The translations under genes were made by a program, and so were the position numbers. From contig CAVPNL010000015.1 in NCBI GenBank assembly GCA_963706575.1, positions 32,001 to 96,000 on the forward strand: a DNA stretch of 64,000 nucleotides. Reading direction: 5' to 3'. This stretch comes from an uncultured delta proteobacterium. Lineage in GTDB: Bacteria > Desulfobacterota > Desulfobacteria > Desulfobacterales > JAHEIW01. Below the pieces are notes generated by a model. That model was not told where the DNA came from, ran no database searches, and saw only the letters and a program-made list of their open reading frames with translations. Positions 1 through 64,000 of the stretch are shown here, one piece after another; position 1 is the stretch's first letter; every line of letters starts with the position of its first letter.

Positions 1-530
1 TATTGGATCAGGGGCTATTAGCGGGCATGGATGTTGTCGGAAAGCGCTTTAAGGCCGAAGAAATGTTTATTCCCGAGGTATTGCGGTGTGCCAAGTGCAT
101 GCATGGTGCCATGGATATCTTGCGGCCGTTGCTGGCAGAGACCGGCGCGGAACCCATTGGCACGCTGATCATCGGCACGGTCAAGGGCGATCTGCATGAC
201 ATCGGCAAGAATCTGGTGGGCATGATGTTCGAAGGTGCCGGATTTGAAGTCGTGGACATCGGTATTGATAAAGAACCCCAGGTTTTCGTGGATGCAATCA
301 AAGAACACAACGCCAAGCTTATCGGGATGTCAGCCCTGTTAACCACCACCATGCCCAAGATGGGCGAAACCATCAATGCCATCAAAGAAGCAGGAATCCG
401 GGATCAGGTCAAAATATTGGTTGGCGGTGCTCCCATAACAGCGGCATTTGCCGAAGAAATTGGTGCAGATGGCTATGCTTCAAATGCAGCCAGCGCTGTT
501 GATAAGGGCAAAGAGTTAATGGGTCGCTAG
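1..530 (+). CDS. Cobalamin-binding corrinoid protein of a methyltransferase system (5' truncated by window edge)
   Basis: B12-binding motif GTVKGDLHDIGKNLV (DxHxxG), SALLTTTM and VGGAP...IGADGY; the frame is open to the window start. Confidence 0.95.
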   Translation, partial: LDQGLLAGMDVVGKRFKAEEMFIPEVLRCAKCMHGAMDILRPLLAETGAEPIGTLIIGTVKGDLHDIGKNLVGMMFEGAGFEVVDIGIDKEPQVFVDAIKEHNAKLIGMSALLTTTMPKMGETINAIKEAGIRDQVKILVGGAPITAAFAEEIGADGYASNAASAVDKGKELMGR

Positions 531-673
531 TTGGGTGCCGGTGATCGAGTCGCCTTAAGAGAAGTTCTGGTCGAAATTCTACCGGGAATAAGATGCCTGA
601 TGCAACGACGGCCAAGACAAAACAGATCACATGTATTATTAGACCCATGGTTTTCAGAAAGCCGAAGTTGACG

Positions 674-715
674 AGCCGGCCGGATCAAATCACTGAACCG
701 GTCGGCTTTTATTTT
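674..715 (+). terminator. Probable intrinsic terminator after the corrinoid gene
   Basis: Stem AGCCGGCCGG/CCGGTCGGCT followed by a T-rich tail. Confidence 0.55.
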
Positions 716-856
716 AGGTTGGTCCGCCGCAGGCGGATTGAGCCGGTCAGGCCCGTTAACAAGGGATACATGTCTTATTTTATTTGCCGGCAAACAGGAC
801 AAGGCGCTAACGGGTAGCGAGACAAGGTGCTCAACCGATGGAGGAGGGAGTCTGGC

Positions 857-2095
857 TTGAAAAAAAATGGCTGGTGGTCACCGGCCGGTTTGGTACTTTT
901 CCTGACGTGGCTTTTTTTCGGAATGTACTATATGAACCGGTTCAATTTTTCCCCCATGATTCCCCTTCTGAAAGCGGATCTAAACATTTCAAATGCCCAG
1001 GCCGGCTGGTTGATGGCGCTTTTTTTTATCACCTATACCATCTTTCAGCTGCCTTCAGGCTATTTAGCCGATCGTTTCGGCCCGCGAAAGATTATAACGA
1101 TCGGTGCGCTGATCTCAATCCTCGGCAATCTGATTTTCAGTCAGGGGTCGACCTTTTTGATGCTTTCCGTGGGGCAATGTATCAACGGTTTTGGTCAGGC
1201 CATGGGCTGGACGTCGGCCCTCAAACTGATTGTCAGCTGGTTTCCAAGATCGAGGCGCGCAACGGCGATCGGGTTATTCGCAACCTGTGTCACCGGCGGC
1301 AGCAGTGTCGGCATCCGGCTTTCCGGATATCTCGGTGATCATTTCGGATGGCAGAGCGCATTTATGGTTCCGCCGGCGATGATGGCGGCGGTACTGCTAT
1401 TTTTTTGGATATTCGTAACAGACCATCCCGGGGAAAAAGGGTTAGCCGCGTTTGAAGATGAGGCAGAACTTGAGAAAATGATCGATAATGACCCCAGGTC
1501 CCGGCTGATGGTGGTGTTAAGCAATCGCAAGCTCTGGACCATCGCAGTGGTCTATTTCTGTTTTGTCTATGTGCAGTTCGGCTGCCTGGTCTGGATTCCG
1601 GCCTTTTTACAGGAAAGCTACGCAATGACGGTCGACAGGGCCAGCACCATTGCCGCTCTGGTTTTGCTCCCGGGAGTCTTTGCTTCGCCCATCGCCGGCT
1701 TTTTATCAGACCATTATTTTGGGGGCCGGCGTAAACCGCTGCTTCTTTTGGGCATGGCGATTCTGGCAGCCTCGACATTTTTGCTGTCTTTCAGGGTCAA
1801 TATCATTCTGGCGGCAAGCTTGCTTGCTGTGGTCGGATTGATGATCATCATGCCCGACATCCTTCTGGCAGCCTTTCCTTCGGATATCCTTTCCCGCAAA
1901 TTGGCGGCCACGGGTATGGGCTTTTTGACAACATTCACGAGCACCGCCGGGATTATTACCACGCCGCTTTCCGGTAAGATCGTGGATGTGTTTCAATCTT
2001 ACGGGGCGGTTTTTCTCTCGTTTGCCATCGCCGCTCTGGCAGGAACAATTTTTACTTTATTTATTCGTGAAAAAAGAATTCACCCCAACACATAA
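857..2095 (+). CDS. MFS transporter (OPA/GlpT-like)
   Basis: About 12 hydrophobic segments, MFS motif A GYLADRFGPRK, YYMNRFNFS and WFPRSRRATA; TTG start at 857 follows a GGAGG RBS. Confidence 0.9.
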   Translation: MKKNGWWSPAGLVLFLTWLFFGMYYMNRFNFSPMIPLLKADLNISNAQAGWLMALFFITYTIFQLPSGYLADRFGPRKIITIGALISILGNLIFSQGSTFLMLSVGQCINGFGQAMGWTSALKLIVSWFPRSRRATAIGLFATCVTGGSSVGIRLSGYLGDHFGWQSAFMVPPAMMAAVLLFFWIFVTDHPGEKGLAAFEDEAELEKMIDNDPRSRLMVVLSNRKLWTIAVVYFCFVYVQFGCLVWIPAFLQESYAMTVDRASTIAALVLLPGVFASPIAGFLSDHYFGGRRKPLLLLGMAILAASTFLLSFRVNIILAASLLAVVGLMIIMPDILLAAFPSDILSRKLAATGMGFLTTFTSTAGIITTPLSGKIVDVFQSYGAVFLSFAIAALAGTIFTLFIREKRIHPNT

Positions 2096-2109
2096 AAGGA
2101 GGCACGGAT

Positions 2110-3546
2110 ATGCATCTCCAGCAACCTGAGTTATACTTTAAACCCAAACTGCAGGTGATCAATGATGATCAAATCAAACAAATTCACATGGCCACCCTGG
2201 AGGTCCTGGAGCGGACCGGTATCAAAATGACCCATCCGCGCGGGTTGGAACTGCTGGACGGCGCCGGGGCAAAGGTGGATGGCGACCGGGTGCGGATTCC
2301 CGCCTGGCTGGTTGAAGACGCCATCCGCAAGGCGCCCTCCCGCGTTGTGCTCGGCAAGCGCGACGGCGAACGCTCCGTCGTTCTGGAAGGCGATAAATCC
2401 TGGTTCGGTCCCAGCCTGGATTGCCTGGACTATCTGGACCCGCTGACCGATGAGCGCATGCGATTTACCAGCGAGCATTGCCGCATCACCGCCTCCCTGG
2501 CCGACGCCCTGCCGAATTTTCACTGGTCCATGACCATCGGCATGGCCGCCGACAAGCCCGCCGAAATCGCCGACAAGGTCATTGCCCGCCAGGCGCTGAC
2601 CTATTGTGAAAAACCGTTGGTGTTCTGCTGCAATGACGCCGAAAGCGAGCGCGCCATTTATGAAATGGCCCTGCTGATTTGCGGGGGTAAAGAAAATTTC
2701 GCCAAAGCGCCAACCATCGTGCAATACTCCGAGCCCATTTCACCCCTGGAATATTATGACCCTGCGGTTGAAAAGATGCTTTTCACCGTAGAGCATGGCA
2801 TCCCGCTGATCAATTTCCCGGCGCCCCAGGCCTGCGGTTCCGCCCCGGCCACTTTTGCCGGAACGGTGGTTCAGGGCGGCGCCGAATCCCTGAGCGGGCT
2901 CGTCCTGGCGCAAACCGCCCGGCCCGGTGCCCCCTTTATTTACGGCGCCTTTGCAACCATCATGGATATGCAAACGACGATTTTTTCCTACGGCGCCCCG
3001 GAATTGAGCCTGATGGTCGGCGCGCTGGCACAAATGGCCCAGTATTATGAGCTGCCCTTCTTTGGCACCGCCGGCTGCTCGGATGCCAAGTTCTGTGATG
3101 CCCAGGCAGCCACCGAAGCCGCATTGCAGATATTCAGCTCCGCGGCCATCGGGTCCAGTCTGGTACATGACTGCAGCAGCTGGTTGGACCATGGCTCATT
3201 GGTATCTCCGGCCTTTATGGTGCTGGTCAACGAAATATTGCACAATGTCAATCAGTTCATGAAAGGCCTGCCGGTTACCGAGGAAACCCTCGCCCTTGAT
3301 GTGATTGATCGGGTGGGCCCGGGTGGCCACTATCTGCAGGACGACCATACCTTAAACCATTTCAAAGACGTGCGGTACTCGAAGCTATTTGAGCGCATGG
3401 TATATGATCAATGGAAAGAGGCGGGCGCGAAACGCTTTGAGGATCGGCTGCGCGAATTGACCCGCGAAGCCATGGAACACCAGCCGGCACCGTTGGCGCC
3501 GGAAGTGATCAAAGAGCTGGATCAGATGCAGAAAAGCTGGAAGTAA
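2110..3546 (+). CDS. mttB: MttB-superfamily methyltransferase, non-pyrrolysine (Cys at the Pyl position)
   Basis: IHMATLEVLERTG, SAPATFAG, LPFFGTAGCSDAK, VGPGGHYL. Confidence 0.93.
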   Translation: MHLQQPELYFKPKLQVINDDQIKQIHMATLEVLERTGIKMTHPRGLELLDGAGAKVDGDRVRIPAWLVEDAIRKAPSRVVLGKRDGERSVVLEGDKSWFGPSLDCLDYLDPLTDERMRFTSEHCRITASLADALPNFHWSMTIGMAADKPAEIADKVIARQALTYCEKPLVFCCNDAESERAIYEMALLICGGKENFAKAPTIVQYSEPISPLEYYDPAVEKMLFTVEHGIPLINFPAPQACGSAPATFAGTVVQGGAESLSGLVLAQTARPGAPFIYGAFATIMDMQTTIFSYGAPELSLMVGALAQMAQYYELPFFGTAGCSDAKFCDAQAATEAALQIFSSAAIGSSLVHDCSSWLDHGSLVSPAFMVLVNEILHNVNQFMKGLPVTEETLALDVIDRVGPGGHYLQDDHTLNHFKDVRYSKLFERMVYDQWKEAGAKRFEDRLRELTREAMEHQPAPLAPEVIKELDQMQKSWK

Positions 3547-3584
3547 ATACCTCAGAGATTGGGGAGTTTTTGTATTTCTGAACT

Positions 3585-3800
3585 GTCATTCCCGCGAATG
3601 CGGATGTGTCGTAATTTAAAAAAGCGTATAATTTGTACCTGTCATGCCGGACTTGATCCGGCATCCAGTAATGTAGTATTTTGGAAAAGCAATGGATTCC
3701 GGGTCAAGCCCGGAATGACAAAACACCAATATACGTGGTTTTCCTAATTGCGACACCACCTTGATGTTTGTCCCTGCGAAGGCAGGGGCATGCATCAAGG
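3585..3800. repeat. Cluster of nested palindromic (REP/dRS3-like) repeats between convergent genes
   Basis: GTCATTCCCGCGAATGCGG; paired arms TGTCATGCCGGACTTGATCCGGCATCCA / TGGATTCCGGGTCAAGCCCGGAATGACA inside outer arms GTGTCGTAATT / AATTGCGACAC; further hairpin at about 3760-3799. Confidence 0.75.
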
Positions 3801-3846
3801 TAAAACTCCCCTCCCCCTCAGTTAAATCTAATCTATCATCGATAAG

Positions 3847-6291
3847 CTACATCCGCACGCGTTCGCTTTTGGGATCATAGGGCGGTTCCAGATGAATTTT
3901 AATGGGAAACAGTTTGCCTTCAATATTGATTTCATACTTGCCGGACGTTATCCATTCATCCGTTATTCCCGCGGGATTCTTTAGGTAACACATTCCAATC
4001 GCAGCGTTAAGCACGTGCGAATAAGAACCATGGGTATTTTCACTGGCCAGCTCCCCGTCGCGGTAAATCGGCTCATCATGGTAAATCAGCGGTTCAGCAT
4101 CTTCCAGGGTAAATATGACCAACTTGCGTTCCGGTTGAGTTTTCAGTTTCGCTGCCAGGGCTTCACGGCCAATAAAATCTTCCTTATCCATTTTTACGCA
4201 AAATCCCAGACCGGCCTCAAACGGGGTGTCGTCCGGCGTAATATCAGCGCCCCAATGCTTATACCCCTTCTCCAGGCGCAGCGAGTCGAGCGCATGCAAT
4301 CCAACCAGTTTTAGGTTAAATTCCTCACCGGCTTCCACCAGGGCATCAAATACATTCAACGAAAACTCCGTCGGAATGTAAAGCTCCCATCCCAGCTCAC
4401 CGACAAATGACATTCTAACCGCCAGCGGTCGGGCGTCGGCCACATCGATTTCCTGGGCGCTGGCAAAAGGAAAGGCCTCATTTGAAAGATCCGCATCCGT
4501 CAGGTTCGCAAGAAGGTCTCTGGATCGCGGGCCCATGACCGCCAGCATGGTGTAGGCTGAGGTCACATCGGTTAAAATCGCATGGGCATCATCCTTGAGG
4601 TGACGTTGAATCCAGTCGAAATCCCGCGGTCCGGTAGCCCCCGGGGTGACAATAAAGTATTTGTCCTGAGCCAGGCGGGTTACCGTAAGGTCGGATTCGA
4701 TACCGCCCCTTTCATTTAACATCTGGGTATAAACGACTTTACCGACCGGCACATCCACATCATTGGCACACAGGGCCTGCAGCACCTGCATGGCATCGCG
4801 GCCCTGAAGCAGAAAATTGGCCATGGAAGACAGATCGTAAACCCCGACATTTTCGCGGATTGCCATGTGCTCTGCGGCCGAATATTCAAACCAATTCTGT
4901 CGTCCCCAGGCGTATTCATATTCGGCTTTCACGCCCTCGGGTGCAAACCAGTTGGCGCGCTCCCAGCCGGCCACAACCCCGAAACAAGCGCCGCGCGCTG
5001 CCAGGCGGTCATGAAAAGGCGTACAGCGAACGTTGCGGGAGGTTTTGGGCTGTTTGAAAGGCCAATGGTCGGCATATAGATTGCCAACCGCCTCGGTGGT
5101 GCGATTATACAGATAACGGTGATTGGCCTGCCAGGGATAAAACCGCCGAATATCAACCGACGACAAATCCTCCTCCGGATACCCCTGAACGATCCACTGC
5201 GCCAGGGCGCGTCCGGCGCCACCGGCGCTGGTGATTCCCACCGAATTCATTCCAGCGGCAACGAAAAAGTTCTTCACCCCGGGGGCCTCCCCGAGCATGT
5301 AAGCGGTATCCGGCGTAAAGCTTTCAGGTACGGTCGTTAAGCTGTTGATTTCGGCATCCTCAAAAGCGGGCACGCGCTTGATGGCGTTGTTCATGAAAAT
5401 CTCGCATTGATCCCAGTCCTCCTGCAGCTGGGTGTATGCAAATTCCTCCGGAATCCCCTCCATACCCCAGGGTTTTGCCACGGGTTCGAATCCGCCCATG
5501 AGCAAACCGCCCATCTCTTCCTTGATATAGATATAACCGTCCATATCCCGCAAATAGGGCATGCCTTTATAGGTTCCCTCGATCGGATTGGTGGCTAGGT
5601 GCATGTGCTCGGCTGCATGCAGTGGAATACTGACATCGACCATTTTCCCGACTTCCCGGGCCCACATGCCGGCGCAATTTACCAGATATTCACAGGTAAT
5701 TTCGCCCTGATCGGTGCTGACGCCGGCAATGGCACCTTTTTTAAGTTGGATATCGGTAACCTTGACCCCTTCAATCAGGCTGGCCCCTCCCGTGCGGGCG
5801 CCTTTGGCCAAAGCCTGGGTGGTATCCTCCGGGTTCGTGAAACCGTCATTTGGTTGATACCAGGCCGCCACAAGATCGTCGGTGTGCAGGAGCGGAAACA
5901 GCTTCTTGGCATCGTCAAGGCTGATTTCTTCCATCTCAATTCCGAATGCGTGTGCCATGGCCATCGAGCGACTGAATTCACTCTTGCGCGCTTTTGTCTG
6001 CGCGACGCGGATTGATCCGGGGCGCTGGTAGCCGGTGGGCTGCCCCGTTTCTTCTTCCAGGCGTGAATACAGATCCGCGCCGTAAACGGCCAGTTTGGTC
6101 AGGGCGCTGGTCGACCACAGTTGCCCCAACAGACCGGCAGCCGCCCAGGAAGTTCCGGATGCGATCGTTTTGCGCTCGAGCAGCGCCACATCTTTCCAGC
6201 CAAGTTTACAGAGATGGTAGGCAACACTGCAGCCGACAATTCCGCCGCCGATGATAACGACCTGGGCCTGGGTGGGTATTTTTCCGGGCAT
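3847..6291 (-). CDS. GcvT-family FAD oxidoreductase (dimethylglycine/sarcosine dehydrogenase-like)
   Basis: N-terminal IIGGGIVG FAD motif, ESFTPD, GWERANWF, and a C-terminal GcvT/folate domain (GELGWELY, SLRLEKGY, DPKSERVR). Confidence 0.93.
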   Translation of the reverse strand: MPGKIPTQAQVVIIGGGIVGCSVAYHLCKLGWKDVALLERKTIASGTSWAAAGLLGQLWSTSALTKLAVYGADLYSRLEEETGQPTGYQRPGSIRVAQTKARKSEFSRSMAMAHAFGIEMEEISLDDAKKLFPLLHTDDLVAAWYQPNDGFTNPEDTTQALAKGARTGGASLIEGVKVTDIQLKKGAIAGVSTDQGEITCEYLVNCAGMWAREVGKMVDVSIPLHAAEHMHLATNPIEGTYKGMPYLRDMDGYIYIKEEMGGLLMGGFEPVAKPWGMEGIPEEFAYTQLQEDWDQCEIFMNNAIKRVPAFEDAEINSLTTVPESFTPDTAYMLGEAPGVKNFFVAAGMNSVGITSAGGAGRALAQWIVQGYPEEDLSSVDIRRFYPWQANHRYLYNRTTEAVGNLYADHWPFKQPKTSRNVRCTPFHDRLAARGACFGVVAGWERANWFAPEGVKAEYEYAWGRQNWFEYSAAEHMAIRENVGVYDLSSMANFLLQGRDAMQVLQALCANDVDVPVGKVVYTQMLNERGGIESDLTVTRLAQDKYFIVTPGATGPRDFDWIQRHLKDDAHAILTDVTSAYTMLAVMGPRSRDLLANLTDADLSNEAFPFASAQEIDVADARPLAVRMSFVGELGWELYIPTEFSLNVFDALVEAGEEFNLKLVGLHALDSLRLEKGYKHWGADITPDDTPFEAGLGFCVKMDKEDFIGREALAAKLKTQPERKLVIFTLEDAEPLIYHDEPIYRDGELASENTHGSYSHVLNAAIGMCYLKNPAGITDEWITSGKYEINIEGKLFPIKIHLEPPYDPKSERVRM

Positions 6292-6324
6292 TACAACCTC
6301 CTTTTTGTTCTTTTATCTTGTATG

Positions 6325-6475
6325 GTGTCCCACAAGAAATTTACAAATACGGTTTTAGGTGTCAGCAAGTAGGGCGGGCCTCTGCGCCCGCCGGTCAGAG
6401 GTCGGCACAGAGGCCGACCCTACTTTCATTTTTACCATCTGTCTTCTGAAACCTGAACACTGACACCTGAAACCA
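6325..6475 (+). repeat. About 150 bp dispersed repeat (family B) with an internal GTAG-type REP doublet, copy 1
   Basis: Near-identical reverse complement at 16458-16609; internal GTAGGGCGGGCCTCTGCGCCCGCC...GGTCGGCACAGAGGCCGACCCTAC. Confidence 0.9.
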
Positions 6476-6533
6476 TAGACGGGGTTATGCATAGCATCCC
6501 ATCTTCATCTTGCCAATATCTAATAGTGTTTCG

Positions 6534-6641
6534 TCAGGTTTTCCCTTTCGGAAGGTCTTTCTGCATATGCATTTCGCGCAACTCCTGTTTGAGGATCTTG
6601 CCGGTTTTGGTCATGGGCATCTGCCCGATGAATTCAACCTC
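6534..6641 (-). pseudogene. C-terminal remnant of an acyl-CoA synthetase
   Basis: Translates to EVEFIGQMPMTKTGKILKQELREMHMQKDLPKGKT*, which contains the A10 motif P-x-T-x-T-G-K and parallels EIEFLEEMPMTDTGKIMKNEL in the synthetase at 47554-49219; no start codon or upstream gene body. Confidence 0.8.
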
Positions 6642-6649
6642 TCACGCAG

Positions 6650-6725
6650 AGCCTGCCCCCGTGTAGATGGGGGCGGGAGTCCAGTTCAAGGACGCCTGGA
6701 TTCCCGCCTGCGCGGGAATGACAGA
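6650..6725. repeat. dRS3/REP-like hairpin, partial core of family C
   Basis: GGCGGGAGTCCAGTTCAAGGACGCCTGGATTCCCGCCTGCGCGGGAATGAC matches the core of 47332-47497. Confidence 0.8.
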
Positions 6726-6742
6726 TCGGCAGTTGTTCGATT

Positions 6743-7537
6743 TCATTTTTGTGAGCGCGATTTCTTTTTCATTTCCGTCAGTTTTTGGGTTACAAACCTT
6801 TCTTGATTCCCCGCTTTGATACAGGCCAGCAAATGCTCGGCCTCGAGCGCCAGAATCTGCTCAAAACTGGAGTGGAGTCCTTCATCCAGCGCCATGCGGG
6901 AAAGCTTAAGGGATAAGGGTGAGTTGCGGCCAATGCGTTCACACATATTCAGAGCCGCATCCAGAAGTTGGGTGTCAGCGACAACCTGGTTGACCAGTCC
7001 AATCTGCAGCGCCTGTTGCGCATCGATAATCTCACCCGTAAACACCAATTCCTTTGCTTTTCCCAATCCCACCAGTTGTGAAATTAGCTTGGTGCCTGCG
7101 CTGGTAATGGTCAATCCCACACCGGTTTCAGGAAAGCCAAATTTGGCATCCTGGGCGGCGATTCGAATGTCACAGCTCAAGGCAAACTCCAGCCCGCCGC
7201 CGACTGCATATCCCTTTATGGCCGCAATCAGCGGCTTGCCCAATTTCAGGATGATCCGCTGGGTTTCCTGTAAGGCATCGATCTCTTTTTCCCACTGGGA
7301 GAGGCTTTTGCCTGTCTGTGTCTCTTTGAGGTCTTCGCCGGCGCAAAAGGATTTGCCGGCTCCGGTCAGGATAACCGCGACAACGTCTTCATCCTCGCGG
7401 ACAACATTCAGCTGGCTGATCAAATCATTTAACAAACCCGGGTTGATGGCGTTCAGCCGCTCAGGCCGGTTTAGTGTAATGATCCCAACGTTCTTTTCTC
7501 GGCGGTATCGTACGGCTTCTTTTTTCACAGATAGCAC
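6743..7537 (-). CDS. Enoyl-CoA hydratase/isomerase family protein
   Basis: ITLNRPERLNAI, FCAGEDL, GGGLEFAL, FPETGVG. Confidence 0.93.
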   Translation of the reverse strand: MLSVKKEAVRYRREKNVGIITLNRPERLNAINPGLLNDLISQLNVVREDEDVVAVILTGAGKSFCAGEDLKETQTGKSLSQWEKEIDALQETQRIILKLGKPLIAAIKGYAVGGGLEFALSCDIRIAAQDAKFGFPETGVGLTITSAGTKLISQLVGLGKAKELVFTGEIIDAQQALQIGLVNQVVADTQLLDAALNMCERIGRNSPLSLKLSRMALDEGLHSSFEQILALEAEHLLACIKAGNQERFVTQKLTEMKKKSRSQK

Positions 7538-7644
7538 TCCTTTGGATTAAAATTTAGCGCCCATCTTTTATGCCAAAATGAGCCGAAATGGCAAATGATA
7601 CTATCTCAGACAGGTACGGGCTGTCCTCTTATGCAATGGTCATC

Positions 7645-8634
7645 TCACGCATTCCAAACGTCTTTGAAAAGGCGAATCATATTTTCACCTATAATCTTCC
7701 TGGTTTCTGATTCGGTGTAACCCCTTGTCAACAGCGCATCGGTCAGGTTGGGAAAGTCAGCTGAATTCTGAATGCCCTGCGGGTTTTGGATGGGAAAGTC
7801 CAACGCCATGGCCGGACCCCTTTTTGATTTGCCGGACAGGAGCCAGTCAAAGAATTCCCTACTTTGGCCTTCGGTAAAGTCGGTTCCGATGGCAACGTGG
7901 TCGATACCCACCATTTCAACCAGGTATTCAATGACATCGATGAAATCCTCAATTGTGGAATCTTTTCCTGCCGGAAGAAACGGGGGGAATACCGTTGCCC
8001 CGATGACGCCGCCTTTTTTAGCAAGGGCTTTTATGGCATCATCCGGTTTATTGCGCGCGTGGCTGCACAGGCTATGGGGATTGGCATGCGTAAAGGCGAC
8101 GGGTTTGGCGGAAGCTTCGATGGCATCCATGGTGGTTCGATACCCCACATGGGACAGATCGATAAGAATTCCCAGGCGATTCATCTCATCAATCACTTCC
8201 AGCCCGAACTGCGTTAACCCGGCGTCGATTCTTTCGAGGCATCCCTGGCCGACGAGATTGGCCTCCATGTAAGTTAATTGGATCACCCTGACACCCAAGG
8301 CATGAAAAATGGTTAGCAGACCGATGTCTTCTTCAATTGCGGTTGTATTTTGAAATCCGAAGATGATACCTGTTTTACCGGTTTTTTTGGCCGTCTGGAT
8401 ATCGGCGGTGCTGCGCACCGGCATAATGAGATCGGAATATTCATTAAATAATTGATCCCATTCGATGATATTGCCAATGGTCCGGCGGAAGTTTTCTAAA
8501 ACCGATACCGTGCAGTTAACGGCGGTCAGCCCTCCATGACGCATGTTTCGAAAAACTGTTTCACCCCAGTTGCTGATTTGCAGCCCATCGACAATAATGG
8601 CCCCATCGTGAACCGCTCGACTCCTGTCCTGCAT
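7645..8634 (-). CDS. Membrane dipeptidase (M19) family amidohydrolase
   Basis: GVRVIQLTY, IDLSHVG, FTHANP, RNKPD, HVAIGTDF. Confidence 0.9.
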   Translation of the reverse strand: MQDRSRAVHDGAIIVDGLQISNWGETVFRNMRHGGLTAVNCTVSVLENFRRTIGNIIEWDQLFNEYSDLIMPVRSTADIQTAKKTGKTGIIFGFQNTTAIEEDIGLLTIFHALGVRVIQLTYMEANLVGQGCLERIDAGLTQFGLEVIDEMNRLGILIDLSHVGYRTTMDAIEASAKPVAFTHANPHSLCSHARNKPDDAIKALAKKGGVIGATVFPPFLPAGKDSTIEDFIDVIEYLVEMVGIDHVAIGTDFTEGQSREFFDWLLSGKSKRGPAMALDFPIQNPQGIQNSADFPNLTDALLTRGYTESETRKIIGENMIRLFKDVWNA

Positions 8635-8804
8635 GGCAATTAACTCCTTTCCCTTGACACATACGCATCGATGGCTCTAATACCTGTTGATAGTAATTTT
8701 TAAAATATGATCAACAGTTATGCAACGCTTTTTAGAACCCATCTCAAAAATGTATCTAACGTCCGATGTTAAAGTTCTAAACCAATAAAGAGTGCTTATA
8801 ACAA

Positions 8805-8918
8805 CAAATGAGCTAAAATTAAAAATGATCTAAAATGCCTAAAATTAAAGATGGAGCGCAGCGACACCTTAACTTTAGGCATTTTAGCTCATTTTAGGCA
8901 TTTTAGGCACTTCTAACT
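8805..8918 (+). repeat. Short-unit inverted repeat array (family E), copy 1
   Basis: Arms built from ATGCCTAAA-like and TTTAGGCAT-like units; the 43 bp left arm is identical to 36797-36839. Confidence 0.9.
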
Positions 8919-8938
8919 ATGGAAGGAGAATCCTTTAA

Positions 8939-9538
8939 ATGAGAGATATCCGAATCGCCGGCATCGTTGGCAGCCCGCGGCTGAAGAAAAACACGGATGC
9001 CCTCGTTCAGCAGGCACTGGACGGCTGCAGAAGCAAAGGGGCTTTGGTTGAAACGATATATCTCAATAAATTAGAGATCAAACCCTGCCAGGCCCACAAA
9101 ATCCAGGATGGAAAGGGCTGTATCATGCGGGATGGAATGGATGCCGTCTATGAGATATTCGAGGCGGCCGATGGTTTGGTCCTGGGGACACCTGTTTTTT
9201 ACAATTCGGTGTCGAGCCAGATGAAATTGATGATCGATCGATCCTATTGTCTGGCCAAAGCGGTGCCCCTGGGACCGGGCAAACGAAAATATGTGACCAC
9301 GGTTGAAAAACGCAAAAAAGGGATCGTCATCTCTGTTGGCGGAAGCGGAACCAATCCGGACTGCGTTCTCCCGATATTTGATATCTGGTCAAATGAAGTC
9401 AACCTCGAAATTATCGATACCCTGTGTGTCAGTGAAGGTCAGCTCGGCAAACTGCCCATGGAAAGCGAGAAAACCTTAGAAGCGGCATTTAAAAAAGGTC
9501 GAAACCTGGCACGGTGTTTGATGGAGAATTTCTATTGA
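8939..9538 (+). CDS. Flavodoxin-like / NADPH-dependent FMN reductase family (iron-sulfur flavoprotein-like)
   Basis: GSPRLKKNT, GLVLGTPVFYNSVSSQMKLMIDR. Confidence 0.85.
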   Translation: MRDIRIAGIVGSPRLKKNTDALVQQALDGCRSKGALVETIYLNKLEIKPCQAHKIQDGKGCIMRDGMDAVYEIFEAADGLVLGTPVFYNSVSSQMKLMIDRSYCLAKAVPLGPGKRKYVTTVEKRKKGIVISVGGSGTNPDCVLPIFDIWSNEVNLEIIDTLCVSEGQLGKLPMESEKTLEAAFKKGRNLARCLMENFY

Positions 9539-9650
9539 TTTGCAGATCTATTTTTTTTAGGTTAAATGTATCAGCGGGCCACAACATAAAGGACCAAAGG
9601 GCATCTGCTTGGATACCAAAATGGAATGAAATTCAGAAAGGAATCATACG

Positions 9651-11132
9651 ATGACAAGAAAATTTAAAGCCGGCTTTCATAACATCTCAGGTTTTGGGTT
9701 AAACTCGCTTTCGGACAGCGAAGTGGATTTCATTCACCAGGCAACACTGCAGGTATTTCAACATACCGGCCTCAAGGTCTATAGCGAGGAGGCCATGGAA
9801 ATTTTTCATGGTGCCGGCGCCTTTGTGGAGCATTTCAAGGATCACGGCGTTGTTAAAATTCCACCGTATATTGTCGAAGACTGTATCCGGCAGGCGCCCC
9901 GCACATTCGGGTGCTACGGCAGAGAGCGCGAGGACGACTTTATCCTCGAACCGTCACTGGTCAGTTTAAGTTGCGCGGGGGGATGTGTAAACGTTATCGA
10001 TCCTTATACGCTGGAACACCGGCCGGCCATGAAAAAAGACTGTGGCAACATCGCCCGGATTTGTGATTCTCTGGATGAAATCGGTGTTTTACTGCGACCC
10101 TGCATTCCCAATGATGTGCCCGCCGATATATATCCGGTTCATGCCCTGGAAGCGATCCTGACGAACACCTCGAAACACGTCTTGATCGGGCCGGATAATG
10201 CTAAAAATCTGAATAAAATGATGCAGCTCGGAGCGGCCTGTGTCGGCGGCATGGAAGAATTCAAAAAGCGGCCCATTTTTAGTGCCTCCATCTGCCCCAC
10301 CAGTCCGCTGGTGCTGGCGCAAAATGTTTGTGAAATGATTGTGGAAGGCGCCCGACAGGGGGTTGGGCTCTTTATCGTCCCGATGGCCCTGGCCGGTGCG
10401 ATATCTCCGGCAACCATTGCGGGGACACTGGTATCGACCAACGCGGAGATACTGGGCAGTATCATTCTGGCCCAGTTGACGGCCAGGGGAACATCGTGCA
10501 TCTACGCCAATCTGAGCACGATTATGGACATGAAAACAGGGGTCGCTGCCGTGGGTGCGCCCGAAGTGGCACGGGTGGCGGCCGGCACAACCCGATTGGC
10601 CAAATATTATGGCCTTCCCTGCCTGGCAGGCGCAGCCATGTCCGATAGCAAGATCCCGGATGCCCAGGCAGCCTATGAATCCGCCCTTAGCATCATGTTA
10701 ACCGCTTTGGCCGGCGCGAATCTTGTCTTCGGTATGGGCGGGCTTGACCATTTGTTGACGTTTGACTGCGCCAAACTGATCATGGATGCCGAATTGGAAA
10801 GAATGGTAATGAACGTGATCGGCGGTATTGAAGTTTCAGATGATTCGGTGGCGCTGGATGTCATTCACCAGGTCGGACCGGCGGGAGAATACCTGACCCA
10901 ACAGCACACCTATGATCACATGCGCGATTTCTCTCAAAACAAATTATATGACCGGCACACACGTGATGGTTGGGTCGAGCAGGGTGCTAAAGACCTGACG
11001 CAACGCGCATACGAAAAAGCCCGGTATATTATTGAAAACCATCAACCCAAACCCCTGCCGGAAGGGGCCGCCGCAGCCATGCAAACAATCGCAGCGGAAT
11101 ATGAAACCGAGCTCGGTATCAAGCAGGCGTAA
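9651..11132 (+). CDS. mttB: MttB-superfamily methyltransferase, non-pyrrolysine (Met at the Pyl position)
   Basis: IHQATLQVF, CPTSPL, MALAGAISPATIAG, LPCLAGAAMSDSK, VGPAGEYL. Confidence 0.93.
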   Translation: MTRKFKAGFHNISGFGLNSLSDSEVDFIHQATLQVFQHTGLKVYSEEAMEIFHGAGAFVEHFKDHGVVKIPPYIVEDCIRQAPRTFGCYGREREDDFILEPSLVSLSCAGGCVNVIDPYTLEHRPAMKKDCGNIARICDSLDEIGVLLRPCIPNDVPADIYPVHALEAILTNTSKHVLIGPDNAKNLNKMMQLGAACVGGMEEFKKRPIFSASICPTSPLVLAQNVCEMIVEGARQGVGLFIVPMALAGAISPATIAGTLVSTNAEILGSIILAQLTARGTSCIYANLSTIMDMKTGVAAVGAPEVARVAAGTTRLAKYYGLPCLAGAAMSDSKIPDAQAAYESALSIMLTALAGANLVFGMGGLDHLLTFDCAKLIMDAELERMVMNVIGGIEVSDDSVALDVIHQVGPAGEYLTQQHTYDHMRDFSQNKLYDRHTRDGWVEQGAKDLTQRAYEKARYIIENHQPKPLPEGAAAAMQTIAAEYETELGIKQA

Positions 11133-11139
11133 TGTCCGG

Positions 11140-11871
11140 TCAGATTGCGTCGGCGAAATGCTTCTTTACGACGGCGGTGTAAACGTAATCGATCATCGTT
11201 AAAAAATCGTAAACCGGCAGCCCGGTCGCCTGTTGAACGGCCTCGCTGTAAGGCGGCATCATGCTGCATTCCAGCAGAAGAGATCTGATTTCCGGATGAT
11301 CAGATGTGATTTCCTTTGCTGCCTGTACGACTTCGGCCCGGATACCGTCACTGTCAAGGGTTCCAATCTCATCAACGACCGCATCCTTGAAATGCTTTTC
11401 ATGCTGTAATCCGCGAATCACGAGTCCGGCGATATCATTCAGACCGATTTTATTGAAAACTTCCGGGGTCAGGGAATCTGAATTGGCCGTTAGCACGCCG
11501 ATCTTGGCGTCGACCGGCAGGGTCGACTGGATAAAGGGAATCTGTAACAGGCTGGACAGAAAGACCGGGATGTTCACGGCCCCTTTAACCTCTTCGTTAA
11601 AAATCGCCATAAAGCCGCAGTCACCCGTAATGGCCTTTACACCTTCGCGTTCCAGCTCCTGCGCGCCGGCGATCATGCCCTCTATGAAGCTGTAATCGTG
11701 GGCGAAAATGCGATCGGTTAAAAGTCCTTCCACTGTTTTAAACCGCACAGGATAATCGTAGCTTTTGGCGTTCCCGACATCGCCCAAGATAAACGGGGTT
11801 TCGGTGTCAAGCAAGAGGATTCCGATCGCTTCGCCGTAACTCGTTTGGCCTTTATTTGCCGTAAAAATCAT
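11140..11871 (-). CDS. Asp/Glu/hydantoin racemase-superfamily protein
   Basis: Two Cys motifs AITGDCGFM and LLECSMMPPY; paralogue of 42525-43259. Confidence 0.85.
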   Translation of the reverse strand: MIFTANKGQTSYGEAIGILLLDTETPFILGDVGNAKSYDYPVRFKTVEGLLTDRIFAHDYSFIEGMIAGAQELEREGVKAITGDCGFMAIFNEEVKGAVNIPVFLSSLLQIPFIQSTLPVDAKIGVLTANSDSLTPEVFNKIGLNDIAGLVIRGLQHEKHFKDAVVDEIGTLDSDGIRAEVVQAAKEITSDHPEIRSLLLECSMMPPYSEAVQQATGLPVYDFLTMIDYVYTAVVKKHFADAI

Positions 11872-11899
11872 TTCATTTGCCCCTTTCTAATGGTTGAAC

Positions 11900-12065
11900 C
11901 TAGTGTTGTGTCCCACAAATATTGTCTAAAATATTATTAAGTTCTGCGGCGTGGTATCCATCCGTCATTCCCGCGCAGGCGGGAATCCAGGCATCTTTGA
12001 ACTGGACTCCCGCCTGCGCGGGAGTGACAATCATTTTGTAACTTATTTGTATGACACAACACTAG
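11900..12065 (+). mobile_element. MITE-like element (family C) with a REP/dRS3-like core
   Basis: Terminal inverted repeats CTAGTGTTGTGTC / GACACAACACTAG; reverse-orientation copy at 47332-47497. Confidence 0.85.
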
Positions 12066-12114
12066 GTCTTTTCTAATTTTTACACCTGAATTTTGCATGA
12101 GTCGGAGGCTGCCA

Positions 12115-13305
12115 TCAAATCACAACGAGCTCCGTTGTCGCAGTCGATAAAACTTCAGGGCCATCTTCGGTCACCAGAACATTTGATTCGATGTTAAAAT
12201 GCCCGTAGTCCGTGACCACGGTCGGCTCCATCGTCACCACCATACCGGCCTTCAGCTCGGTATGATCGAAAAGCGCAATGTGGGGCGGCTCTGTTGTGGC
12301 CATCCCGATTCCATGGCCAACTCGCCAGGCCCTGTTCGATTGAGCCGATGAGCAGTCGCCCTCACCCCAGATTTCCTTCAATCCGGCTTTATCAAATTCG
12401 CGGTTGCATAATTGCGAGAGGTCTGAAGCCTTTATGCCGGGCCGGATGGCCGCCACCGCGGTATTGCTGACTCCATTCACGATTTCATACATGTTCTTTT
12501 GCTCGGGCGAAGGTTCACCGATGGCAGCTACCCTCGAAAAATCGGATGAATAACCATTGACCTTGCAACCGGTGTCAATCCAGAGCAGATTGCCCTCTTC
12601 CAGAACATGTTCGCTGGGGTTCGGTAAAAATCCACTCTCATAATTATAAGGCCCCGAATTGCTCAGGGTCCAAACGGCTGTCCCGCCCAACTCGACGGCG
12701 GTGTCATATAAAATCTTGGCTGCATCTTTTTCCGTCATCCCCGGCTTGGTGTTATTAAAACAGGTTTCGAAGGCCTGGCTGCTGATCGAACAGGCTTTGC
12801 GCATGTATTCCACTTCCGCATCAGATTTTACCATTCGCATGCCCCAGAAAAGATCGGAGGCATCAATGAAATCGGCCCCGGGGAGCTCCTTTGTCATTCC
12901 GACAAAATCATTGTACGGCAGCCCCAGGCGTTGTTCGGTCCCCAGCTCAGCGCCGATCCGCCCGGTATTCAAGCCCAACTCCCCCCATATCGCTTTTAAC
13001 ATATCAAACGGTAAGGCCCCAAAGGGGGAATAGGTTCGAATATCATCCACCCAGGACTCGCGCTGCTGGGAGTGTTCGAAGAAATCATGAACGATCAGCA
13101 CCGGGTTTCCCTTTTGCGGCAGTATCATAATCGTTGGTCTGGAAAATGAAAAGTCCCCATGGCCACCACTGAAATAAGTATAATTGGCGGTTTCCGTGAT
13201 GAACAGGGCATCCAACCCTTCAGCCCGCATTCTCTCCCGAGCTCTTTCCCACCGGCTTTCATACTCTGATTTGGGAAAACGCTTGTATTCTGAACTCATT
13301 GGCAA
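12115..13305 (-). CDS. M24 Xaa-Pro peptidase/creatinase-family hydrolase
   Basis: MRMVKSDAEV; metal ligands in WIDTG, YSSD, GHGIG, MEP and IESN. Confidence 0.9.
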   Translation of the reverse strand: MPMSSEYKRFPKSEYESRWERARERMRAEGLDALFITETANYTYFSGGHGDFSFSRPTIMILPQKGNPVLIVHDFFEHSQQRESWVDDIRTYSPFGALPFDMLKAIWGELGLNTGRIGAELGTEQRLGLPYNDFVGMTKELPGADFIDASDLFWGMRMVKSDAEVEYMRKACSISSQAFETCFNNTKPGMTEKDAAKILYDTAVELGGTAVWTLSNSGPYNYESGFLPNPSEHVLEEGNLLWIDTGCKVNGYSSDFSRVAAIGEPSPEQKNMYEIVNGVSNTAVAAIRPGIKASDLSQLCNREFDKAGLKEIWGEGDCSSAQSNRAWRVGHGIGMATTEPPHIALFDHTELKAGMVVTMEPTVVTDYGHFNIESNVLVTEDGPEVLSTATTELVVI

Positions 13306-13321
13306 CGCCTCCTTTGATGGA

Positions 13322-13348
13322 CACTGAACGCAATCATCGCGTTCAGTG
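13322..13348. promoter_or_regulatory. Perfect 10 bp inverted repeat just upstream of the M24 gene (operator or 5' hairpin)
   Basis: CACTGAACGC-N7-GCGTTCAGTG. Confidence 0.4.
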
Positions 13349-13613
13349 AAAAAAATGATTAGGGTTTCATATTAGAATGGATACATGCAACAATTTACAA
13401 AGCATTGAAAGAAGAATTTGTAAATAAAAAAATGGATAAGGGGTAAGGCATCCGTAATGGGAAAGAGCAAAAAATCTTGGTGCTGTTGTATTTTCGATTT
13501 TCAAATCGCGCATCAGCCAAATGCCATCGCGGTTCAGCAGGCAGATCTGAAGGATTTCCGGTTGAAATACGTATGAAAGTCATTTATTATAAAGGTTTTA
13601 TAAGGAGAAACCG

Positions 13614-16454
13614 TTGAAAAAGAAAAGCCCATACGTGATCGCCTGTGCGGTGCTGGCGCTCGATATCAAATACACTGCCGAGGAACTCGGAACCGACGTC
13701 GGTACCAAATTCCTGGAAGGCGGACTTCACAATCGCCCCAACCTGCTTCGCGAAAAACTGCAGGCCGCTATCGACGAAATTTCGGCCTCCGGCCGCTGTG
13801 ACCGCATCATCATCGGATACGGCATATGCGGTCGCGGAACCGTTGGAATCCAGAGCCGGGATATTCCGCTGGCAGTGCCGAAGGTCCATGACTGCATCGC
13901 TCTTTTTCTGGGAGGCGATGCGGCCTATCGGCGTGAATTTAAAAAATACCCGGGCACATATTACATATCGGGGGGCTGGTATGAAGAAAAGACCGAACCG
14001 CTTTCCCAGCAAAAACAATCGGCTTATTATGGAAGCGAAAAGCTGAATTATAAGGAGCTGGCTGAAAAATATGGTGAGCGCGAGGCCAAAGAGACGATTC
14101 AATTTCTGAGCACCTGGCAAAAAAATTATCAGAGAGCCGCCTTCATCGAAACCGGGGCAAAGCTTTCACCCAAGTATGAAAAGTACGCCCGGGAAATGGC
14201 AAAAGAATACGGCTGGAAATACGAAAAACTGGTTGGCGACCAGTCGTTGATCAAAGCGCTTCTGACCGCCCGCAAAACGACCGACGAAATCCTGGTCGTT
14301 CCACCGAAGCACGTGATTGAGTTCGACGCTATGCACTCGAGCCTTGCGGCCAATCCGATCTGGGCCCCAGAGATCGGCCGGCGGGCGGAAGCTGAAGTTA
14401 CCGTAACGGAAAAAGGCCGCGCTGATGAACCAGAGACCGCCTATCTGAAAATCGGACTGGGGATCGACGCCGGCGGGACCTACACCGACACGGTAATCTA
14501 TGACTTTGACCGGGATCGGACGATTAGCAAGAGCAAAGCCCTGACCACGAAGTGGGATTTCACCGTAGGCATTAACAACGCCCTGGCTGAGCTGGATCAG
14601 GAAAAACTTCGGGAGGTGGAGATGGTGTCCCTGTCTACCACCCTGGCAACCAACGCCATTGTTGAAGGCGAAGGCCAGAAAGTCGGTATGATTATCATGC
14701 CGGCCTATGGCCGCTTCGAACCGGAAGATATTCCATACGAGCCAAAGGCCATCATTTCGGGGCAGCTTGAAATCACGGGTAAAGAAATCCTACCGGTGGA
14801 TGAAAAAGAGGTAAAAGACATTGTCCGACGAATGGTTGCAAAGGACAAGGTCAAAGCCTTTGCCGTCTCCGGCTACGCCGGCGCGATTAACCCTGACCAT
14901 GAACTGCAGGTCAAACAGATCATTCGGCAGGAGACTGGGCTGTTCGTCACCTGCGGCCATGAGCTGTCGCAAATCCTGAATTTCAAAACACGGGCGCACA
15001 CGGCTATGTTGAACGCCCGCATCATCCCGAAACTGACCAAATTGTTGCTGGATTTGGAGAAAGTGCTCGCACAGCGAAATATCCAGGCTCCTATCGTCGT
15101 CGTCAAAGGTGATGGAACCCTGATGAGTGCCGCCATGGCCAAAGAACGGCCGGTAGAGACGATTTTGTCAGGACCGGCGGCGAGTGTGGCCGGCGCACGT
15201 CATTTGACGGGATTGAGGGACGCATTGGTCGTAGACATGGGCGGCACCACAACAGACACAGCGGCACTGGTGGACGGCACGGTAAGTATCTGCGAGACCG
15301 GATCCAATCTCAGCGGGCACAAGACCCACGTGAAAGCGCTGGAAATCCGTACCGTGGGCCTGGGCGGTGACAGCCTGATCCAATACGACCGGGGAGAGTT
15401 TCGTCTCGGACCCCGTCGGGTGGCACCCATCGCCTGGCTGGGCGCCATGTACAGCGGAACGGACAAGGCACTGGATTTTCTCAAGATGCACCTGGATCGC
15501 TATGCCTTGTCCACCCAGGACATGCAAATTCTGGCGCTGACCGGCTCTGCGGATGACTTGGACTTAACGCCTTTAGAGGAAAAAATTGTCGCGCTTTTGA
15601 AATCAAGGCCCTATTCCATTGACGAGCTGCTCAAACGAACCGAGTCCCTGTTAGAAATGAGTTTGAATCTTGAACGCCTGGAAAAGAGTTTCATCATTCA
15701 GCGCTGCGGCCTGACACTCACGGATCTTCTGCATGTGACGGACCGCTTTGAACGCTGGGACAAAGATGCAGCCGAACGCTTCTGTCAGATGTTCTGCCAG
15801 CTGGCAAAAATGGACATCCCGCAAATGGCAGCACACCTGTTGAACATGGGAGACGCCCGCCTGACGTTGGAATTGTTAAAACGGCAACTGGATGACGAGG
15901 TCGACCCCGATGCCCTGCACACCTGCCCTGTTTGCCAGACCCTGGTTAACAATTTGCTCTCAGACGGAAACCATCCGTATGACGTCCGAATTGATTTGAA
16001 GCGGCCGGTGGTCGGCATTGGCGCACCGATCCACTTTTTTCTGCCCCGTGCCGCCAAAGCCCTGGGCACCGAAGCGGTGTTACCTGAAAATGCGGATGTC
16101 GCCAACGCCATCGGCGCGATCACCAGCAATGTGGTGGTCAAGCGCCAGCTGCGAATCATTCCGGACGAAGAAGGCGGTTTTCTCATCGAGGGATTGGCCG
16201 GTGTGCGGCACTTTAAAAAATTTGATGATGCCGATGCCTTTGCACGGGACGAATTGGTGCAGCGAGTGAGAGATTTGGCCCGAATCGCCGGTACCAGCGC
16301 CAAGGCGATAAAGCTCAAGATCGAAGACAAGATTCCCAAAACCGCAGACGGCAAGGAAATCTTCCTGGGCCGCACCATTCACGCGAATCTGACCGGCCGC
16401 CCGGATATTGTCGTCAAACAAAACCTTCACGGCAAAGCTGCACCCGCCAACTAG
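13614..16454 (+). CDS. DUF1638 fused to a hydantoinase/oxoprolinase-family (ASKHA) domain
   Basis: N-terminal IACAV...GLHNRP...GYGICG...HDCIALFLG (DUF1638); C-terminal GIDAGGTYTD, STTLATNAIVEG, SGPAAS, DMGGTTTD, GLGGDS. Confidence 0.88.
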   Translation: MKKKSPYVIACAVLALDIKYTAEELGTDVGTKFLEGGLHNRPNLLREKLQAAIDEISASGRCDRIIIGYGICGRGTVGIQSRDIPLAVPKVHDCIALFLGGDAAYRREFKKYPGTYYISGGWYEEKTEPLSQQKQSAYYGSEKLNYKELAEKYGEREAKETIQFLSTWQKNYQRAAFIETGAKLSPKYEKYAREMAKEYGWKYEKLVGDQSLIKALLTARKTTDEILVVPPKHVIEFDAMHSSLAANPIWAPEIGRRAEAEVTVTEKGRADEPETAYLKIGLGIDAGGTYTDTVIYDFDRDRTISKSKALTTKWDFTVGINNALAELDQEKLREVEMVSLSTTLATNAIVEGEGQKVGMIIMPAYGRFEPEDIPYEPKAIISGQLEITGKEILPVDEKEVKDIVRRMVAKDKVKAFAVSGYAGAINPDHELQVKQIIRQETGLFVTCGHELSQILNFKTRAHTAMLNARIIPKLTKLLLDLEKVLAQRNIQAPIVVVKGDGTLMSAAMAKERPVETILSGPAASVAGARHLTGLRDALVVDMGGTTTDTAALVDGTVSICETGSNLSGHKTHVKALEIRTVGLGGDSLIQYDRGEFRLGPRRVAPIAWLGAMYSGTDKALDFLKMHLDRYALSTQDMQILALTGSADDLDLTPLEEKIVALLKSRPYSIDELLKRTESLLEMSLNLERLEKSFIIQRCGLTLTDLLHVTDRFERWDKDAAERFCQMFCQLAKMDIPQMAAHLLNMGDARLTLELLKRQLDDEVDPDALHTCPVCQTLVNNLLSDGNHPYDVRIDLKRPVVGIGAPIHFFLPRAAKALGTEAVLPENADVANAIGAITSNVVVKRQLRIIPDEEGGFLIEGLAGVRHFKKFDDADAFARDELVQRVRDLARIAGTSAKAIKLKIEDKIPKTADGKEIFLGRTIHANLTGRPDIVVKQNLHGKAAPAN

Positions 16455-16457
16455 AAG

Positions 16458-16609
16458 TGGTTTCAGGTGTCAGTGTTCAGGTTTTAGAAGACAGATGGTA
16501 AAAATGAAAGTAGGGTCGGCCTCTGTGCCGACCTCTGACCGGCGGGCGCAGAGGCCCGCCCTACTTGCTGACACCTAAAACCGTGTTTTGTAAATTACTT
16601 GCGGGACAC
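16458..16609 (-). repeat. Family B dispersed repeat, copy 2
   Basis: Reverse complement of 6325-6475; fills the gap between two convergent TAG stops (16452-16454 and 16613-16615). Confidence 0.9.
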
Positions 16610-16612
16610 AAT

Positions 16613-17530
16613 CTAGTGATTTTCTTTTATATATTCGCGGGTGATCAAGATGATGCCTGACATGACGAATGCGGCCCCGATCAACTGGGTAAATGAAAGT
16701 CGTTCACCCAGCAATACGGCGGCTAAAATGATCGTTAAAATCGGCTCGACGTTCATAAGGATGGTGGTTTTGACCGGCCCGATGGTCTCAATACCGATAA
16801 GAAATGTGACATAAGCAATGGTTAGTGCAAAGCTTGTAACACCCAGCTTGAACCAGCCGGTCAGGGCAATGTGCGCTGCCGGGCCACCGTTGAATAACAT
16901 GAAGACCACATATAGTGCGGTGCCCGCCGCCAGACAGTGAAAATTGACCGTCTGAGTATCTGCGGAGCGTATCGCCAGGCTGCTGATGGTAACATAAGAG
17001 GCCGCACCCAGCGCCCCCAAAAAGCCAAATGCGATTCCATACCAGTTAAGACCCGTGACAGACTGAATCCCCATTGCAAACGCAAGACCAATAAAAGCAA
17101 TCGTAATCGCCATCAAACGAATGGGTGTAATCGGTTCCTTTTCGGTAAAGCGGGCGATGATCGCAACCAGAAACGGATGGGTGTAAAAAATTAGCACGGC
17201 CAAACTCACCGGGATATACTGGGTGGCGCCCAGATATCCAATCCCCATCATAAAAACCGAAATTCCGAGGACAAGGCCAGCATAGCGTTCTCGCGGCGGC
17301 AATTTCAATTTTTTGCCGCGGATCTTGAGAAAAAGAAAAAGCAGGATGACCGTCACAAAATGGCGCACGGCGTTGATTGTATGAATATCGATTCCATCCC
17401 GATAGGCCAGATTGGCGAATAAGATGTTTGTCGAAAATCCCAGCGCGGCCATTAAAACCAGACCGAAACCGACCCATGTTTTGGTGTTGCCGGAAACCTT
17501 GTCTAATGTATTGGCTGGTTTTGATTTCAT
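16613..17530 (-). CDS. DMT/EamA family transporter
   Basis: About 10 hydrophobic segments, IFYTHP, NVEPILTIILAAVLLGERL. Confidence 0.9.
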   Translation of the reverse strand: MKSKPANTLDKVSGNTKTWVGFGLVLMAALGFSTNILFANLAYRDGIDIHTINAVRHFVTVILLFLFLKIRGKKLKLPPRERYAGLVLGISVFMMGIGYLGATQYIPVSLAVLIFYTHPFLVAIIARFTEKEPITPIRLMAITIAFIGLAFAMGIQSVTGLNWYGIAFGFLGALGAASYVTISSLAIRSADTQTVNFHCLAAGTALYVVFMLFNGGPAAHIALTGWFKLGVTSFALTIAYVTFLIGIETIGPVKTTILMNVEPILTIILAAVLLGERLSFTQLIGAAFVMSGIILITREYIKENH

Positions 17531-17554
17531 AAAAGCCGATTACCTGGACCTTGT

Positions 17555-17620
17555 CCGCTTTGCGGGATGAAGCGTCTAATTTTAGGATACCAAGGGGCTT
17601 CTCATGAAAATTAACGAGAA
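17555..17620 (+). repeat. About 66 bp CCCGC-hairpin repeat (family G), copy 1
   Basis: Aligns without gaps to 31545-31610 (TGCGGGATGAAGCGTC.AATTTTA.GATACCAAGGG.CT.CTCATGAAAA.TAA.GAGAA). Confidence 0.85.
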
Positions 17621-17773
17621 GTGGGGTACCCTATACAATTTTTTCAGACATTTCAAGAACCCCGGCCAGAATCTATTGTGAAACAAACAATGGCGGCGCC
17701 GACATCTTGACACGCGATCTTATTTTAGCCATACTCGTTTCCAAATCATCGAGCATTGAAAAGGAGCAATGAC

Positions 17774-18052
17774 ATGATCAAGGTTAACAACTATTTTGAC
17801 GGGAACGTCAAAAGCCTGGGATTTGAGCGCGAGGAGGCGGCATTTACGGCGGGTGTCGTCCTGCCGGGAGCGTACACCTTTGATACAGAAAAAGAAGAAC
17901 ACCTCACCATAACCGTCGGAGAGCTCGAGATCCAGCCGCCGGGGTCCGAATGGCGGATCTTGAAGACGGGCGATACAGTCACCATTCCGGCAAACACGAG
18001 TTTTGATCTGAAAGTGGAACATCCCGCCTCGTATATTTGTAAGTTCAGCTAG
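17774..18052 (+). CDS. ppnP: Pyrimidine/purine nucleoside phosphorylase (YaiE/DUF1255 cupin)
   Basis: MIKVNNYFDGNVKSLGF...GVVLPGAYTFDT...SYIC; AGGAG RBS before the ATG at 17774. Confidence 0.9.
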   Translation: MIKVNNYFDGNVKSLGFEREEAAFTAGVVLPGAYTFDTEKEEHLTITVGELEIQPPGSEWRILKTGDTVTIPANTSFDLKVEHPASYICKFS

Positions 18053-18246
18053 AAGTGGATTAAAAACCTCAGATCAGGTTCAAGGGCCCCGCGAAACGGG
18101 ATTACATGTCTGATCCTAAAATATTAATGTATGCATCAAGGCGTCCCGCGCATTGGAAGCGGAGCGTACACGTAAGTACGTGAGCATTGCAATGCGCGGG
18201 ACAACGCAACCATTGGGCCTCAGATGGGGTTTTTAATCCACTTCTA
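18050..18246 (-). mobile_element. MITE family A (variant TIR) with a nested 50 bp insert
   Basis: TIRs TAGAAGTGGATTAAAAACC / GGTTTTTAATCCACTTCTA; interior homologous to 39691, 41413 and 57269. Confidence 0.88.
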
Positions 18247-18308
18247 AACAGGAGATGCCGCCCGGTTTTAATGCCAACAATTTTTAAAAATCATCCTGAT
18301 ATTTAAAC

Positions 18309-18361
18309 TTGACAGAAAAAGTGTTTTTTTATATATGAAAATCATTTTCATATTATGAAAA
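18309..18361 (+). promoter_or_regulatory. Sigma-70 promoter of the IclR operon overlapped by palindromic operators
   Basis: TTGACA at 18309 with a TATAT-like -10 near 18330-18337; overlapping palindromes ATGAAAATCATTTTCAT and ATTTTCATATTATGAAAAT. Confidence 0.65.
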
Positions 18362-18386
18362 TAAATAATCTGTCATCCCAAGCAAT

Positions 18387-19136
18387 ATGAAAATCAATTC
18401 CATTGAACGCTGCCTGAAGGTCATTGATATCTTAAGTGATCATCCCGCGGGTTTGAAGTTGACGGAAATCAGCGGTCATCTCGACTTGCACCCGAGTTCG
18501 GTGCATCACATGGTTTCGACCTTGCTGCCCCACGATTATATCACCCAGGATCCGGATACCAAAAAGTATTCACTGGGATTCCGATTTCTGGAAATCAGCC
18601 GTAAAATCTTAGATAATCTGGATATCCGTCAAGTTGCCCATCGTCATCTGGAAGTCTTACGCCAGGAGAGTCAGGAGGCCGTCCATCTGGCGATGCTGCG
18701 GGGTGATAAAGTCGTTTATATCGACAAACTGGACACCCCGAGCGGTCTGTCACTCGCCACCTATGTGGGGTTTACCACCGATCCGCATGCGGCCGCCGGC
18801 GGTAAGGTTTTGCTGGCAGGCTTAAACGATGATGCGGTCAAAGGCATTTATAAAAACAAGTCTTTAAAGGGTTACGGCAAAAATACCATTACACGTCTAC
18901 CCGCGCTGATGGCTGAGCTGGCCAGGATTCGCAAACAGGGATACGCCGTCGATAATGAAGAATACTACGAGGGTGTTCGCTGTGTCGCCGCTCCGGTCCG
19001 CTCGGGTGGTCAGGTGGTTGCATCGATTAGCATCACGGGTTCCATTTTTACGATGACTCAGGGGCGCATTGAAAAGGAACTGGCTGCAAAGGCTGTAAAA
19101 GCAGCGGATTCTGTTTCAGCCGAATTAAAATGGTAG
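18387..19136 (+). CDS. IclR-family transcriptional regulator
   Basis: SIERCLKVI HTH, YSLGFRF, AAGGKVLLA, GYAVDNEE..EGVRCVAAP. Confidence 0.95.
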   Translation: MKINSIERCLKVIDILSDHPAGLKLTEISGHLDLHPSSVHHMVSTLLPHDYITQDPDTKKYSLGFRFLEISRKILDNLDIRQVAHRHLEVLRQESQEAVHLAMLRGDKVVYIDKLDTPSGLSLATYVGFTTDPHAAAGGKVLLAGLNDDAVKGIYKNKSLKGYGKNTITRLPALMAELARIRKQGYAVDNEEYYEGVRCVAAPVRSGGQVVASISITGSIFTMTQGRIEKELAAKAVKAADSVSAELKW

Positions 19137-19149
19137 GGAGAGAAACGCA

Positions 19150-19701
19150 ATGAAAGAGATTCGAATACACGGAAGAGGCGGCCAGGGATCTCTGGTGCTG
19201 GCCCAATTTATGGCTATTGCGGCCCTCGAGGACGGCAAATACGGCCAGGCATTTCCTTTTTTAGGCGGCGGGGGGGAACGGCGCGGCAAGCCGATCGTCG
19301 CGTTCTGCCGGCTCAGTAACCGCCCCATCCGCACCCGCAGCCACGTGCACGCGCCCGATTATGTCATCGTGCAGGATGCCACCATTCTCAGTGAGGTCGA
19401 TGTCGCCGAAGGTCTGAAGCAGACCGGATCGATCTTAATCAATACGGATAAGTCGGTGGCGGACTTAGGGCTTGAAAAATCGAACGCCGTTACCACATCC
19501 GCAGATAAGCTGGCCCGCAGGATTCTGGGTCGACCGATTATCAACACGGCTCTTCTGGGCACGTTTGCCGGCTTCAGCCGGGAGTTGTCGCTGGAAGCCG
19601 CGCTCAACGCCGTGCGCAGTAAATTCCCCGGTGAATTGGGGGAAAAGAACGCACAGGTGGTTGAAGAAAGTTACCACGCATTTTTAAAGGAGACTTCATG
19701 A
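19150..19701 (+). CDS. porC: 2-oxoacid:ferredoxin oxidoreductase gamma subunit
   Basis: EIRIHGRGGQG, ERRGKP, INTALLG. Confidence 0.92.
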   Translation: MKEIRIHGRGGQGSLVLAQFMAIAALEDGKYGQAFPFLGGGGERRGKPIVAFCRLSNRPIRTRSHVHAPDYVIVQDATILSEVDVAEGLKQTGSILINTDKSVADLGLEKSNAVTTSADKLARRILGRPIINTALLGTFAGFSRELSLEAALNAVRSKFPGELGEKNAQVVEESYHAFLKETS

Positions 19702-19955
19702 AACTGACAAAAGGTGCCGTTGTTGAGGGCGGAACTTCCTTGAATTACAAGACCGGCAACTGGCGGGACCAGCGACCGGAGATCGATCAGGAAGTGTGCA
19801 ATCAGTGCGGTAAATGCCGGGAAGTTTGCCCGGATGACGCCGTCCGCCACAAAGACGACCGCTATGAAATCGATTATGATTTTTGCAAGGGATGTGGCAT
19901 CTGCGCCTATGAGTGCAAGGCCGAAGCCATAGAAATATTACCGGAGGAAAAATAA
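19698..19955 (+). CDS. porD: 2-oxoacid:ferredoxin oxidoreductase delta subunit (2x[4Fe-4S])
   Basis: KTGNWR; CNQCGKCREVCP and CKGCGICAYEC. Confidence 0.92.
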   Translation: MKLTKGAVVEGGTSLNYKTGNWRDQRPEIDQEVCNQCGKCREVCPDDAVRHKDDRYEIDYDFCKGCGICAYECKAEAIEILPEEK

Positions 19956-19958
19956 ACC

Positions 19959-21149
19959 ATGGGCAACATCAAAGTGGTAGAGGGATCCGAAGCCGTCGCA
20001 CTGGCCGTAAAGGCCTGTCGACCCCATGTCATTTCGGCTTACCCCATCAGCCCCCAGACGCATATTGTCGAGGGCCTGGCCAGAATGGCAGCCGATGGCG
20101 ACATCGATGCCGAGTATGTCAGAGTCGAATCCGAGTTTTCAGCAGCCAGCGTACTGGCCGGTGCCGCGGCCGCAGGCAGCCGCAGTTATACAGCCTCATC
20201 TTCCCAGGGGCTGCTGCTGATGACCGAGGTCCTGTACGCCAGTGCGGGCATGCGCCTGCCGTTTGTCATAACCGGTGTCAACCGATCGGTATCGGCGCCG
20301 ATCAACATCCAGGTGGATCACCAGGACAGCATGTCCCTGCGGGATGCCGGACTGATCCAATTTTATGTGGAAAGTGTCCAGGAAGCCTATGACATGCATC
20401 TGGCGGCTTTCAAAATCGCAGAGGATCCCGGTATCATGCTGCCGGTCATGGTGTGCATGGACGGCTGGGTGCTGACCCATTCCTACGAGCGGGTGCAGTT
20501 CGTCGACCAGCAAGCCGTCGATGATTTTCTACCGCCCTTTGCCCCCGAGCACTATCTGGACCCGGCCACGCCGAAAACCTGGGGTTCCTATGCCGAATCG
20601 GATGCCATGATGGAATTCAAATATGCGATTCACAAGGCCATGACCGAAGGAAAACCGCGAATCAAGGAAATCCTGGGCGAGGTATCGGCGCTGACCGGCC
20701 GTGATAACAGCGGGCTGATCGAGGCCTACCGGATCGACGGTGCCGAAATTATTTTGGTGGCCCTGGGATCCGTCACCGGTACGGTTAAGGATGCCGTTGA
20801 CGAGCTGCGGGATGCCGGGAAAAACGTCGGTCTGCTCAAGATCCGATGCTATCGACCGTTTCCGCACGAAGAAATCTGGCAGGCCGTAAAGGACGCCAAG
20901 GTTATCGCCGTGATGGACGCCAGCTTTTCCATGGGCAGTGAAGGCTCGATCGGCCTTGATTTGAAGGCCAAACTGTTCGGCCGACCGCAGGCGCCCATGG
21001 TGGTTGATTTTGTTGCCGGGCTCGGCGGACGCGAAATTAATACCCTTACAGTCCACCGGCTGGTGGCGCGCGCCGAGGAGATTCACGGCTCGGGGCAGGT
21101 ATTACCCGAACCGGAATGGGTGGGCCTCGACCCCACAATCGTATCTTAG
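19959..21149 (+). CDS. porA: 2-oxoacid:ferredoxin oxidoreductase alpha subunit
   Basis: AYPISPQT, VESEFSA, TASSSQGL, NRSVSAP, GLGGRE. Confidence 0.93.
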   Translation: MGNIKVVEGSEAVALAVKACRPHVISAYPISPQTHIVEGLARMAADGDIDAEYVRVESEFSAASVLAGAAAAGSRSYTASSSQGLLLMTEVLYASAGMRLPFVITGVNRSVSAPINIQVDHQDSMSLRDAGLIQFYVESVQEAYDMHLAAFKIAEDPGIMLPVMVCMDGWVLTHSYERVQFVDQQAVDDFLPPFAPEHYLDPATPKTWGSYAESDAMMEFKYAIHKAMTEGKPRIKEILGEVSALTGRDNSGLIEAYRIDGAEIILVALGSVTGTVKDAVDELRDAGKNVGLLKIRCYRPFPHEEIWQAVKDAKVIAVMDASFSMGSEGSIGLDLKAKLFGRPQAPMVVDFVAGLGGREINTLTVHRLVARAEEIHGSGQVLPEPEWVGLDPTIVS

Positions 21150-21164
21150 GCGAAGGAGAAACTA

Positions 21165-22067
21165 ATGACCGTCAAAAAGAAAACCCAAAAAGAATCGCTG
21201 TTCGTCTCCGGCCATCGGGCATGCCACGGCTGCGGTATGGCACTGGGGGTTCGGCATATTCTGGAGGCAACCGGAAACGATGTGATCGTGGTTTCACCCA
21301 CCGGCTGCCTGGAAACCTTCACCTCGCCCTATGGCTTCTCGCCCTGGAAGGTGCCCTGGATACACCACGTGTTTGAAAATGCCCCGGCGGTTGCCACCGG
21401 CGTCGTGGCTGCCCTGCGGGCTCAGGGGCGAGACCACACCCGCGTGGTCGCTATCGGCGGGGACGGCGGAACATTTGATATCGGATTCGGCGCCCTTTCG
21501 GGAATGCTGGAGCGCGGCGACGATGTCCTTTACATCTGTGTCGACAATGGGGCCTATATGAACACCGGCGGCCAGCGCAGCGCGGCAACCCCGGCCTGGG
21601 CGGCGACCACGACGGCTCCGGCCGGCCGACAATCCATGGGCAAAGCCGAAATGAAAAAGGATCTGCCCGAAATCGTTGCGGCCCACGGTATTCCTTATGT
21701 GGCCACCGCATCGATCGCCTACTTGGGCGATCTAAAGAAAAAAATCAAAAAAGCCATGACCTATCACGGGCCGCGTTATATTCAGATCGATACCCCCTGT
21801 CCGTCGGTGTGGAGCTTTGCGTCACATCTGACGCTTGAAATCGGCCGGCTGGGCGTCAACAGCGGGCTGGTGCCACTGTTTGAAAAGGAAAACGGGGAAA
21901 TCACCGCAACCCGCAAAATTAAGCGTAAAATACCGGTCGCCGATTATCTGAACAAACAAAAACGATATCGGCACCTGTTTGACTCCGAGCAGGGACAGCT
22001 TGAGATCGAAAAAATTCAGGCACTCGCCGATACGAACGTTAAAAAATACGGCTTGTTATCCAAATAA
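21165..22067 (+). CDS. porB: 2-oxoacid:ferredoxin oxidoreductase beta (TPP-binding) subunit
   Basis: GHRACHGCG, PTGC, GGDGGTFDIG, DNGAYMNTGGQRS, PCP. Confidence 0.93.
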   Translation: MTVKKKTQKESLFVSGHRACHGCGMALGVRHILEATGNDVIVVSPTGCLETFTSPYGFSPWKVPWIHHVFENAPAVATGVVAALRAQGRDHTRVVAIGGDGGTFDIGFGALSGMLERGDDVLYICVDNGAYMNTGGQRSAATPAWAATTTAPAGRQSMGKAEMKKDLPEIVAAHGIPYVATASIAYLGDLKKKIKKAMTYHGPRYIQIDTPCPSVWSFASHLTLEIGRLGVNSGLVPLFEKENGEITATRKIKRKIPVADYLNKQKRYRHLFDSEQGQLEIEKIQALADTNVKKYGLLSK

Positions 22068-22092
22068 AAAATCATTAAGCAGGAGGCTTTAC

Positions 22093-23547
22093 ATGAAATT
22101 ACAAAACGGTGGTGAATATATCGAAAGCTTGCGGGCCCTGAATCCCGTCATTTATTACAAAGGCAAACGCATCGATGACGTTACACGGCACCCGGCCACG
22201 GCGCCCCATGTGCGGGCGGCCGCCATGACGTATTCCCTGGCCGCTAAAGAAGAATACCGGGATCTGGCAACGGCCAAATCCCATCTGACGGGGCGTACGA
22301 TCAGCCGCTTTACCCATGTGCATCAGAATATAGAGGATTTGATCAAGAAGGTTAAATTGTTGCGCGTCCTGGGGCAGAAAACCGGGACCTGCTTTCAGCG
22401 CTGTGTCGGCTTCGATGGCATCAATGCCGTTTATTCGGTGGCTTACGAGATTGATGAAAAATTGGGCACCGACTATCTGCAGCGCTTTAATCGCTGGCTG
22501 ACCCGTATCCAGGACGAGAACCACATGGTGGTCGGTGCCATGACCGATCCAAAGGGTGATCGCTCCAAAAGCCCCGCGGATCAGCCCGATCCGGATCAAT
22601 ATGTTCATGTGGTGGACCGCCGGGATGACGGCATCGTGATCAGAGGTGCCAAGCTTCACATGACCGGCTCCGTCAACTCCCACGAAATTCTGGTGATGCC
22701 GACCACCGCCATGGATGAAGGCTCAAAAGATTACGCCGTTGTCTGCGCGCTTCCGATTGACGCGCCCGGAATCACATTGATTTTCGGCCGGCAGGCCAAC
22801 GACGATCGCCGGGACCGCATGGAACGCATTGATGTCGGCAAGCCCTCTTTTGGGGCCGTCGGAGGCGAAGCCGTGCTTGTTTTCGAGGATGTCTTCGTGC
22901 CCTATGAAAACGTTTTCATGGATGGTGAAGTCGAATTTACGGGCGAGCTGGTGTACCGGTTTGCTGCCCACCACCGCGCCAACTACGGGGCCTGCAAGAC
23001 CGGACTGATGGATGTGCTCATCGGTGCCGTCAGCTACCTGAGCCTCATTCAGGGCACCGCCAAGGGGTCGCATGTGCGGGATAAAGTCACGGAGATGACC
23101 CATTTAAGCGAAACACTCTACAGCTCATCGATTGCCTGTTCGGCTGAAGGCTGGCCGACACCTTCCGGCGCCTACATGGTGGATACCATGCTGGCCAATG
23201 TCTGCAAACAGAACGTCACCCGCTTCCATTTTGAAGTTGCCCGCCTGGCACTGGATCTGGCCGGTGGATTTATTGCCACCCTGCCCAGTCAACACGATTT
23301 GGAGAATGAAGATGTCGGGCATCTGGTGCGAAAATATTTTTCAGGGGTAGCCGATATCCCGACGGAGGATCGCATCAAAATTGCACGAATGATCGAGGCC
23401 ATGACGGGCGGCACCGCCCTGGTGGAGTCGATGCACGGTGCGGGCTCTCCTCAGGCCCAGCGCATCATGATCTACCGGGAGGGCAAGCTCGCAGAGAAGA
23501 TAAAGCTCGCCAAACGCTTGGCCGGCATTAAAGATCCGAATGAATAG
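22093..23547 (+). CDS. 4-hydroxybutyryl-CoA dehydratase (AbfD)/HpaB-family FAD-[4Fe-4S] enzyme
   Basis: GTCFQRCVG, AMTDPKGDRS, GAKLHMTG, HHRANYGACK, ESMHGAGSPQAQ; AGGAGG RBS before the ATG at 22093. Confidence 0.9.
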   Translation: MKLQNGGEYIESLRALNPVIYYKGKRIDDVTRHPATAPHVRAAAMTYSLAAKEEYRDLATAKSHLTGRTISRFTHVHQNIEDLIKKVKLLRVLGQKTGTCFQRCVGFDGINAVYSVAYEIDEKLGTDYLQRFNRWLTRIQDENHMVVGAMTDPKGDRSKSPADQPDPDQYVHVVDRRDDGIVIRGAKLHMTGSVNSHEILVMPTTAMDEGSKDYAVVCALPIDAPGITLIFGRQANDDRRDRMERIDVGKPSFGAVGGEAVLVFEDVFVPYENVFMDGEVEFTGELVYRFAAHHRANYGACKTGLMDVLIGAVSYLSLIQGTAKGSHVRDKVTEMTHLSETLYSSSIACSAEGWPTPSGAYMVDTMLANVCKQNVTRFHFEVARLALDLAGGFIATLPSQHDLENEDVGHLVRKYFSGVADIPTEDRIKIARMIEAMTGGTALVESMHGAGSPQAQRIMIYREGKLAEKIKLAKRLAGIKDPNE

Positions 23548-23568
23548 GAACCTATAGAGGAGACAAAC

Positions 23569-24771
23569 ATGGAAAAAGCAAGCGTGTCTATCGTACGGAC
23601 ACCAGCCGGATCGGAATTTGAGCAAATTTACGCAGCTGTCAAAGAATCGCTGGATCTCATCGGCGGCATCGAAGATATCGTCCAGCCTGGAAACCTGGTT
23701 TTGATTAATCCGAGCTGGGTGGCGCCGCCGGTCGAAAGAGAGGCCGGCTGTATTACCCTGCCTGAAGTTGCGCGGGCGGTAGCGGATATCGTAAAGGCCG
23801 CCGGTGCGCGGCCGGTAATCGCCGAATCCTCCGCCGTCGGTGTCGATACCGAGAAGGTCCTTCAGAGCTCAGGATATCATGACCTTCAGGAGATGGGCTA
23901 CGAAGTCGTCAACCTGAAGGCCGCCAAGGCGACGGTGGATCTGCCGGTGGAAAACGGCATAATTTTCGATCAGGTGGAATGCTGGGAACTGGTTAAAGCG
24001 GCAGATGTCATCATCAGTGTACCCAAGTTAAAAACCCACGATCAAACCGAAATGACCTGTGCGATCAAAAAACTCAAAGGCCTGCTGACCGATAAGGCCA
24101 AAAAGGCCATGCATCAGGAAGGCCTTTTTGATGGTGTCATTGATTTGCTTTCAGCCGTAAAGCCCAGGCTTGCCGTTGTCGATGCGATCGTCTGTCAGGA
24201 AGGCGTGGGGCCGGTCTTTGGAAAACCGGTGGAAATGAATCTCGTTCTGGCCGGCAAGGATGTGGTCGCCGTAGATGCGGTTTGTGCACGGCTGATCGGA
24301 TACGATCCGGAGGAAACCCTGCTGACCAAAAACGCCGCGGCGCGTGGTTTGGGTGTGATGGATGCCGCAGCGATCGATGTCATCGGCGAACCGCTGGAAG
24401 GCGTTACACGTCGTTTTTTAAGAGCGATCGAAGATGATCCGGTCGAGGTGGAGGGATTTGAATTGATTCACGGAGAAGCCGCCTGTACCGGCTGTCGCAA
24501 TACGGTGATGAGTGCTTTGATCGATATGCGCAATGCCGATCAGCTCATGTACCTGCCGGGTGTCACGGTGGTCACGGGCAAAGCGCCCCTTCCCGCTGAT
24601 ACGTCCCCTGATGATATTGTCACCATCGGGCTGTGTATGAAAGACAACCAGACCGATCGGCATGTCAAAGGCTGCCCGCCCAACAATGCCCTGGTGGTCA
24701 AAGCCATCATCGGCGACCGGGCCGAAGTCAAACGCATGTACGCGGAAGAAAGTCTGGATAAAACCGATTAA
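23569..24771 (+). CDS. DUF362-domain Fe-S protein
   Basis: VLINPSW, IAESS, SVPKLKTH, DAIVCQEGVGP, AVDAV; C-terminal ACTGC...GLC...GCPP. Confidence 0.85.
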   Translation: MEKASVSIVRTPAGSEFEQIYAAVKESLDLIGGIEDIVQPGNLVLINPSWVAPPVEREAGCITLPEVARAVADIVKAAGARPVIAESSAVGVDTEKVLQSSGYHDLQEMGYEVVNLKAAKATVDLPVENGIIFDQVECWELVKAADVIISVPKLKTHDQTEMTCAIKKLKGLLTDKAKKAMHQEGLFDGVIDLLSAVKPRLAVVDAIVCQEGVGPVFGKPVEMNLVLAGKDVVAVDAVCARLIGYDPEETLLTKNAAARGLGVMDAAAIDVIGEPLEGVTRRFLRAIEDDPVEVEGFELIHGEAACTGCRNTVMSALIDMRNADQLMYLPGVTVVTGKAPLPADTSPDDIVTIGLCMKDNQTDRHVKGCPPNNALVVKAIIGDRAEVKRMYAEESLDKTD

Positions 24772-24817
24772 GCGGGCGAGGCGGTCAAGGCGCTTTATTA
24801 AAGGAGGTTTTGGAACG

Positions 24818-25913
24818 ATGGAATCCATTTTGGAATACATGCAAACATATGACTTCGAGAATTTATTTTTCTGTCAGGACAAGGCGCTTGATTTCAAGGC
24901 CATCATCGCCATCCACGACACAACCCTCGGTCCCGCCACCGGCGGCTGCCGCATGTGGCAGGATTACCCCAGCGAGATGGATGCCGTCGAAGACGCCCTG
25001 CGACTGGCACGCGGGATGACTTATAAATACGCGGCCGCAGGGGTGAATCTGGGCGGCGGCAAGGCGGTCATCATCGGCGACCCCAAACGCACGGACCGTG
25101 AGCCGGTCTTCCGGGCTCTGGGGAAATTCATTAATCGTCTGGGCGGCAAATACATCACCGGCGAAGACGTGGGCACCACCCTGCAGGACATGGAATACAT
25201 CCGCATGGAAACAGAGCATGTCGTCACGCTGCCGACCTATTTAGGCGGGGCTGGAGACATTGCCCCCATGACGGCGTATGGTACCATCCGCGCCATGCAG
25301 GCCTGCTGCAACCGGGTCTATCGGCTCGGACAGCCTGGAAGGGAAAAAGGTTGCGATACAAGGGCTGGGGGCGGTCGGTCACAACATGGTCGAGCAGCTC
25401 CACGAGCTCGGTGCCCGGTTGATTGTCACGGACATTGAGCCCGCCAAGGTGGAAAGCATGACAAAGCGTTTCAACGCCAGCGCAGTGCAGGTCGAAGCCA
25501 TCTATGATGTAGATTGTGATATTTTTTGCCCCTGTGCCCTGGGGAAAGTCATCAATGACGATACCCTCAGCCGCCTGAAATGCAAAATTATCTGCGGCTC
25601 CGCCAACAATCAGCTGGCCGAAGAGCGCCATGGTGACCGGCTGGAGGAAGCAGGGTTTGTCTATGCCCCGGATTACATCACCAATGCCGGTGGCACCATC
25701 TATGATACGGATCGGCTCGGGGTCGGTGGGGTCAGCCATGAGCGCGGCAAGGCCAAAGTGGCCCGCATTTATGACAACATGCAGCGGGTGTTTGAGATTG
25801 CCGACCGCGACCGGCTGCCGACCTATCAAGCAGCCGATCGCATGGCAGAGGAGAGAATCAGTCAAATTGCCGAAGTGAAAAAGTATGCCGATACCCTGAG
25901 CCCGGCGTTTTAG
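24818..25913 (+). CDS. Leu/Phe/Val dehydrogenase (one +1 frameshift near 25321)
   Basis: IAIHDTTLGPATGGCR, GMTYK, GGGKAV and TGEDVG in one frame; QGLGAVG, PCALG, GSANNQL and APDYITNAGG in the next; span is 3n+1. Confidence 0.9.
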
Positions 25914-25962
25914 ATTCTCCCGCAGCGGCCCGGGGGCGAAAAGTTAAAGGTTGTCCCTGAAC

Positions 25963-26616
25963 CTACTTGGAGGGTTTGACCAGTTGTTTGGCCGCGTCTA
26001 CCGCTTCAGTGACATCCTGGCCATACCCATCCGCCCCGATTGAATCCGCCCATTCCTTCGTCACGGCGGCCCCGCCCACCATTGTTTTGACGTGATCTTT
26101 AAGGCCGGCCTCTTTGAGCGCCACCTCAAGCTTCTTCTGGCTCATCATGGTCGTGGTCATCAGGGCCGATGTGGCCACAATATCCGCCTTGAGTTCTTTG
26201 GCTTTTTCAATAAATTTTTCGATCGGCACATCGGCGCCCAGATCATGTACTTCAAAACCATAGACCTCCAACATCGTCCCAACGATGCGTTTGCCGATTT
26301 CGTGGATGTCTCCCTGAACGGTCCCGATCACCACAACGCCCATCTTCTTTTTCACATCTTGCCGGGGAATATGCGGATCCAGCAGATCCATGGCCTGTTG
26401 CATGGCGCCTGCGGATAAAAGCACCTGCGGCAACGCGTACTCCTCTTTGGCAAACAAATCACCCACCGTGATCATTCCCTTGGCCAGGCCTTCGCTAATG
26501 AAATCCACGGGATCAAGGCCTTCGGCAATAACCTTGCTGGCAATGTCTACAGCGGCTTCCTCGTCACCGTCCACAACCGCTTTTAAAGCCGCTTTAATCA
26601 GGTCTTCTCTACTCAT
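25963..26616 (-). CDS. mttC: Methylamine-type corrinoid protein, cognate of the adjacent Pyl-MttB
   Basis: GTVQGDIHEIGKRIVGTML, SALMTTTM, VGGAAVT.EWA..IGADGY. Confidence 0.9.
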   Translation of the reverse strand: MSREDLIKAALKAVVDGDEEAAVDIASKVIAEGLDPVDFISEGLAKGMITVGDLFAKEEYALPQVLLSAGAMQQAMDLLDPHIPRQDVKKKMGVVVIGTVQGDIHEIGKRIVGTMLEVYGFEVHDLGADVPIEKFIEKAKELKADIVATSALMTTTMMSQKKLEVALKEAGLKDHVKTMVGGAAVTKEWADSIGADGYGQDVTEAVDAAKQLVKPSK

Positions 26617-26715
26617 TTTAAAACCTCCAACCCAATATTTTGGTTACAAAACCATTCAGAAAGGTAAAGGGATTCTCCCTCGGGTCTCAGAGAAATTCCA
26701 TTTTGTATCGGAATT

Positions 26716-28195
26716 TTACTTTTCCTTGTCGACACCTAACTCTTCTTCGGCACCCTCAACGATCGATCGAATCGTCGCAAGGACTCCGTCCGGTAACGGG
26801 TCCGGCTCGTGCGTCTCCAATATTTCCCTGGCTTTGGCAGACGCTCTTTCATAAATATCGGTTCCACCCAACTCTTGCCACTTGGAGCGTCTTCTGCGGT
26901 CGATCAGGCTGGGCTGGGATTGGGATCTCATATGTTTGAGGGTGTGCTTCTGGGCCAGAAAATCCTTAAGCGGCCCGACGTCATGAATGACATCCACCGC
27001 CAGATTTTCGTCATCGACCGGAATCCCATTTAAAACATGTTTGATCATTCCGGCAAATTCATTATCCATCACCAGCTGGCCGAAATCTATTGTGACGCCG
27101 CTTTCAAGCATCCCCAGGCCGTAAACCACGTTGACCCCTGCCAACGCAGCGAGTAGCCCGGTGAGTGTCTTTTCATGACCTGCCTGAGCGTCACCCACTT
27201 TGCTATCGCCCTAACCACCGGCCGCAAAGCACGGCAGGGCATATTTACGGGCTAACTGGGCCACGCCGGCGGTGATCATACCGCATTCCGGGGATCCCAA
27301 CCGTTGCCGTTGTTCGCCATAAATCAATCGGACAGGTGGAGCTCCCATAAATCAAAGGCGATCCTTTACACGTCAGTTGATTGAGGACAAGGCTGCCGAG
27401 GACCTCTGCATTCAATACCACCAGGGTTCCTGCCAGCGTTACCGGCGCCGAACCACCGGCCATGGTCATCGATACAATATTGACGGCCAGCCCGGAACGC
27501 GCGCCCTCCATAATGATTTCGCAATGCTCTTTGGAAAACGTGAGCGGGCTTCCCGGGCAGGTAACAAGAGTGAGCAAGGGACGCTCCCTGAGCTTCTCTT
27601 TGCTGCCGACAATGGCGCTCAACATTTCCACAATTTTCCTGGAGCAGTACCCATTGACAGGGCCTAACCAATGGTGTTTGGAAGTATTGGTTAAAGAGGC
27701 TTCGGCATTATGTAAGGAAACGGTTTCCTGGGGGACATCATGAGAAACCATAATCCTTTCATAGGTATCCAGATTATCCAGATAATCAATAATTTTGGCC
27801 CCATTGACCACATCGGCTTTGACCGTCTCGCGATGTTCACCCGTATAGGGGTCATTGATCTTGATGCCCTCACCGAAATTGGTAAATGTCACCCGGTTTC
27901 TTCCCAGCACAACGTCATTTTTCGGGGTGCGGCCGCAAGCAACGAACTGAGAAGGTGTTGATTGAATGGCTTCTTCTACCACCAGGGGGGGAATTTTGAC
28001 GATCTTTTTTTTGGCGTCCACAATCGCTCCCGCCCCGGCGAAGACTTCCATGGCTTCATTATCGTCAACGAAGACGCCGGTCTTCTGGAGAACTTCCAGG
28101 GTTGCCAGGTGAATGTCCTCGAGCGCATCATCGCTAAAGACATTTAAGCTGAATCCCCCGGTCTGATTGCTCCCGGCATGCAAACTGCGTATCAT
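26716..28195 (-). CDS. mttB: Pyrrolysine-containing trimethylamine methyltransferase (in-frame TAG at 27211-27213; +1 frameshift near 27297)
   Basis: Reconstructed ...ATVGSPECGMITAGVAQLARKYALPCFAAGG(TAG)GDSKVGDAQAGHEKT...; removing one base gives 492 aa; GGAGG RBS before the ATG at 28195. Confidence 0.92.
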
Positions 28196-28516
28196 GAATA
28201 CACCTCCCTTCACCGAGCTGTCCGACGCTCAGCAACTCCTGTTTTTGATTGATCCTTGTTGTTGTTCAGCATTAAGCGATTACTTAAATAAAAGCTAAAT
28301 ATGTCAAAGACGCTACCAAGTGTCAAGAAACATGAGGGGTTTGAATTCAAAAATGAGATGGCCGGATTTGATTCCATCGCTTATTTCATAGACGGGAGAT
28401 GGGAGATTCCGTTACCCTGGACCGCGAAGACCGTCTGTTGCAAAAAAAATTAAAATTCCATATGTTAATCAAACCAAAAGCATTCATGCTATTCAACCGC
28501 TAATTATTCAGGTGAT

Positions 28517-29693
28517 ATGATGCCGTCAATCGATTTAAAACGAATTCGAGCCGAAACACCGGGTTGTGAGGCCGTTTTGCATTTTAACAATGCCGGTGCG
28601 TCCTTGCCGCCGCAGGCTGTTTATCAGGCCGTCACCGACCATCTAAAACTGGAGAGCCGAATGGGAGGGTATGAGGCCGAGGCGCATGCCCAGGAAAAAC
28701 TGAATCGATTCTATCAGGCATTCGCCGCCTTGCTCAATTGCGATCCGGCGGAAATTGCCTTTATCGAAAATGCCACCCGGGCCTGGGATATGGTTTTTTA
28801 CGCGATCCCGTTTAAACCCGGAGATCGTATTTTGACCGCCCGGGCTGAATACGCCAGTAACTATTTGGCCTTTCTGCATGTCGCCAAGCAAAAAGATCTG
28901 AAAATAGACGTGGTGCCCAATGATGCCAGCGGGCAAATCTCGATCGATGCCCTTGAAGAAATGATCGCTGAAGATGTGAAACTGATCGCCATTACGCACG
29001 TGCCCACCCAGGGTGGTTTGATCAATCCGGCCGAGGCCGTCGGTCAAATTGCGCGCAGGCATAATATATTGTATCTGCTGGATGCCTGCCAATCGGTGGG
29101 CCAGATGCCGATCGACGTAAAAAAGATAAAATGTGACATGCTGTCCGGAACGGGCCGTAAATATTTGCGGGGTCCCCGGGGGACCGGATTTCTTTTCATC
29201 CGCCGGTCTTTGATTGAACTGTTAGAGCCGCCGTTTATCGATCTGCATGCCGCCACATGGATCGACAAAGATCAATTTGAAATACAGAAATGATGCCAGA
29301 CGTTTCGAGAATTGGGAGAGCTATATTGCGGGTCGGATCGGACTGGCAACCGCGGTGGACTATGCCCTCGAGATTGGACTTGAGGCCATTCAGGAGCGCG
29401 TTCAGTATTTGGCCGCATTGCTAAGAAATCGCCTCGCTGAATTAGGCGGGGTTGTCGTGCGTGACCTGGGCCAACATCGATGCGGTATCGTGACATTTAC
29501 CAAAGAGGATGAGAGCGCCTCGGCAATAAAACAACGCCTGGCGTCTCACAAGATCAACATATCTGTATCCCCCGCGCGCTACGCCAGGCTTGATCTGGAT
29601 TCAAGAGGAATTAGTGAATTAGCGCGGGCCTCGGTCCATTATTTCAATACCGAAGCGGAAATTGATCGGTTCTGCACCAAACTTTCCCAATAG
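28517..29693 (+). CDS. Class V PLP enzyme (cysteine desulfurase/C-S lyase-like; +1 frameshift near 29284)
   Basis: HFNNAGAS, ENATRAW, LDACQSVGQ, TGRKYLRGPRGTG, then ARRFENWE...RASVHYFNT in the next frame; span is 3n+1. Confidence 0.88.
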
Positions 29694-29704
29694 CAGAACC
29701 TTTC

Positions 29705-29749
29705 CCTGATCTGAAATATTGATTAGATGGGGTTTTGAAGCCACTTCTA
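29705..29749 (-). mobile_element. Truncated MITE family A remnant
   Basis: TTAGATGGGGTTTTGAAGCCACTTCTA is the reverse complement of the family A left end. Confidence 0.65.
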
Positions 29750-29775
29750 AAGATTTCAGAATCATAGGAGACAAA

Positions 29776-31536
29776 ATGCGCAAAATACCCAATTACGAAC
29801 AATTTTTACAATTTAGCCACCACGGTGTCATTGCCACGGATAAAGACGGCCGCATCCATTTTGTTAATAAACGGGCCAGAGAAATCCTTAAATTTATCAA
29901 AACCAAAATGAACGGGGTTCACATCGCAAAGCTATTGCCCAAGACCAGTGAAATGGTGGCCCAGTGCCTGGCTACCGGCAAGCCCCAGTTGGAACGCCAA
30001 ATTGCGGGGAAACGGGTCAATCTAATTGTAAACATCAATCCGATAATAGAAAACAAAACCGTAACCGGTTGTGTTTGTAACTTCCTGCGTCTGGATGAAT
30101 TTGAATCAACCGCGTGGAAACTCGAATCTTTTGACTTTTTGGACAGACAATTTAAGACCGTTTTCGAATCCTCCTCAGACGGAATCTGGATTTGCGACAA
30201 GAACGGTCGGGTGGTGCTGATCAACAGGGCATCTGAAAAACTGGGGGGGATTAAAAAAGAGGATATAATCGGAACAAAGGTTTCGGATCTCGTTAAAAAA
30301 AAGAAATTATACAGCAATTATGTGACCGATGAAGTCATCCAAACCAGGCGTGTCGTCAGTCAGTTGCAGCATGTAAAAAACACAAAAAAAACGGTGCTCT
30401 GTACGGGAATACCGGTTTTTGACAGAAATGGCCGGGTGTCTTTGGTGGTTATTAATGAAAGGGATATCACCCAGTTAGAAGCGCTTAAAATACAATTAGA
30501 GGAAACCCGTAAAGAAAAAGATCGCTATAAAAATGAGCTGACCGAACTGAGCATGCTGGAATTGAAAAGGCAAAAAATTGTCTCGGAAAGCGATCAAATG
30601 CGGGAAATTCTGAAGACCGCCCTTAAGCTTGCTCGCCTGGAAGTAACTGACATACTGCTTTTAGGAGAATCCGGTACCGGTAAAGGGCTCCTGGCGAAAT
30701 TCATTCACAACAACAGCAAGAGAAAAAAGAAACCGTTTATTCAAATTAATTGTGCGGCATTGCCCGAAAACCTGCTGGAAGCTGAATTGTTCGGCTATGA
30801 AAAAGGTGCGTTTTCAGGGGCCCGGGAGGAAGGCAAGCCCGGACTTTTCGAGCTTGCCCATGAAGGTACGCTTTTTTTAGACGAGATCGGCGAACTGCCT
30901 TTTTCGGTGCAGGCGAAACTGTTGAAATATCTGGATGATCATAAAGTCCAGCGTTTGGGCGGAATCAAACCCAAATCAATTGACTGCATCATCATCGCAG
31001 CGACCAATCAAGATATCGAACAATTTGTTAACCAAAAAAAATTCCGCAAGGACCTATTTTACCGTCTTAACATTTTAACTATCAAAATTCCGCCCCTGCG
31101 CGAACGCCCCGAAGACATTTTCGAATTGGCCAATAGCTTTTTGCGCCACTATAATCGCAAGTATAAGGAAAAGAAAAAACTGAATCCCCTGGCCCTTTCA
31201 TTGTTGCAGAGCTACTCATTTGCCGGAAATGTCCGCGAGCTCAAAAATATTATAAAAAAGGCGGTCGTGATGAGTGAAGGCGATGTGATCGATACGGTCA
31301 TATTGAGCAGTATCGGCAAAGAAGTGCTCGAAGACCGATGGGAAGTTCGCGGGTCGGATAAAAAAATCAATAATCTGGTGGAAATGCTTGCTGCGCTCGA
31401 AAAGGAGATGCTGAAAAATGCCATGCGGCATTGCAAATCTACGCGCGAGATGGCCCGGTTTTTAAATATCAGCCAGCCGACCGTTGTGCGAAAACTCAAA
31501 AAACACAGCCTGCCCCCGCCCATGATTCAAACCTGA
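29776..31536 (+). CDS. PAS-PAS sigma-54-interacting transcriptional regulator
   Basis: GESGTGK, INCAALP, ELFGYEKGAFSGA, LFLDEIG, GNVREL, C-terminal HTH. Confidence 0.93.
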   Translation: MRKIPNYEQFLQFSHHGVIATDKDGRIHFVNKRAREILKFIKTKMNGVHIAKLLPKTSEMVAQCLATGKPQLERQIAGKRVNLIVNINPIIENKTVTGCVCNFLRLDEFESTAWKLESFDFLDRQFKTVFESSSDGIWICDKNGRVVLINRASEKLGGIKKEDIIGTKVSDLVKKKKLYSNYVTDEVIQTRRVVSQLQHVKNTKKTVLCTGIPVFDRNGRVSLVVINERDITQLEALKIQLEETRKEKDRYKNELTELSMLELKRQKIVSESDQMREILKTALKLARLEVTDILLLGESGTGKGLLAKFIHNNSKRKKKPFIQINCAALPENLLEAELFGYEKGAFSGAREEGKPGLFELAHEGTLFLDEIGELPFSVQAKLLKYLDDHKVQRLGGIKPKSIDCIIIAATNQDIEQFVNQKKFRKDLFYRLNILTIKIPPLRERPEDIFELANSFLRHYNRKYKEKKKLNPLALSLLQSYSFAGNVRELKNIIKKAVVMSEGDVIDTVILSSIGKEVLEDRWEVRGSDKKINNLVEMLAALEKEMLKNAMRHCKSTREMARFLNISQPTVVRKLKKHSLPPPMIQT

Positions 31537-31544
31537 AGCTTGCC

Positions 31545-31610
31545 CCGCGTTGCGGGATGAAGCGTCCAATTTTATGATACCAAGGGACTCCTCATGAAAA
31601 CTAATGAGAA
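31545..31610 (+). repeat. Family G repeat, copy 2
   Basis: Matches 17555-17620. Confidence 0.85.
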
Positions 31611-32096
31611 AATGATATCTTTATTTTGGACGACGTTTGGATACTTTCAATGCCTCGGCAGTCGGTGGATATTTGTTTTTCTGTCAAGATATTCCCCGCT
31701 TTATTTCAGTAAAAATTCCCCTGAATTTTAATCTAATATTCAAAACCTCAAAATTTCATATTGCGTAACCACGTCTAAAAGATTTTCAATTCACCTAGAT
31801 TGCACCATCAGGCACGCATGTCACAATCCAGAACATTCTGAAAATCTTTAGATTGCCACATGTATTCCACATATTGAAACTCGCGAACTATGGCAAGTAA
31901 TGCGCGGCTTAAATATTCATTACATATATGGAATTATTTTATAAAAATTGATATTCGTACATTATTCAATAAATCACAGGTTGATGCCAACATGAAATAA
32001 TGACACCCGTCAGCAATGGCTTCGCCAAGTTGCGATTCACTCCCGCCTGATCATGTTGAGCAAATTGCCAAAAACGAAAAGTAGATCTGTCACCTT

Positions 32097-32480
32097 TTAT
32101 AAAAGCCTTGCCATGCAGGTTATCTCCACACGGCTCCCGTGAAATAGTCGCGGGGACTCCGTGGTTGTCCTTGCTGGGTAATGGCCGTGTTCGAAAAACT
32201 TCTGGTAGGCGTCGTCCATTGTGTCGAAGTCCTCAAGGCTTGCGAGATGCACGTCAGTTCGCACAATGCGATCCATTTCAAGTCCAATCTCCTTCAACAT
32301 GCTGCGAATGGCAGTCAACACAACGCGGGTTTCCGCTCCCACGTCTCCGAGCGCCGTTTTACCTTCAGGAAAATCAGCAGCCACCAAACCCGCAAAATGA
32401 GCATAAGTGTCGTCCATTACAACTTGGCTAAAAGGGGCTGTCGACTCGGGAACGGCCATTGGTTGAATGTGACGAATCAT
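32097..32480 (-). CDS. RidA/YjgF family protein
   Basis: APFSQVV, YPARTT, GSRVEITCMA. Confidence 0.88.
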   Translation of the reverse strand: MIRHIQPMAVPESTAPFSQVVMDDTYAHFAGLVAADFPEGKTALGDVGAETRVVLTAIRSMLKEIGLEMDRIVRTDVHLASLEDFDTMDDAYQKFFEHGHYPARTTTESPRLFHGSRVEITCMARLL

Positions 32481-32706
32481 CTGTCCTCCTTTATTAAAAA
32501 TTTTGGTAAATATTCGTTTTTTGGGGCAGAAACATAGAGTAGGTCACCTTGTTTGTCAAATAAGAAGAAAACAAAATTGCACTTTGAGTCTTGTGTGAAT
32601 AATGGGAAAAGAGTATAGGAGAGCTAAAACTCGCTCTCATTTTCTTGACTGATTTGTCCACAATAATTTGAAAACCTACAGCTCTTTTATCACTTAAGAG
32701 GTTCTT

Positions 32707-33735
32707 ATGATAGTTAGTCATTCGCGATTAAAGGATATTTATACAGCGTGTTTTACGAAAGCCGGAATTCCAAGGAGCGAATCGGACATATTAACTCGTT
32801 GTTATATGAATGCCGACCTGCGTGGTGTCCATTCCCAAGGCATTTGCTTTCTTCCCACAACATGCCGATCGGTGCTTGAGGGTTCTATGGTTTCAGGCAC
32901 ATCTTTGGAGACGGTAAATGAAGGCGCTTGTTTCGCACTGATGGATGGTAACAATGGATTGGGCCCTGTAATTGCGACAAGGGGAATGAATTTTGCTATT
33001 GAAAAGGCCCTCTCGCAGGGTCTGGGCTGTATCGTCATTCGTAACGCCAATGATCTCAGCATGCTGGCCAACTATACGATGCAGGCGATTGCGCACGATT
33101 GTATCGGCATTGCGATGACACAGGGCGCTGCAAAGGTTGCGCCATGGGGCGGCCGAGAACCATTTTTCTCGACCAATCCGATATCCATCGCCATACCGGC
33201 CAACAAAAAATATCCAATAGTTCTTGACATGGCGACCAGCGTTGTCGCCGCGGGCAAAATATCGCAAGCCGCTGACAACCGCGAAACGATTCCTGAAGGC
33301 TGGGCCATGGACGCCTCGGGTCAAACCACCACCGATCCCAATGAAGCGATAAAAGGAGCGCTGCTTTCACTGGGGGGCTATAAGGGATTTGGTTTGGCGA
33401 TTATGGTGGATGTATTAAGCGGGGTGCTTGCCGGCATGTCCATGACCCGTGACGCCAAAGCAAAGCGGCCCTGGAACGCGGGGCAGTTCTTTTTGGCCAT
33501 ACATGTTGAGAGTTTCGTGCCGAAGGATTCCTTCAAAGACGCCATTGATGAGTTCATTGTAGATATAAAATCCTGTCGGACCAGACCTGGATTTTCTGAG
33601 ATCAAAATGCCGGGCGAACGCGGATGTCAGGCGACGGAGAAAAGCCGGGACGCCGGTGTCGAGATCCCCGATTTTTTGTGGCAAGATGTTATTGAATTGA
33701 CCGACGAGCTGAACGTGGCCATTCAATCTATTTAA
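32707..33735 (+). CDS. Ldh_2 family (AllD/ComC/malate-lactate type) oxidoreductase
   Basis: ADLRGVHSQG, DGNNGLG, TNPISIA, LDMATS, GGYKGFGL, MPGE. Confidence 0.9.
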   Translation: MIVSHSRLKDIYTACFTKAGIPRSESDILTRCYMNADLRGVHSQGICFLPTTCRSVLEGSMVSGTSLETVNEGACFALMDGNNGLGPVIATRGMNFAIEKALSQGLGCIVIRNANDLSMLANYTMQAIAHDCIGIAMTQGAAKVAPWGGREPFFSTNPISIAIPANKKYPIVLDMATSVVAAGKISQAADNRETIPEGWAMDASGQTTTDPNEAIKGALLSLGGYKGFGLAIMVDVLSGVLAGMSMTRDAKAKRPWNAGQFFLAIHVESFVPKDSFKDAIDEFIVDIKSCRTRPGFSEIKMPGERGCQATEKSRDAGVEIPDFLWQDVIELTDELNVAIQSI

Positions 33736-33934
33736 CGAAGAGCTCCCTCGGAAAATTGACGAACGTTTCACAACCGTTATCTGTAACCCGTATCGGTTCG
33801 CTGCATTCGAAGCCAAACTCATCCAGCCAAATGCCGGGCATCAGATGGAGGGTCATATTGGGTTTCAAAACCTATTAGTTGATATTGATCATTAATAACC
33901 ACCTAAGTCACTAACCAAGCATAGGAGGAAAGAT

Positions 33935-35122
33935 ATGACTTTTAAAGGAGCCTTGTTTATGAGCCCGGAAAGGGTGATTTTCGGGTGTGGGGTGGTCGAT
34001 GATATCGGTACCTACGTAAAACAGCTCGGAGGAATAAAGCCCTTTATCGCCACCGATAAGATAATTTCCGCCATCGCCGCTTTCCAACATATCGAAAATT
34101 CTTTGAAAAAGGATAATATTGACTACCATCTGTATACGGATTGCGATGTCAATCCGACCGACATGCAAATTGAAAACGGATGTAAAATTTACAAAGAGGC
34201 AAAATGCGATGTCATCATTGGTGTGGGCGGCGGCAGCAACTTGGACACCGCCAAATCGATCGGAATAATTGCTACGAATTCCGGCTCAATTCGGGATAAT
34301 TTTGTTACAAGTTATGTAACCGATCCCTATGACACGCCCAATAAAAATGCAACACCACCCATGATTATGGTTCCAACAACCGCCGGAACGGGCAGTGAGG
34401 TAGGCGCCTGGACAGTAGTGACCAATACGGCTGAAAATTATAAAGGCTTTTGCGGCGGATGGATGTGCCTCCCCAAAATCGCTTTATTGGATCCGCTGAT
34501 GACCGTAAGCATGCCGCCGAAATTGACCGCATCAACCGGTTTCGATGCTTTGATCCATGGCATTGAAGCCTATTACCATCGCTATAAAATGCCGCAAACA
34601 GACCTGTATGCGATTTCGGCGATCAAACGAATTTTTAAATACCTGGGTCGAGCCATTGCCAACGGTCGTGATATAGAAGCAAGAGAGCAGATGCTTCTGG
34701 GGGCCATGGAAGCCGGTTTTGCCATGAACACCGGATGTGCTTTGATCCACTCCTCCGGCCTGCAATTAACCTCCAAATTCGGCCTCAGTCATGGTGAAAC
34801 CCTGGCCATCATGGCAGGTCCGGTGATGAGGTTCAATACCATGGCTTGTGTGGACCGGATGATCGATATTGCTAAAGCAATGGCAGAAAATGTTCGCGGA
34901 TTAGGCAAGCTCGACGCCGCCTATAAGGCTGCTGAAGCCGTTCAAAAATATGCTCAATCCATTGAAGTGCCGGTCCATTTGACCAAGGAGATTCATGATC
35001 CGTCCGTGATCCCACATATGGCCCAAAACGCCATATCCAACGACAACACGTATGGGAATCCGCGCATCCCCACCCTGGAACAATTGGAAGCGCTTTACAG
35101 GCAAGCGTATAGTGATCTTTGA
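33935..35122 (+). CDS. Iron-containing alcohol dehydrogenase
   Basis: GGGSNLDTAK, PTTAGTGSE, GFDALIHGIE, IHSS, SHG, NPR. Confidence 0.93.
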   Translation: MTFKGALFMSPERVIFGCGVVDDIGTYVKQLGGIKPFIATDKIISAIAAFQHIENSLKKDNIDYHLYTDCDVNPTDMQIENGCKIYKEAKCDVIIGVGGGSNLDTAKSIGIIATNSGSIRDNFVTSYVTDPYDTPNKNATPPMIMVPTTAGTGSEVGAWTVVTNTAENYKGFCGGWMCLPKIALLDPLMTVSMPPKLTASTGFDALIHGIEAYYHRYKMPQTDLYAISAIKRIFKYLGRAIANGRDIEAREQMLLGAMEAGFAMNTGCALIHSSGLQLTSKFGLSHGETLAIMAGPVMRFNTMACVDRMIDIAKAMAENVRGLGKLDAAYKAAEAVQKYAQSIEVPVHLTKEIHDPSVIPHMAQNAISNDNTYGNPRIPTLEQLEALYRQAYSDL

Positions 35123-35382
35123 CATTCCCATAATTTCGATGAATGCTAAATTTCATTGATATACATATTATCCAAACGACAAGCTTATTGAATACAAAAT
35201 GGCATAACCACTTTTAAATTATATAATGCAATATGAAAAATAGATGAATGATGGGTTTCGGCTATAAGACTAAAATCGTACAGTATTTAACCTTCCATCT
35301 TCACATCTAAAATATTTTTAGATCCTTCAATTTCGGCACAGGCACGACATCCCGCATATAATGCAAGTCAAAGCCTTTTATA

Positions 35383-35727
35383 TTAGCAGGTACTACCATT
35401 CCAGCCAAACATAGAAGGTTGCATATCGATCAGGCGATGGTATTGACGATCCGGTACTACGCCCAGTTCCGTTTGCACGAACTCCGTTAGGGTTTTTACA
35501 AACTCCGCGGCCTGCTCCTGTGGAAAAGCGAACAGTTTTAACTGAATATATGCGGTTGGTTCCGTGCTGTCGTCGATCATCAGATGGGCACCGGGATTGA
35601 TGAGCACCATGATCGAACTTTTGGGTTTGTCCAGCATATTCGCCAGCAGATCGGTGGCTTTGTGCAGGAGCGCAGTGCAATGTTCGGGCGTGATGCTTTG
35701 ATTGGTATCTAATGTTAATATCGGCAA
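35383..35727 (-). CDS. MIF/phenylpyruvate-tautomerase family protein
   Basis: 114 aa with N-terminal Pro (MPILTLDTN), KPKSSIMV, EPTAY, C-terminal FGWNGST; GGAGG RBS. Confidence 0.85.
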   Translation of the reverse strand: MPILTLDTNQSITPEHCTALLHKATDLLANMLDKPKSSIMVLINPGAHLMIDDSTEPTAYIQLKLFAFPQEQAAEFVKTLTEFVQTELGVVPDRQYHRLIDMQPSMFGWNGSTC

Positions 35728-35793
35728 TTTGACACCTCCTTAGATCAAGATGACGGGGATGTCATCGGGTTGGTTACAATAGAACGGCCACTT

Positions 35794-36753
35794 CTAACCA
35801 ACCACTTTCAGCTTCGGTTGGATGGGCTGGGGGTCGTAGCCGCTGTCGGCGGTGATGCAAGACACCCCTTCAGCGGTTATCAGATCCCGCAACGTCTCCA
35901 TATGGGCGTCATCCGGGGGATTGATATGATGCAGTTTGTAATCCAGTCCAAGCGCAGTATATTTGGAGAGACCTAATTTGTGATACGGCAGAATTTCAAT
36001 GCCTAACGCACCGGGAAGATGGTCACGAACAAATTTGGCGGTGGCCTTGATGTTCTCTGTGCTGTCATTGATGGACGGTATGACCGGAATTCTGATCACC
36101 ATGGGAATATCAAGCGCTGCAATTTTTTTGGCATTTTCAAGAATTCTCTTATTGGCACCGCCCGTAATTGCTTTATGGGTTTTGTCATCCATGTGTTTGA
36201 TATCAAACAAGACAAAATCAGCCAGCCTGACGGTATCTTCTACAGCTTCCCAGCTAAAAAACCCGCAGGTTTCGATGGCAGCGTGAATCCCCAATTCCTG
36301 GCATCCTTCGATAACTGCTTTCAAGAAATCCGGCTGGGTTAAGGGTTCGCCGCCACTGAAGGTGACACCCCCGGAAGACTTTCGATAAAAAACCATATCT
36401 TTTTTTATGATCTGTATCAGCTGGGTCGCTGACAGTTCTTCCCCCAGCCAGGCACGGGCACCCGAATGACAGACCTCGATGCATTTGCCGCACTGGATAC
36501 ATATACCGCCTGAAAATGCGCCCTCTTTTGCAGGGATGGCAACGTCCTCAGGACATTCCCGGGCGCAGGCATGGCATTCGACACACCTCGAGGGGAAGAT
36601 CCCGATTTGCGGCAGACGATCCTGAGATTCGGGATTCGCGCACCAGGGACAATGCAACGGGCAGCCTTTTAAAAAGACCACTGTTCGGGTACCCGGTCCG
36701 TCCGACACCGACCAGCGCTGGATTTCTATGACTACATTTTTCACTTTAGACAA
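35794..36753 (-). CDS. Glycyl-radical enzyme activating enzyme (radical SAM with ferredoxin insert)
   Basis: DGPGTRTVVFLKGCPLHCPWCANPE, two CxxCxxC motifs, GGVTFSGGEP, IETCG, LPYH. Confidence 0.95.
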   Translation of the reverse strand: MSKVKNVVIEIQRWSVSDGPGTRTVVFLKGCPLHCPWCANPESQDRLPQIGIFPSRCVECHACARECPEDVAIPAKEGAFSGGICIQCGKCIEVCHSGARAWLGEELSATQLIQIIKKDMVFYRKSSGGVTFSGGEPLTQPDFLKAVIEGCQELGIHAAIETCGFFSWEAVEDTVRLADFVLFDIKHMDDKTHKAITGGANKRILENAKKIAALDIPMVIRIPVIPSINDSTENIKATAKFVRDHLPGALGIEILPYHKLGLSKYTALGLDYKLHHINPPDDAHMETLRDLITAEGVSCITADSGYDPQPIQPKLKVVG

Positions 36754-36796
36754 TTAACTATAACCGATCTTAATCTGCCTCAGTGCGGATTAACAC

Positions 36797-36935
36797 CAAA
36801 TGAGCTAAAATTAAAAATGATCTAAAATGCCTAAAATTACAGTCTCGCTGCGCTCCATCTACTATTATAAAAATGACAGAATTCCTCAATTTTAGGCATT
36901 TTAGCTCATTTTAGGCACTTTAGGCACTGCTAACT
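36797..36935 (+). repeat. Family E repeat array, copy 2 (core motif in the opposite orientation)
   Basis: Arms match 8805-8918; core TCGCTGCGCTCCATCT is the reverse complement of 8849-8864. Confidence 0.9.
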
Positions 36936-36992
36936 TACCAGCACCTCTGGAACTTATTTCTCTGTCATCCAAAATAGACTATTAATTTGGAA

Positions 36993-39422
36993 TCAAAGAC
37001 TTTCATGCGTGGTGCGGCGAATAATCTCGTTTTGCACTTCCTTGGAAAGATCATTAAAAATGGCGCAATAGCCCGCGACACGGACCACCAAATCACGATA
37101 GTTATCCGGATTCTTTTGGGCATCCCGCAGGGTCTCCGGGCTGATGACGTTAAACTGGCAGTGATAGCCGCCGAGTTCAAAATAGGATCGAATCAGATTG
37201 GCCATGCCGGCCAGGCCACGATTGCCCTCGATGGCAGAAGGCAGCAGCTTGAGATTCAGCAGGGTTCCACCGGGATGTAATTCGTGGTTGACTTTTGCTT
37301 CGGAGCGCATGGCCGCAGTGGGTCCACTGGTATCGGTTCCCGGGTGAGGGGAGCAGCCTTCGGCCAGCGGATGGGTTGCTTTACGCCCGCAGGGAAGCGC
37401 ACCCACCACCGAACCGGTGGGAATATTATAGGTCAGCCCCATAATCGCGCTATGGAAGGGGTTGCCCAACGAATCTTTGTAGCGGCTCAGCCCTTTATCA
37501 TTATAGTCCGTCATTTCGACCTGGAGACGATCGACATAATCATCATCATTGCCGAACTTGGGAGAATTCTTGAGCAATTGCTGAATTTCTTCATGGCCGA
37601 CAAAATCGTCGTCCAGGGCCTTAACCAGCTGGTCCATGGTGATGTTCTTTTCCTCAAACACATTCTTTTTAATGGCCGCCAGGCCGTTGGCACAGTCGGC
37701 TGCGCCCACGACAATCCAACCCGGACCGACATTATAGCGGGCACCGCCGTTTACCAGGTCTTTGCCGCTTTCCATGCAGCCTTCGACCAGAAGAGAAAGA
37801 TAGGGACGATGAACCATTTTGCGATGCAGTTTGTGCTCAATCACGGTCGAAACCGCACAGTGTTTCATAATGTGGTCGACTTGCTCAAAAAAAGTTTCTT
37901 TAAGCTCTTCGAAAGAAGTAAACTCACGCGGGTCTCTGGTGGGCAAACCCATTTGTTTACCGGTGAGGCGGCTGCGGCCCTGATTGAGTGTCCATTCCAG
38001 GGCGGCTGCCATGTTGTAGCCACCCGCATCCGTCCACTCATAAACCTTGCGGTGATGGGGTACAACACAGCCGAGCAACGTCCACTCCCGGGCATCGTCG
38101 GGCCGCAATCCGGCATACATCATCATCTGGGTACCCACCTGATCATTGTGAAAGGCCGGGAAGCCGATACCTTTACGGGAGAGGCGGCAGCAGGCCAGTA
38201 AAAATTCTTGCGGCGTATCCGGTTGAATAATGACACTCAGGGAGGGTTGCGGCAGGGCAACCTGGGATGTGGCCTCGACAGCCATGAAACTGACATCATT
38301 TACGGCATCGCTGCCATCAATGTTGCGACCGCCGACACTCAGATTGGTAAAACCACTGTAGCCGGCATAATATCGACTGCCATTCTGGGGCAAGAGCCAG
38401 ATGAGTTCGGCAATTTTTATCCAGATGCAGTTAATAATTTCCTGTGCAAATTCTTTTTTTATACTGTCTGTTTCCAGATCGGCTTGAAAAAACGGATTCA
38501 TATACATGTCAAAGCGCCCGATATTGAAGGCCGGGCAGTTTTCGGAAAGAAAGCAACCCAGCATCACAAACCACAGCATTTGCCCGGCTTCCCAGAAGTT
38601 ACGTGGTGAATATTCCGGTACCCGGCGGCAGTTTGCCGCAATGGTTTCCAGTTCCTTTTTGCGCCCGGGATCCTGTTCTTTTTTGGCCATGTCCGCTGCA
38701 TACTCAGCATAGCGTTTTCCTAACGTAATAATCCCCTCACAGGCCTCGATGGCTGCTTTGTAGTAATCGATTTTATCAAGGTCTTCGTCATTGGTATATT
38801 TTAAGGTTTTCAGTTTTTCTTTGGCTTCATCACAGATAGCCCGAAATCCTTTCGGAAAAATGATATCCTGAAAATCGGGGGTAATTTCACCGACATGACT
38901 GCGCCATTTCATTTCGGTATCAAGAATATCCGTATCCACACCAATTTTGAGGGTGTCTTCAGGGAACCGTGCCAGGGCGTTCTCTTCAAGGGATTTTCCT
39001 TGCCAGTAAGGAATAATTTCTTCAACAAACAGGCGTTCTTGTTCCGGGTCTATATAATAGGGGTCGCGAGGTCTTGTTTGAACGGTGTCCAGCTCTTTGG
39101 CAAGCCACTTCCAAGAAATTTCAGGGACCAGGGCGCCCATTCGGCGTGCAGAGCCGTGGGTTCCCACGATTAATTCGTCGTCAAATATATTGAGAGTTAT
39201 GGTTTCACACGCCAAACGAAAGGCCTTGGCCAGGCGCACCGTCGTGGCTTGGCCTTCGGTTTCTTTGTAAGAGCGGGTAAACGCCAGGGCCCGCTCCATA
39301 CATATCGCCGGCTTTGAATCCAAATAGGCGTTTTTTAAACGCTGGGTTCTCGTTTCCTCCTTAAAAACACTCGACGATTCACTCGTATCATACGTTAAAT
39401 CAATGGCTTCCTGTGCTGGCAT
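36993..39422 (-). CDS. Glycyl radical enzyme of unassigned specificity
   Basis: DELIVG, GRFD, PQPSLSV, Cys loop LLGCVVP, PKFGNDD, Gly loop VVRVAGY; GGAGG RBS before the ATG at 39422. Confidence 0.95.
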   Translation of the reverse strand: MPAQEAIDLTYDTSESSSVFKEETRTQRLKNAYLDSKPAICMERALAFTRSYKETEGQATTVRLAKAFRLACETITLNIFDDELIVGTHGSARRMGALVPEISWKWLAKELDTVQTRPRDPYYIDPEQERLFVEEIIPYWQGKSLEENALARFPEDTLKIGVDTDILDTEMKWRSHVGEITPDFQDIIFPKGFRAICDEAKEKLKTLKYTNDEDLDKIDYYKAAIEACEGIITLGKRYAEYAADMAKKEQDPGRKKELETIAANCRRVPEYSPRNFWEAGQMLWFVMLGCFLSENCPAFNIGRFDMYMNPFFQADLETDSIKKEFAQEIINCIWIKIAELIWLLPQNGSRYYAGYSGFTNLSVGGRNIDGSDAVNDVSFMAVEATSQVALPQPSLSVIIQPDTPQEFLLACCRLSRKGIGFPAFHNDQVGTQMMMYAGLRPDDAREWTLLGCVVPHHRKVYEWTDAGGYNMAAALEWTLNQGRSRLTGKQMGLPTRDPREFTSFEELKETFFEQVDHIMKHCAVSTVIEHKLHRKMVHRPYLSLLVEGCMESGKDLVNGGARYNVGPGWIVVGAADCANGLAAIKKNVFEEKNITMDQLVKALDDDFVGHEEIQQLLKNSPKFGNDDDYVDRLQVEMTDYNDKGLSRYKDSLGNPFHSAIMGLTYNIPTGSVVGALPCGRKATHPLAEGCSPHPGTDTSGPTAAMRSEAKVNHELHPGGTLLNLKLLPSAIEGNRGLAGMANLIRSYFELGGYHCQFNVISPETLRDAQKNPDNYRDLVVRVAGYCAIFNDLSKEVQNEIIRRTTHESL

Positions 39423-39460
39423 GGCTAACCTCCTTTGCATGAAGATTTTAGGCTTTTATA

Positions 39461-39492
39461 CTTGTATACAAGAATACAGGTTGGCCTGTCAA
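39461..39492 (-). promoter_or_regulatory. Sigma-70 promoter of the GRE operon with a GntR/FadR-type palindrome
   Basis: Minus-strand TTGACA (39487-39492); the perfect palindrome CTTGTATACAAG (39461-39472) overlaps the -10. Confidence 0.6.
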
Positions 39493-39690
39493 GCCATTTT
39501 TGTACAAATTCCGACGAAAGTGCCGAATTCCAAAAACTATGGATCTAAATCATCATTGACCACCCAGGAATGGATGATATGTTCTTTATCGAGGCTTTAG
39601 ATTTCAATGCTGTCCATTTCATTTCTCCTCTGCAAATTGCTTTTATAGATTGCGATAATCGCGCATCTGCTGGTATATACGGGTATTGAA

Positions 39691-39943
39691 TAGAAGTGGT
39701 TTCAAAACCCCATCTAAGGCCCCATGGCTGCGTTGCCCCGCAAGCGGGATTCGCATCTAATTTTTTAGATTAGGGTGCAGCACAGGCCTCCGATAAATGC
39801 TCACATACCCAAAGTATGCTGAGAACAACGACTTTCCCGATCGGCCTGACGCCTTGATGCATACCTTAATTTGTTTAGATCAGACATGTAATCCCGCTTA
39901 GCGGGGCCCTTGAACCTGATCTGAGATTTTGAAACCACTTCTA
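39691..39943 (+). mobile_element. MITE family A with two nested inserts
   Basis: TIRs TAGAAGTGGTTTCAAAA / TTTTGAAACCACTTCTA; extra segments at 39737-39783 and 39856-39905 relative to the 41413 copy. Confidence 0.9.
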
Positions 39944-40002
39944 ACAAAAAGCCGGTCATATAACAATTTCATGGCATATCCAGCTGAACAAGAGGAGTTC
40001 AA

Positions 40003-41415
40003 ATGACGGATTGGGATGAAAAAACAGATATAATCGTTATCGGCAGCGGCTTGGCCGGGTTGGCTGCAGCCATCGAAGCCGCTCATGCCGGCGCTTCAGT
40101 TATCGTTTTTGAAAAAATGAAAGTGATCGGCGGCAACACCCGCATCAGCGACGGGGCCTTAGCGGCACCTGGCAACTACTTGCAAAAAAAGCTCGGGATA
40201 GAGGATTCGCCGGAATTGTTTTATGATGATATGCTACGCGCTGGTTTGAACCTGAATCATCCGCAACTCGTAAGAATCTTCGCTGAAAGAGCGGCAGAAA
40301 CCATAGAGTGGACCCGCAAAGAACTGGGCGTGAAATACATGGATCGATTGGACCGATTCGGCGGGCATTCTGTGGCCCGCAGCCTAACCACAAAGAGCCA
40401 TTTGGGAGTGGATATTATCAAAGCACAGACGGCTAAACTGAGTGAACTGGATGTCGAAATCCGCACCCGCTGCCTGCTGACGGGCTTCATCGTTGACAGT
40501 AAGGAAACAGCCATATGCGGCGTTAACATCCGGGTCGGTTACCATTTCCCAGATGAAAACAGCGGAACCGAAAAAAAAATTGGCGCCAATCGTGCCGTCA
40601 TTTTGGCCACAGGTGGATTCGGCAATGACCTGCCATTTTGCAGACTTCAGCGCCCGGGGTTAGATGAATCTATTCAATCAACCAACCAGCGGGGGGCGAC
40701 TGCAGAGGGAATGGTTGCGGCTTTAAGTGTGGGGGCCCTTCCCGTTCATCTTTCCTGGATTCAAATGGGACCATGGGGCTGCCCGGATGAAAAGGCATAC
40801 GGCAAAGGGGCCCGTTTTGCCTCCTACAGCGTGTACCCGGCGGGTATACTTATCGACCCGGCGACCGGTTGCCGGTTTGTCAATGAATGGGGGGATCGCC
40901 GCGAACGGTCCGAAGCCATGTTGCGCGCCGGTCAGGCCTGTATTGGAATTGTTGACAGCAATGGCGCGCAAAAGGATGCGGAGAGCCTCAAAGATTGCCT
41001 CAAAAATGGAAGGGTGAAAGGGTTCGAAAATTTGTCGGATCTGGCCGAAGCCTACGGGATTCCGTTCTCTGCCTTAAACCATACGCTCATTGATTATAAT
41101 AAAGCTATTTTGGAAGGCCAGCCGGACGCCTTCGGGAAGCCTCTTGGCCAGGATACCCCGCCATTGAAAAAGCCGCCATTTTACGCCATGAGGCTCTGGC
41201 CCAAACTGCATTACACACCGGGCGGCATCGGAATTAATTCGAAAGCTCAAGTGATCGACCTAAAGGGCCAACCGATCCGACGCCTATTTGCAGCCGGCGA
41301 AGTATGCGGCGGTATCCACGGCGCCAGTCGTTTGAGTAGTTGCGCCCTAACCGAATGCCTCATATTCGGGCGTATTGCCGGTCAGGAGGCCGCTTCCGTC
41401 AAGCCGCGGTCTTAG
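40003..41415 (+). CDS. Flavocytochrome c/fumarate-reductase-like flavoprotein (cytoplasmic)
   Basis: IGSGLAG, FGGHSVAR, LATGGF, HYTPGGI, AAGEVCGGIHGASRL. Confidence 0.9.
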   Translation: MTDWDEKTDIIVIGSGLAGLAAAIEAAHAGASVIVFEKMKVIGGNTRISDGALAAPGNYLQKKLGIEDSPELFYDDMLRAGLNLNHPQLVRIFAERAAETIEWTRKELGVKYMDRLDRFGGHSVARSLTTKSHLGVDIIKAQTAKLSELDVEIRTRCLLTGFIVDSKETAICGVNIRVGYHFPDENSGTEKKIGANRAVILATGGFGNDLPFCRLQRPGLDESIQSTNQRGATAEGMVAALSVGALPVHLSWIQMGPWGCPDEKAYGKGARFASYSVYPAGILIDPATGCRFVNEWGDRRERSEAMLRAGQACIGIVDSNGAQKDAESLKDCLKNGRVKGFENLSDLAEAYGIPFSALNHTLIDYNKAILEGQPDAFGKPLGQDTPPLKKPPFYAMRLWPKLHYTPGGIGINSKAQVIDLKGQPIRRLFAAGEVCGGIHGASRLSSCALTECLIFGRIAGQEAASVKPRS

Positions 41416-41560
41416 AAGTGGTTTCAAAACCCCATCTAAGGCCCAATGGCTGCGTTGCAGTCCTTCGGTAAATGCTCACATACGCCATGTATGCTGCGCT
41501 TTCCCGATCGGCCTGACGCCTTGCCCTTGAACCTGATCTGAGGTTTTGAAACCACTTCTA
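41413..41560 (+). mobile_element. MITE family A, 148 bp basic unit
   Basis: Perfect 19 bp TIR TAGAAGTGGTTTCAAAACC / GGTTTTGAAACCACTTCTA. Confidence 0.92.
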
Positions 41561-41620
41561 GAGAAGTTTTTAAGGAAAGCAAAATGAATAATAACAGATT
41601 GTGGAGGTATTTGGGTCATT

Positions 41621-42271
41621 ATGAAAGATAAAGCTACAACAACGTGTTTATGCAGAAAAATGGAGTGCTGGCGTGGAGATGATGAGGGCATTCCATCCTA
41701 TTGTCAGGCCAACCATTATGTCGCCGAAATTGAGAAAGCCAGAGAAGTATATGCAGAACCGGAGGTGGTCGATATCTATACCGCCGCATGTGTTGTCGGC
41801 AAAAAAAACGACGGCTACCGACCGCGTATCGAAGAGGCGCTTGATTTCACCAGCGAAATGAAGTTTTCCAGAGTGGGATTCGCTGCCTGTGTGGCCTTTG
41901 GCAAGGAGCTGGAAGTGATTAGACGGCTGTTTGAGCAGGCCGGGATCGAGGTCTTTAGTGCCGGTTGCCAGATCGGCCGAAGCTCTGCCACAGATCGGGG
42001 ATTGCCGCATTTAGAAGCATATCCGGACAATTCAACATGCAATCCCATTGCCCAGGCTGATATTCTGAACAAAGCGCAAACCCAATTGAACTTCATTATC
42101 GGGTTGTGCATGGGGCATGATATTTTATTCACCCGCTACTCCAGAGCGCCGGTTTCCACGCTGATTGTCAAGGATCGGCTGATGGGGAACAATCCTGCTG
42201 CCGCCATCTACGGCTGGCATGCCCGTCGTTCTCTGTTCAAACTGAGTCGAAGTGATGATGAGATGGTATGA
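41621..42271 (+). CDS. DUF1847 family Cys-rich metal-binding protein
   Basis: RIEE, GFAAC, CNPIAQA, IGLCMGHD, TLIVKDR. Confidence 0.85.
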   Translation: MKDKATTTCLCRKMECWRGDDEGIPSYCQANHYVAEIEKAREVYAEPEVVDIYTAACVVGKKNDGYRPRIEEALDFTSEMKFSRVGFAACVAFGKELEVIRRLFEQAGIEVFSAGCQIGRSSATDRGLPHLEAYPDNSTCNPIAQADILNKAQTQLNFIIGLCMGHDILFTRYSRAPVSTLIVKDRLMGNNPAAAIYGWHARRSLFKLSRSDDEMV

Positions 42272-42357
42272 CCGATCGGGGGGTTTTTCTGAGATAATTT
42301 TCACTTCCCGTCGAATGCATCTTAAATAAGCTATTTTATCCGTCCGCAATATTCTTT

Positions 42358-42375
42358 TGATTCATATCTGAATCA
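42358..42375. promoter_or_regulatory. Candidate bEBP upstream activating sequence
   Basis: Palindrome TGATTCA-N4-TGAATCA with perfectly complementary 7 bp arms, about 75 bp upstream of a -24/-12 promoter. Confidence 0.7.
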
Positions 42376-42449
42376 ACCATTCCATCCGTGTTGTTCAACT
42401 TACAAAATAACTATTTGAAATTAATTGACTTTATTTTCGCCCCTGTTGT

Positions 42450-42465
42450 TGGCTCAAATTTTGCT
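42450..42465 (+). promoter_or_regulatory. Sigma-54 (-24/-12) promoter of the racemase-ALDH-AOR operon
   Basis: TGGCTC-AAATT-TTGCT, GG-N10-GC spacing. Confidence 0.7.
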
Positions 42466-42524
42466 CTATATTCTATATTTAGCAAACCAAATGGAAAAAC
42501 CTCAAATTCGGAGGAGGATCTTTT

Positions 42525-43259
42525 ATGATTTACAAAGCGAACAAAGGGCAAACCAGTTACGGCGAAGCCATCGGCATCATTCTGATGGAAAGCTTCATGC
42601 CTTTCCCGCCGGGCTGCCCCGGAAACGCCACAACCTTTTCTTTTCCGGTCAGATATGCCAATGTCAAAGGCGCCAATATGGAAAAATTGGTCTATCAGGG
42701 CGATCCCGAGCTGCTAAAGCCCTTCATCGATGCCGGTTGGGATCTGGTTAACGAAGGGGTCAAAGCGATTACCGGAAATTGCGGATTTATGGTTCTCTAC
42801 CATGAGGTGATGGCCAAGGAATTTCCGGTCCCGGTTTTTATGTCCAGTTTATTGCAGTTGCCGTTTATCTCCCGCATGCTGAAGCCCGGTGAAAAGATTG
42901 GCATCATCACAGCCAGTGGCAAAACCTTAACAGAAAAACATTTGCAGATTGCCACCAATGGCGCTAATATCCCCCTCGCCATCGCCGGCATGGAGGATCA
43001 AAAGCATTTTTATGATGCGATTCATGCCGAAGTCGGGGAACTCGATTTCGACGGGGTTGAAGCGGAAGTCGTTCAGGTGACCCGGAACCTGGTTGAAAAG
43101 GAAGAAAATATTAAAGCGATTTTATTTGAATGTACCGATCTTCCCCCATATGCGGCTGCGACTCAGGAAGCGGTCGGATTGCCTGTTTTCGATTTTTCGA
43201 CCATGATTAATTATGTACATTCGGGCCTTGTCCGCAAAAGATTTGAGGGCTTCTGTTAA
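42525..43259 (+). CDS. Asp/Glu/hydantoin racemase-superfamily protein
   Basis: AITGNCGFM and LFECTDLPPY; paralogue of 11140-11871. Confidence 0.85.
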   Translation: MIYKANKGQTSYGEAIGIILMESFMPFPPGCPGNATTFSFPVRYANVKGANMEKLVYQGDPELLKPFIDAGWDLVNEGVKAITGNCGFMVLYHEVMAKEFPVPVFMSSLLQLPFISRMLKPGEKIGIITASGKTLTEKHLQIATNGANIPLAIAGMEDQKHFYDAIHAEVGELDFDGVEAEVVQVTRNLVEKEENIKAILFECTDLPPYAAATQEAVGLPVFDFSTMINYVHSGLVRKRFEGFC

Positions 43260-43325
43260 ACTGATAAAAAAATATCATGCCTTTGTGGTCTTTATAAAAG
43301 CGAACCTTAAAGAGGAGGAGTATCC

Positions 43326-44792
43326 ATGTCTGAAAAAGTTTATCAAAAAAAAGCGTTTATCGGGGGTGAATGGGTCGAATCGGAAAGTGGTGAACGATTC
43401 GAGGTCAATTATCCGGGCGATGGCAGTGTCATCGGTACGGCACCGGCCTGCACCCGTAAAGATGCCCAGAAAGCGATAGATGCGGCCATCGAAGGGCAGA
43501 AAGCCCTGGCAAAACTTTCGCTGGTAAAACGCATCGAACTGCTGCACAAGGCGACGGAGCTCGCGAAAAAAAGAGATGAAGAATCATCCCGTCTCACCTG
43601 TCTGGAATCCGGAAAGCCCATCCAGCAGGCCATCTGGGAGGGAAGCACCATCGATGGCTATAGCTGGAGTAATTTCCACGTTGCGGCTGCCAATATAAAA
43701 TCGCACCGCGGCATGACCCTGCCCAATGTCACCGAAGATTCCAACAATAAACGCTTAATCCATATTTACGAACCGGTGGGCGTGGTGGTGAACATTTCAA
43801 CCTTCAGCTATCCCTCTGAAATGCCCAATTGTACGATTCCCTATGCCCTGGCAGCGGGCAATGCCGTTATTGTGAAACCGTCATCCGGATCACCTTTCAG
43901 CAGCATTCTTATCGCCGAGGTCTTGGAGGAGGCCGGTTTTCCGCCCGGCAGCATTAATGTGTTGACCGGTGCCGGTGAAGAAGTCGGAGCGGAATTGGCC
44001 GCCAATTCGGGCACCCAGGCAATCGGCCTTTTTGGCCAGGAGCAAACCGGCGAAAAAGTGGCCCGGAATGCGGCCATGAAAAAACTGTTGTTTGCCATCG
44101 TGTCGAACAATCCGCTGATCGTCATGGATGATGCCAACATCGAAGCGGCCGTGGAAGCCGCCATCGGCGGGTGCTATGCTCATAACGGGCAGTCGCCGAT
44201 ATCCACCCGACGAATATTGCTTCACAAAGATGTGCACCAGGGTTTTATAAGCCGCTTTGTGGAAAGAACCCAGGCCCTCAACCTGTCAGACCCGTTGGAT
44301 GAAAAGGCAGACGTCGGGCCGGTCCACAACAGCAAAGTGCTTGAAGTCGCACTTAGCCATCTGGAAGATGCTCGCAAAAAAGGCGCTAAATTTTTAACCG
44401 GCGGCAACAACCCCAAAGGGCTTTATATAGAGCCTACCATAATCGATGAGGCCACCGGCGACATGCTCGTCACCCAGGAAGCCACACCGGGTCCGATAGC
44501 GCCGATCATGACGTTTGAAAATATCGATCAGGCCGTCGAGCTGGCCAATTCAACACGCTTTGGGTTTCAGATCGGCGCGTTTACCAGTGGTCTGGCAAAT
44601 GCCTATTATCTGGCTGAGAACATTCAAGCCGGTAGCGTGTATATCAACGAAGCGACCAATTGCTGGGATGAAATGGCGCCCTTCGGCGGTGTCAAGAAAA
44701 GCGGCATCGGCAGAATGCTGTCGGATTGGACATTCAATGAATTAAGCCAGATCAAAATGATTTTATTTGATCTCGGCAAAGTAAAAAAATAA
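43326..44792 (+). CDS. Aldehyde-dehydrogenase-fold protein lacking the canonical catalytic residues
   Basis: ALDH scaffold (EPVGVV, ALAAGNAVIVKPS, PFGGVKKSGIGR), but GQSP for GQxC, LFAIVS for LELGG, LFGQ for FTGS and TFSYP for PWNxP. Confidence 0.88.
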   Translation: MSEKVYQKKAFIGGEWVESESGERFEVNYPGDGSVIGTAPACTRKDAQKAIDAAIEGQKALAKLSLVKRIELLHKATELAKKRDEESSRLTCLESGKPIQQAIWEGSTIDGYSWSNFHVAAANIKSHRGMTLPNVTEDSNNKRLIHIYEPVGVVVNISTFSYPSEMPNCTIPYALAAGNAVIVKPSSGSPFSSILIAEVLEEAGFPPGSINVLTGAGEEVGAELAANSGTQAIGLFGQEQTGEKVARNAAMKKLLFAIVSNNPLIVMDDANIEAAVEAAIGGCYAHNGQSPISTRRILLHKDVHQGFISRFVERTQALNLSDPLDEKADVGPVHNSKVLEVALSHLEDARKKGAKFLTGGNNPKGLYIEPTIIDEATGDMLVTQEATPGPIAPIMTFENIDQAVELANSTRFGFQIGAFTSGLANAYYLAENIQAGSVYINEATNCWDEMAPFGGVKKSGIGRMLSDWTFNELSQIKMILFDLGKVKK

Positions 44793-44802
44793 GGAGACAT
44801 CC

Positions 44803-46782
44803 ATGGGTTATATGCGTGGTGGAACCATTTTAAGGATAGATCTGGGGACAGGCTCGATTGTAAGAGAACCGACCGCCGATTACACAAAACAGTGGTTCGG
44901 CGGACGGGGGCTGAATTCCAGAATCCTTTATACGGAAACCGGCCCGGCAGTCAAACCGCTGGAACCGGAAAATGTGCTGATGTTCAGCCTCGGCCCTTTT
45001 ACCGGAACCATGGTGCCCGGCTCCGGCCGGGTCGAAGTGGCCGCAAAATCACCGGTCATCGGCATCCAAGGCATGGGCAACATGGGCGGCTACTGGGGGC
45101 CGGAGCTAAAATATGCGGGTTATGACAGCATCATTCTAAAAGGCAAAGCAGCCAAGCCGGTCTACATTGCCATCCATAATGACGAAGTCGAGATAAAAGA
45201 CGCCGCGCATCTCTGGGGAATGGACACCTACCGGACCCAGGACGCCATTCGGCAGGAAATGGGCGATCCCGAGATCGAAGTGGTTTGTATCGGGCCGGCC
45301 GGCGAAAATATGATCGGCTATGCCTCCATCCAGAACCGCATGGGAAATGCCGCCGGGCGAACCGGTATGGGTACCGTCATGGGATCTAAAGACCTCAAGG
45401 CCATTGCCGTGCGCGGCACCAAGGGCGTGGCCATCGCGGAGCCCGACAGATTTTTTGAATTGTGCCTGGAGGCCCTGCAGATTCAAAAGCCCCAGCTGGG
45501 AATGGCCAAAACCATCGATCTGGCCGACAACGATCCCCCATCGTGGGGGCTGACACTGGGAAACTACGAAGCCACCGAATGGGAAAAGCAAAAAGAATTA
45601 AAAGACGGACACAAGCCCTTTTGGGAAAACCACAAAAACCGCCAGGGAGAAGGCATCACCGGATGCTTCAACTGCCAGGTCCGCTGCATGGATTACTACG
45701 AGCTTCCCGAATGGGGCCCTCTGGTCGCCAGCTGCAACCTGTATGCCTCGACCACATGGGTATTAAAGGATCCGGACATGAAATCCTGGTATGCGTTTGT
45801 TTCAAAATGCCAGCGCCAGGGCATTGATTCCACCTCGGCTTCACGCATGATTGCCTGGGCCATGGAACTTTATGAACAGGGCAAAATCACTCAAAAAGAT
45901 ACAGACGGAATCGCGCTCAACTGGGGAAACAAAGAAGCCATTGGTCTGATGCTCGACAAAATCGTCAAAAAAGAAGGTTTTGGCGAGGTGTTGGCCAGCA
46001 ATCCGGCCGAGGCCGCCAAAAAGATTGGTGATGACGTTGAAGAAGCCTTACAGATAAAGGGTCTGCCCCTGGGGGGCACCAACGTCATGAATTTCCGGGC
46101 GCGGACCATCGGCGCGGTGGTCAATCCCAGAGGCGGTGATGAATATCGCGCCCGGGTCGGTGCCTTCGACAATCTCGGCAGCGGTAAGAATACCGGAATG
46201 ACCGGAATGTCCAGCCCCGACAGCTGGGAAGCCAAAACCGCCATGTCCATCATCGATGCGGCCCTGGCGAAAAAGAAAGAGGCCGGGGAAGAGCCGATAA
46301 TCGGCCAGTTCGATTACGAGGGCCGCGGGGCGCTGGCCGCCTTGGGCCAAAAGATTTCGACAGTCAGTGATACGCTGGGACAGTGCAAATGGAATACCAT
46401 TTTTCTGAATGTGGGCATTAGCATGGAGTTTCAGGCCAACGCCCTTTCGGCGGGAACGGGACGGGAGACAGGCATCGAAGAGCTCCTGGAAGCCGCATCA
46501 CGCATCTCCTGCCAGGAAAGAGCTTATGCCGTGCGCGAGGGGATGACGAAAGATCAGGACACCCTGCCTAAAAAATTGATCAATTATTCGATGGCGGGAA
46601 CCTATCCGGATGACCAGGTCACGCCGGAGGGCCTAGAAAAAATGAAAGACGAATATTATCAAGCAATGGGCTGGGATGTTAAAACCGGTATTCCAACGCT
46701 CGATACCCTGCGTGCGCTCAATCTGGAAGATGTGGCATCTGATTTGATCAAACAGGGTAAACTTAAAGATGAAATAAAGTAG
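44803..46782 (+). CDS. Aldehyde:ferredoxin oxidoreductase family (tungstopterin) protein
   Basis: GGRGL, AKSP, LKYAGYD, IGPAGEN, AAGRTGMGTVMGSKDLKAIAVRG, GCFNCQVRC, YYQAMGWD. Confidence 0.93.
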   Translation: MGYMRGGTILRIDLGTGSIVREPTADYTKQWFGGRGLNSRILYTETGPAVKPLEPENVLMFSLGPFTGTMVPGSGRVEVAAKSPVIGIQGMGNMGGYWGPELKYAGYDSIILKGKAAKPVYIAIHNDEVEIKDAAHLWGMDTYRTQDAIRQEMGDPEIEVVCIGPAGENMIGYASIQNRMGNAAGRTGMGTVMGSKDLKAIAVRGTKGVAIAEPDRFFELCLEALQIQKPQLGMAKTIDLADNDPPSWGLTLGNYEATEWEKQKELKDGHKPFWENHKNRQGEGITGCFNCQVRCMDYYELPEWGPLVASCNLYASTTWVLKDPDMKSWYAFVSKCQRQGIDSTSASRMIAWAMELYEQGKITQKDTDGIALNWGNKEAIGLMLDKIVKKEGFGEVLASNPAEAAKKIGDDVEEALQIKGLPLGGTNVMNFRARTIGAVVNPRGGDEYRARVGAFDNLGSGKNTGMTGMSSPDSWEAKTAMSIIDAALAKKKEAGEEPIIGQFDYEGRGALAALGQKISTVSDTLGQCKWNTIFLNVGISMEFQANALSAGTGRETGIEELLEAASRISCQERAYAVREGMTKDQDTLPKKLINYSMAGTYPDDQVTPEGLEKMKDEYYQAMGWDVKTGIPTLDTLRALNLEDVASDLIKQGKLKDEIK

Positions 46783-46804
46783 AACCTAATATGGAGGCTG
46801 GTAA

Positions 46805-47335
46805 ATGAGCAACGTTATCATTATTCATCCCGAAAAGTGCAGTGGCTGCCAGATGTGTGAGGTCAGCTGCTCTCTCAGAAATATGAAGGAATGCAATCCG
46901 GAACGATCGCGCATCCGCGCCATCAAGTCCGAAGAAAATGGCCAGCTCCAGTTTATCCCGTCCACCTGTATGCAGTGTGAAACGGCGATGTGTGAATTGG
47001 TCTGTCCGGTGAATGCCATCAGCAGAGATCCGCAAACGGGCGCCCGGATTATTAGCGAAAAAAAATGTATTGGCTGCAGTTCCTGCAGTTACGCCTGCCC
47101 CTTCGGTGCCTGTTTCGTCGACCGCAGCCTGGGCAAATCCATTGTTTGCAATCAGTGTGACGGCGATCCCACCTGTGTTAAAGTGTGTCCGTCCGGTGCG
47201 CTTGAATATGTGAATGCCGACCAGGTGAACATCAGCCTCAAGCGGGCGGCTGCCCGGCGTATTATGAATGCCCAGGAGATCATTCGAGAATCGCCCGGAC
47301 CGCTGAACGTCAAACCGGATCAGGACCTGTGCTAG
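46805..47335 (+). CDS. 4x[4Fe-4S] electron-transfer subunit (DmsB/AorA-like)
   Basis: CSGCQMCEVSC, CMQC...C...CP, CIGCSSCSYACP, CNQC...C...CP. Confidence 0.92.
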   Translation: MSNVIIIHPEKCSGCQMCEVSCSLRNMKECNPERSRIRAIKSEENGQLQFIPSTCMQCETAMCELVCPVNAISRDPQTGARIISEKKCIGCSSCSYACPFGACFVDRSLGKSIVCNQCDGDPTCVKVCPSGALEYVNADQVNISLKRAAARRIMNAQEIIRESPGPLNVKPDQDLC

Positions 47336-47497
47336 TGTAGTGGCCTACAAATAAGTTACAAAATGATTGTCACTCCCGCGCAGGCGGGAGTCCAGTTCAA
47401 AGACGCCTGGATTCCCGCCTGCGCGGGAATGACGGATGGGCAACACGCCTCGATACTTAATAATATTTTAGACACTATTTCCGGGACACAACATTAG
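47332..47497 (-). mobile_element. MITE family C, copy 2
   Basis: Reverse-orientation homologue of 11900-12065; its end overlaps the TAG of the Fe-S gene. Confidence 0.85.
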
Positions 47498-47553
47498 GCA
47501 GTTCCATCTGCAAGAATTGAACGCCATCGAAATCTGTAAAAGAGGAGGTGGAT

Positions 47554-49219
47554 ATGGTTTGGCAGGGCGATACCTATGATGAAATATGCCGTAATTTCAG
47601 ATGGGAGTTTCCGGAATATTTCAATATCGGCGTGGATATTTGCGATAAATGGGCCGACGACAAATTCCGTTTAGCACTGATATACCTTGATGAGGATGAA
47701 CGCGAGCACAAAATTACCTACTGGGAATTAAAAAACGCCTCAAATCGACTGGCAAATGCATTGCGAGAATACGGTGTCGCCCGCGAGGACCGCATCGGGA
47801 TATTAATGGCGCCCGCGCCGGAGACCTTAATTTCCCATATTGCCGTTTACAAATTGGGCGCCATCCTGGTACCCATGATCCAGCTTTTTGGGCCTCTGGC
47901 GATCGAGTATCGCCTTAAAAACAGCGGGGCCAAAAGCGTTATTACGGATAAAAAAAATCTGGCGAAAATTTTAGAAATTAAAGATCGCCTTCCCGACCTG
48001 AAACTTATCATCGCGGTCGATGCCCAGGGAGAGACGGATGTCTTGGACTTTGGGGAGACATTAGCCCGTGGCAGCCGGTATTTCACACCGGTGGAAACAA
48101 AACCGGATGACCCGGCCTTAATTATTTACACCTCAGGGACCACGGGCCCTCCCAAAGGCGCACTTCACGGTCATCGCCTGATGATTGCCGAGGCCACCAA
48201 TACGGGGTTCTCGCTTGACCTTTTTCCCCAAAAAGGAGATCTGCTGTGGACCCATTGCGATTGGGCCTATATCGCGGGATCCTTTACCGCTCTTTACCCG
48301 ACAATGCATTACGGGCAAGCCATCGTTGAGTATGCCAAAACCGGGAGATTTGATTCCGAAAAGGCTTTTTCCATTATCTCCAAATATGGCGTCACGGTGA
48401 TATTTGCGATCGCCACGGCGTTCCGGATGATGATGCATGCGGTCAAGAATCCGAAAGAGCGTTACGATCTGGATGAATTGAGATCCATCACCGTGGGCGG
48501 CGAGACCATGGGAAAGGATCTCTACGAATGGGGCCAGAGGGCGCTGGGGGTTGAATTCAACGAAAATTACGGTATGACCGAATGCGATTTCATGGTTTCC
48601 AATTGTTCCAAAATCATGAAGGTTTACCCGGGTTCGATGGGCCGCGCGATTCCCGGACATATCGTTGAAGTCATCGATGAGCAGGGTAACGTCCAGGAAG
48701 CCGGCGAGTATGGTGAGTTTGCGATCAAACAACCTGATCCCAGCATATTTCATCGGGTACTGGGGCGATCCGGAAGCCACCCAAAAACGATTTATCGGCG
48801 AATGGTTTCGCACCGGTGATTACGGCACCAAAGATGAAAACGGCTATTTCTGGTTTACCGGCCGCAGGGATTACGTCATCGAAAGCGGCGGTTATCGAAT
48901 CGGACCTGGCGAGGTCGAAGATGCACTGGTCAAGCACGATGCCGTGAAACTGGTCGCCGTGATCGGTGTTCCGGATGAGATCAGAGGTGAAATTGTCAAG
49001 GCGTTCATTGTGCCCGAGCAGGGTGTGACGGCGGATAAAGCACTGGAAGATCGCCTCAAACAGCATGTCAAAGGCCAATTGGAGGCACACGCCTATCCGC
49101 GGGAGATAGAATTCCTCGAGGAGATGCCGATGACGGACACCGGCAAGATTATGAAAAATGAGCTGCTCAAAATGGATCAAAAAAGCCGCACCAAAATAAA
49201 AGCGGATAAAGAAAAATAA
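47554..49219 (+). CDS. Acyl-CoA synthetase (AMP-forming; +1 frameshift near 48750)
   Basis: YTSGTTGPPKG and YGMTE, then FRTGD, GRRD, GYRIGPGEVE and TGK in the next frame; span is 3n+1. Confidence 0.92.
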
Positions 49220-49233
49220 TAAGGAGGCCGGCG

Positions 49234-50067
49234 GTGGGGACACAATTAATACAAAACTGGGTTGAAGATCGTATCGGGTGGATCGCGCTCAACAACACCC
49301 GCAGAAAGAATGCCCTTCACAATACGATGTATGAATCGATTCTTTCTTTACTCGACGCCTATGAAAAAGATGAGCAAGTCCGGACCATTGTGCTCAAGGG
49401 CAACGAGGGTAATTTTTCTGCGGGCTACGATCTGTCGCAGGGTTTGCCGGACCCGTACCGTGATTTTGTTAAAGATCTCTCCAGCGCTTCGGCAAAACGG
49501 CTCTGGTATTGCAAAAAACCCACCATTTCAATGGTCGAAGGCTACTGTGTGGGGGGCGGTTTTGAATTGGCGATGGGGGCGGACCTGGTCTATGCCGCCG
49601 AGGATGCCGCGCTTGGCGAGCCGGAAATCGATTTCTTTTTTACGCCGGATTACAATAGCATCCCCTGTCTGACGCTGGCCAGAAAAGCCAAGGAAATGAT
49701 ACTGCTGGGCAGCGTTATCAGCGGCAGCGAAGCGGCTGCCGTCGGACTGGTAAATAAAGCCTTCCCGCAGCAACAGCTGGAAGCGGAAGTAATCAAAATC
49801 TGTCATCGCATTGCCAGCCTGCCTTCAGAGACCGTAGAAGTGGCCAAAGTCGGCTTAAACGGCGCTTTAGACGCACAGGGTTTTAAAAACGCCATCGATT
49901 ATGGTGAGGAAATTGCGATATACAACGGGCTGCTGAGTAAAACCAATCCGAAATGCGAGTTGTTTTACAGGACCGCTAAAGAAAAGGGAATTAAAGAAGC
50001 CATAAAGCTGGTAAGGGATTACACGCAATCCGGTCAGATGGGCGAAGCGGGCTGGAAAAAAGATTAG
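49234..50067 (+). CDS. Enoyl-CoA hydratase/isomerase family protein
   Basis: RKNAL, FSAGYDL, GYCVGGGFELA, GEPEI. Confidence 0.9.
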   Translation: MGTQLIQNWVEDRIGWIALNNTRRKNALHNTMYESILSLLDAYEKDEQVRTIVLKGNEGNFSAGYDLSQGLPDPYRDFVKDLSSASAKRLWYCKKPTISMVEGYCVGGGFELAMGADLVYAAEDAALGEPEIDFFFTPDYNSIPCLTLARKAKEMILLGSVISGSEAAAVGLVNKAFPQQQLEAEVIKICHRIASLPSETVEVAKVGLNGALDAQGFKNAIDYGEEIAIYNGLLSKTNPKCELFYRTAKEKGIKEAIKLVRDYTQSGQMGEAGWKKD

Positions 50068-50210
50068 AACCCACCTCAAAAATGTCTTTTGGCCCAATAT
50101 CTTTGTTGGTGCCTCGCTTTAATTCCTCGACATACAACAGTATGCCTGCGGTTTAAAGCTCGGCCCCGCCGCAATCTTGAACCAAAATCCTATTTTTGAG
50201 ATGGGTTCTA
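50065..50210. mobile_element. MITE-like element (family F), 146 bp
   Basis: TIRs TAGAACCCACCTCAAAAAT / ATTTTTGAGATGGGTTCTA; a solo end TAGAACCCATCTCAAAAATGT lies at 8733-8753. Confidence 0.85.
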
Positions 50211-50249
50211 TTAGAATTTAATGGTTGCACCTGATGAGGAAAATGCGGC

Positions 50250-51299
50250 GTGATAACTGACTTTTTAGCGTTTGCGGAAGGCCCCCTGCTGTGGCTTGTC
50301 TTTGCCCTTTTCGGCGCGGGGCTGTTTTTGAGAACGGTTTTTTTTGTGCTCAGCATCATCCGTCGTCGCCCGTCTTTAGACCGGCATCCAGCCTTCAACG
50401 CACGTCCATTCCTTATCCTGCGCCTGTTGCTTCCGTTTCACAATGCCGTCCTGAAAAAACCATTTTATAGCCTGCTGCGTTATGGTTTTCACGTCTGTCT
50501 TTTTGTGGTTCCCATCTGGCTTGCCGGCCATATCAGCCTGTGGGAGGAGTCCCGCTTCGAATGGTACTGGACGCCGCTACCCGATGACTGGGCAGATACG
50601 ATGACATTGATCGTGTTGGCAACCTGCAGTTATTTTCTAGTGCGAAGAGTCATTTTAGGCATCATCCGCAAGAGCGGATCTATTGTAGATTACCTGTTTA
50701 TCATCCTGACGGCCCTGCCCTTTTTAACCGGCTATTTCTACACCCATGGCAGTTTAGACCATATCCCTTTTTTCGAAACCTACATGTGGTATTTTCATGT
50801 ATTGAGCGCTGAGGCCATGCTGCTGATGATCGTTTTTCTCTTCTTGCGAACCCGCTTGACCGCCGAAAGATGCATCGGATGCGCCGCATGTGAAATCAAT
50901 TGCCCCACCGGAACGCTGGAAACGAAAGATAGCCTGCGCCAGCGGGTGTTCACCTATTCGCATTATCAATGCATTTGCTGCGGAACCTGTGTGGGAGTCT
51001 GTCCCGAGAGTGCAGCCGAATTAAGGCACGAAGTCAATTTCGCTCATATTTATCGAATTTTCGCGAAACGCCCGATCCGGGCCGTCGAGCTGGCCCTCTG
51101 TGACAGCTGTGGTATGCCGATTGGGCCGCTGCCGCAAATGCAAAAACTGCAGGAAGTGGTGGCCGCCAGTGATGCTGAAGTCGAAACCCTGAATTGCTGC
51201 GACCGTTGTAAAAAAACAACCTTCCAAAAGAGTCATCTGTTCCCCGATGCCTGGCAGCTGCCGGCTGGCGGTCAGGAAGAAAACAACCGGCCAGCCTAA
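50250..51299 (+). CDS. NarI/TmcC-like membrane cytochrome b domain fused to a 2x[4Fe-4S] domain
   Basis: FAEGPLLW, FHVCLFVVPIWLAGH, LPFLTGY, FHVLSAE; then CIGCAACEINCP, CICCGTCVGVCP, CDSC and CDRC. Confidence 0.75.
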   Translation: MITDFLAFAEGPLLWLVFALFGAGLFLRTVFFVLSIIRRRPSLDRHPAFNARPFLILRLLLPFHNAVLKKPFYSLLRYGFHVCLFVVPIWLAGHISLWEESRFEWYWTPLPDDWADTMTLIVLATCSYFLVRRVILGIIRKSGSIVDYLFIILTALPFLTGYFYTHGSLDHIPFFETYMWYFHVLSAEAMLLMIVFLFLRTRLTAERCIGCAACEINCPTGTLETKDSLRQRVFTYSHYQCICCGTCVGVCPESAAELRHEVNFAHIYRIFAKRPIRAVELALCDSCGMPIGPLPQMQKLQEVVAASDAEVETLNCCDRCKKTTFQKSHLFPDAWQLPAGGQEENNRPA

Positions 51300-51307
51300 T
51301 GATTAAC

Positions 51308-51362
51308 GTGGGAGCGGCTTCCAGCCGCGAAATCAACTGTCGCGGCTGGAAGCCGCTCCCAC
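51308..51362. repeat. GTGG-type REP doublet (REPIN-like)
   Basis: GTGGGAGCGGCTTCCAGCCGCGA-N9-TCGCGGCTGGAAGCCGCTCCCAC; degenerate copy at 54250-54304 and a single related unit near 61581. Confidence 0.9.
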
Positions 51363-51629
51363 ATTCAATACCGCTTGTTCTTTCTGGATAATCAGATTTT
51401 GCTTTTCTTTCGTGTTTTGATCTCTTCGTGTTTTCGTGAATAATTTTTTGGACAGCCATTTGCGGAAAGGCAAATAATCATTTTGACCCTTATGGGCTAA
51501 TAGTTGGTTGGTTGACTTTTGTTAAGAGGTTGTTTATCTTCGTAATCGAGCCCGCTTTGTCCGGGATTGCATAAAAAGGCCTGATTTATAGGTCATAGCC
51601 GCCTGGCTGATTACGAATGCGTATAACTT

Positions 51630-52280
51630 ATGAAAATATCCCTTCAAGAATTTGCCTATAATAAATGCCAGGAACTGATTGGATCGGGCGAATTATCTCC
51701 CGGTCAGCTTTACAGTGAATCGGCGATGTCCAAGCAATTGGGAATTTCGAGAACCCCCCTCCGAACTGCCTTGCAGCAACTTGAAAGAGACGGGTTAATC
51801 ATCCGACTGCCGCAGCGGGGCTTTTACGTCTATCAATTTGAAGAAAAAGATATCGAGGAGCTTTTTGCCATCCGAAAAGCGATAGAAGGTTATGCCGTTG
51901 AACACATTGCCAAGAAAAAAGGAGAGATTGATCTAGAACCGGCAATGATACATTTGAAGGCCCAGGAGGAAGCGCGGCAATCCGATGATTATTCGATCTT
52001 TATCCGGGAAGACAGGAAATTTCACGAAAATCTGGTCAACGCCCTCGATAACAAGCGCCTGGTGATGATATACTCCGACATGCGACAGTCAATTGAACTC
52101 ATCGGCCTGAAGCGGTTCAAAATGAACAGTCAGCGTAATCAATCCATCGCCGAGCATAAAACCATCATCGAGGCCATTGAAGACGGCGACCCCCTGGCCG
52201 CCCGGGAAGCCGTTTATAATCACCTGGATATGGCCATGGTTTCATTGAAGAAGTATCTGAAATCAATCGACCAGCTTTGA
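51630..52280 (+). CDS. GntR (FCD) family transcriptional regulator
   Basis: LGISRTPLRTAL HTH, DRKFHE, SIAEHKTI, NHL. Confidence 0.93.
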   Translation: MKISLQEFAYNKCQELIGSGELSPGQLYSESAMSKQLGISRTPLRTALQQLERDGLIIRLPQRGFYVYQFEEKDIEELFAIRKAIEGYAVEHIAKKKGEIDLEPAMIHLKAQEEARQSDDYSIFIREDRKFHENLVNALDNKRLVMIYSDMRQSIELIGLKRFKMNSQRNQSIAEHKTIIEAIEDGDPLAAREAVYNHLDMAMVSLKKYLKSIDQL

Positions 52281-52289
52281 AACCACTTC

Positions 52290-54188
52290 TTAGAGGCACT
52301 CGTCTAAACCCAGACTTCTTAATTTTTCATCGGTGGGGATACCATCCTCCCCCCATCCGCGGACGCCATAGTACTCCGCCAGCATGGCATCCAGGTTGGG
52401 CAGGTTCTCTCCCGCCGGACCCGCACCCCTTGTGGTCGTCAGAAACCGTTCCGGCAGCGTATCATCTTTAGCGCGGATTCCCCGGCGCACGGAAATCATG
52501 CGCTGTAAATTAAAAATGCGCTCACCCATCTGATAAAACTCATCCAGGTCCACATCCCAGCCGGTGGCAATATTGAGGAAATCCAGATAGGAGGGTGGCT
52601 GCAGCGGCGGGCGCCCAAAACAGTCGGTGCTGTTGGTGAACAGGCACAACGTGAGCGAATTCAGCAGGCAGATGAAATCCTGTGCTTTGGCCGTCAGTTT
52701 GCCCTGCCCTTCCACCTGATAAGGGCTCAGCCGTTCGGTGGCCACCCAGCGGGAGATATCCGCCCCGTCCAGGTCTTCTTTGACGCTGTAATCGTAGTAG
52801 ATCGAGGTAAATCCGGACATGTGGCTGGCCCCGAAGGTAGATGTGGCATTCTCAAGGGCAGCGCCATTGTAAGCCCGGGGGTCATGAGCGGCAATCTCGA
52901 GCCCCTTGCCCTGCATGGCAAAGCGCTCGGCGCCGGGGCCTAAGGTTTCCGCCGCCTGGCGGGTCCCCTCCGCCAGGATGTCGGCCAATCGACCCTCTCG
53001 AAAGGTGATCTTTTTGATCATTGCCAGCATGGCCTCGGCATTGCCCCAGCTCAAATCGAGACCTTCCATCAGATCAGCATTGATGAGGCCGGCCTCAGCG
53101 CATTCGATGGCAAAGGCCAAAGTTGCCCCCAGCGAAATGGAATCAATGCCGTACTGGTTGCAGTAATCATAGGCCATATGAACGGCATCATAATCGGCTA
53201 TCAGACATTGGGTCCCGATAGGGCACAGCGCTTCCCAGACCGTATGCCGTTTTCCCTGGGCATTCAGTCTGGATTCCACGCAACTGGTGCGGCAGCCAAA
53301 ACAAAAATCATATTTGGCGCTTTCCGACAAAACATCGACAATGGTGTCATCGACTTCTTTGAACTCACCGGAGGCCCAGTTCTGAATGGGAGCCCTGCCC
53401 ATCTCCCAGAGGCTGTCCCACAGCTCTCTGCCTTTTGTTTTGCGGACCGCATTGGTGATTTTTACCTTGGGAAAATAGTTTTCAACACTGGCCTTTAATG
53501 CTTTGTTATCAGCCACCTTGGCCGCACCGGCGCTGCGGACGGCAATCCCTTTGAGCTTCTTATATCCCATCAGGGCGCCGAAGCCGCAGCGCGCAGCCGC
53601 CCTGCCCCTTTTGCCGTCATTCATCACACAGGCAAATTTAACCAGGTTCTCGCCGGCCTGACCGATGGCGGCCGTACTGACTTTATTGCCTTCCAATTCT
53701 TTGAGGGCATCCTCGAATTCATAGCAGTCCATGCCCCAGAACGTTTCTGCGTCCCTCAACTCAACACGATCTGCATCGATGAACAGGTACTTCGGGGAAT
53801 TGGCCCGACCCCGCACGACGACACCGTGATATCCGGCCGATCGCAGCCGAAAGGCCCAGTGCCCGCCGGAATGCGCCTCGCCATAGATGCCGGTCAAAGG
53901 CGACAATCCCGCCACAATGTGGCGGCCGCCGTAGGGAACCGCGCCGGTCAAGGGGCCGGTCATGAAGATCAACGGATTGTCGCTGGACAGGGCAGCGGTT
54001 TCAGCGCTGGTCTCCTGCCAGATGATTTTGGCCGCCAGCCCGGCGCCTCCCAGGTATTTGCGCGCCACATCGGCTTTGACGTAAACCGTCTCTATGGTAT
54101 CGGCGCTCAAATCAACCAGAATCAGGCGTGGTGAAAACCCAGCATCCGGCCGGGGTGCATAAATTTGTTCTTGTGTTTTTGCTGCCAT
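52290..54188 (-). CDS. Second aldehyde:ferredoxin oxidoreductase family protein
   Basis: YLGGAGL, SPLTG, IGQAGEN, AAARCGFGALMGYKKLKGIAV, CFGCRTSC, GIDSIS, HDPR, YYGVRGW. Confidence 0.93.
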   Translation of the reverse strand: MAAKTQEQIYAPRPDAGFSPRLILVDLSADTIETVYVKADVARKYLGGAGLAAKIIWQETSAETAALSSDNPLIFMTGPLTGAVPYGGRHIVAGLSPLTGIYGEAHSGGHWAFRLRSAGYHGVVVRGRANSPKYLFIDADRVELRDAETFWGMDCYEFEDALKELEGNKVSTAAIGQAGENLVKFACVMNDGKRGRAAARCGFGALMGYKKLKGIAVRSAGAAKVADNKALKASVENYFPKVKITNAVRKTKGRELWDSLWEMGRAPIQNWASGEFKEVDDTIVDVLSESAKYDFCFGCRTSCVESRLNAQGKRHTVWEALCPIGTQCLIADYDAVHMAYDYCNQYGIDSISLGATLAFAIECAEAGLINADLMEGLDLSWGNAEAMLAMIKKITFREGRLADILAEGTRQAAETLGPGAERFAMQGKGLEIAAHDPRAYNGAALENATSTFGASHMSGFTSIYYDYSVKEDLDGADISRWVATERLSPYQVEGQGKLTAKAQDFICLLNSLTLCLFTNSTDCFGRPPLQPPSYLDFLNIATGWDVDLDEFYQMGERIFNLQRMISVRRGIRAKDDTLPERFLTTTRGAGPAGENLPNLDAMLAEYYGVRGWGEDGIPTDEKLRSLGLDECL

Positions 54189-54249
54189 TTGAATTCCTCC
54201 GATTGGAAAGATTATAAATAATGCAAGGGGGTCTTAAGCGGTATTGAAT

Positions 54250-54377
54250 GTTGGAGCAGCTTTCAGTCGCGAAATCAATTATTGCGGTTGGAAGCCGCTC
54301 CCATAGGAAGTTTATCTATTGAGTAGGGCCGGCCTCTGTGCCGGCCAAGAAAAGGCAGCCACAGAGGGCTGCCCTAC
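54250..54377. repeat. Two adjacent REP doublets
   Basis: Degenerate copy of 51308-51362 at 54250-54304, and GTAGGGCCGGCCTCTGTGCCGGCC...GGCAGCCACAGAGGGCTGCCCTAC at 54323-54377 (same REP as inside family B). Confidence 0.8.
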
Positions 54378-54409
54378 TTCTGGCTTCTGGCCGGCAGCCA
54401 GCAAGATAA

Positions 54410-55429
54410 CTAGGTCGTCAACCATCTCACCGTTGGATTTTCTTTATACTTGTCAACCAAATAGCTGAAGAACTGGGCCATCCCTCCGGCATAAAAGATC
54501 ATGATCACAATCAGCATCAGGCCATAAATGAGCAAATTGATCCCCGGCAGATAGTCAAAATTGGATCGGAGCATCTCGGTAAACCAGATTAATGGAAAGG
54601 CGACCGCAAATCCGCCCCACAGGCTGCCCCGGCCTCCGATATAGACGATCACCAGAAATTCAACGGTTTTGGCGGTGTGAAGGAACTCGGGGGTCAGAAT
54701 ACCGATGAAGTGGGCGTAGAAGGCCCCGACCCAGCCGGCAAGCGCACAGGAGACGGTGAAATTCATGATGCGATAGCGCGTGGGATTGATGCCCGAGGTC
54801 TTGGCAGCGTCCATATTCTGACCAATGGCCTTGAAGGCCAGACCAATGTGGGAGCGGGCAATTCTTTTCAGAATAAACCATGTCACAAGCGCCACTCCGA
54901 TCACCGGATACCAGTAGTAAAGGTTGGGAGCTTCCGTTCCGAAAAAGTAGGCCGTACGCAAACCCAGCATGCCGCGGGTCAGCCAGACCAGCTTGATGGC
55001 CAGACCCATCATGCCAATCCCGATGAACCAGGTCAGGCAGATGGCAAACATCCCCCGCATACGCAGGCTGATGGCACCGGTAATAAATCCCAACAACCCC
55101 GCCGTAAAGGCACCGCAAAGCATGGTCACCGGAAGTGGAATGCCCCATTTGTTTGCCACAATAGCAGAGGTATAGGCGCCTAAACCGACAAAGGCGGCAA
55201 ATCCAAAATTGACAACCGCAATGTAGCCGGAACTGAAATCAAAGGCCATCGCCCCGGTTCCCATGATGGCCGCCAGGATGAACCAGCGGATCAAATAATC
55301 CTGGTTAAAGGGCGGAAAAAGCGGAACGATCATCAGGATCAAAAACCCAATCGCCCCCAGGGGGGTCAGACAAAGATAGTCTAAATATTTAGCGATTCCC
55401 TGCTTCTGGACATCATATTCATTGGCCAT
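54410..55429 (-). CDS. livM: Branched-chain amino acid-type ABC permease
   Basis: NFGFAAFVGLGAY, GLAFKAIGQN..AA..SGIN, IGGRGSLWG. Confidence 0.88.
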   Translation of the reverse strand: MANEYDVQKQGIAKYLDYLCLTPLGAIGFLILMIVPLFPPFNQDYLIRWFILAAIMGTGAMAFDFSSGYIAVVNFGFAAFVGLGAYTSAIVANKWGIPLPVTMLCGAFTAGLLGFITGAISLRMRGMFAICLTWFIGIGMMGLAIKLVWLTRGMLGLRTAYFFGTEAPNLYYWYPVIGVALVTWFILKRIARSHIGLAFKAIGQNMDAAKTSGINPTRYRIMNFTVSCALAGWVGAFYAHFIGILTPEFLHTAKTVEFLVIVYIGGRGSLWGGFAVAFPLIWFTEMLRSNFDYLPGINLLIYGLMLIVIMIFYAGGMAQFFSYLVDKYKENPTVRWLTT

Positions 55430-55447
55430 AACAACAACTCCCTCTTC

Positions 55448-56524
55448 TTATTCATCCCATACAGTTCTGACTTTCGTTGCAAAGATTCCAGACGGCTTAA
55501 AAATGAGAATAAGCGAAATCAGCAGCACCGGTATCACAGCTTCCCAGCCTTCACCCATATAGCTTCGCGTGATGACCTGAAAAAGCGCAATCATGAAGCC
55601 TCCCGGAATCGCGCCGGCCACATTACCAAATCCCACCAGAATGATGATAAACCAGGAATTGTATAACGGCATGACGCCGACGGTTGGATAGGAGGGAAAC
55701 ATAAACAGCAGACTGGCACCGGCCAGACCGGCCAGGCCGCAACTCAAGGCAAACGTCACAACATGAACGGTATCAACCGAAATACCCACCATGCGGGCGC
55801 CGTCCTCGTCCTGGGATACCGCCCGAATGGTTTTACCGGTGGTCGAGAACATCATGAAAATATAGAATCCAATCATGGTCAGGATCGCGATGAAGAAGGC
55901 ACAGATCCTGTCTATCGACATATAGACACCAAAGATCGGCACTGAGGGAAAATCCCAGTAGGCCAGGATCCCTTTAAAGTCAGCCCCGAAGGCTAATTGA
56001 TGCGTATTCTGAAAAATAATGGAGATACCAAGGGTGATCAAAAAGCAGTTCAATAACCATCCCTCGCGATTGCGCATCCGCAACTGTTTGAACACCAGCC
56101 GCTCGGTTAAAATCCCCAGGAAGGCACACATCAACGTCCCTGCCAGGATAGCGATCATGGGGCCCACATAAGCCACAAAGGATTCCGGGTGCTCGAGCGT
56201 GTAGTTGCTGATCGGCAGAAACACGAAATAGGCGGTCAACGAACCGGCCATGAAATATTCGCCATGGGCAAAGCCGGCAATGTTCATCACGCTGAAGAGC
56301 AATGCCAGGCCAATGGCCATCAGGGCCCACATCCCGCCGGTGATCACCGTATTCACCAGGATATAGGGCCCCTTGTGGATCGTGGCCACAATGGCGACTA
56401 AAATGGTCAGGCAGATGGTCATGCCCCCTGCCGAGAATAACCATCGTATTGCCTTTTGAGCAAACGTATCTTCAATGGTTTGATCAATTTTATCGATTGC
56501 CGATTCGGTTGAAGGATTTACCAT
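55448..56524 (-). CDS. livH: Branched-chain amino acid-type ABC permease
   Basis: ALMAIGLAL..VMNIAGFAHGE, GKTIRAVSQD..GA.MVGI, KPSGIF. Confidence 0.88.
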   Translation of the reverse strand: MVNPSTESAIDKIDQTIEDTFAQKAIRWLFSAGGMTICLTILVAIVATIHKGPYILVNTVITGGMWALMAIGLALLFSVMNIAGFAHGEYFMAGSLTAYFVFLPISNYTLEHPESFVAYVGPMIAILAGTLMCAFLGILTERLVFKQLRMRNREGWLLNCFLITLGISIIFQNTHQLAFGADFKGILAYWDFPSVPIFGVYMSIDRICAFFIAILTMIGFYIFMMFSTTGKTIRAVSQDEDGARMVGISVDTVHVVTFALSCGLAGLAGASLLFMFPSYPTVGVMPLYNSWFIIILVGFGNVAGAIPGGFMIALFQVITRSYMGEGWEAVIPVLLISLILIFKPSGIFATKVRTVWDE

Positions 56525-56541
56525 CAGCTGCTCCCCCTCGT

Positions 56542-57249
56542 TTAATGTCCCAGATAGATCTTTCTGACATGATCGTCGTCGGCCAGATCTGCGCTCTTGC
56601 CTTGCAATATAATTTTGCCCTTTTCAAGGATGTAGGCGCGCGACGTGGTCTTTAGCGTTTTGCCGACATTTTGCTCCACCAGAAAAATCGTGGTACCGCG
56701 TTTATTCAGCGTTCGCAGGGCCTTAAAGACTTCGTTGGTCAGCATGGGCGCCAGACCCAAAGACGGCTCATCGACTAACATCAGGCGCGGGCTGGACATG
56801 ATGCCCCGGCCAATGGCCATCATCTTGCGCTCGCCGCCGCTCAGGGTGCCGGCAAACTGAGCCTCCCTTTCATGAAGCCGCGGAAAAAGCTCATATACAA
56901 ATTCCAAATTTTTCGCTTGCTTGGCGGGGTCTTTGAGCGTGAAGGCCCCCATTTCCAAATTCTCTTTAACAGTCATGTTCACAAAGAGGTTCAGTTCCTC
57001 GGAAATAAAGGCGATGCCCTTGCGGCAGACCAGATGGCCCTCCAGCCCGCCGATGGGATTCCCTTCATAGAGTATTTCACCCCCCTGGGGCTCGACCAGC
57101 CCTGCAATGGTTTTGAGGGTCGTCGATTTTCCGGCCCCGTTCGGTCCGATCAGGGCCACAAACTCTCCCTCATCGACAAAAAAAGAAACGTCCCAGAGCA
57201 CCTGCAAAAAGCCATAGCCTGAATCAAGACTCTTGATTTCTAATAACAC
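56542..57249 (-). CDS. livF: ABC transporter ATP-binding protein
   Basis: GPNGAGKST, AGTLSGGERK, VDEPSLGLAP, LVEQN. Confidence 0.92.
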   Translation of the reverse strand: MLLEIKSLDSGYGFLQVLWDVSFFVDEGEFVALIGPNGAGKSTTLKTIAGLVEPQGGEILYEGNPIGGLEGHLVCRKGIAFISEELNLFVNMTVKENLEMGAFTLKDPAKQAKNLEFVYELFPRLHEREAQFAGTLSGGERKMMAIGRGIMSSPRLMLVDEPSLGLAPMLTNEVFKALRTLNKRGTTIFLVEQNVGKTLKTTSRAYILEKGKIILQGKSADLADDDHVRKIYLGH

Positions 57250-57268
57250 TTTTCTCCTCCACTGGTTT

Positions 57269-57417
57269 TAGAAGCGGTTTCAAAACCCCATCTAAGGCCC
57301 AATGGCTGCGTTGCAGACCTCCGATAAATGCTCACATACCCCCCATGTATGCTGCGCTTTCTCGATCGGCCTGCGCCTTGCCCTTGAACCTGATCTGAGA
57401 TTTTGAAACCACTTCTA
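57269..57417 (+). mobile_element. MITE family A inside the liv operon
   Basis: TAGAAGCGGTTTCAAAA / TTTTGAAACCACTTCTA; the right end supplies the livG stop. Confidence 0.92.
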
Positions 57418-58149
57418 GTCTTCCTCCTCAACCCCGAGATAGGCTTCAACCACCTTTGGATCCTGGGAGACCTCTTTTGTCGGGCCTTCGGCAATCTTGT
57501 TGCCAAAACTGATCACCGCCAACGTTTCGCACAATCCCATGATCACTTGCATGATGTGCTCCACCATCAGGATGGTGATGCCCTTATCGCGTATCTTCAG
57601 AATGATTTTCATCAAGGGCTCCAGCTCGCGCTCCGTCAGCCCGCTGGCCAGCTCATCCAGCAGCATCACTTTGGGTTGGCTCGCCAGCGCCCGTGCCAGG
57701 TCCAGCCTTTTTAACTGGACGGTATTCAACTGCTCGGATATCGTATCTTCAGGCAACCCAAACTCGACAAAGTTGAGCTGCTCGCGGGCATGGTTGACCG
57801 GATCCTTCAGCCTGGGAGTATTCCCAAAAACCGCGGCCACCATCACGTTATCAAGAACCGATAATTTGGGGAACGGCCGGGGGATCTGGAAGGTTCGGGA
57901 CAGACCCTTGTGGCACATCTCTTCAGGTGAGCAGTTTGTGGTTTCCTGGCCCAAAAAATGAACCGTGCCGGAAGTTGCGTTATTCAGCCCGGCAATGGCG
58001 TTTAGCAGGGTGGTTTTACCGGCGCCGTTGGGTCCGATAAGTCCCATGATCTCACCCTCTTTAACGCTCATGGAGACCTGATTGACCGCGACGAGTCCTC
58101 CAAATCGTTTCGTCAGATTCTCTGTATTGATGACAGAATTATTCTTCAT
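57415..58149 (-). CDS. livG: ABC transporter ATP-binding protein
   Basis: KRFGGLVAV, GPNGAGKTT, RTFQIPRPF, LLDE, VEH, EAYLG. Confidence 0.92.
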   Translation of the reverse strand: MKNNSVINTENLTKRFGGLVAVNQVSMSVKEGEIMGLIGPNGAGKTTLLNAIAGLNNATSGTVHFLGQETTNCSPEEMCHKGLSRTFQIPRPFPKLSVLDNVMVAAVFGNTPRLKDPVNHAREQLNFVEFGLPEDTISEQLNTVQLKRLDLARALASQPKVMLLDELASGLTERELEPLMKIILKIRDKGITILMVEHIMQVIMGLCETLAVISFGNKIAEGPTKEVSQDPKVVEAYLGVEEED

Positions 58150-58175
58150 GGTTTATCACCGGAATTCATACAGAA

Positions 58176-58220
58176 AGAGTAGAGGGAGGGGCCACGGACA
58201 TAACCGGGGCCCACTCCCTA
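58176..58220 (-). terminator. Stem-loop between the binding-protein gene and livG
   Basis: Minus-strand GGGAGTGGGCC...GGCCCCTCCC followed by a pyrimidine tract. Confidence 0.4.
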
Positions 58221-58239
58221 TGTTTGACACGCGAAACCA

Positions 58240-59481
58240 CTATTTGAGTTCAAATTCTTTCATTTTGACCGATTCCGGAAAGACCGCAAACTGCTTTCCG
58301 CTTTTGAATTGAACCACCGGCATGAACCAGTGCTCTGCATCGGTCTGGGGATCCGGATAGGTCTCCGCTGTGTACCGGTATTCTTTCATGATCACTCCAC
58401 CGTCAGCCCAGCCGTAAGTCAGCTTGCCGGTCATCACCTCGTCCTTTATGACCTGCAGGATCGTCTTGCTGGTCAGCTCCCCGTGCTTTTCAATGGCCCT
58501 CTCGGCTATCTTAACAAACATCCCGGCCGCATCGTAAGCGAGGCCACATGCCGAGGGAGTAGGATCAAAACCAAAGTTTTTCTTAATTTTCTTTCTCAGT
58601 GGCTCCGATTTTTCTGTCCAGATCACATTCAAGTCCATGAACCCATCGGATGCCCTGCCGGTGAGCTTGTACCATTCCCCAATCCAGGTCAGGCCGTCCG
58701 CGACAAAAACGCCCTTCAAGCCCACCTCTCTAATCTGCTTGACATAGGCTGAGATAGAGGCTGCTGCCGTGTTGGTGGTCATGACGAGCGGGACGCCCAT
58801 ATCTTTATACCGAGAGATGAGGGGATAAAAATCGGTTTGACCGATCTGGACATAGTCCTCCGCGACAACCTCCCAGCCATATTTCTTGAGGTTATCTTTT
58901 GCTGCGATGATCCAGTCACGTCCCCAATCCGTCTCCTCAGCAGACAAGGCCACTCTCTTGTCTTTAAGCTTCCATTGATTTGTTTTAATCAAATGTTCGA
59001 AGAACTGGTAATATAACACGGTGGACATGGCCGGATATGACCAGAATTTGAGGTGGTATCCCGGAACCTCTTTGATTTTCTCAGTTAGAGGTAAGGCAGC
59101 GGCACCGGTAGTAATATGTGGAATACCATACTTAACCTCCAAATCCGCGCAGGCAATGGCAACTGAGCTGTGCCAGCCGCCAACAACCGCCTGCATGCCC
59201 TTCCTCTCCACGGCCTCGGTGAATGCATTGGCGCCTTTGGCAGGATCACTCTGGCTATCGACCATAATGTGCTCTATCTTGTAGTCGCCAATCTTCCAGC
59301 CAATCTCCTCCATTTTCTGTTTTGTACCAGCCAACTGATTAGCCCCTGACTGAGCGGCCGGACCGGTATATGGACCCATAGTACCCAGTTTGAAAACCTT
59401 TTCCGCGCCAGCATTCATGGCTGCAAACGAAAGCAGAAAAGTTGCAGCGATAAAGATTGATATAAAGCGTTTCTTGCGCAT
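58240..59481 (-). CDS. Liv-type ABC substrate-binding protein
   Basis: Signal peptide MRKKRF...AGA, KLGTMGPYTGPAA, DSQSDP, GGWHSSVA, ETDWG; GGAGG RBS before the ATG at 59481. Confidence 0.9.
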   Translation of the reverse strand: MRKKRFISIFIAATFLLSFAAMNAGAEKVFKLGTMGPYTGPAAQSGANQLAGTKQKMEEIGWKIGDYKIEHIMVDSQSDPAKGANAFTEAVERKGMQAVVGGWHSSVAIACADLEVKYGIPHITTGAAALPLTEKIKEVPGYHLKFWSYPAMSTVLYYQFFEHLIKTNQWKLKDKRVALSAEETDWGRDWIIAAKDNLKKYGWEVVAEDYVQIGQTDFYPLISRYKDMGVPLVMTTNTAAASISAYVKQIREVGLKGVFVADGLTWIGEWYKLTGRASDGFMDLNVIWTEKSEPLRKKIKKNFGFDPTPSACGLAYDAAGMFVKIAERAIEKHGELTSKTILQVIKDEVMTGKLTYGWADGGVIMKEYRYTAETYPDPQTDAEHWFMPVVQFKSGKQFAVFPESVKMKEFELK

Positions 59482-59638
59482 CGTGAATCCTCCTTTTCTG
59501 ATATATCGGTTAATGAAATCGATACTGGGCATCCAGCCACCCCTATTCAAACAGCGATTGAGGGGTGAGGCTGCCAAGCACATTTCTATCCCAATTCAAG
59601 ATCGATAACTATTGTGTGTATCACCTCCTTTGCATCTT

Positions 59639-61060
59639 TCATTCTGCTTTGCGTTGTCTTACATATTCAGCAAGCTTCTTTTCAATCTCTGAATCTATGT
59701 CAGGTTGTACATATTCTGCAAGTCTTTTTTCAAGCAGTGCCGTTGCAGATTCTTTCAGGGTTTTTTTGCCGGCATTATGCCAGGACTCGTAATCCGTGCG
59801 GCTCATTAAGGCGGGCAGGTAAAATTCGGATCGACAGTGCTCGAAGGTCCGATCGTGGGTCAGATATTCACCACCGACGCCGACTTCTTTGATGGCGGGC
59901 AAGTCGATGCGCTCGTCGGTCACATCGAGGGGTTTCAACATCCTGCGCAACATCCCGCATAATTCTTCATCCGCCAGAAATTTTTCGTAACTCATGGCAA
60001 TATAAGACCCCAGAATACCGCAGGCGTGTAAAATGAAATTCGCGCCACTCATAATGGTTTGGGAAAGCGCCAGGGTGGACTCAATACCAGCCTGCATATC
60101 CGGGAAGTGGCCGTCGGTAAGGCCACCGCTGCCCCGGCTGGGCAGACCGTAAAATTGTGCCATCTGCATGGTCGCATTTTGAATCATGGATAGTTCGGGC
60201 GCCCCGATGGCAAGCCCGCCAGTTCTCATCTCGGTTATCGTTGAGGTCGTCCCGTAAATAACCGGCGACCCGGGATTCACCAGCTGCGCCAGAATGATAC
60301 CGGCGAGAACTTCCGCATTCTGAACCGCCAAAAGACCGGGCAGGGTCACCGGTCCGGTGGCGCCGGCTTGCATCAAAAGCGCCACCATGCTGACCTGACC
60401 GTGGCGCGCATATTCGATCAGGGCACCCGCCATTTCAGCGGAATATTGCAGGGGAGAAAGTGAACTGATGATGCCCATAATAACGGGCCGGTCTTGAATT
60501 TTGTCTTTGCCGCCCCAAACGATTGCGGCCATTTCAATCGAATCGATCGCCGCCTGGCGGGATACCGAGCTTCCCAGACAGGGTTTGTCACATAAAACAA
60601 AATTAGAATAAACCTGATCCAGATGCGCGGTCTCGGCCGGTCGATCCGAGGGCTCTACCATCAGGCAGCCGTTCATATCGACGTATTTGGAAGTCTGCAC
60701 CAGCTTGCAGAAATTGTCATAATCTTCCATGACGGCTTCTCTTTGCTCGCCGTCTTTGGTGACCATAAAAGGGCTGCCGTAACCGGGGGCCAGGACCAGG
60801 TGTTGCCCCCCGATGGTAACGCTTTTTGCAGGATTGCGCCCTTCGATCTGAAATTCGGCAGGTGCTGAATTCAGTGCTTTGTCAACCAGGCCTTCGTCGA
60901 TAAACACGACATTGCCATCAACACGCGCGCCGGCGCCACTGAATATTTCCAGTGCTTCGGGCTCATGGAAGGCGACGCCGACATCCTTAAAAATTTCCAG
61001 GGTCGCATGATGGATCTTGTCGAAGTCTTCCTTGCTTAGCAGGTGCATCCGTTCATACAT
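59639..61060 (-). CDS. mttB: MttB-superfamily methyltransferase, non-pyrrolysine (Leu at the Pyl position; MtgB-like)
   Basis: LAPGYGSPF, SLSPLQY, AGATGPVTLPG, GLPSRGSGGLTDG, HACGILGSY..MSYEKF. Confidence 0.92.
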   Translation of the reverse strand: MYERMHLLSKEDFDKIHHATLEIFKDVGVAFHEPEALEIFSGAGARVDGNVVFIDEGLVDKALNSAPAEFQIEGRNPAKSVTIGGQHLVLAPGYGSPFMVTKDGEQREAVMEDYDNFCKLVQTSKYVDMNGCLMVEPSDRPAETAHLDQVYSNFVLCDKPCLGSSVSRQAAIDSIEMAAIVWGGKDKIQDRPVIMGIISSLSPLQYSAEMAGALIEYARHGQVSMVALLMQAGATGPVTLPGLLAVQNAEVLAGIILAQLVNPGSPVIYGTTSTITEMRTGGLAIGAPELSMIQNATMQMAQFYGLPSRGSGGLTDGHFPDMQAGIESTLALSQTIMSGANFILHACGILGSYIAMSYEKFLADEELCGMLRRMLKPLDVTDERIDLPAIKEVGVGGEYLTHDRTFEHCRSEFYLPALMSRTDYESWHNAGKKTLKESATALLEKRLAEYVQPDIDSEIEKKLAEYVRQRKAE

Positions 61061-61179
61061 AGTAGTACCCCCTATCACTATTGGGATAATCTTTTCAAGT
61101 AAATTATAAATTTTATTGTCAGCTAACTATTTGAATGCAAATTATTTTCCAAATTCGAATCTACAAACAAATTTTAATT

Positions 61180-61195
61180 TGCAAGAAAGGCGCCA
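61180..61195 (-). promoter_or_regulatory. Sigma-54 (-24/-12) promoter of the mttB-liv-AOR operon
   Basis: Minus strand TGGCGC-CTTTC-TTGCA. Confidence 0.75.
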
Positions 61196-61323
61196 GCTTT
61201 AATACTTTTATTCAATTTAATGTTATTGGGGGCTTCCATTTGTCAAAACGGTTTTCATCAAATTAAATCAAATTATATCATTAAGTTAAAAGAGAATCGC
61301 TTCGATGTCGCAACCTGGATAGG

Positions 61324-61506
61324 TGATTGGCATTGAATCACGAAAGGTCATTTATTTATTCGTATGATTCAAAAATGCATCACTATCAATCGGCTAGTTC
61401 AAAACGGATATGACACAAGAGCTCGTCATTAATGATTGTTTCTATCCAAAATGAGGACATTATAACGACTTGAAAACCCTAAACTGTGTGATTCAAAAAT
61501 GTATCA
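61324..61506. promoter_or_regulatory. Candidate bEBP binding sites
   Basis: TGATTCAAAAATGCATCA (61365-61382), TGATTCAAAAATGTATCA (61489-61506) and the weaker TGATTGGCATTGAATCA (61324-61340). Confidence 0.65.
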
Positions 61507-61781
61507 TATTTTTAAAAGCCATCTTATTAAAAGTAGATCACAATCACAATTCCCGCACTGAGGACAACGCCGTTTCAACAGTGGGAGCGACATCTTGTCG
61601 CGATATGCGAAAAGCGCAGTCTCGGAGGCTGGATGAGCCTTTAGCCGTTAAAACTTTCCGCCCAATCATTTGACCTGCGGCGCACAAACTGTTACCCAGA
61701 ATATCAAGCACCCCATCATCGCTTGCGATCCCGATCACAAACCCAAATGAACGTTTCCAATATTTACTCAATGAGGATCCC

Positions 61782-63521
61782 ATGGCACAAAAAATAACCC
61801 ACGCCCATATCTTTGCCTCGACCAGCAACGGTGTCATCGCCACCGATGCCAACGGGGACATTGTTTTAATCAACCAGCAGGCGGCAACCATCCTGAAATT
61901 GGATGAAAAAGGTGCCATCGGCTCCCATATCCAGACCGTTTTACCGATGACGGGCCGTCTGGTTACAAAATGCCTGGAAAGTGGCGAGTCTCAATTAGGG
62001 CGCCACATTGTCGGTAAAAAAGTGAGTTTGGTGGTCAGCGTCACGCCCATCCTGGAAGATCAACGTATACTGGGAGCAATGGCTAATTTTCAAAAAATGC
62101 AGGACTTCGAGGACTCTGCCCAGCAGTTGGAATCGTATCGTCGATTGAATGTCCAGCTGGAAGCCATTTTTAAATCTTCCTCGGACGGAATCTGGTTGTG
62201 TGACGGCAACGGAAAAATAATCAAAATTAATGGGGCTTCTGAAAAGATCAACGCTATTAAGGCCAAAGACGTTGTCGGAAAAAATGTGCGTGAAATTGTG
62301 GAAGAAGGTCTGATGGATCGATCGGCAACGCTGGAGGTACTGGAGACCGAACGGCAGGTCAGCCTGCTGCAATACCTCAAAAAGACGAATAAATATTTGC
62401 TGGTTACGGGAACACCGGTATTCGATGAAGACGGGCGCATTTCGCTGGTGGTCGTCAATGAACGCGACATGACCCATCTGAATGTAATGAAAGAAAAGCT
62501 GGATCAAACCCGCATGGAAACGGAAAGATTCAAAGACGAACTGGTCGAGTTAAACCTCCTGGAATTGAAGGAACAGGAAATTATTGCCGAAAGCGAAGAG
62601 ATGCGGCAGGTGTTGAGGGTTGCGGTTAAACTTGCCAAAATGGAGGCCTCGAATATTCTGATTTTGGGTGAAACCGGCACCGGCAAGGGACTTTTGGCGA
62701 AATTCATCCATCAATACAGCCGTCGGCAAAAGAAACCGTTTATCCAGATCAACTGTGCGGCGCTACCTGAGACCCTGTTGGAAGCCGAGCTTTTCGGCTA
62801 CGAAAAAGGGGCCTTTACCGGTGCCCGGGAGCACGGCAAAATCGGCCTTTTTGAACTGGCCCATGAAGGCACCCTTTTTTTAGATGAGATCGGCGACCTG
62901 CCCCTCTCGGTTCAGGCCAAGCTTTTAAAATACCTGGATGACCATGAAATTATGCGCCTGGGCGGCATCAAACCCAAACAGGTTGACTGTACCATCATCG
63001 CGGCCACCAACCGCAACCTCGAAGCCCGCAGCCGGCAACGCAAATTTCGTCAGGATTTGTTTTTCCGGTTAAATACATTTGTAATGCAGATTCCCCCGCT
63101 TAAAGAAAGGCCGGATGACATTTTCGAACTGGTAAATCATTTATTGGCGAAGTATAACCAGCAATACGCACTGCGGCGCCGCATTTCCCCCGGTGCTATG
63201 GAGCAGATAAAATCATATTCGTTTCCCGGCAATGTCCGCGAACTGAAAAACATCATTAAGATGGCGGTCATGATGAGCGAAGCGGATTCATTGGATGACT
63301 ATATTTTGAGAAATTTAAAAACATCCGTTTTTGAACATACCGATTACGCTCAGAAACCCGGCGGCCAGATGAGTTTAATCGAAGAAACGGGCGCTTTTGA
63401 AAAAAGATTATTGCAAAACGCCATGACGGACTTTAAAACGACTCGAGAGATGGCCCGCTTTCTGGGGATAAATCAATCGACCGTCGTCCGCAAAATGAAG
63501 AAACACGATCTTGCTTGGTGA
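61782..63521 (+). CDS. PAS-PAS sigma-54-dependent activator
   Basis: GETGTGK, ELFGYEKGAFTGA, LFLDEIGD, FPGNVREL, HTH; paralogue of 29776-31536. Confidence 0.95.
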   Translation: MAQKITHAHIFASTSNGVIATDANGDIVLINQQAATILKLDEKGAIGSHIQTVLPMTGRLVTKCLESGESQLGRHIVGKKVSLVVSVTPILEDQRILGAMANFQKMQDFEDSAQQLESYRRLNVQLEAIFKSSSDGIWLCDGNGKIIKINGASEKINAIKAKDVVGKNVREIVEEGLMDRSATLEVLETERQVSLLQYLKKTNKYLLVTGTPVFDEDGRISLVVVNERDMTHLNVMKEKLDQTRMETERFKDELVELNLLELKEQEIIAESEEMRQVLRVAVKLAKMEASNILILGETGTGKGLLAKFIHQYSRRQKKPFIQINCAALPETLLEAELFGYEKGAFTGAREHGKIGLFELAHEGTLFLDEIGDLPLSVQAKLLKYLDDHEIMRLGGIKPKQVDCTIIAATNRNLEARSRQRKFRQDLFFRLNTFVMQIPPLKERPDDIFELVNHLLAKYNQQYALRRRISPGAMEQIKSYSFPGNVRELKNIIKMAVMMSEADSLDDYILRNLKTSVFEHTDYAQKPGGQMSLIEETGAFEKRLLQNAMTDFKTTREMARFLGINQSTVVRKMKKHDLAW

Positions 63522-63532
63522 AAGGAAGGATT

Positions 63533-64000
63533 ATGATTATGCGGCTTGATGAAATTGAATTAACGCAAAAGCTGGTTCAAACACCCAGCCTTTCGGGATC
63601 AGAAGGCGCGGTTGCAGATCTAGTCGAGGATGCCATGAATGCACTTGGCTTCCGCAGTGTATTCCGGGATGCGTTGGGCAATGTGGTGGGTGTAGTGGGT
63701 CCTGAAGCGGAAACAACTGCATTGCTATTCGATGCCCACATGGATGTTGTGCCGCCTGCAGGTGAGTGGCGGACGGATCCCTTTGGCGGGGAGATTATTG
63801 ACGGTCGTCTCTACGGTCGGGGTTCGACGGACATGAAGGGCGCGCTTGCGGCCGCCATTTGTGGCGTTGCTACTGCAGCAAAATCCGGCAGCCTCGTTCG
63901 TCAGGTGGCAGTGAGTGCAACAGTTTTGGAGGAAACCCTGGAATGCGTGGCGCTTGGCGCCGTTGTTGAAAACCTGAGGCCCGCACAGGTCGTGATCTGT
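63533..64000 (+). CDS. M20-family metallohydrolase (ArgE/DapE/YgeY-like), 3' truncated; absent from the ORF track
   Basis: Manual translation MIMRLDEIELTQKLVQTPSLSGSE...LLFDAHMDVVP...W..DPFGGEI.DGRLYGRGSTDMKG...SATVLEE. Confidence 0.9.
   Translation, partial: MIMRLDEIELTQKLVQTPSLSGSEGAVADLVEDAMNALGFRSVFRDALGNVVGVVGPEAETTALLFDAHMDVVPPAGEWRTDPFGGEIIDGRLYGRGSTDMKGALAAAICGVATAAKSGSLVRQVAVSATVLEETLECVALGAVVENLRPAQVVIC

Follow-up and report, generated by a model that had tools for sequence, protein, structure and literature searches.

Each clade of glycyl radical enzymes (GREs) characterised in the last decade has disclosed a new anaerobic reaction. The formate lyase PFL carries a Cys-Cys pair and no Glu in its Cys loop, benzylsuccinate synthase likewise does without this Glu, and the phenylacetate decarboxylase PAD (PhdB) is a characterised GRE with Gln in its place. 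In the C-N lyase CutC, Asp216 and Tyr506 have roles in the pocket. A Cys-loop Glu occurs in each class of GRE eliminases and isomerases, where it binds the substrate hydroxyl (PMC13450708), and the CxE motif has a defining role for the 1,2-eliminases and isomerases (PMC13450708, section 5); in CutC this residue, Glu491, is essential (PMC13450708). The GRE described here, which is encoded in a 64,000-nt stretch of DNA (the window, whose positions are used throughout), has Val where the eliminases have Glu.

The GRE gene unit and its place in the family

The GRE is encoded on the minus strand by an open frame of 815 codons (36993-39440), whose probable start is the second ATG at 39422, which follows an AGGAGG and gives a protein of 809 aa, the same length as the closest homologues. 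Both superfamily profiles (PF02901 and PF01228) score above cut-off, and the predicted model (pTM 0.87) has a TM score of 0.92 to CutC. The Cys loop G-C458-V-V460-P (38058-38072) and the Gly loop RVAG790Y (37068-37082), both on the minus strand, are present as described in the initial annotation, with Gly790 being the glycyl radical site by family likeness. On the same strand follow a radical SAM activase (35794-36753; TIGR02494 score 349.5 against a cut-off of 174.35), which carries CxxxCxxC and two extra ferredoxin-type cluster motifs, and an accessory MIF-family tautomerase (35383-35727; PF01187 score 68.2 against a cut-off of 22), which has a Lys32 equivalent and Pro1, the Pro coming directly after a TTG start. 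All three genes are intact. The gaps within this putative unit, 239 bp between GRE and activase and 66 bp between activase and MIF gene, hold no terminator-like site on the minus strand, and a dispersed repeat in the first of them (36797-36928) is skipped in other strains. The GRE is thus intact in fold, in Gly790 and Cys458, in its cognate adjacent activase and in its fixed Val460.

By sequence, the protein belongs to a widespread Val-for-Glu clade that is most similar to CutC, and it passes no NCBIfam cut-off in the profile search. Its score on the CutC profile TIGR04394 is 732.9 against a cut-off of 1050 (706-773 for other clade members), so that the earlier statement that it is not CutC stands; profiles, PDB search and trees group it with no characterised GRE. 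CutC nevertheless ranks first in the sequence, profile and fold comparisons. One of two trees places it as the sister of the clade (SH-aLRT 95.7), and a FastTree of 98 sequences gives this relation a support of only 0.32. The GCVVP clade was found in sediment Desulfobacterota and in Firmicutes, and its cultured carriers include Desulforhopalus singaporensis, Peptoclostridium acidaminophilum, Sporomusa acidovorans and Clostridioides difficile. The ESM Atlas returned only generic names. No text pairing 'glycyl radical' with 'GCVVP' was found, texts pairing 'glycyl radical enzyme' with 'tautomerase' were unrelated as judged from their listings, and a probable C. difficile locus tag gave a table row as its sole relevant match; no characterised clade member was found among the listings of the literature covered, mainly the main texts of open papers.

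Profile and structure searches also bear on carbon-carbon chemistry, either a formate-lyase-like cleavage with a single Cys or a hydroalkylase without small subunits, which is improbable. PFL and benzylsuccinate synthase do dispense with the Glu, and an acyl-CoA ligase belongs to the linked gene run in the window's genus, but the single Cys of the protein forms no Cys-Cys pair as in PFL and TdcE, its TIGR01255 score is 146.3 against 994.2, and the X-succinate synthases BSS and MASS reach 278-325 bits in the PDB search versus about 630 for CutC. In keeping with the lack of small-subunit genes claimed earlier, the only small gene in the unit among the listed frames of at least 80 aa is that of the MIF protein.

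Valine in place of the Cys-loop glutamate

The Val460 codon is GTA (38061-38063), one base away from the Glu codon GAA, and this had been entered as a caveat. A sequencing error at 38062 is ruled out by the homologues, since all 120 listed carry Val (CxV in 121 of 121 with the window protein), none having GCVEP, and by the use of all four Val codons in the 67 GCVVP frames of the fetched loci (GTA 24, GTG 21, GTT 15, GTC 7). Contigs of three sequencing runs cover 38062, and among the matches listed they show only synonymous changes, at 38064, 38067 and 38070; as the contigs come from related strains and the changes are those of the listed matches, this evidence is weak alone. An alignment of 121 sequences shows no variation at V460, C458, G790, K178, W179, R180, E185, Y361, F364 and T470, except that one fragment has a gap in place of G790. 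Four of these form a cap segment, K178-W179-R180...E185 (38886-38909, minus strand); among 150 other GREs, E185 is found in 1% and K178 in 3%. E185 aligns with Asp216 of CutC and His160 of HypD. K178-R180 is less firmly placed relative to CutC, its register differing by two from one alignment to another. Positions 177, 303, 471, 474 and 671-672 of the pocket vary between subclades, so that substrates may differ.

Since the Glu-to-Val change is a fixed feature of the clade, the different chemistry proposed in the initial annotation is judged likely on this sequence evidence, and, as the eliminase Glu binds the substrate hydroxyl, the presence of Val speaks against a substrate with a hydroxyl on the reacting carbon. 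GREs without Glu are not unique to this clade: Glu is absent in 38 of 150 GRE cluster representatives, and Val was seen in the GCVVP clade only. The alternatives weighed earlier were the CxE eliminases, PFL and the fumarate-adding enzymes, and PAD was omitted.

PAD, with Gln for the Cys-loop Glu, brings up a PAD-like non-oxidative radical decarboxylase acting on an amino acid or related carboxylate, a reading that appears unlikely. The invariant K178 and R180 could bind a carboxylate, as proposed for Arg226 in IAD. The residue two places after the Cys is not Gln: both enzymes lack the Glu, but PAD has the polar, essential Gln484 and the clade Val. This comparison uses the description of PAD, with other decarboxylases standing in for scores, and these lie far under CutC (732.9 bits), namely 434.6 for IAD (cut-off 1100), 375 for HPAD (cut-off 1150), both profiles being missed and their CxE being absent, and 327.6 for AAD in the PDB search. 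An aldehyde would also be a better fit to the linked aldehyde:ferredoxin oxidoreductase described below than would a hydrocarbon or an amine.

Probable promoter and genomic neighbourhood

The palindrome that had been noted as an operator ahead of the GRE is present. The palindrome CTTGTATACAAG (39461-39472), whose motif family we take to be of the GntR type, is a probable GntR-type operator over the -10 region, and TTGACA (39487-39492, minus strand) is a probable -35 box that is kept in close homologues and was passed over in the promoter scan for want of a consensus -10 behind it. A single occurrence of CTTGTATACAAG in the genome against 0.38 expected is unremarkable alone, but 10 of 13 related loci have its core ahead of the GRE. 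A GntR-family regulator (51630-52280, plus strand), for which the predicted operator sequence is TTGTATACAA, is the probable repressor of this promoter, and its orthologues (72-74% identical) are directly divergent from the GRE in two other loci; a GntR regulator adjoins the GRE in Peptoclostridium acidaminophilum. A regulon search based on the operator turned up neither another exact site within the window nor an informative genomic target. In 17 Firmicutes-type loci no riboswitch or T-box beside the GRE reached the gathering score, and three unrelated matches of this search were kilobases distant. Contigs from two RNA libraries cover parts of the GRE, mostly at less than 95% likeness, and contigs cannot show transcription.

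A run of genes on the plus strand faces away from the GRE. It starts with a PRK07475 Asp/Glu-racemase-family gene (42525-43259), which is directly divergent from a GCVVP GRE in three further loci; DMSP-lyase activity is not assumed for it, in keeping with PRK07475 proteins that lack this activity (PMC10349084). Next come an ALDH-fold protein that lacks the catalytic Cys, Glu and Asn (43326-44792) and co-occurs with the GRE, and a GRE-linked aldehyde:ferredoxin oxidoreductase (AOR) with a ferredoxin-like subunit (44803-47335), a pair also linked to the GRE in Desulforhopalus singaporensis. This outward orientation of the racemase, ALDH-like, AOR and ferredoxin genes is seen in two genera, and an acyl-CoA ligase, frameshifted in the present assembly, with an enoyl-CoA hydratase-family gene (47548-50067) is linked in the window's genus only. 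The Desulfobacterota neighbours belong to a large island of amine-catabolism genes, so that part of the linkage could be incidental. That a residue essential in relatives is gone, and that the ALDH-fold neighbour is likewise devoid of catalytic residues, could point to an inactive or structural GRE homologue, but this is scarcely credible given that Cys, Gly and activase are kept across two phyla (the activase at 57 of 78 loci, many of the others being short), that variation at V460 is synonymous and that the operator is conserved.

A pyrrolysine-type trimethylamine methyltransferase is encoded 7 kb from the GRE, and CutC was not found in the genome. These observations, along with the CutC-like pocket residues, would suit a variant of CutC that acts on choline or on one of its O-esters (phospho-, sulfo- or acetylcholine), with no free hydroxyl needing a base. 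Such a variant is very improbable: the Glu essential in CutC is missing, the Tyr208 and Tyr506 positions are not conserved, three genomes that lack the GRE encode the methyltransferase too, and the Firmicutes neighbours are amidohydrolases and not choline genes.

Of 43 non-redundant distant loci, eight have a CPG2-like M20 amidohydrolase within 8 kb, six have Gate-domain transporters and two have OSBS/N-acylamino-acid-racemase-family genes; M20 is missing in 35 of the 43 groups, and in 12 of the 17 that extend at least 4 kb to each side. In three loci the gene after the activase encodes an MttB methyltransferase, MocR-type regulators adjoin in three others, and many Firmicutes loci consist of regulator, GRE and activase alone. 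No substrate-specific gene is common to the whole clade. Pantothenate genes were seen near three loci.

Racemases, epimerases and D-aminoacylase-like genes recur near GRE loci, and in one genome genes for a proline-betaine-racemase-like enolase and a cis-3-hydroxyproline-dehydratase-like protein lie near the operon. Together with tandem GRE paralogues with different pockets in two loci and an extra Cys at position 456 in 85 of 121 sequences, they might suggest a radical racemase or ring-opening isomerase, which would remove and return the alpha-amino hydrogen or open a cyclic amino acid such as N-methylproline. This reading is quite unlikely, as position 456 is Leu in the other 36 sequences, including the window protein, the known GRE isomerases keep CxE (PMC13450708), and separate racemases next door would make the role redundant.

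Whether GCVVP and the MIF neighbour define a GRE cluster had been put forward as a check. GCVVP proved to be clade-wide, but the MIF neighbour did not: a MIF gene or remnant is present at 8 of 19 loci with a GRE identity of at least 75%, two of these being deletion remnants, and at none of 57 loci with 43-58% identity, so that it is found only in a close Desulfobacterota subclade. Both remnants retain the C-terminal part, and the same deletion is seen in contigs of two sequencing runs. No MIF gene was found in two GRE-carrying genomes (97% and 91% complete) whose GREs are 91-92% identical. Where the gene adjoins, at 45-92% identity, it lies upstream of the GRE in four loci and downstream in the window and one other. 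Compared with MIF/phenylpyruvate tautomerases (PF01187; PDB 2XCZ, 1HFO), the linked proteins have the same length, Pro1 (in all five aligned GRE-linked copies), the Lys32 equivalent and the C-terminal GWNG, but they show KLF where unlinked bacterial MIFs have KSIG, KIG or SVG, and they end in a conserved Cys, so that the pocket differs. The conserved Pro1 and Lys32 equivalent, the adjacency in two positions and the restriction of MIF to GRE-bearing genomes in the window's genus (3 of 5 versus 0 of 16) would favour an enol/keto pair as substrate or product, as had been proposed, with the MIF protein as a required partner. With so patchy a linkage the proposal is weak and of low probability, and the tautomerase is likely an optional helper that is missing in many relatives.

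A candidate reaction and its comparison with described enzymes

The explanation that we prefer, albeit tentatively, is a base-free lyase that would break a C-N (or C-S) bond of an amino-acid-type compound whose reacting carbon bears no hydroxyl. As known for the family, the activase would generate the Gly790 radical, which would give the Cys458 thiyl radical. Judged from the sequence alignment, the amine or ammonium end of the substrate may sit in the CutC-like pocket (E185, Y358, F364, T470), and the invariant K178 and R180 may hold an anionic end. The thiyl radical would then take a weak alpha-amino, alpha-thio or alpha-carboxyl hydrogen, and the substrate radical would lose amine or thiol by beta-scission, for which Glu is not needed. 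The resulting imine, enamine or unsaturated product would give an aldehyde or acid, taken on in Desulfobacterota by the linked oxidoreductase. The part of the MIF protein would be limited to accelerating a tautomerisation that proceeds spontaneously as well, which fits its loss. Candidate substrates are betaines or N-methylated amino acids, and thioethers of the methionine type.

This lyase reading is supported by CutC, itself a C-N lyase, being the best match, by the invariant residues with K178 and E185 so rare in other GREs, and by Val in the Cys loop; the amino-compound genes nearby (M20, Gate transporters, racemases, MttB, MocR, and the outward-facing ALDH-like, AOR and ferredoxin genes) support a substrate of the amino-compound type. 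The amine pocket and these neighbours, with functions in amino-acid and methylamine metabolism and in aldehyde oxidation, are better clues than the MIF gene. Against it weigh the lack of a clade-wide substrate gene, the patchy M20, the variable pocket, the weak tree support and the K178-R180 register shift; the absence of a base-free lyase among those in the review PMC13450708 also counts against it. Whether the clade further represents a new mechanistic class is rather doubtful: it would perform radical beta-scission of a C-N or C-S bond without a Cys-loop acid-base residue, in an undescribed anaerobic route for an amino-acid derivative that would be shared by gut Firmicutes, including C. difficile, and relatives of marine sulfate reducers, the latter coupling it to an ALDH-fold protein that has no Cys and a new function. 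The GntR regulator and its operator offer a direct route to screen for the substrate. Public records name clade members formate acetyltransferase, cutC or choline trimethylamine-lyase, so that metagenomic counts of trimethylamine-producing genes may be inflated.

The GRE 1,2-eliminases and isomerases (glycerol and propanediol dehydratases, HypD, HpyG, HpzG, and further IslA/IseG, HpsG, HpfG, HplG, YbiW and PflD) share the fold and the single catalytic Cys at 31-39% identity, but all their NCBIfam cut-offs are missed and the Cys-loop Glu is theirs, Val that of the clade. CutC (TIGR04394; PDB 5FAU, 5A0U, 6VUE; 38-39% identity) and the clade share the Phe389, Phe395 and Thr502 positions; both have an acid where CutC has Asp216, and the activase bears ferredoxin motifs in both. 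In the clade, by contrast, Glu491 is replaced by Val, Tyr208 by Met, Ser or Ile, Asp216 by Glu and Tyr506 by a small residue (Val460, Met177, Glu185 and Gly474 in the window protein), and Lys178, Trp179 and Arg180 are added. The GCVVP clade is closest in similarity to CutC yet unable to use the CutC mechanism.

Gene order, promoter and the loop valine

The glycyl radical enzyme (GRE, 36993-39440), its activase (35794-36753) and a MIF-family gene (35383-35727) all lie on the minus strand, as placed by the initial annotation. The GRE is intact and conserved, is accompanied by the activase and carries a Val-bearing Cys loop, LLGCVVPHH, with C458 and V460 (codon GTA, 38061-38063), together with the Gly loop RVAGY with G790 (numbering of the 815-codon frame). 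Translation probably begins at the ATG at 39422, which is preceded by AGGAGG and yields a protein of 809 aa, as long as its closest homologues. With C458, G790 and the activase present, an inactive protein seems extremely improbable.

GCVVP was present in all of the best 120 of 1081 matches (51-95% identity), and the 67 GCVVP frames in the fetched loci use GTA (24), GTG (21), GTT (15) and GTC (7), of which the last two are two changes from Glu. V460 is real: the initial annotation had named close homologues with GCVEP as evidence that would refute its reading, and the valine withstood that comparison because the homologues all read GCVVP and their codons vary.

A palindrome at 39461-39472, which we take to match the GntR-family consensus, lies between TTGACA (39487-39492) and the GRE start. 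The palindrome's core precedes the GRE in 10 of 13 related loci, and it also precedes the tandem paralogues in loci L005 and L006. Two further near-identical sites in the genome each precede a GntR-regulator-like gene. In loci L014 and L052 a GntR gene is directly divergent from the GRE, with 72-74% identity to window 51630-52280. The GRE promoter is thus probably GntR-repressed. A short dispersed repeat (36797-36928) sits between GRE and activase and is skipped in other strains; blastn finds 268 pieces of it across the genome, and its depth in public runs exceeds 1000.

Position and range of the GCVVP clade

No NCBIfam cut-off was reached by the window GRE, which scored 732.9 against 1050 for CutC, 630 against 1100 for HypD, 605 against 1000 for HpsG and 668.5 against 678.2 for the broad PFL2/GD subfamily. 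The GCVVP proteins form a single clade both in a 98-sequence tree with the 75 best near-full-length representatives (support 1.0, 21 members) and in a 28-sequence tree with 20 hand-picked ones (SH-aLRT 100, 8 members), neither being independently rooted; CutC as sister received an SH-aLRT of 95.7 in the latter but a support of only 0.32 in the former. Of the 150 best representatives at 50% clustering, 111 carry CxE, 38 carry a different residue and one lacks the region, and the sole Val belongs to a member of the clade, so Glu loss is common among unstudied GREs and Val is the mark of the GCVVP clade.

In the sections consulted of a 2026 GRE review (PMC13450708), eliminases and isomerases are described as using CxE, with the Glu bound to a hydroxyl group of the substrate, and CxV enzymes do not appear; an excerpt of PMC7077986 confirms the CxE role. 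The same parts of the review give Gln484 as essential in phenylacetate decarboxylase (PAD), and a portion of PMC9248008 calls Glu502Gln of the decarboxylase IAD a PAD mimic. A characterised Glu-less GRE therefore exists outside PFL and the succinate synthases, and the initial list of GRE classes needs PAD added. A PAD-like decarboxylase finds its precedent here, PAD having Gln484 and the window enzyme V460, and is judged unlikely. Searches of open-access literature showed no characterised member of the clade among the results listed. The clade is real, uncharacterised and CutC-like, and it fails the CxE test defining its nearest families; the odds that its chemistry is new are good.

One CutC-like representative, P0207, combines an intact GCVEP loop with Lys at position 178 and Glu at position 185, and is possibly an intermediate between CutC and this clade. 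The sole other GRE found in the genome (L008, G000:C3:435388-437331) has a HypD-like loop (GCIETG), and in locus L020 a GCVVP gene is immediately preceded by a HypD-like gene.

The clade spans Desulfobacterota and Firmicutes. Its Desulfobacterota spread is patchy, with the GRE in 3/401 genomes of the class, 2/401 of the phylum (second query), 1/301 of the D. singaporensis order and 5/21 of the window's genus. Firmicutes members include Sporomusa, Alkaliphilus, P. acidaminophilum and a C. difficile cluster of 329 members, whose gene is probably CD630_11200, given the GRE-activase-regulator order in a table of PMC6311696. An additional Cys is confined to clade members of the Firmicutes type. D. 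singaporensis and genome G426 have two tandem paralogues (82% versus 58-59% identity to the window protein) with one activase apiece. At L005 6000-13451 and L006 2972-9816 the MIF gene lies between such GRE-activase pairs, and the pocket of the second paralogue differs (WTYAGQ, ESSPAF).

The MIF gene and other neighbours

A MIF gene or remnant adjoins the GRE in 8 of the 19 loci with GRE identity of at least 75%: intact in L004, L005, L006, L015 and L017 (the L017 and L006 proteins being identical), truncated where the contig ends in L001 and, in L003 and L018, reduced to a C-terminal remnant. Among the remaining 11 loci, several are too short to judge, though not L002, L011 and L012. A deletion of 35519-35795, as in the remnants, also occurs in contigs of two public runs. 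By genome, the gene is full-length in G410, cut in G405 and a remnant in G403, and it was not found in GRE-bearing G293 (97% complete) and G411 (91%) or in 16 GRE-less genomes of the genus. Neither tblastn nor a MIF profile found it in the 57 loci at 43-58% GRE identity (43 non-redundant groups, 17 of them with 4 kb or more on each side). The tautomerase does not define the clade; its gene is a real yet optional cassette part in one subclade. Its Pro1 and its occurrence in two gene positions hint at selection in the loci that retain it. An obligate tautomer pathway would account for the adjoining copies, and their absence from the distant loci makes it quite unlikely.

In the window's genus and in D. 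singaporensis, genes for a PRK07475 racemase-family protein, an ALDH-like protein, aldehyde:ferredoxin oxidoreductase (AOR) and a ferredoxin form a run oriented away from the GRE (76, 67, 66 and 76% identity, respectively); in the window two other genes are inserted between this run and the GRE. The ALDH-like gene, found in 4/5 GRE-bearing and 0/16 other genomes of the genus, is linked to the GRE more tightly than the MIF gene, though these genomes are related. In its product (43326-44792, plus), Pro replaces the catalytic Cys (NGQSPIS), Ala replaces the catalytic Glu and the oxyanion Asn is missing, and it represents a conserved non-canonical ALDH family, since Pro and Ala are common to 80 of the best 120 homologues. 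PRK07475 genes lie at 42525-43259 (plus) and 11140-11871 (minus); the former has NCGF and ECTD, near the Alma1 DMSP-lyase motifs, but according to PMC10349084 this bacterial subfamily lacks DMSP-lyase activity.

An MttB gene lies downstream of the activase in L005, L015 and L099. The window itself has an MttB methyltransferase gene (26725-28195, minus) that is frameshifted near 27295; its L002 orthologue has an in-frame TAG, and the genome contains tRNA-Pyl, with a PYLIS match at 27114-27213. An amino-acid dehydrogenase (24662-25913), a SufS/EgtE-like enzyme (28517-29693) and an acyl-CoA ligase (47548-49219) are split over two frames; since orthologues of the latter two are unbroken in L004, L018 and L088, indel errors of this assembly are suggested.

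Distant loci, mostly Firmicutes, typically combine regulator, GRE and activase. Across the 43 groups, regulators include GntR (19) and XRE (10), and neighbours include CPG2-like M20 hydrolases (8), Gate-domain proteins (6) and OSBS/N-acylamino-acid-racemase-family genes (2), which recur in several arrangements. The neighbours point to amino-acid derivatives and name no single compound. A racemase or ring-opening isomerase would suit the racemase-family genes and is considered unlikely. Near the G426 GRE operon (L099 498-7833) lie an old-yellow-enzyme gene, an aconitase-X cis-3-hydroxyproline-dehydratase-like gene and an enolase, whose closest PDB entries are, we presume, proline-betaine racemase and hydroxyproline-betaine epimerase structures. 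Three unrelated loci (L007 11491-12378, L051 8569-9435, L059 14353-17386) have pantothenate biosynthesis genes a few kb or less from the GRE, which may be chance.

Proposed chemistry and comparison with CutC

In GREs, the Gly radical generates a Cys thiyl radical, which abstracts hydrogen. Our tentatively preferred reading, which could well be wrong, is that the thiyl radical would take hydrogen from a weak C-H bond in an amino-acid derivative without a hydroxyl, whereupon a C-N or C-S bond would break by beta-scission without need of a base. AOR would then receive the product, an imine, an enamine or an unsaturated compound, and the MIF protein could optionally speed this up. C-C chemistry is as unlikely as the obligate tautomer pathway.

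K178, W179, R180 and E185, putative pocket residues of uncertain exact register, are invariant (121/121), and K178, W179 and E185 are rare in other GREs. On the simplest reading, the pocket would bind an amine at one end and an anion at the other, with no hydroxyl next to the Cys. CutC, the closest solved structure (38-39% identity, TM 0.92), was compared through P0212, a CutC by cut-off whose residue numbers are higher by two than those of the D. alaskensis enzyme. CutC Asp216, Phe395 and Tyr506 presumably bind the ammonium group; a choline-ester lyase would draw on the retained Phe395 position, has to accommodate the loss of Tyr506, and is most improbable. Phe389, Phe395 and Thr502 of CutC are retained in position as Y358, F364 and T470, whereas Asp216 is replaced by E185, Glu491 by V460, Tyr208 by M177, Tyr506 by G474 and Leu698 by M667.
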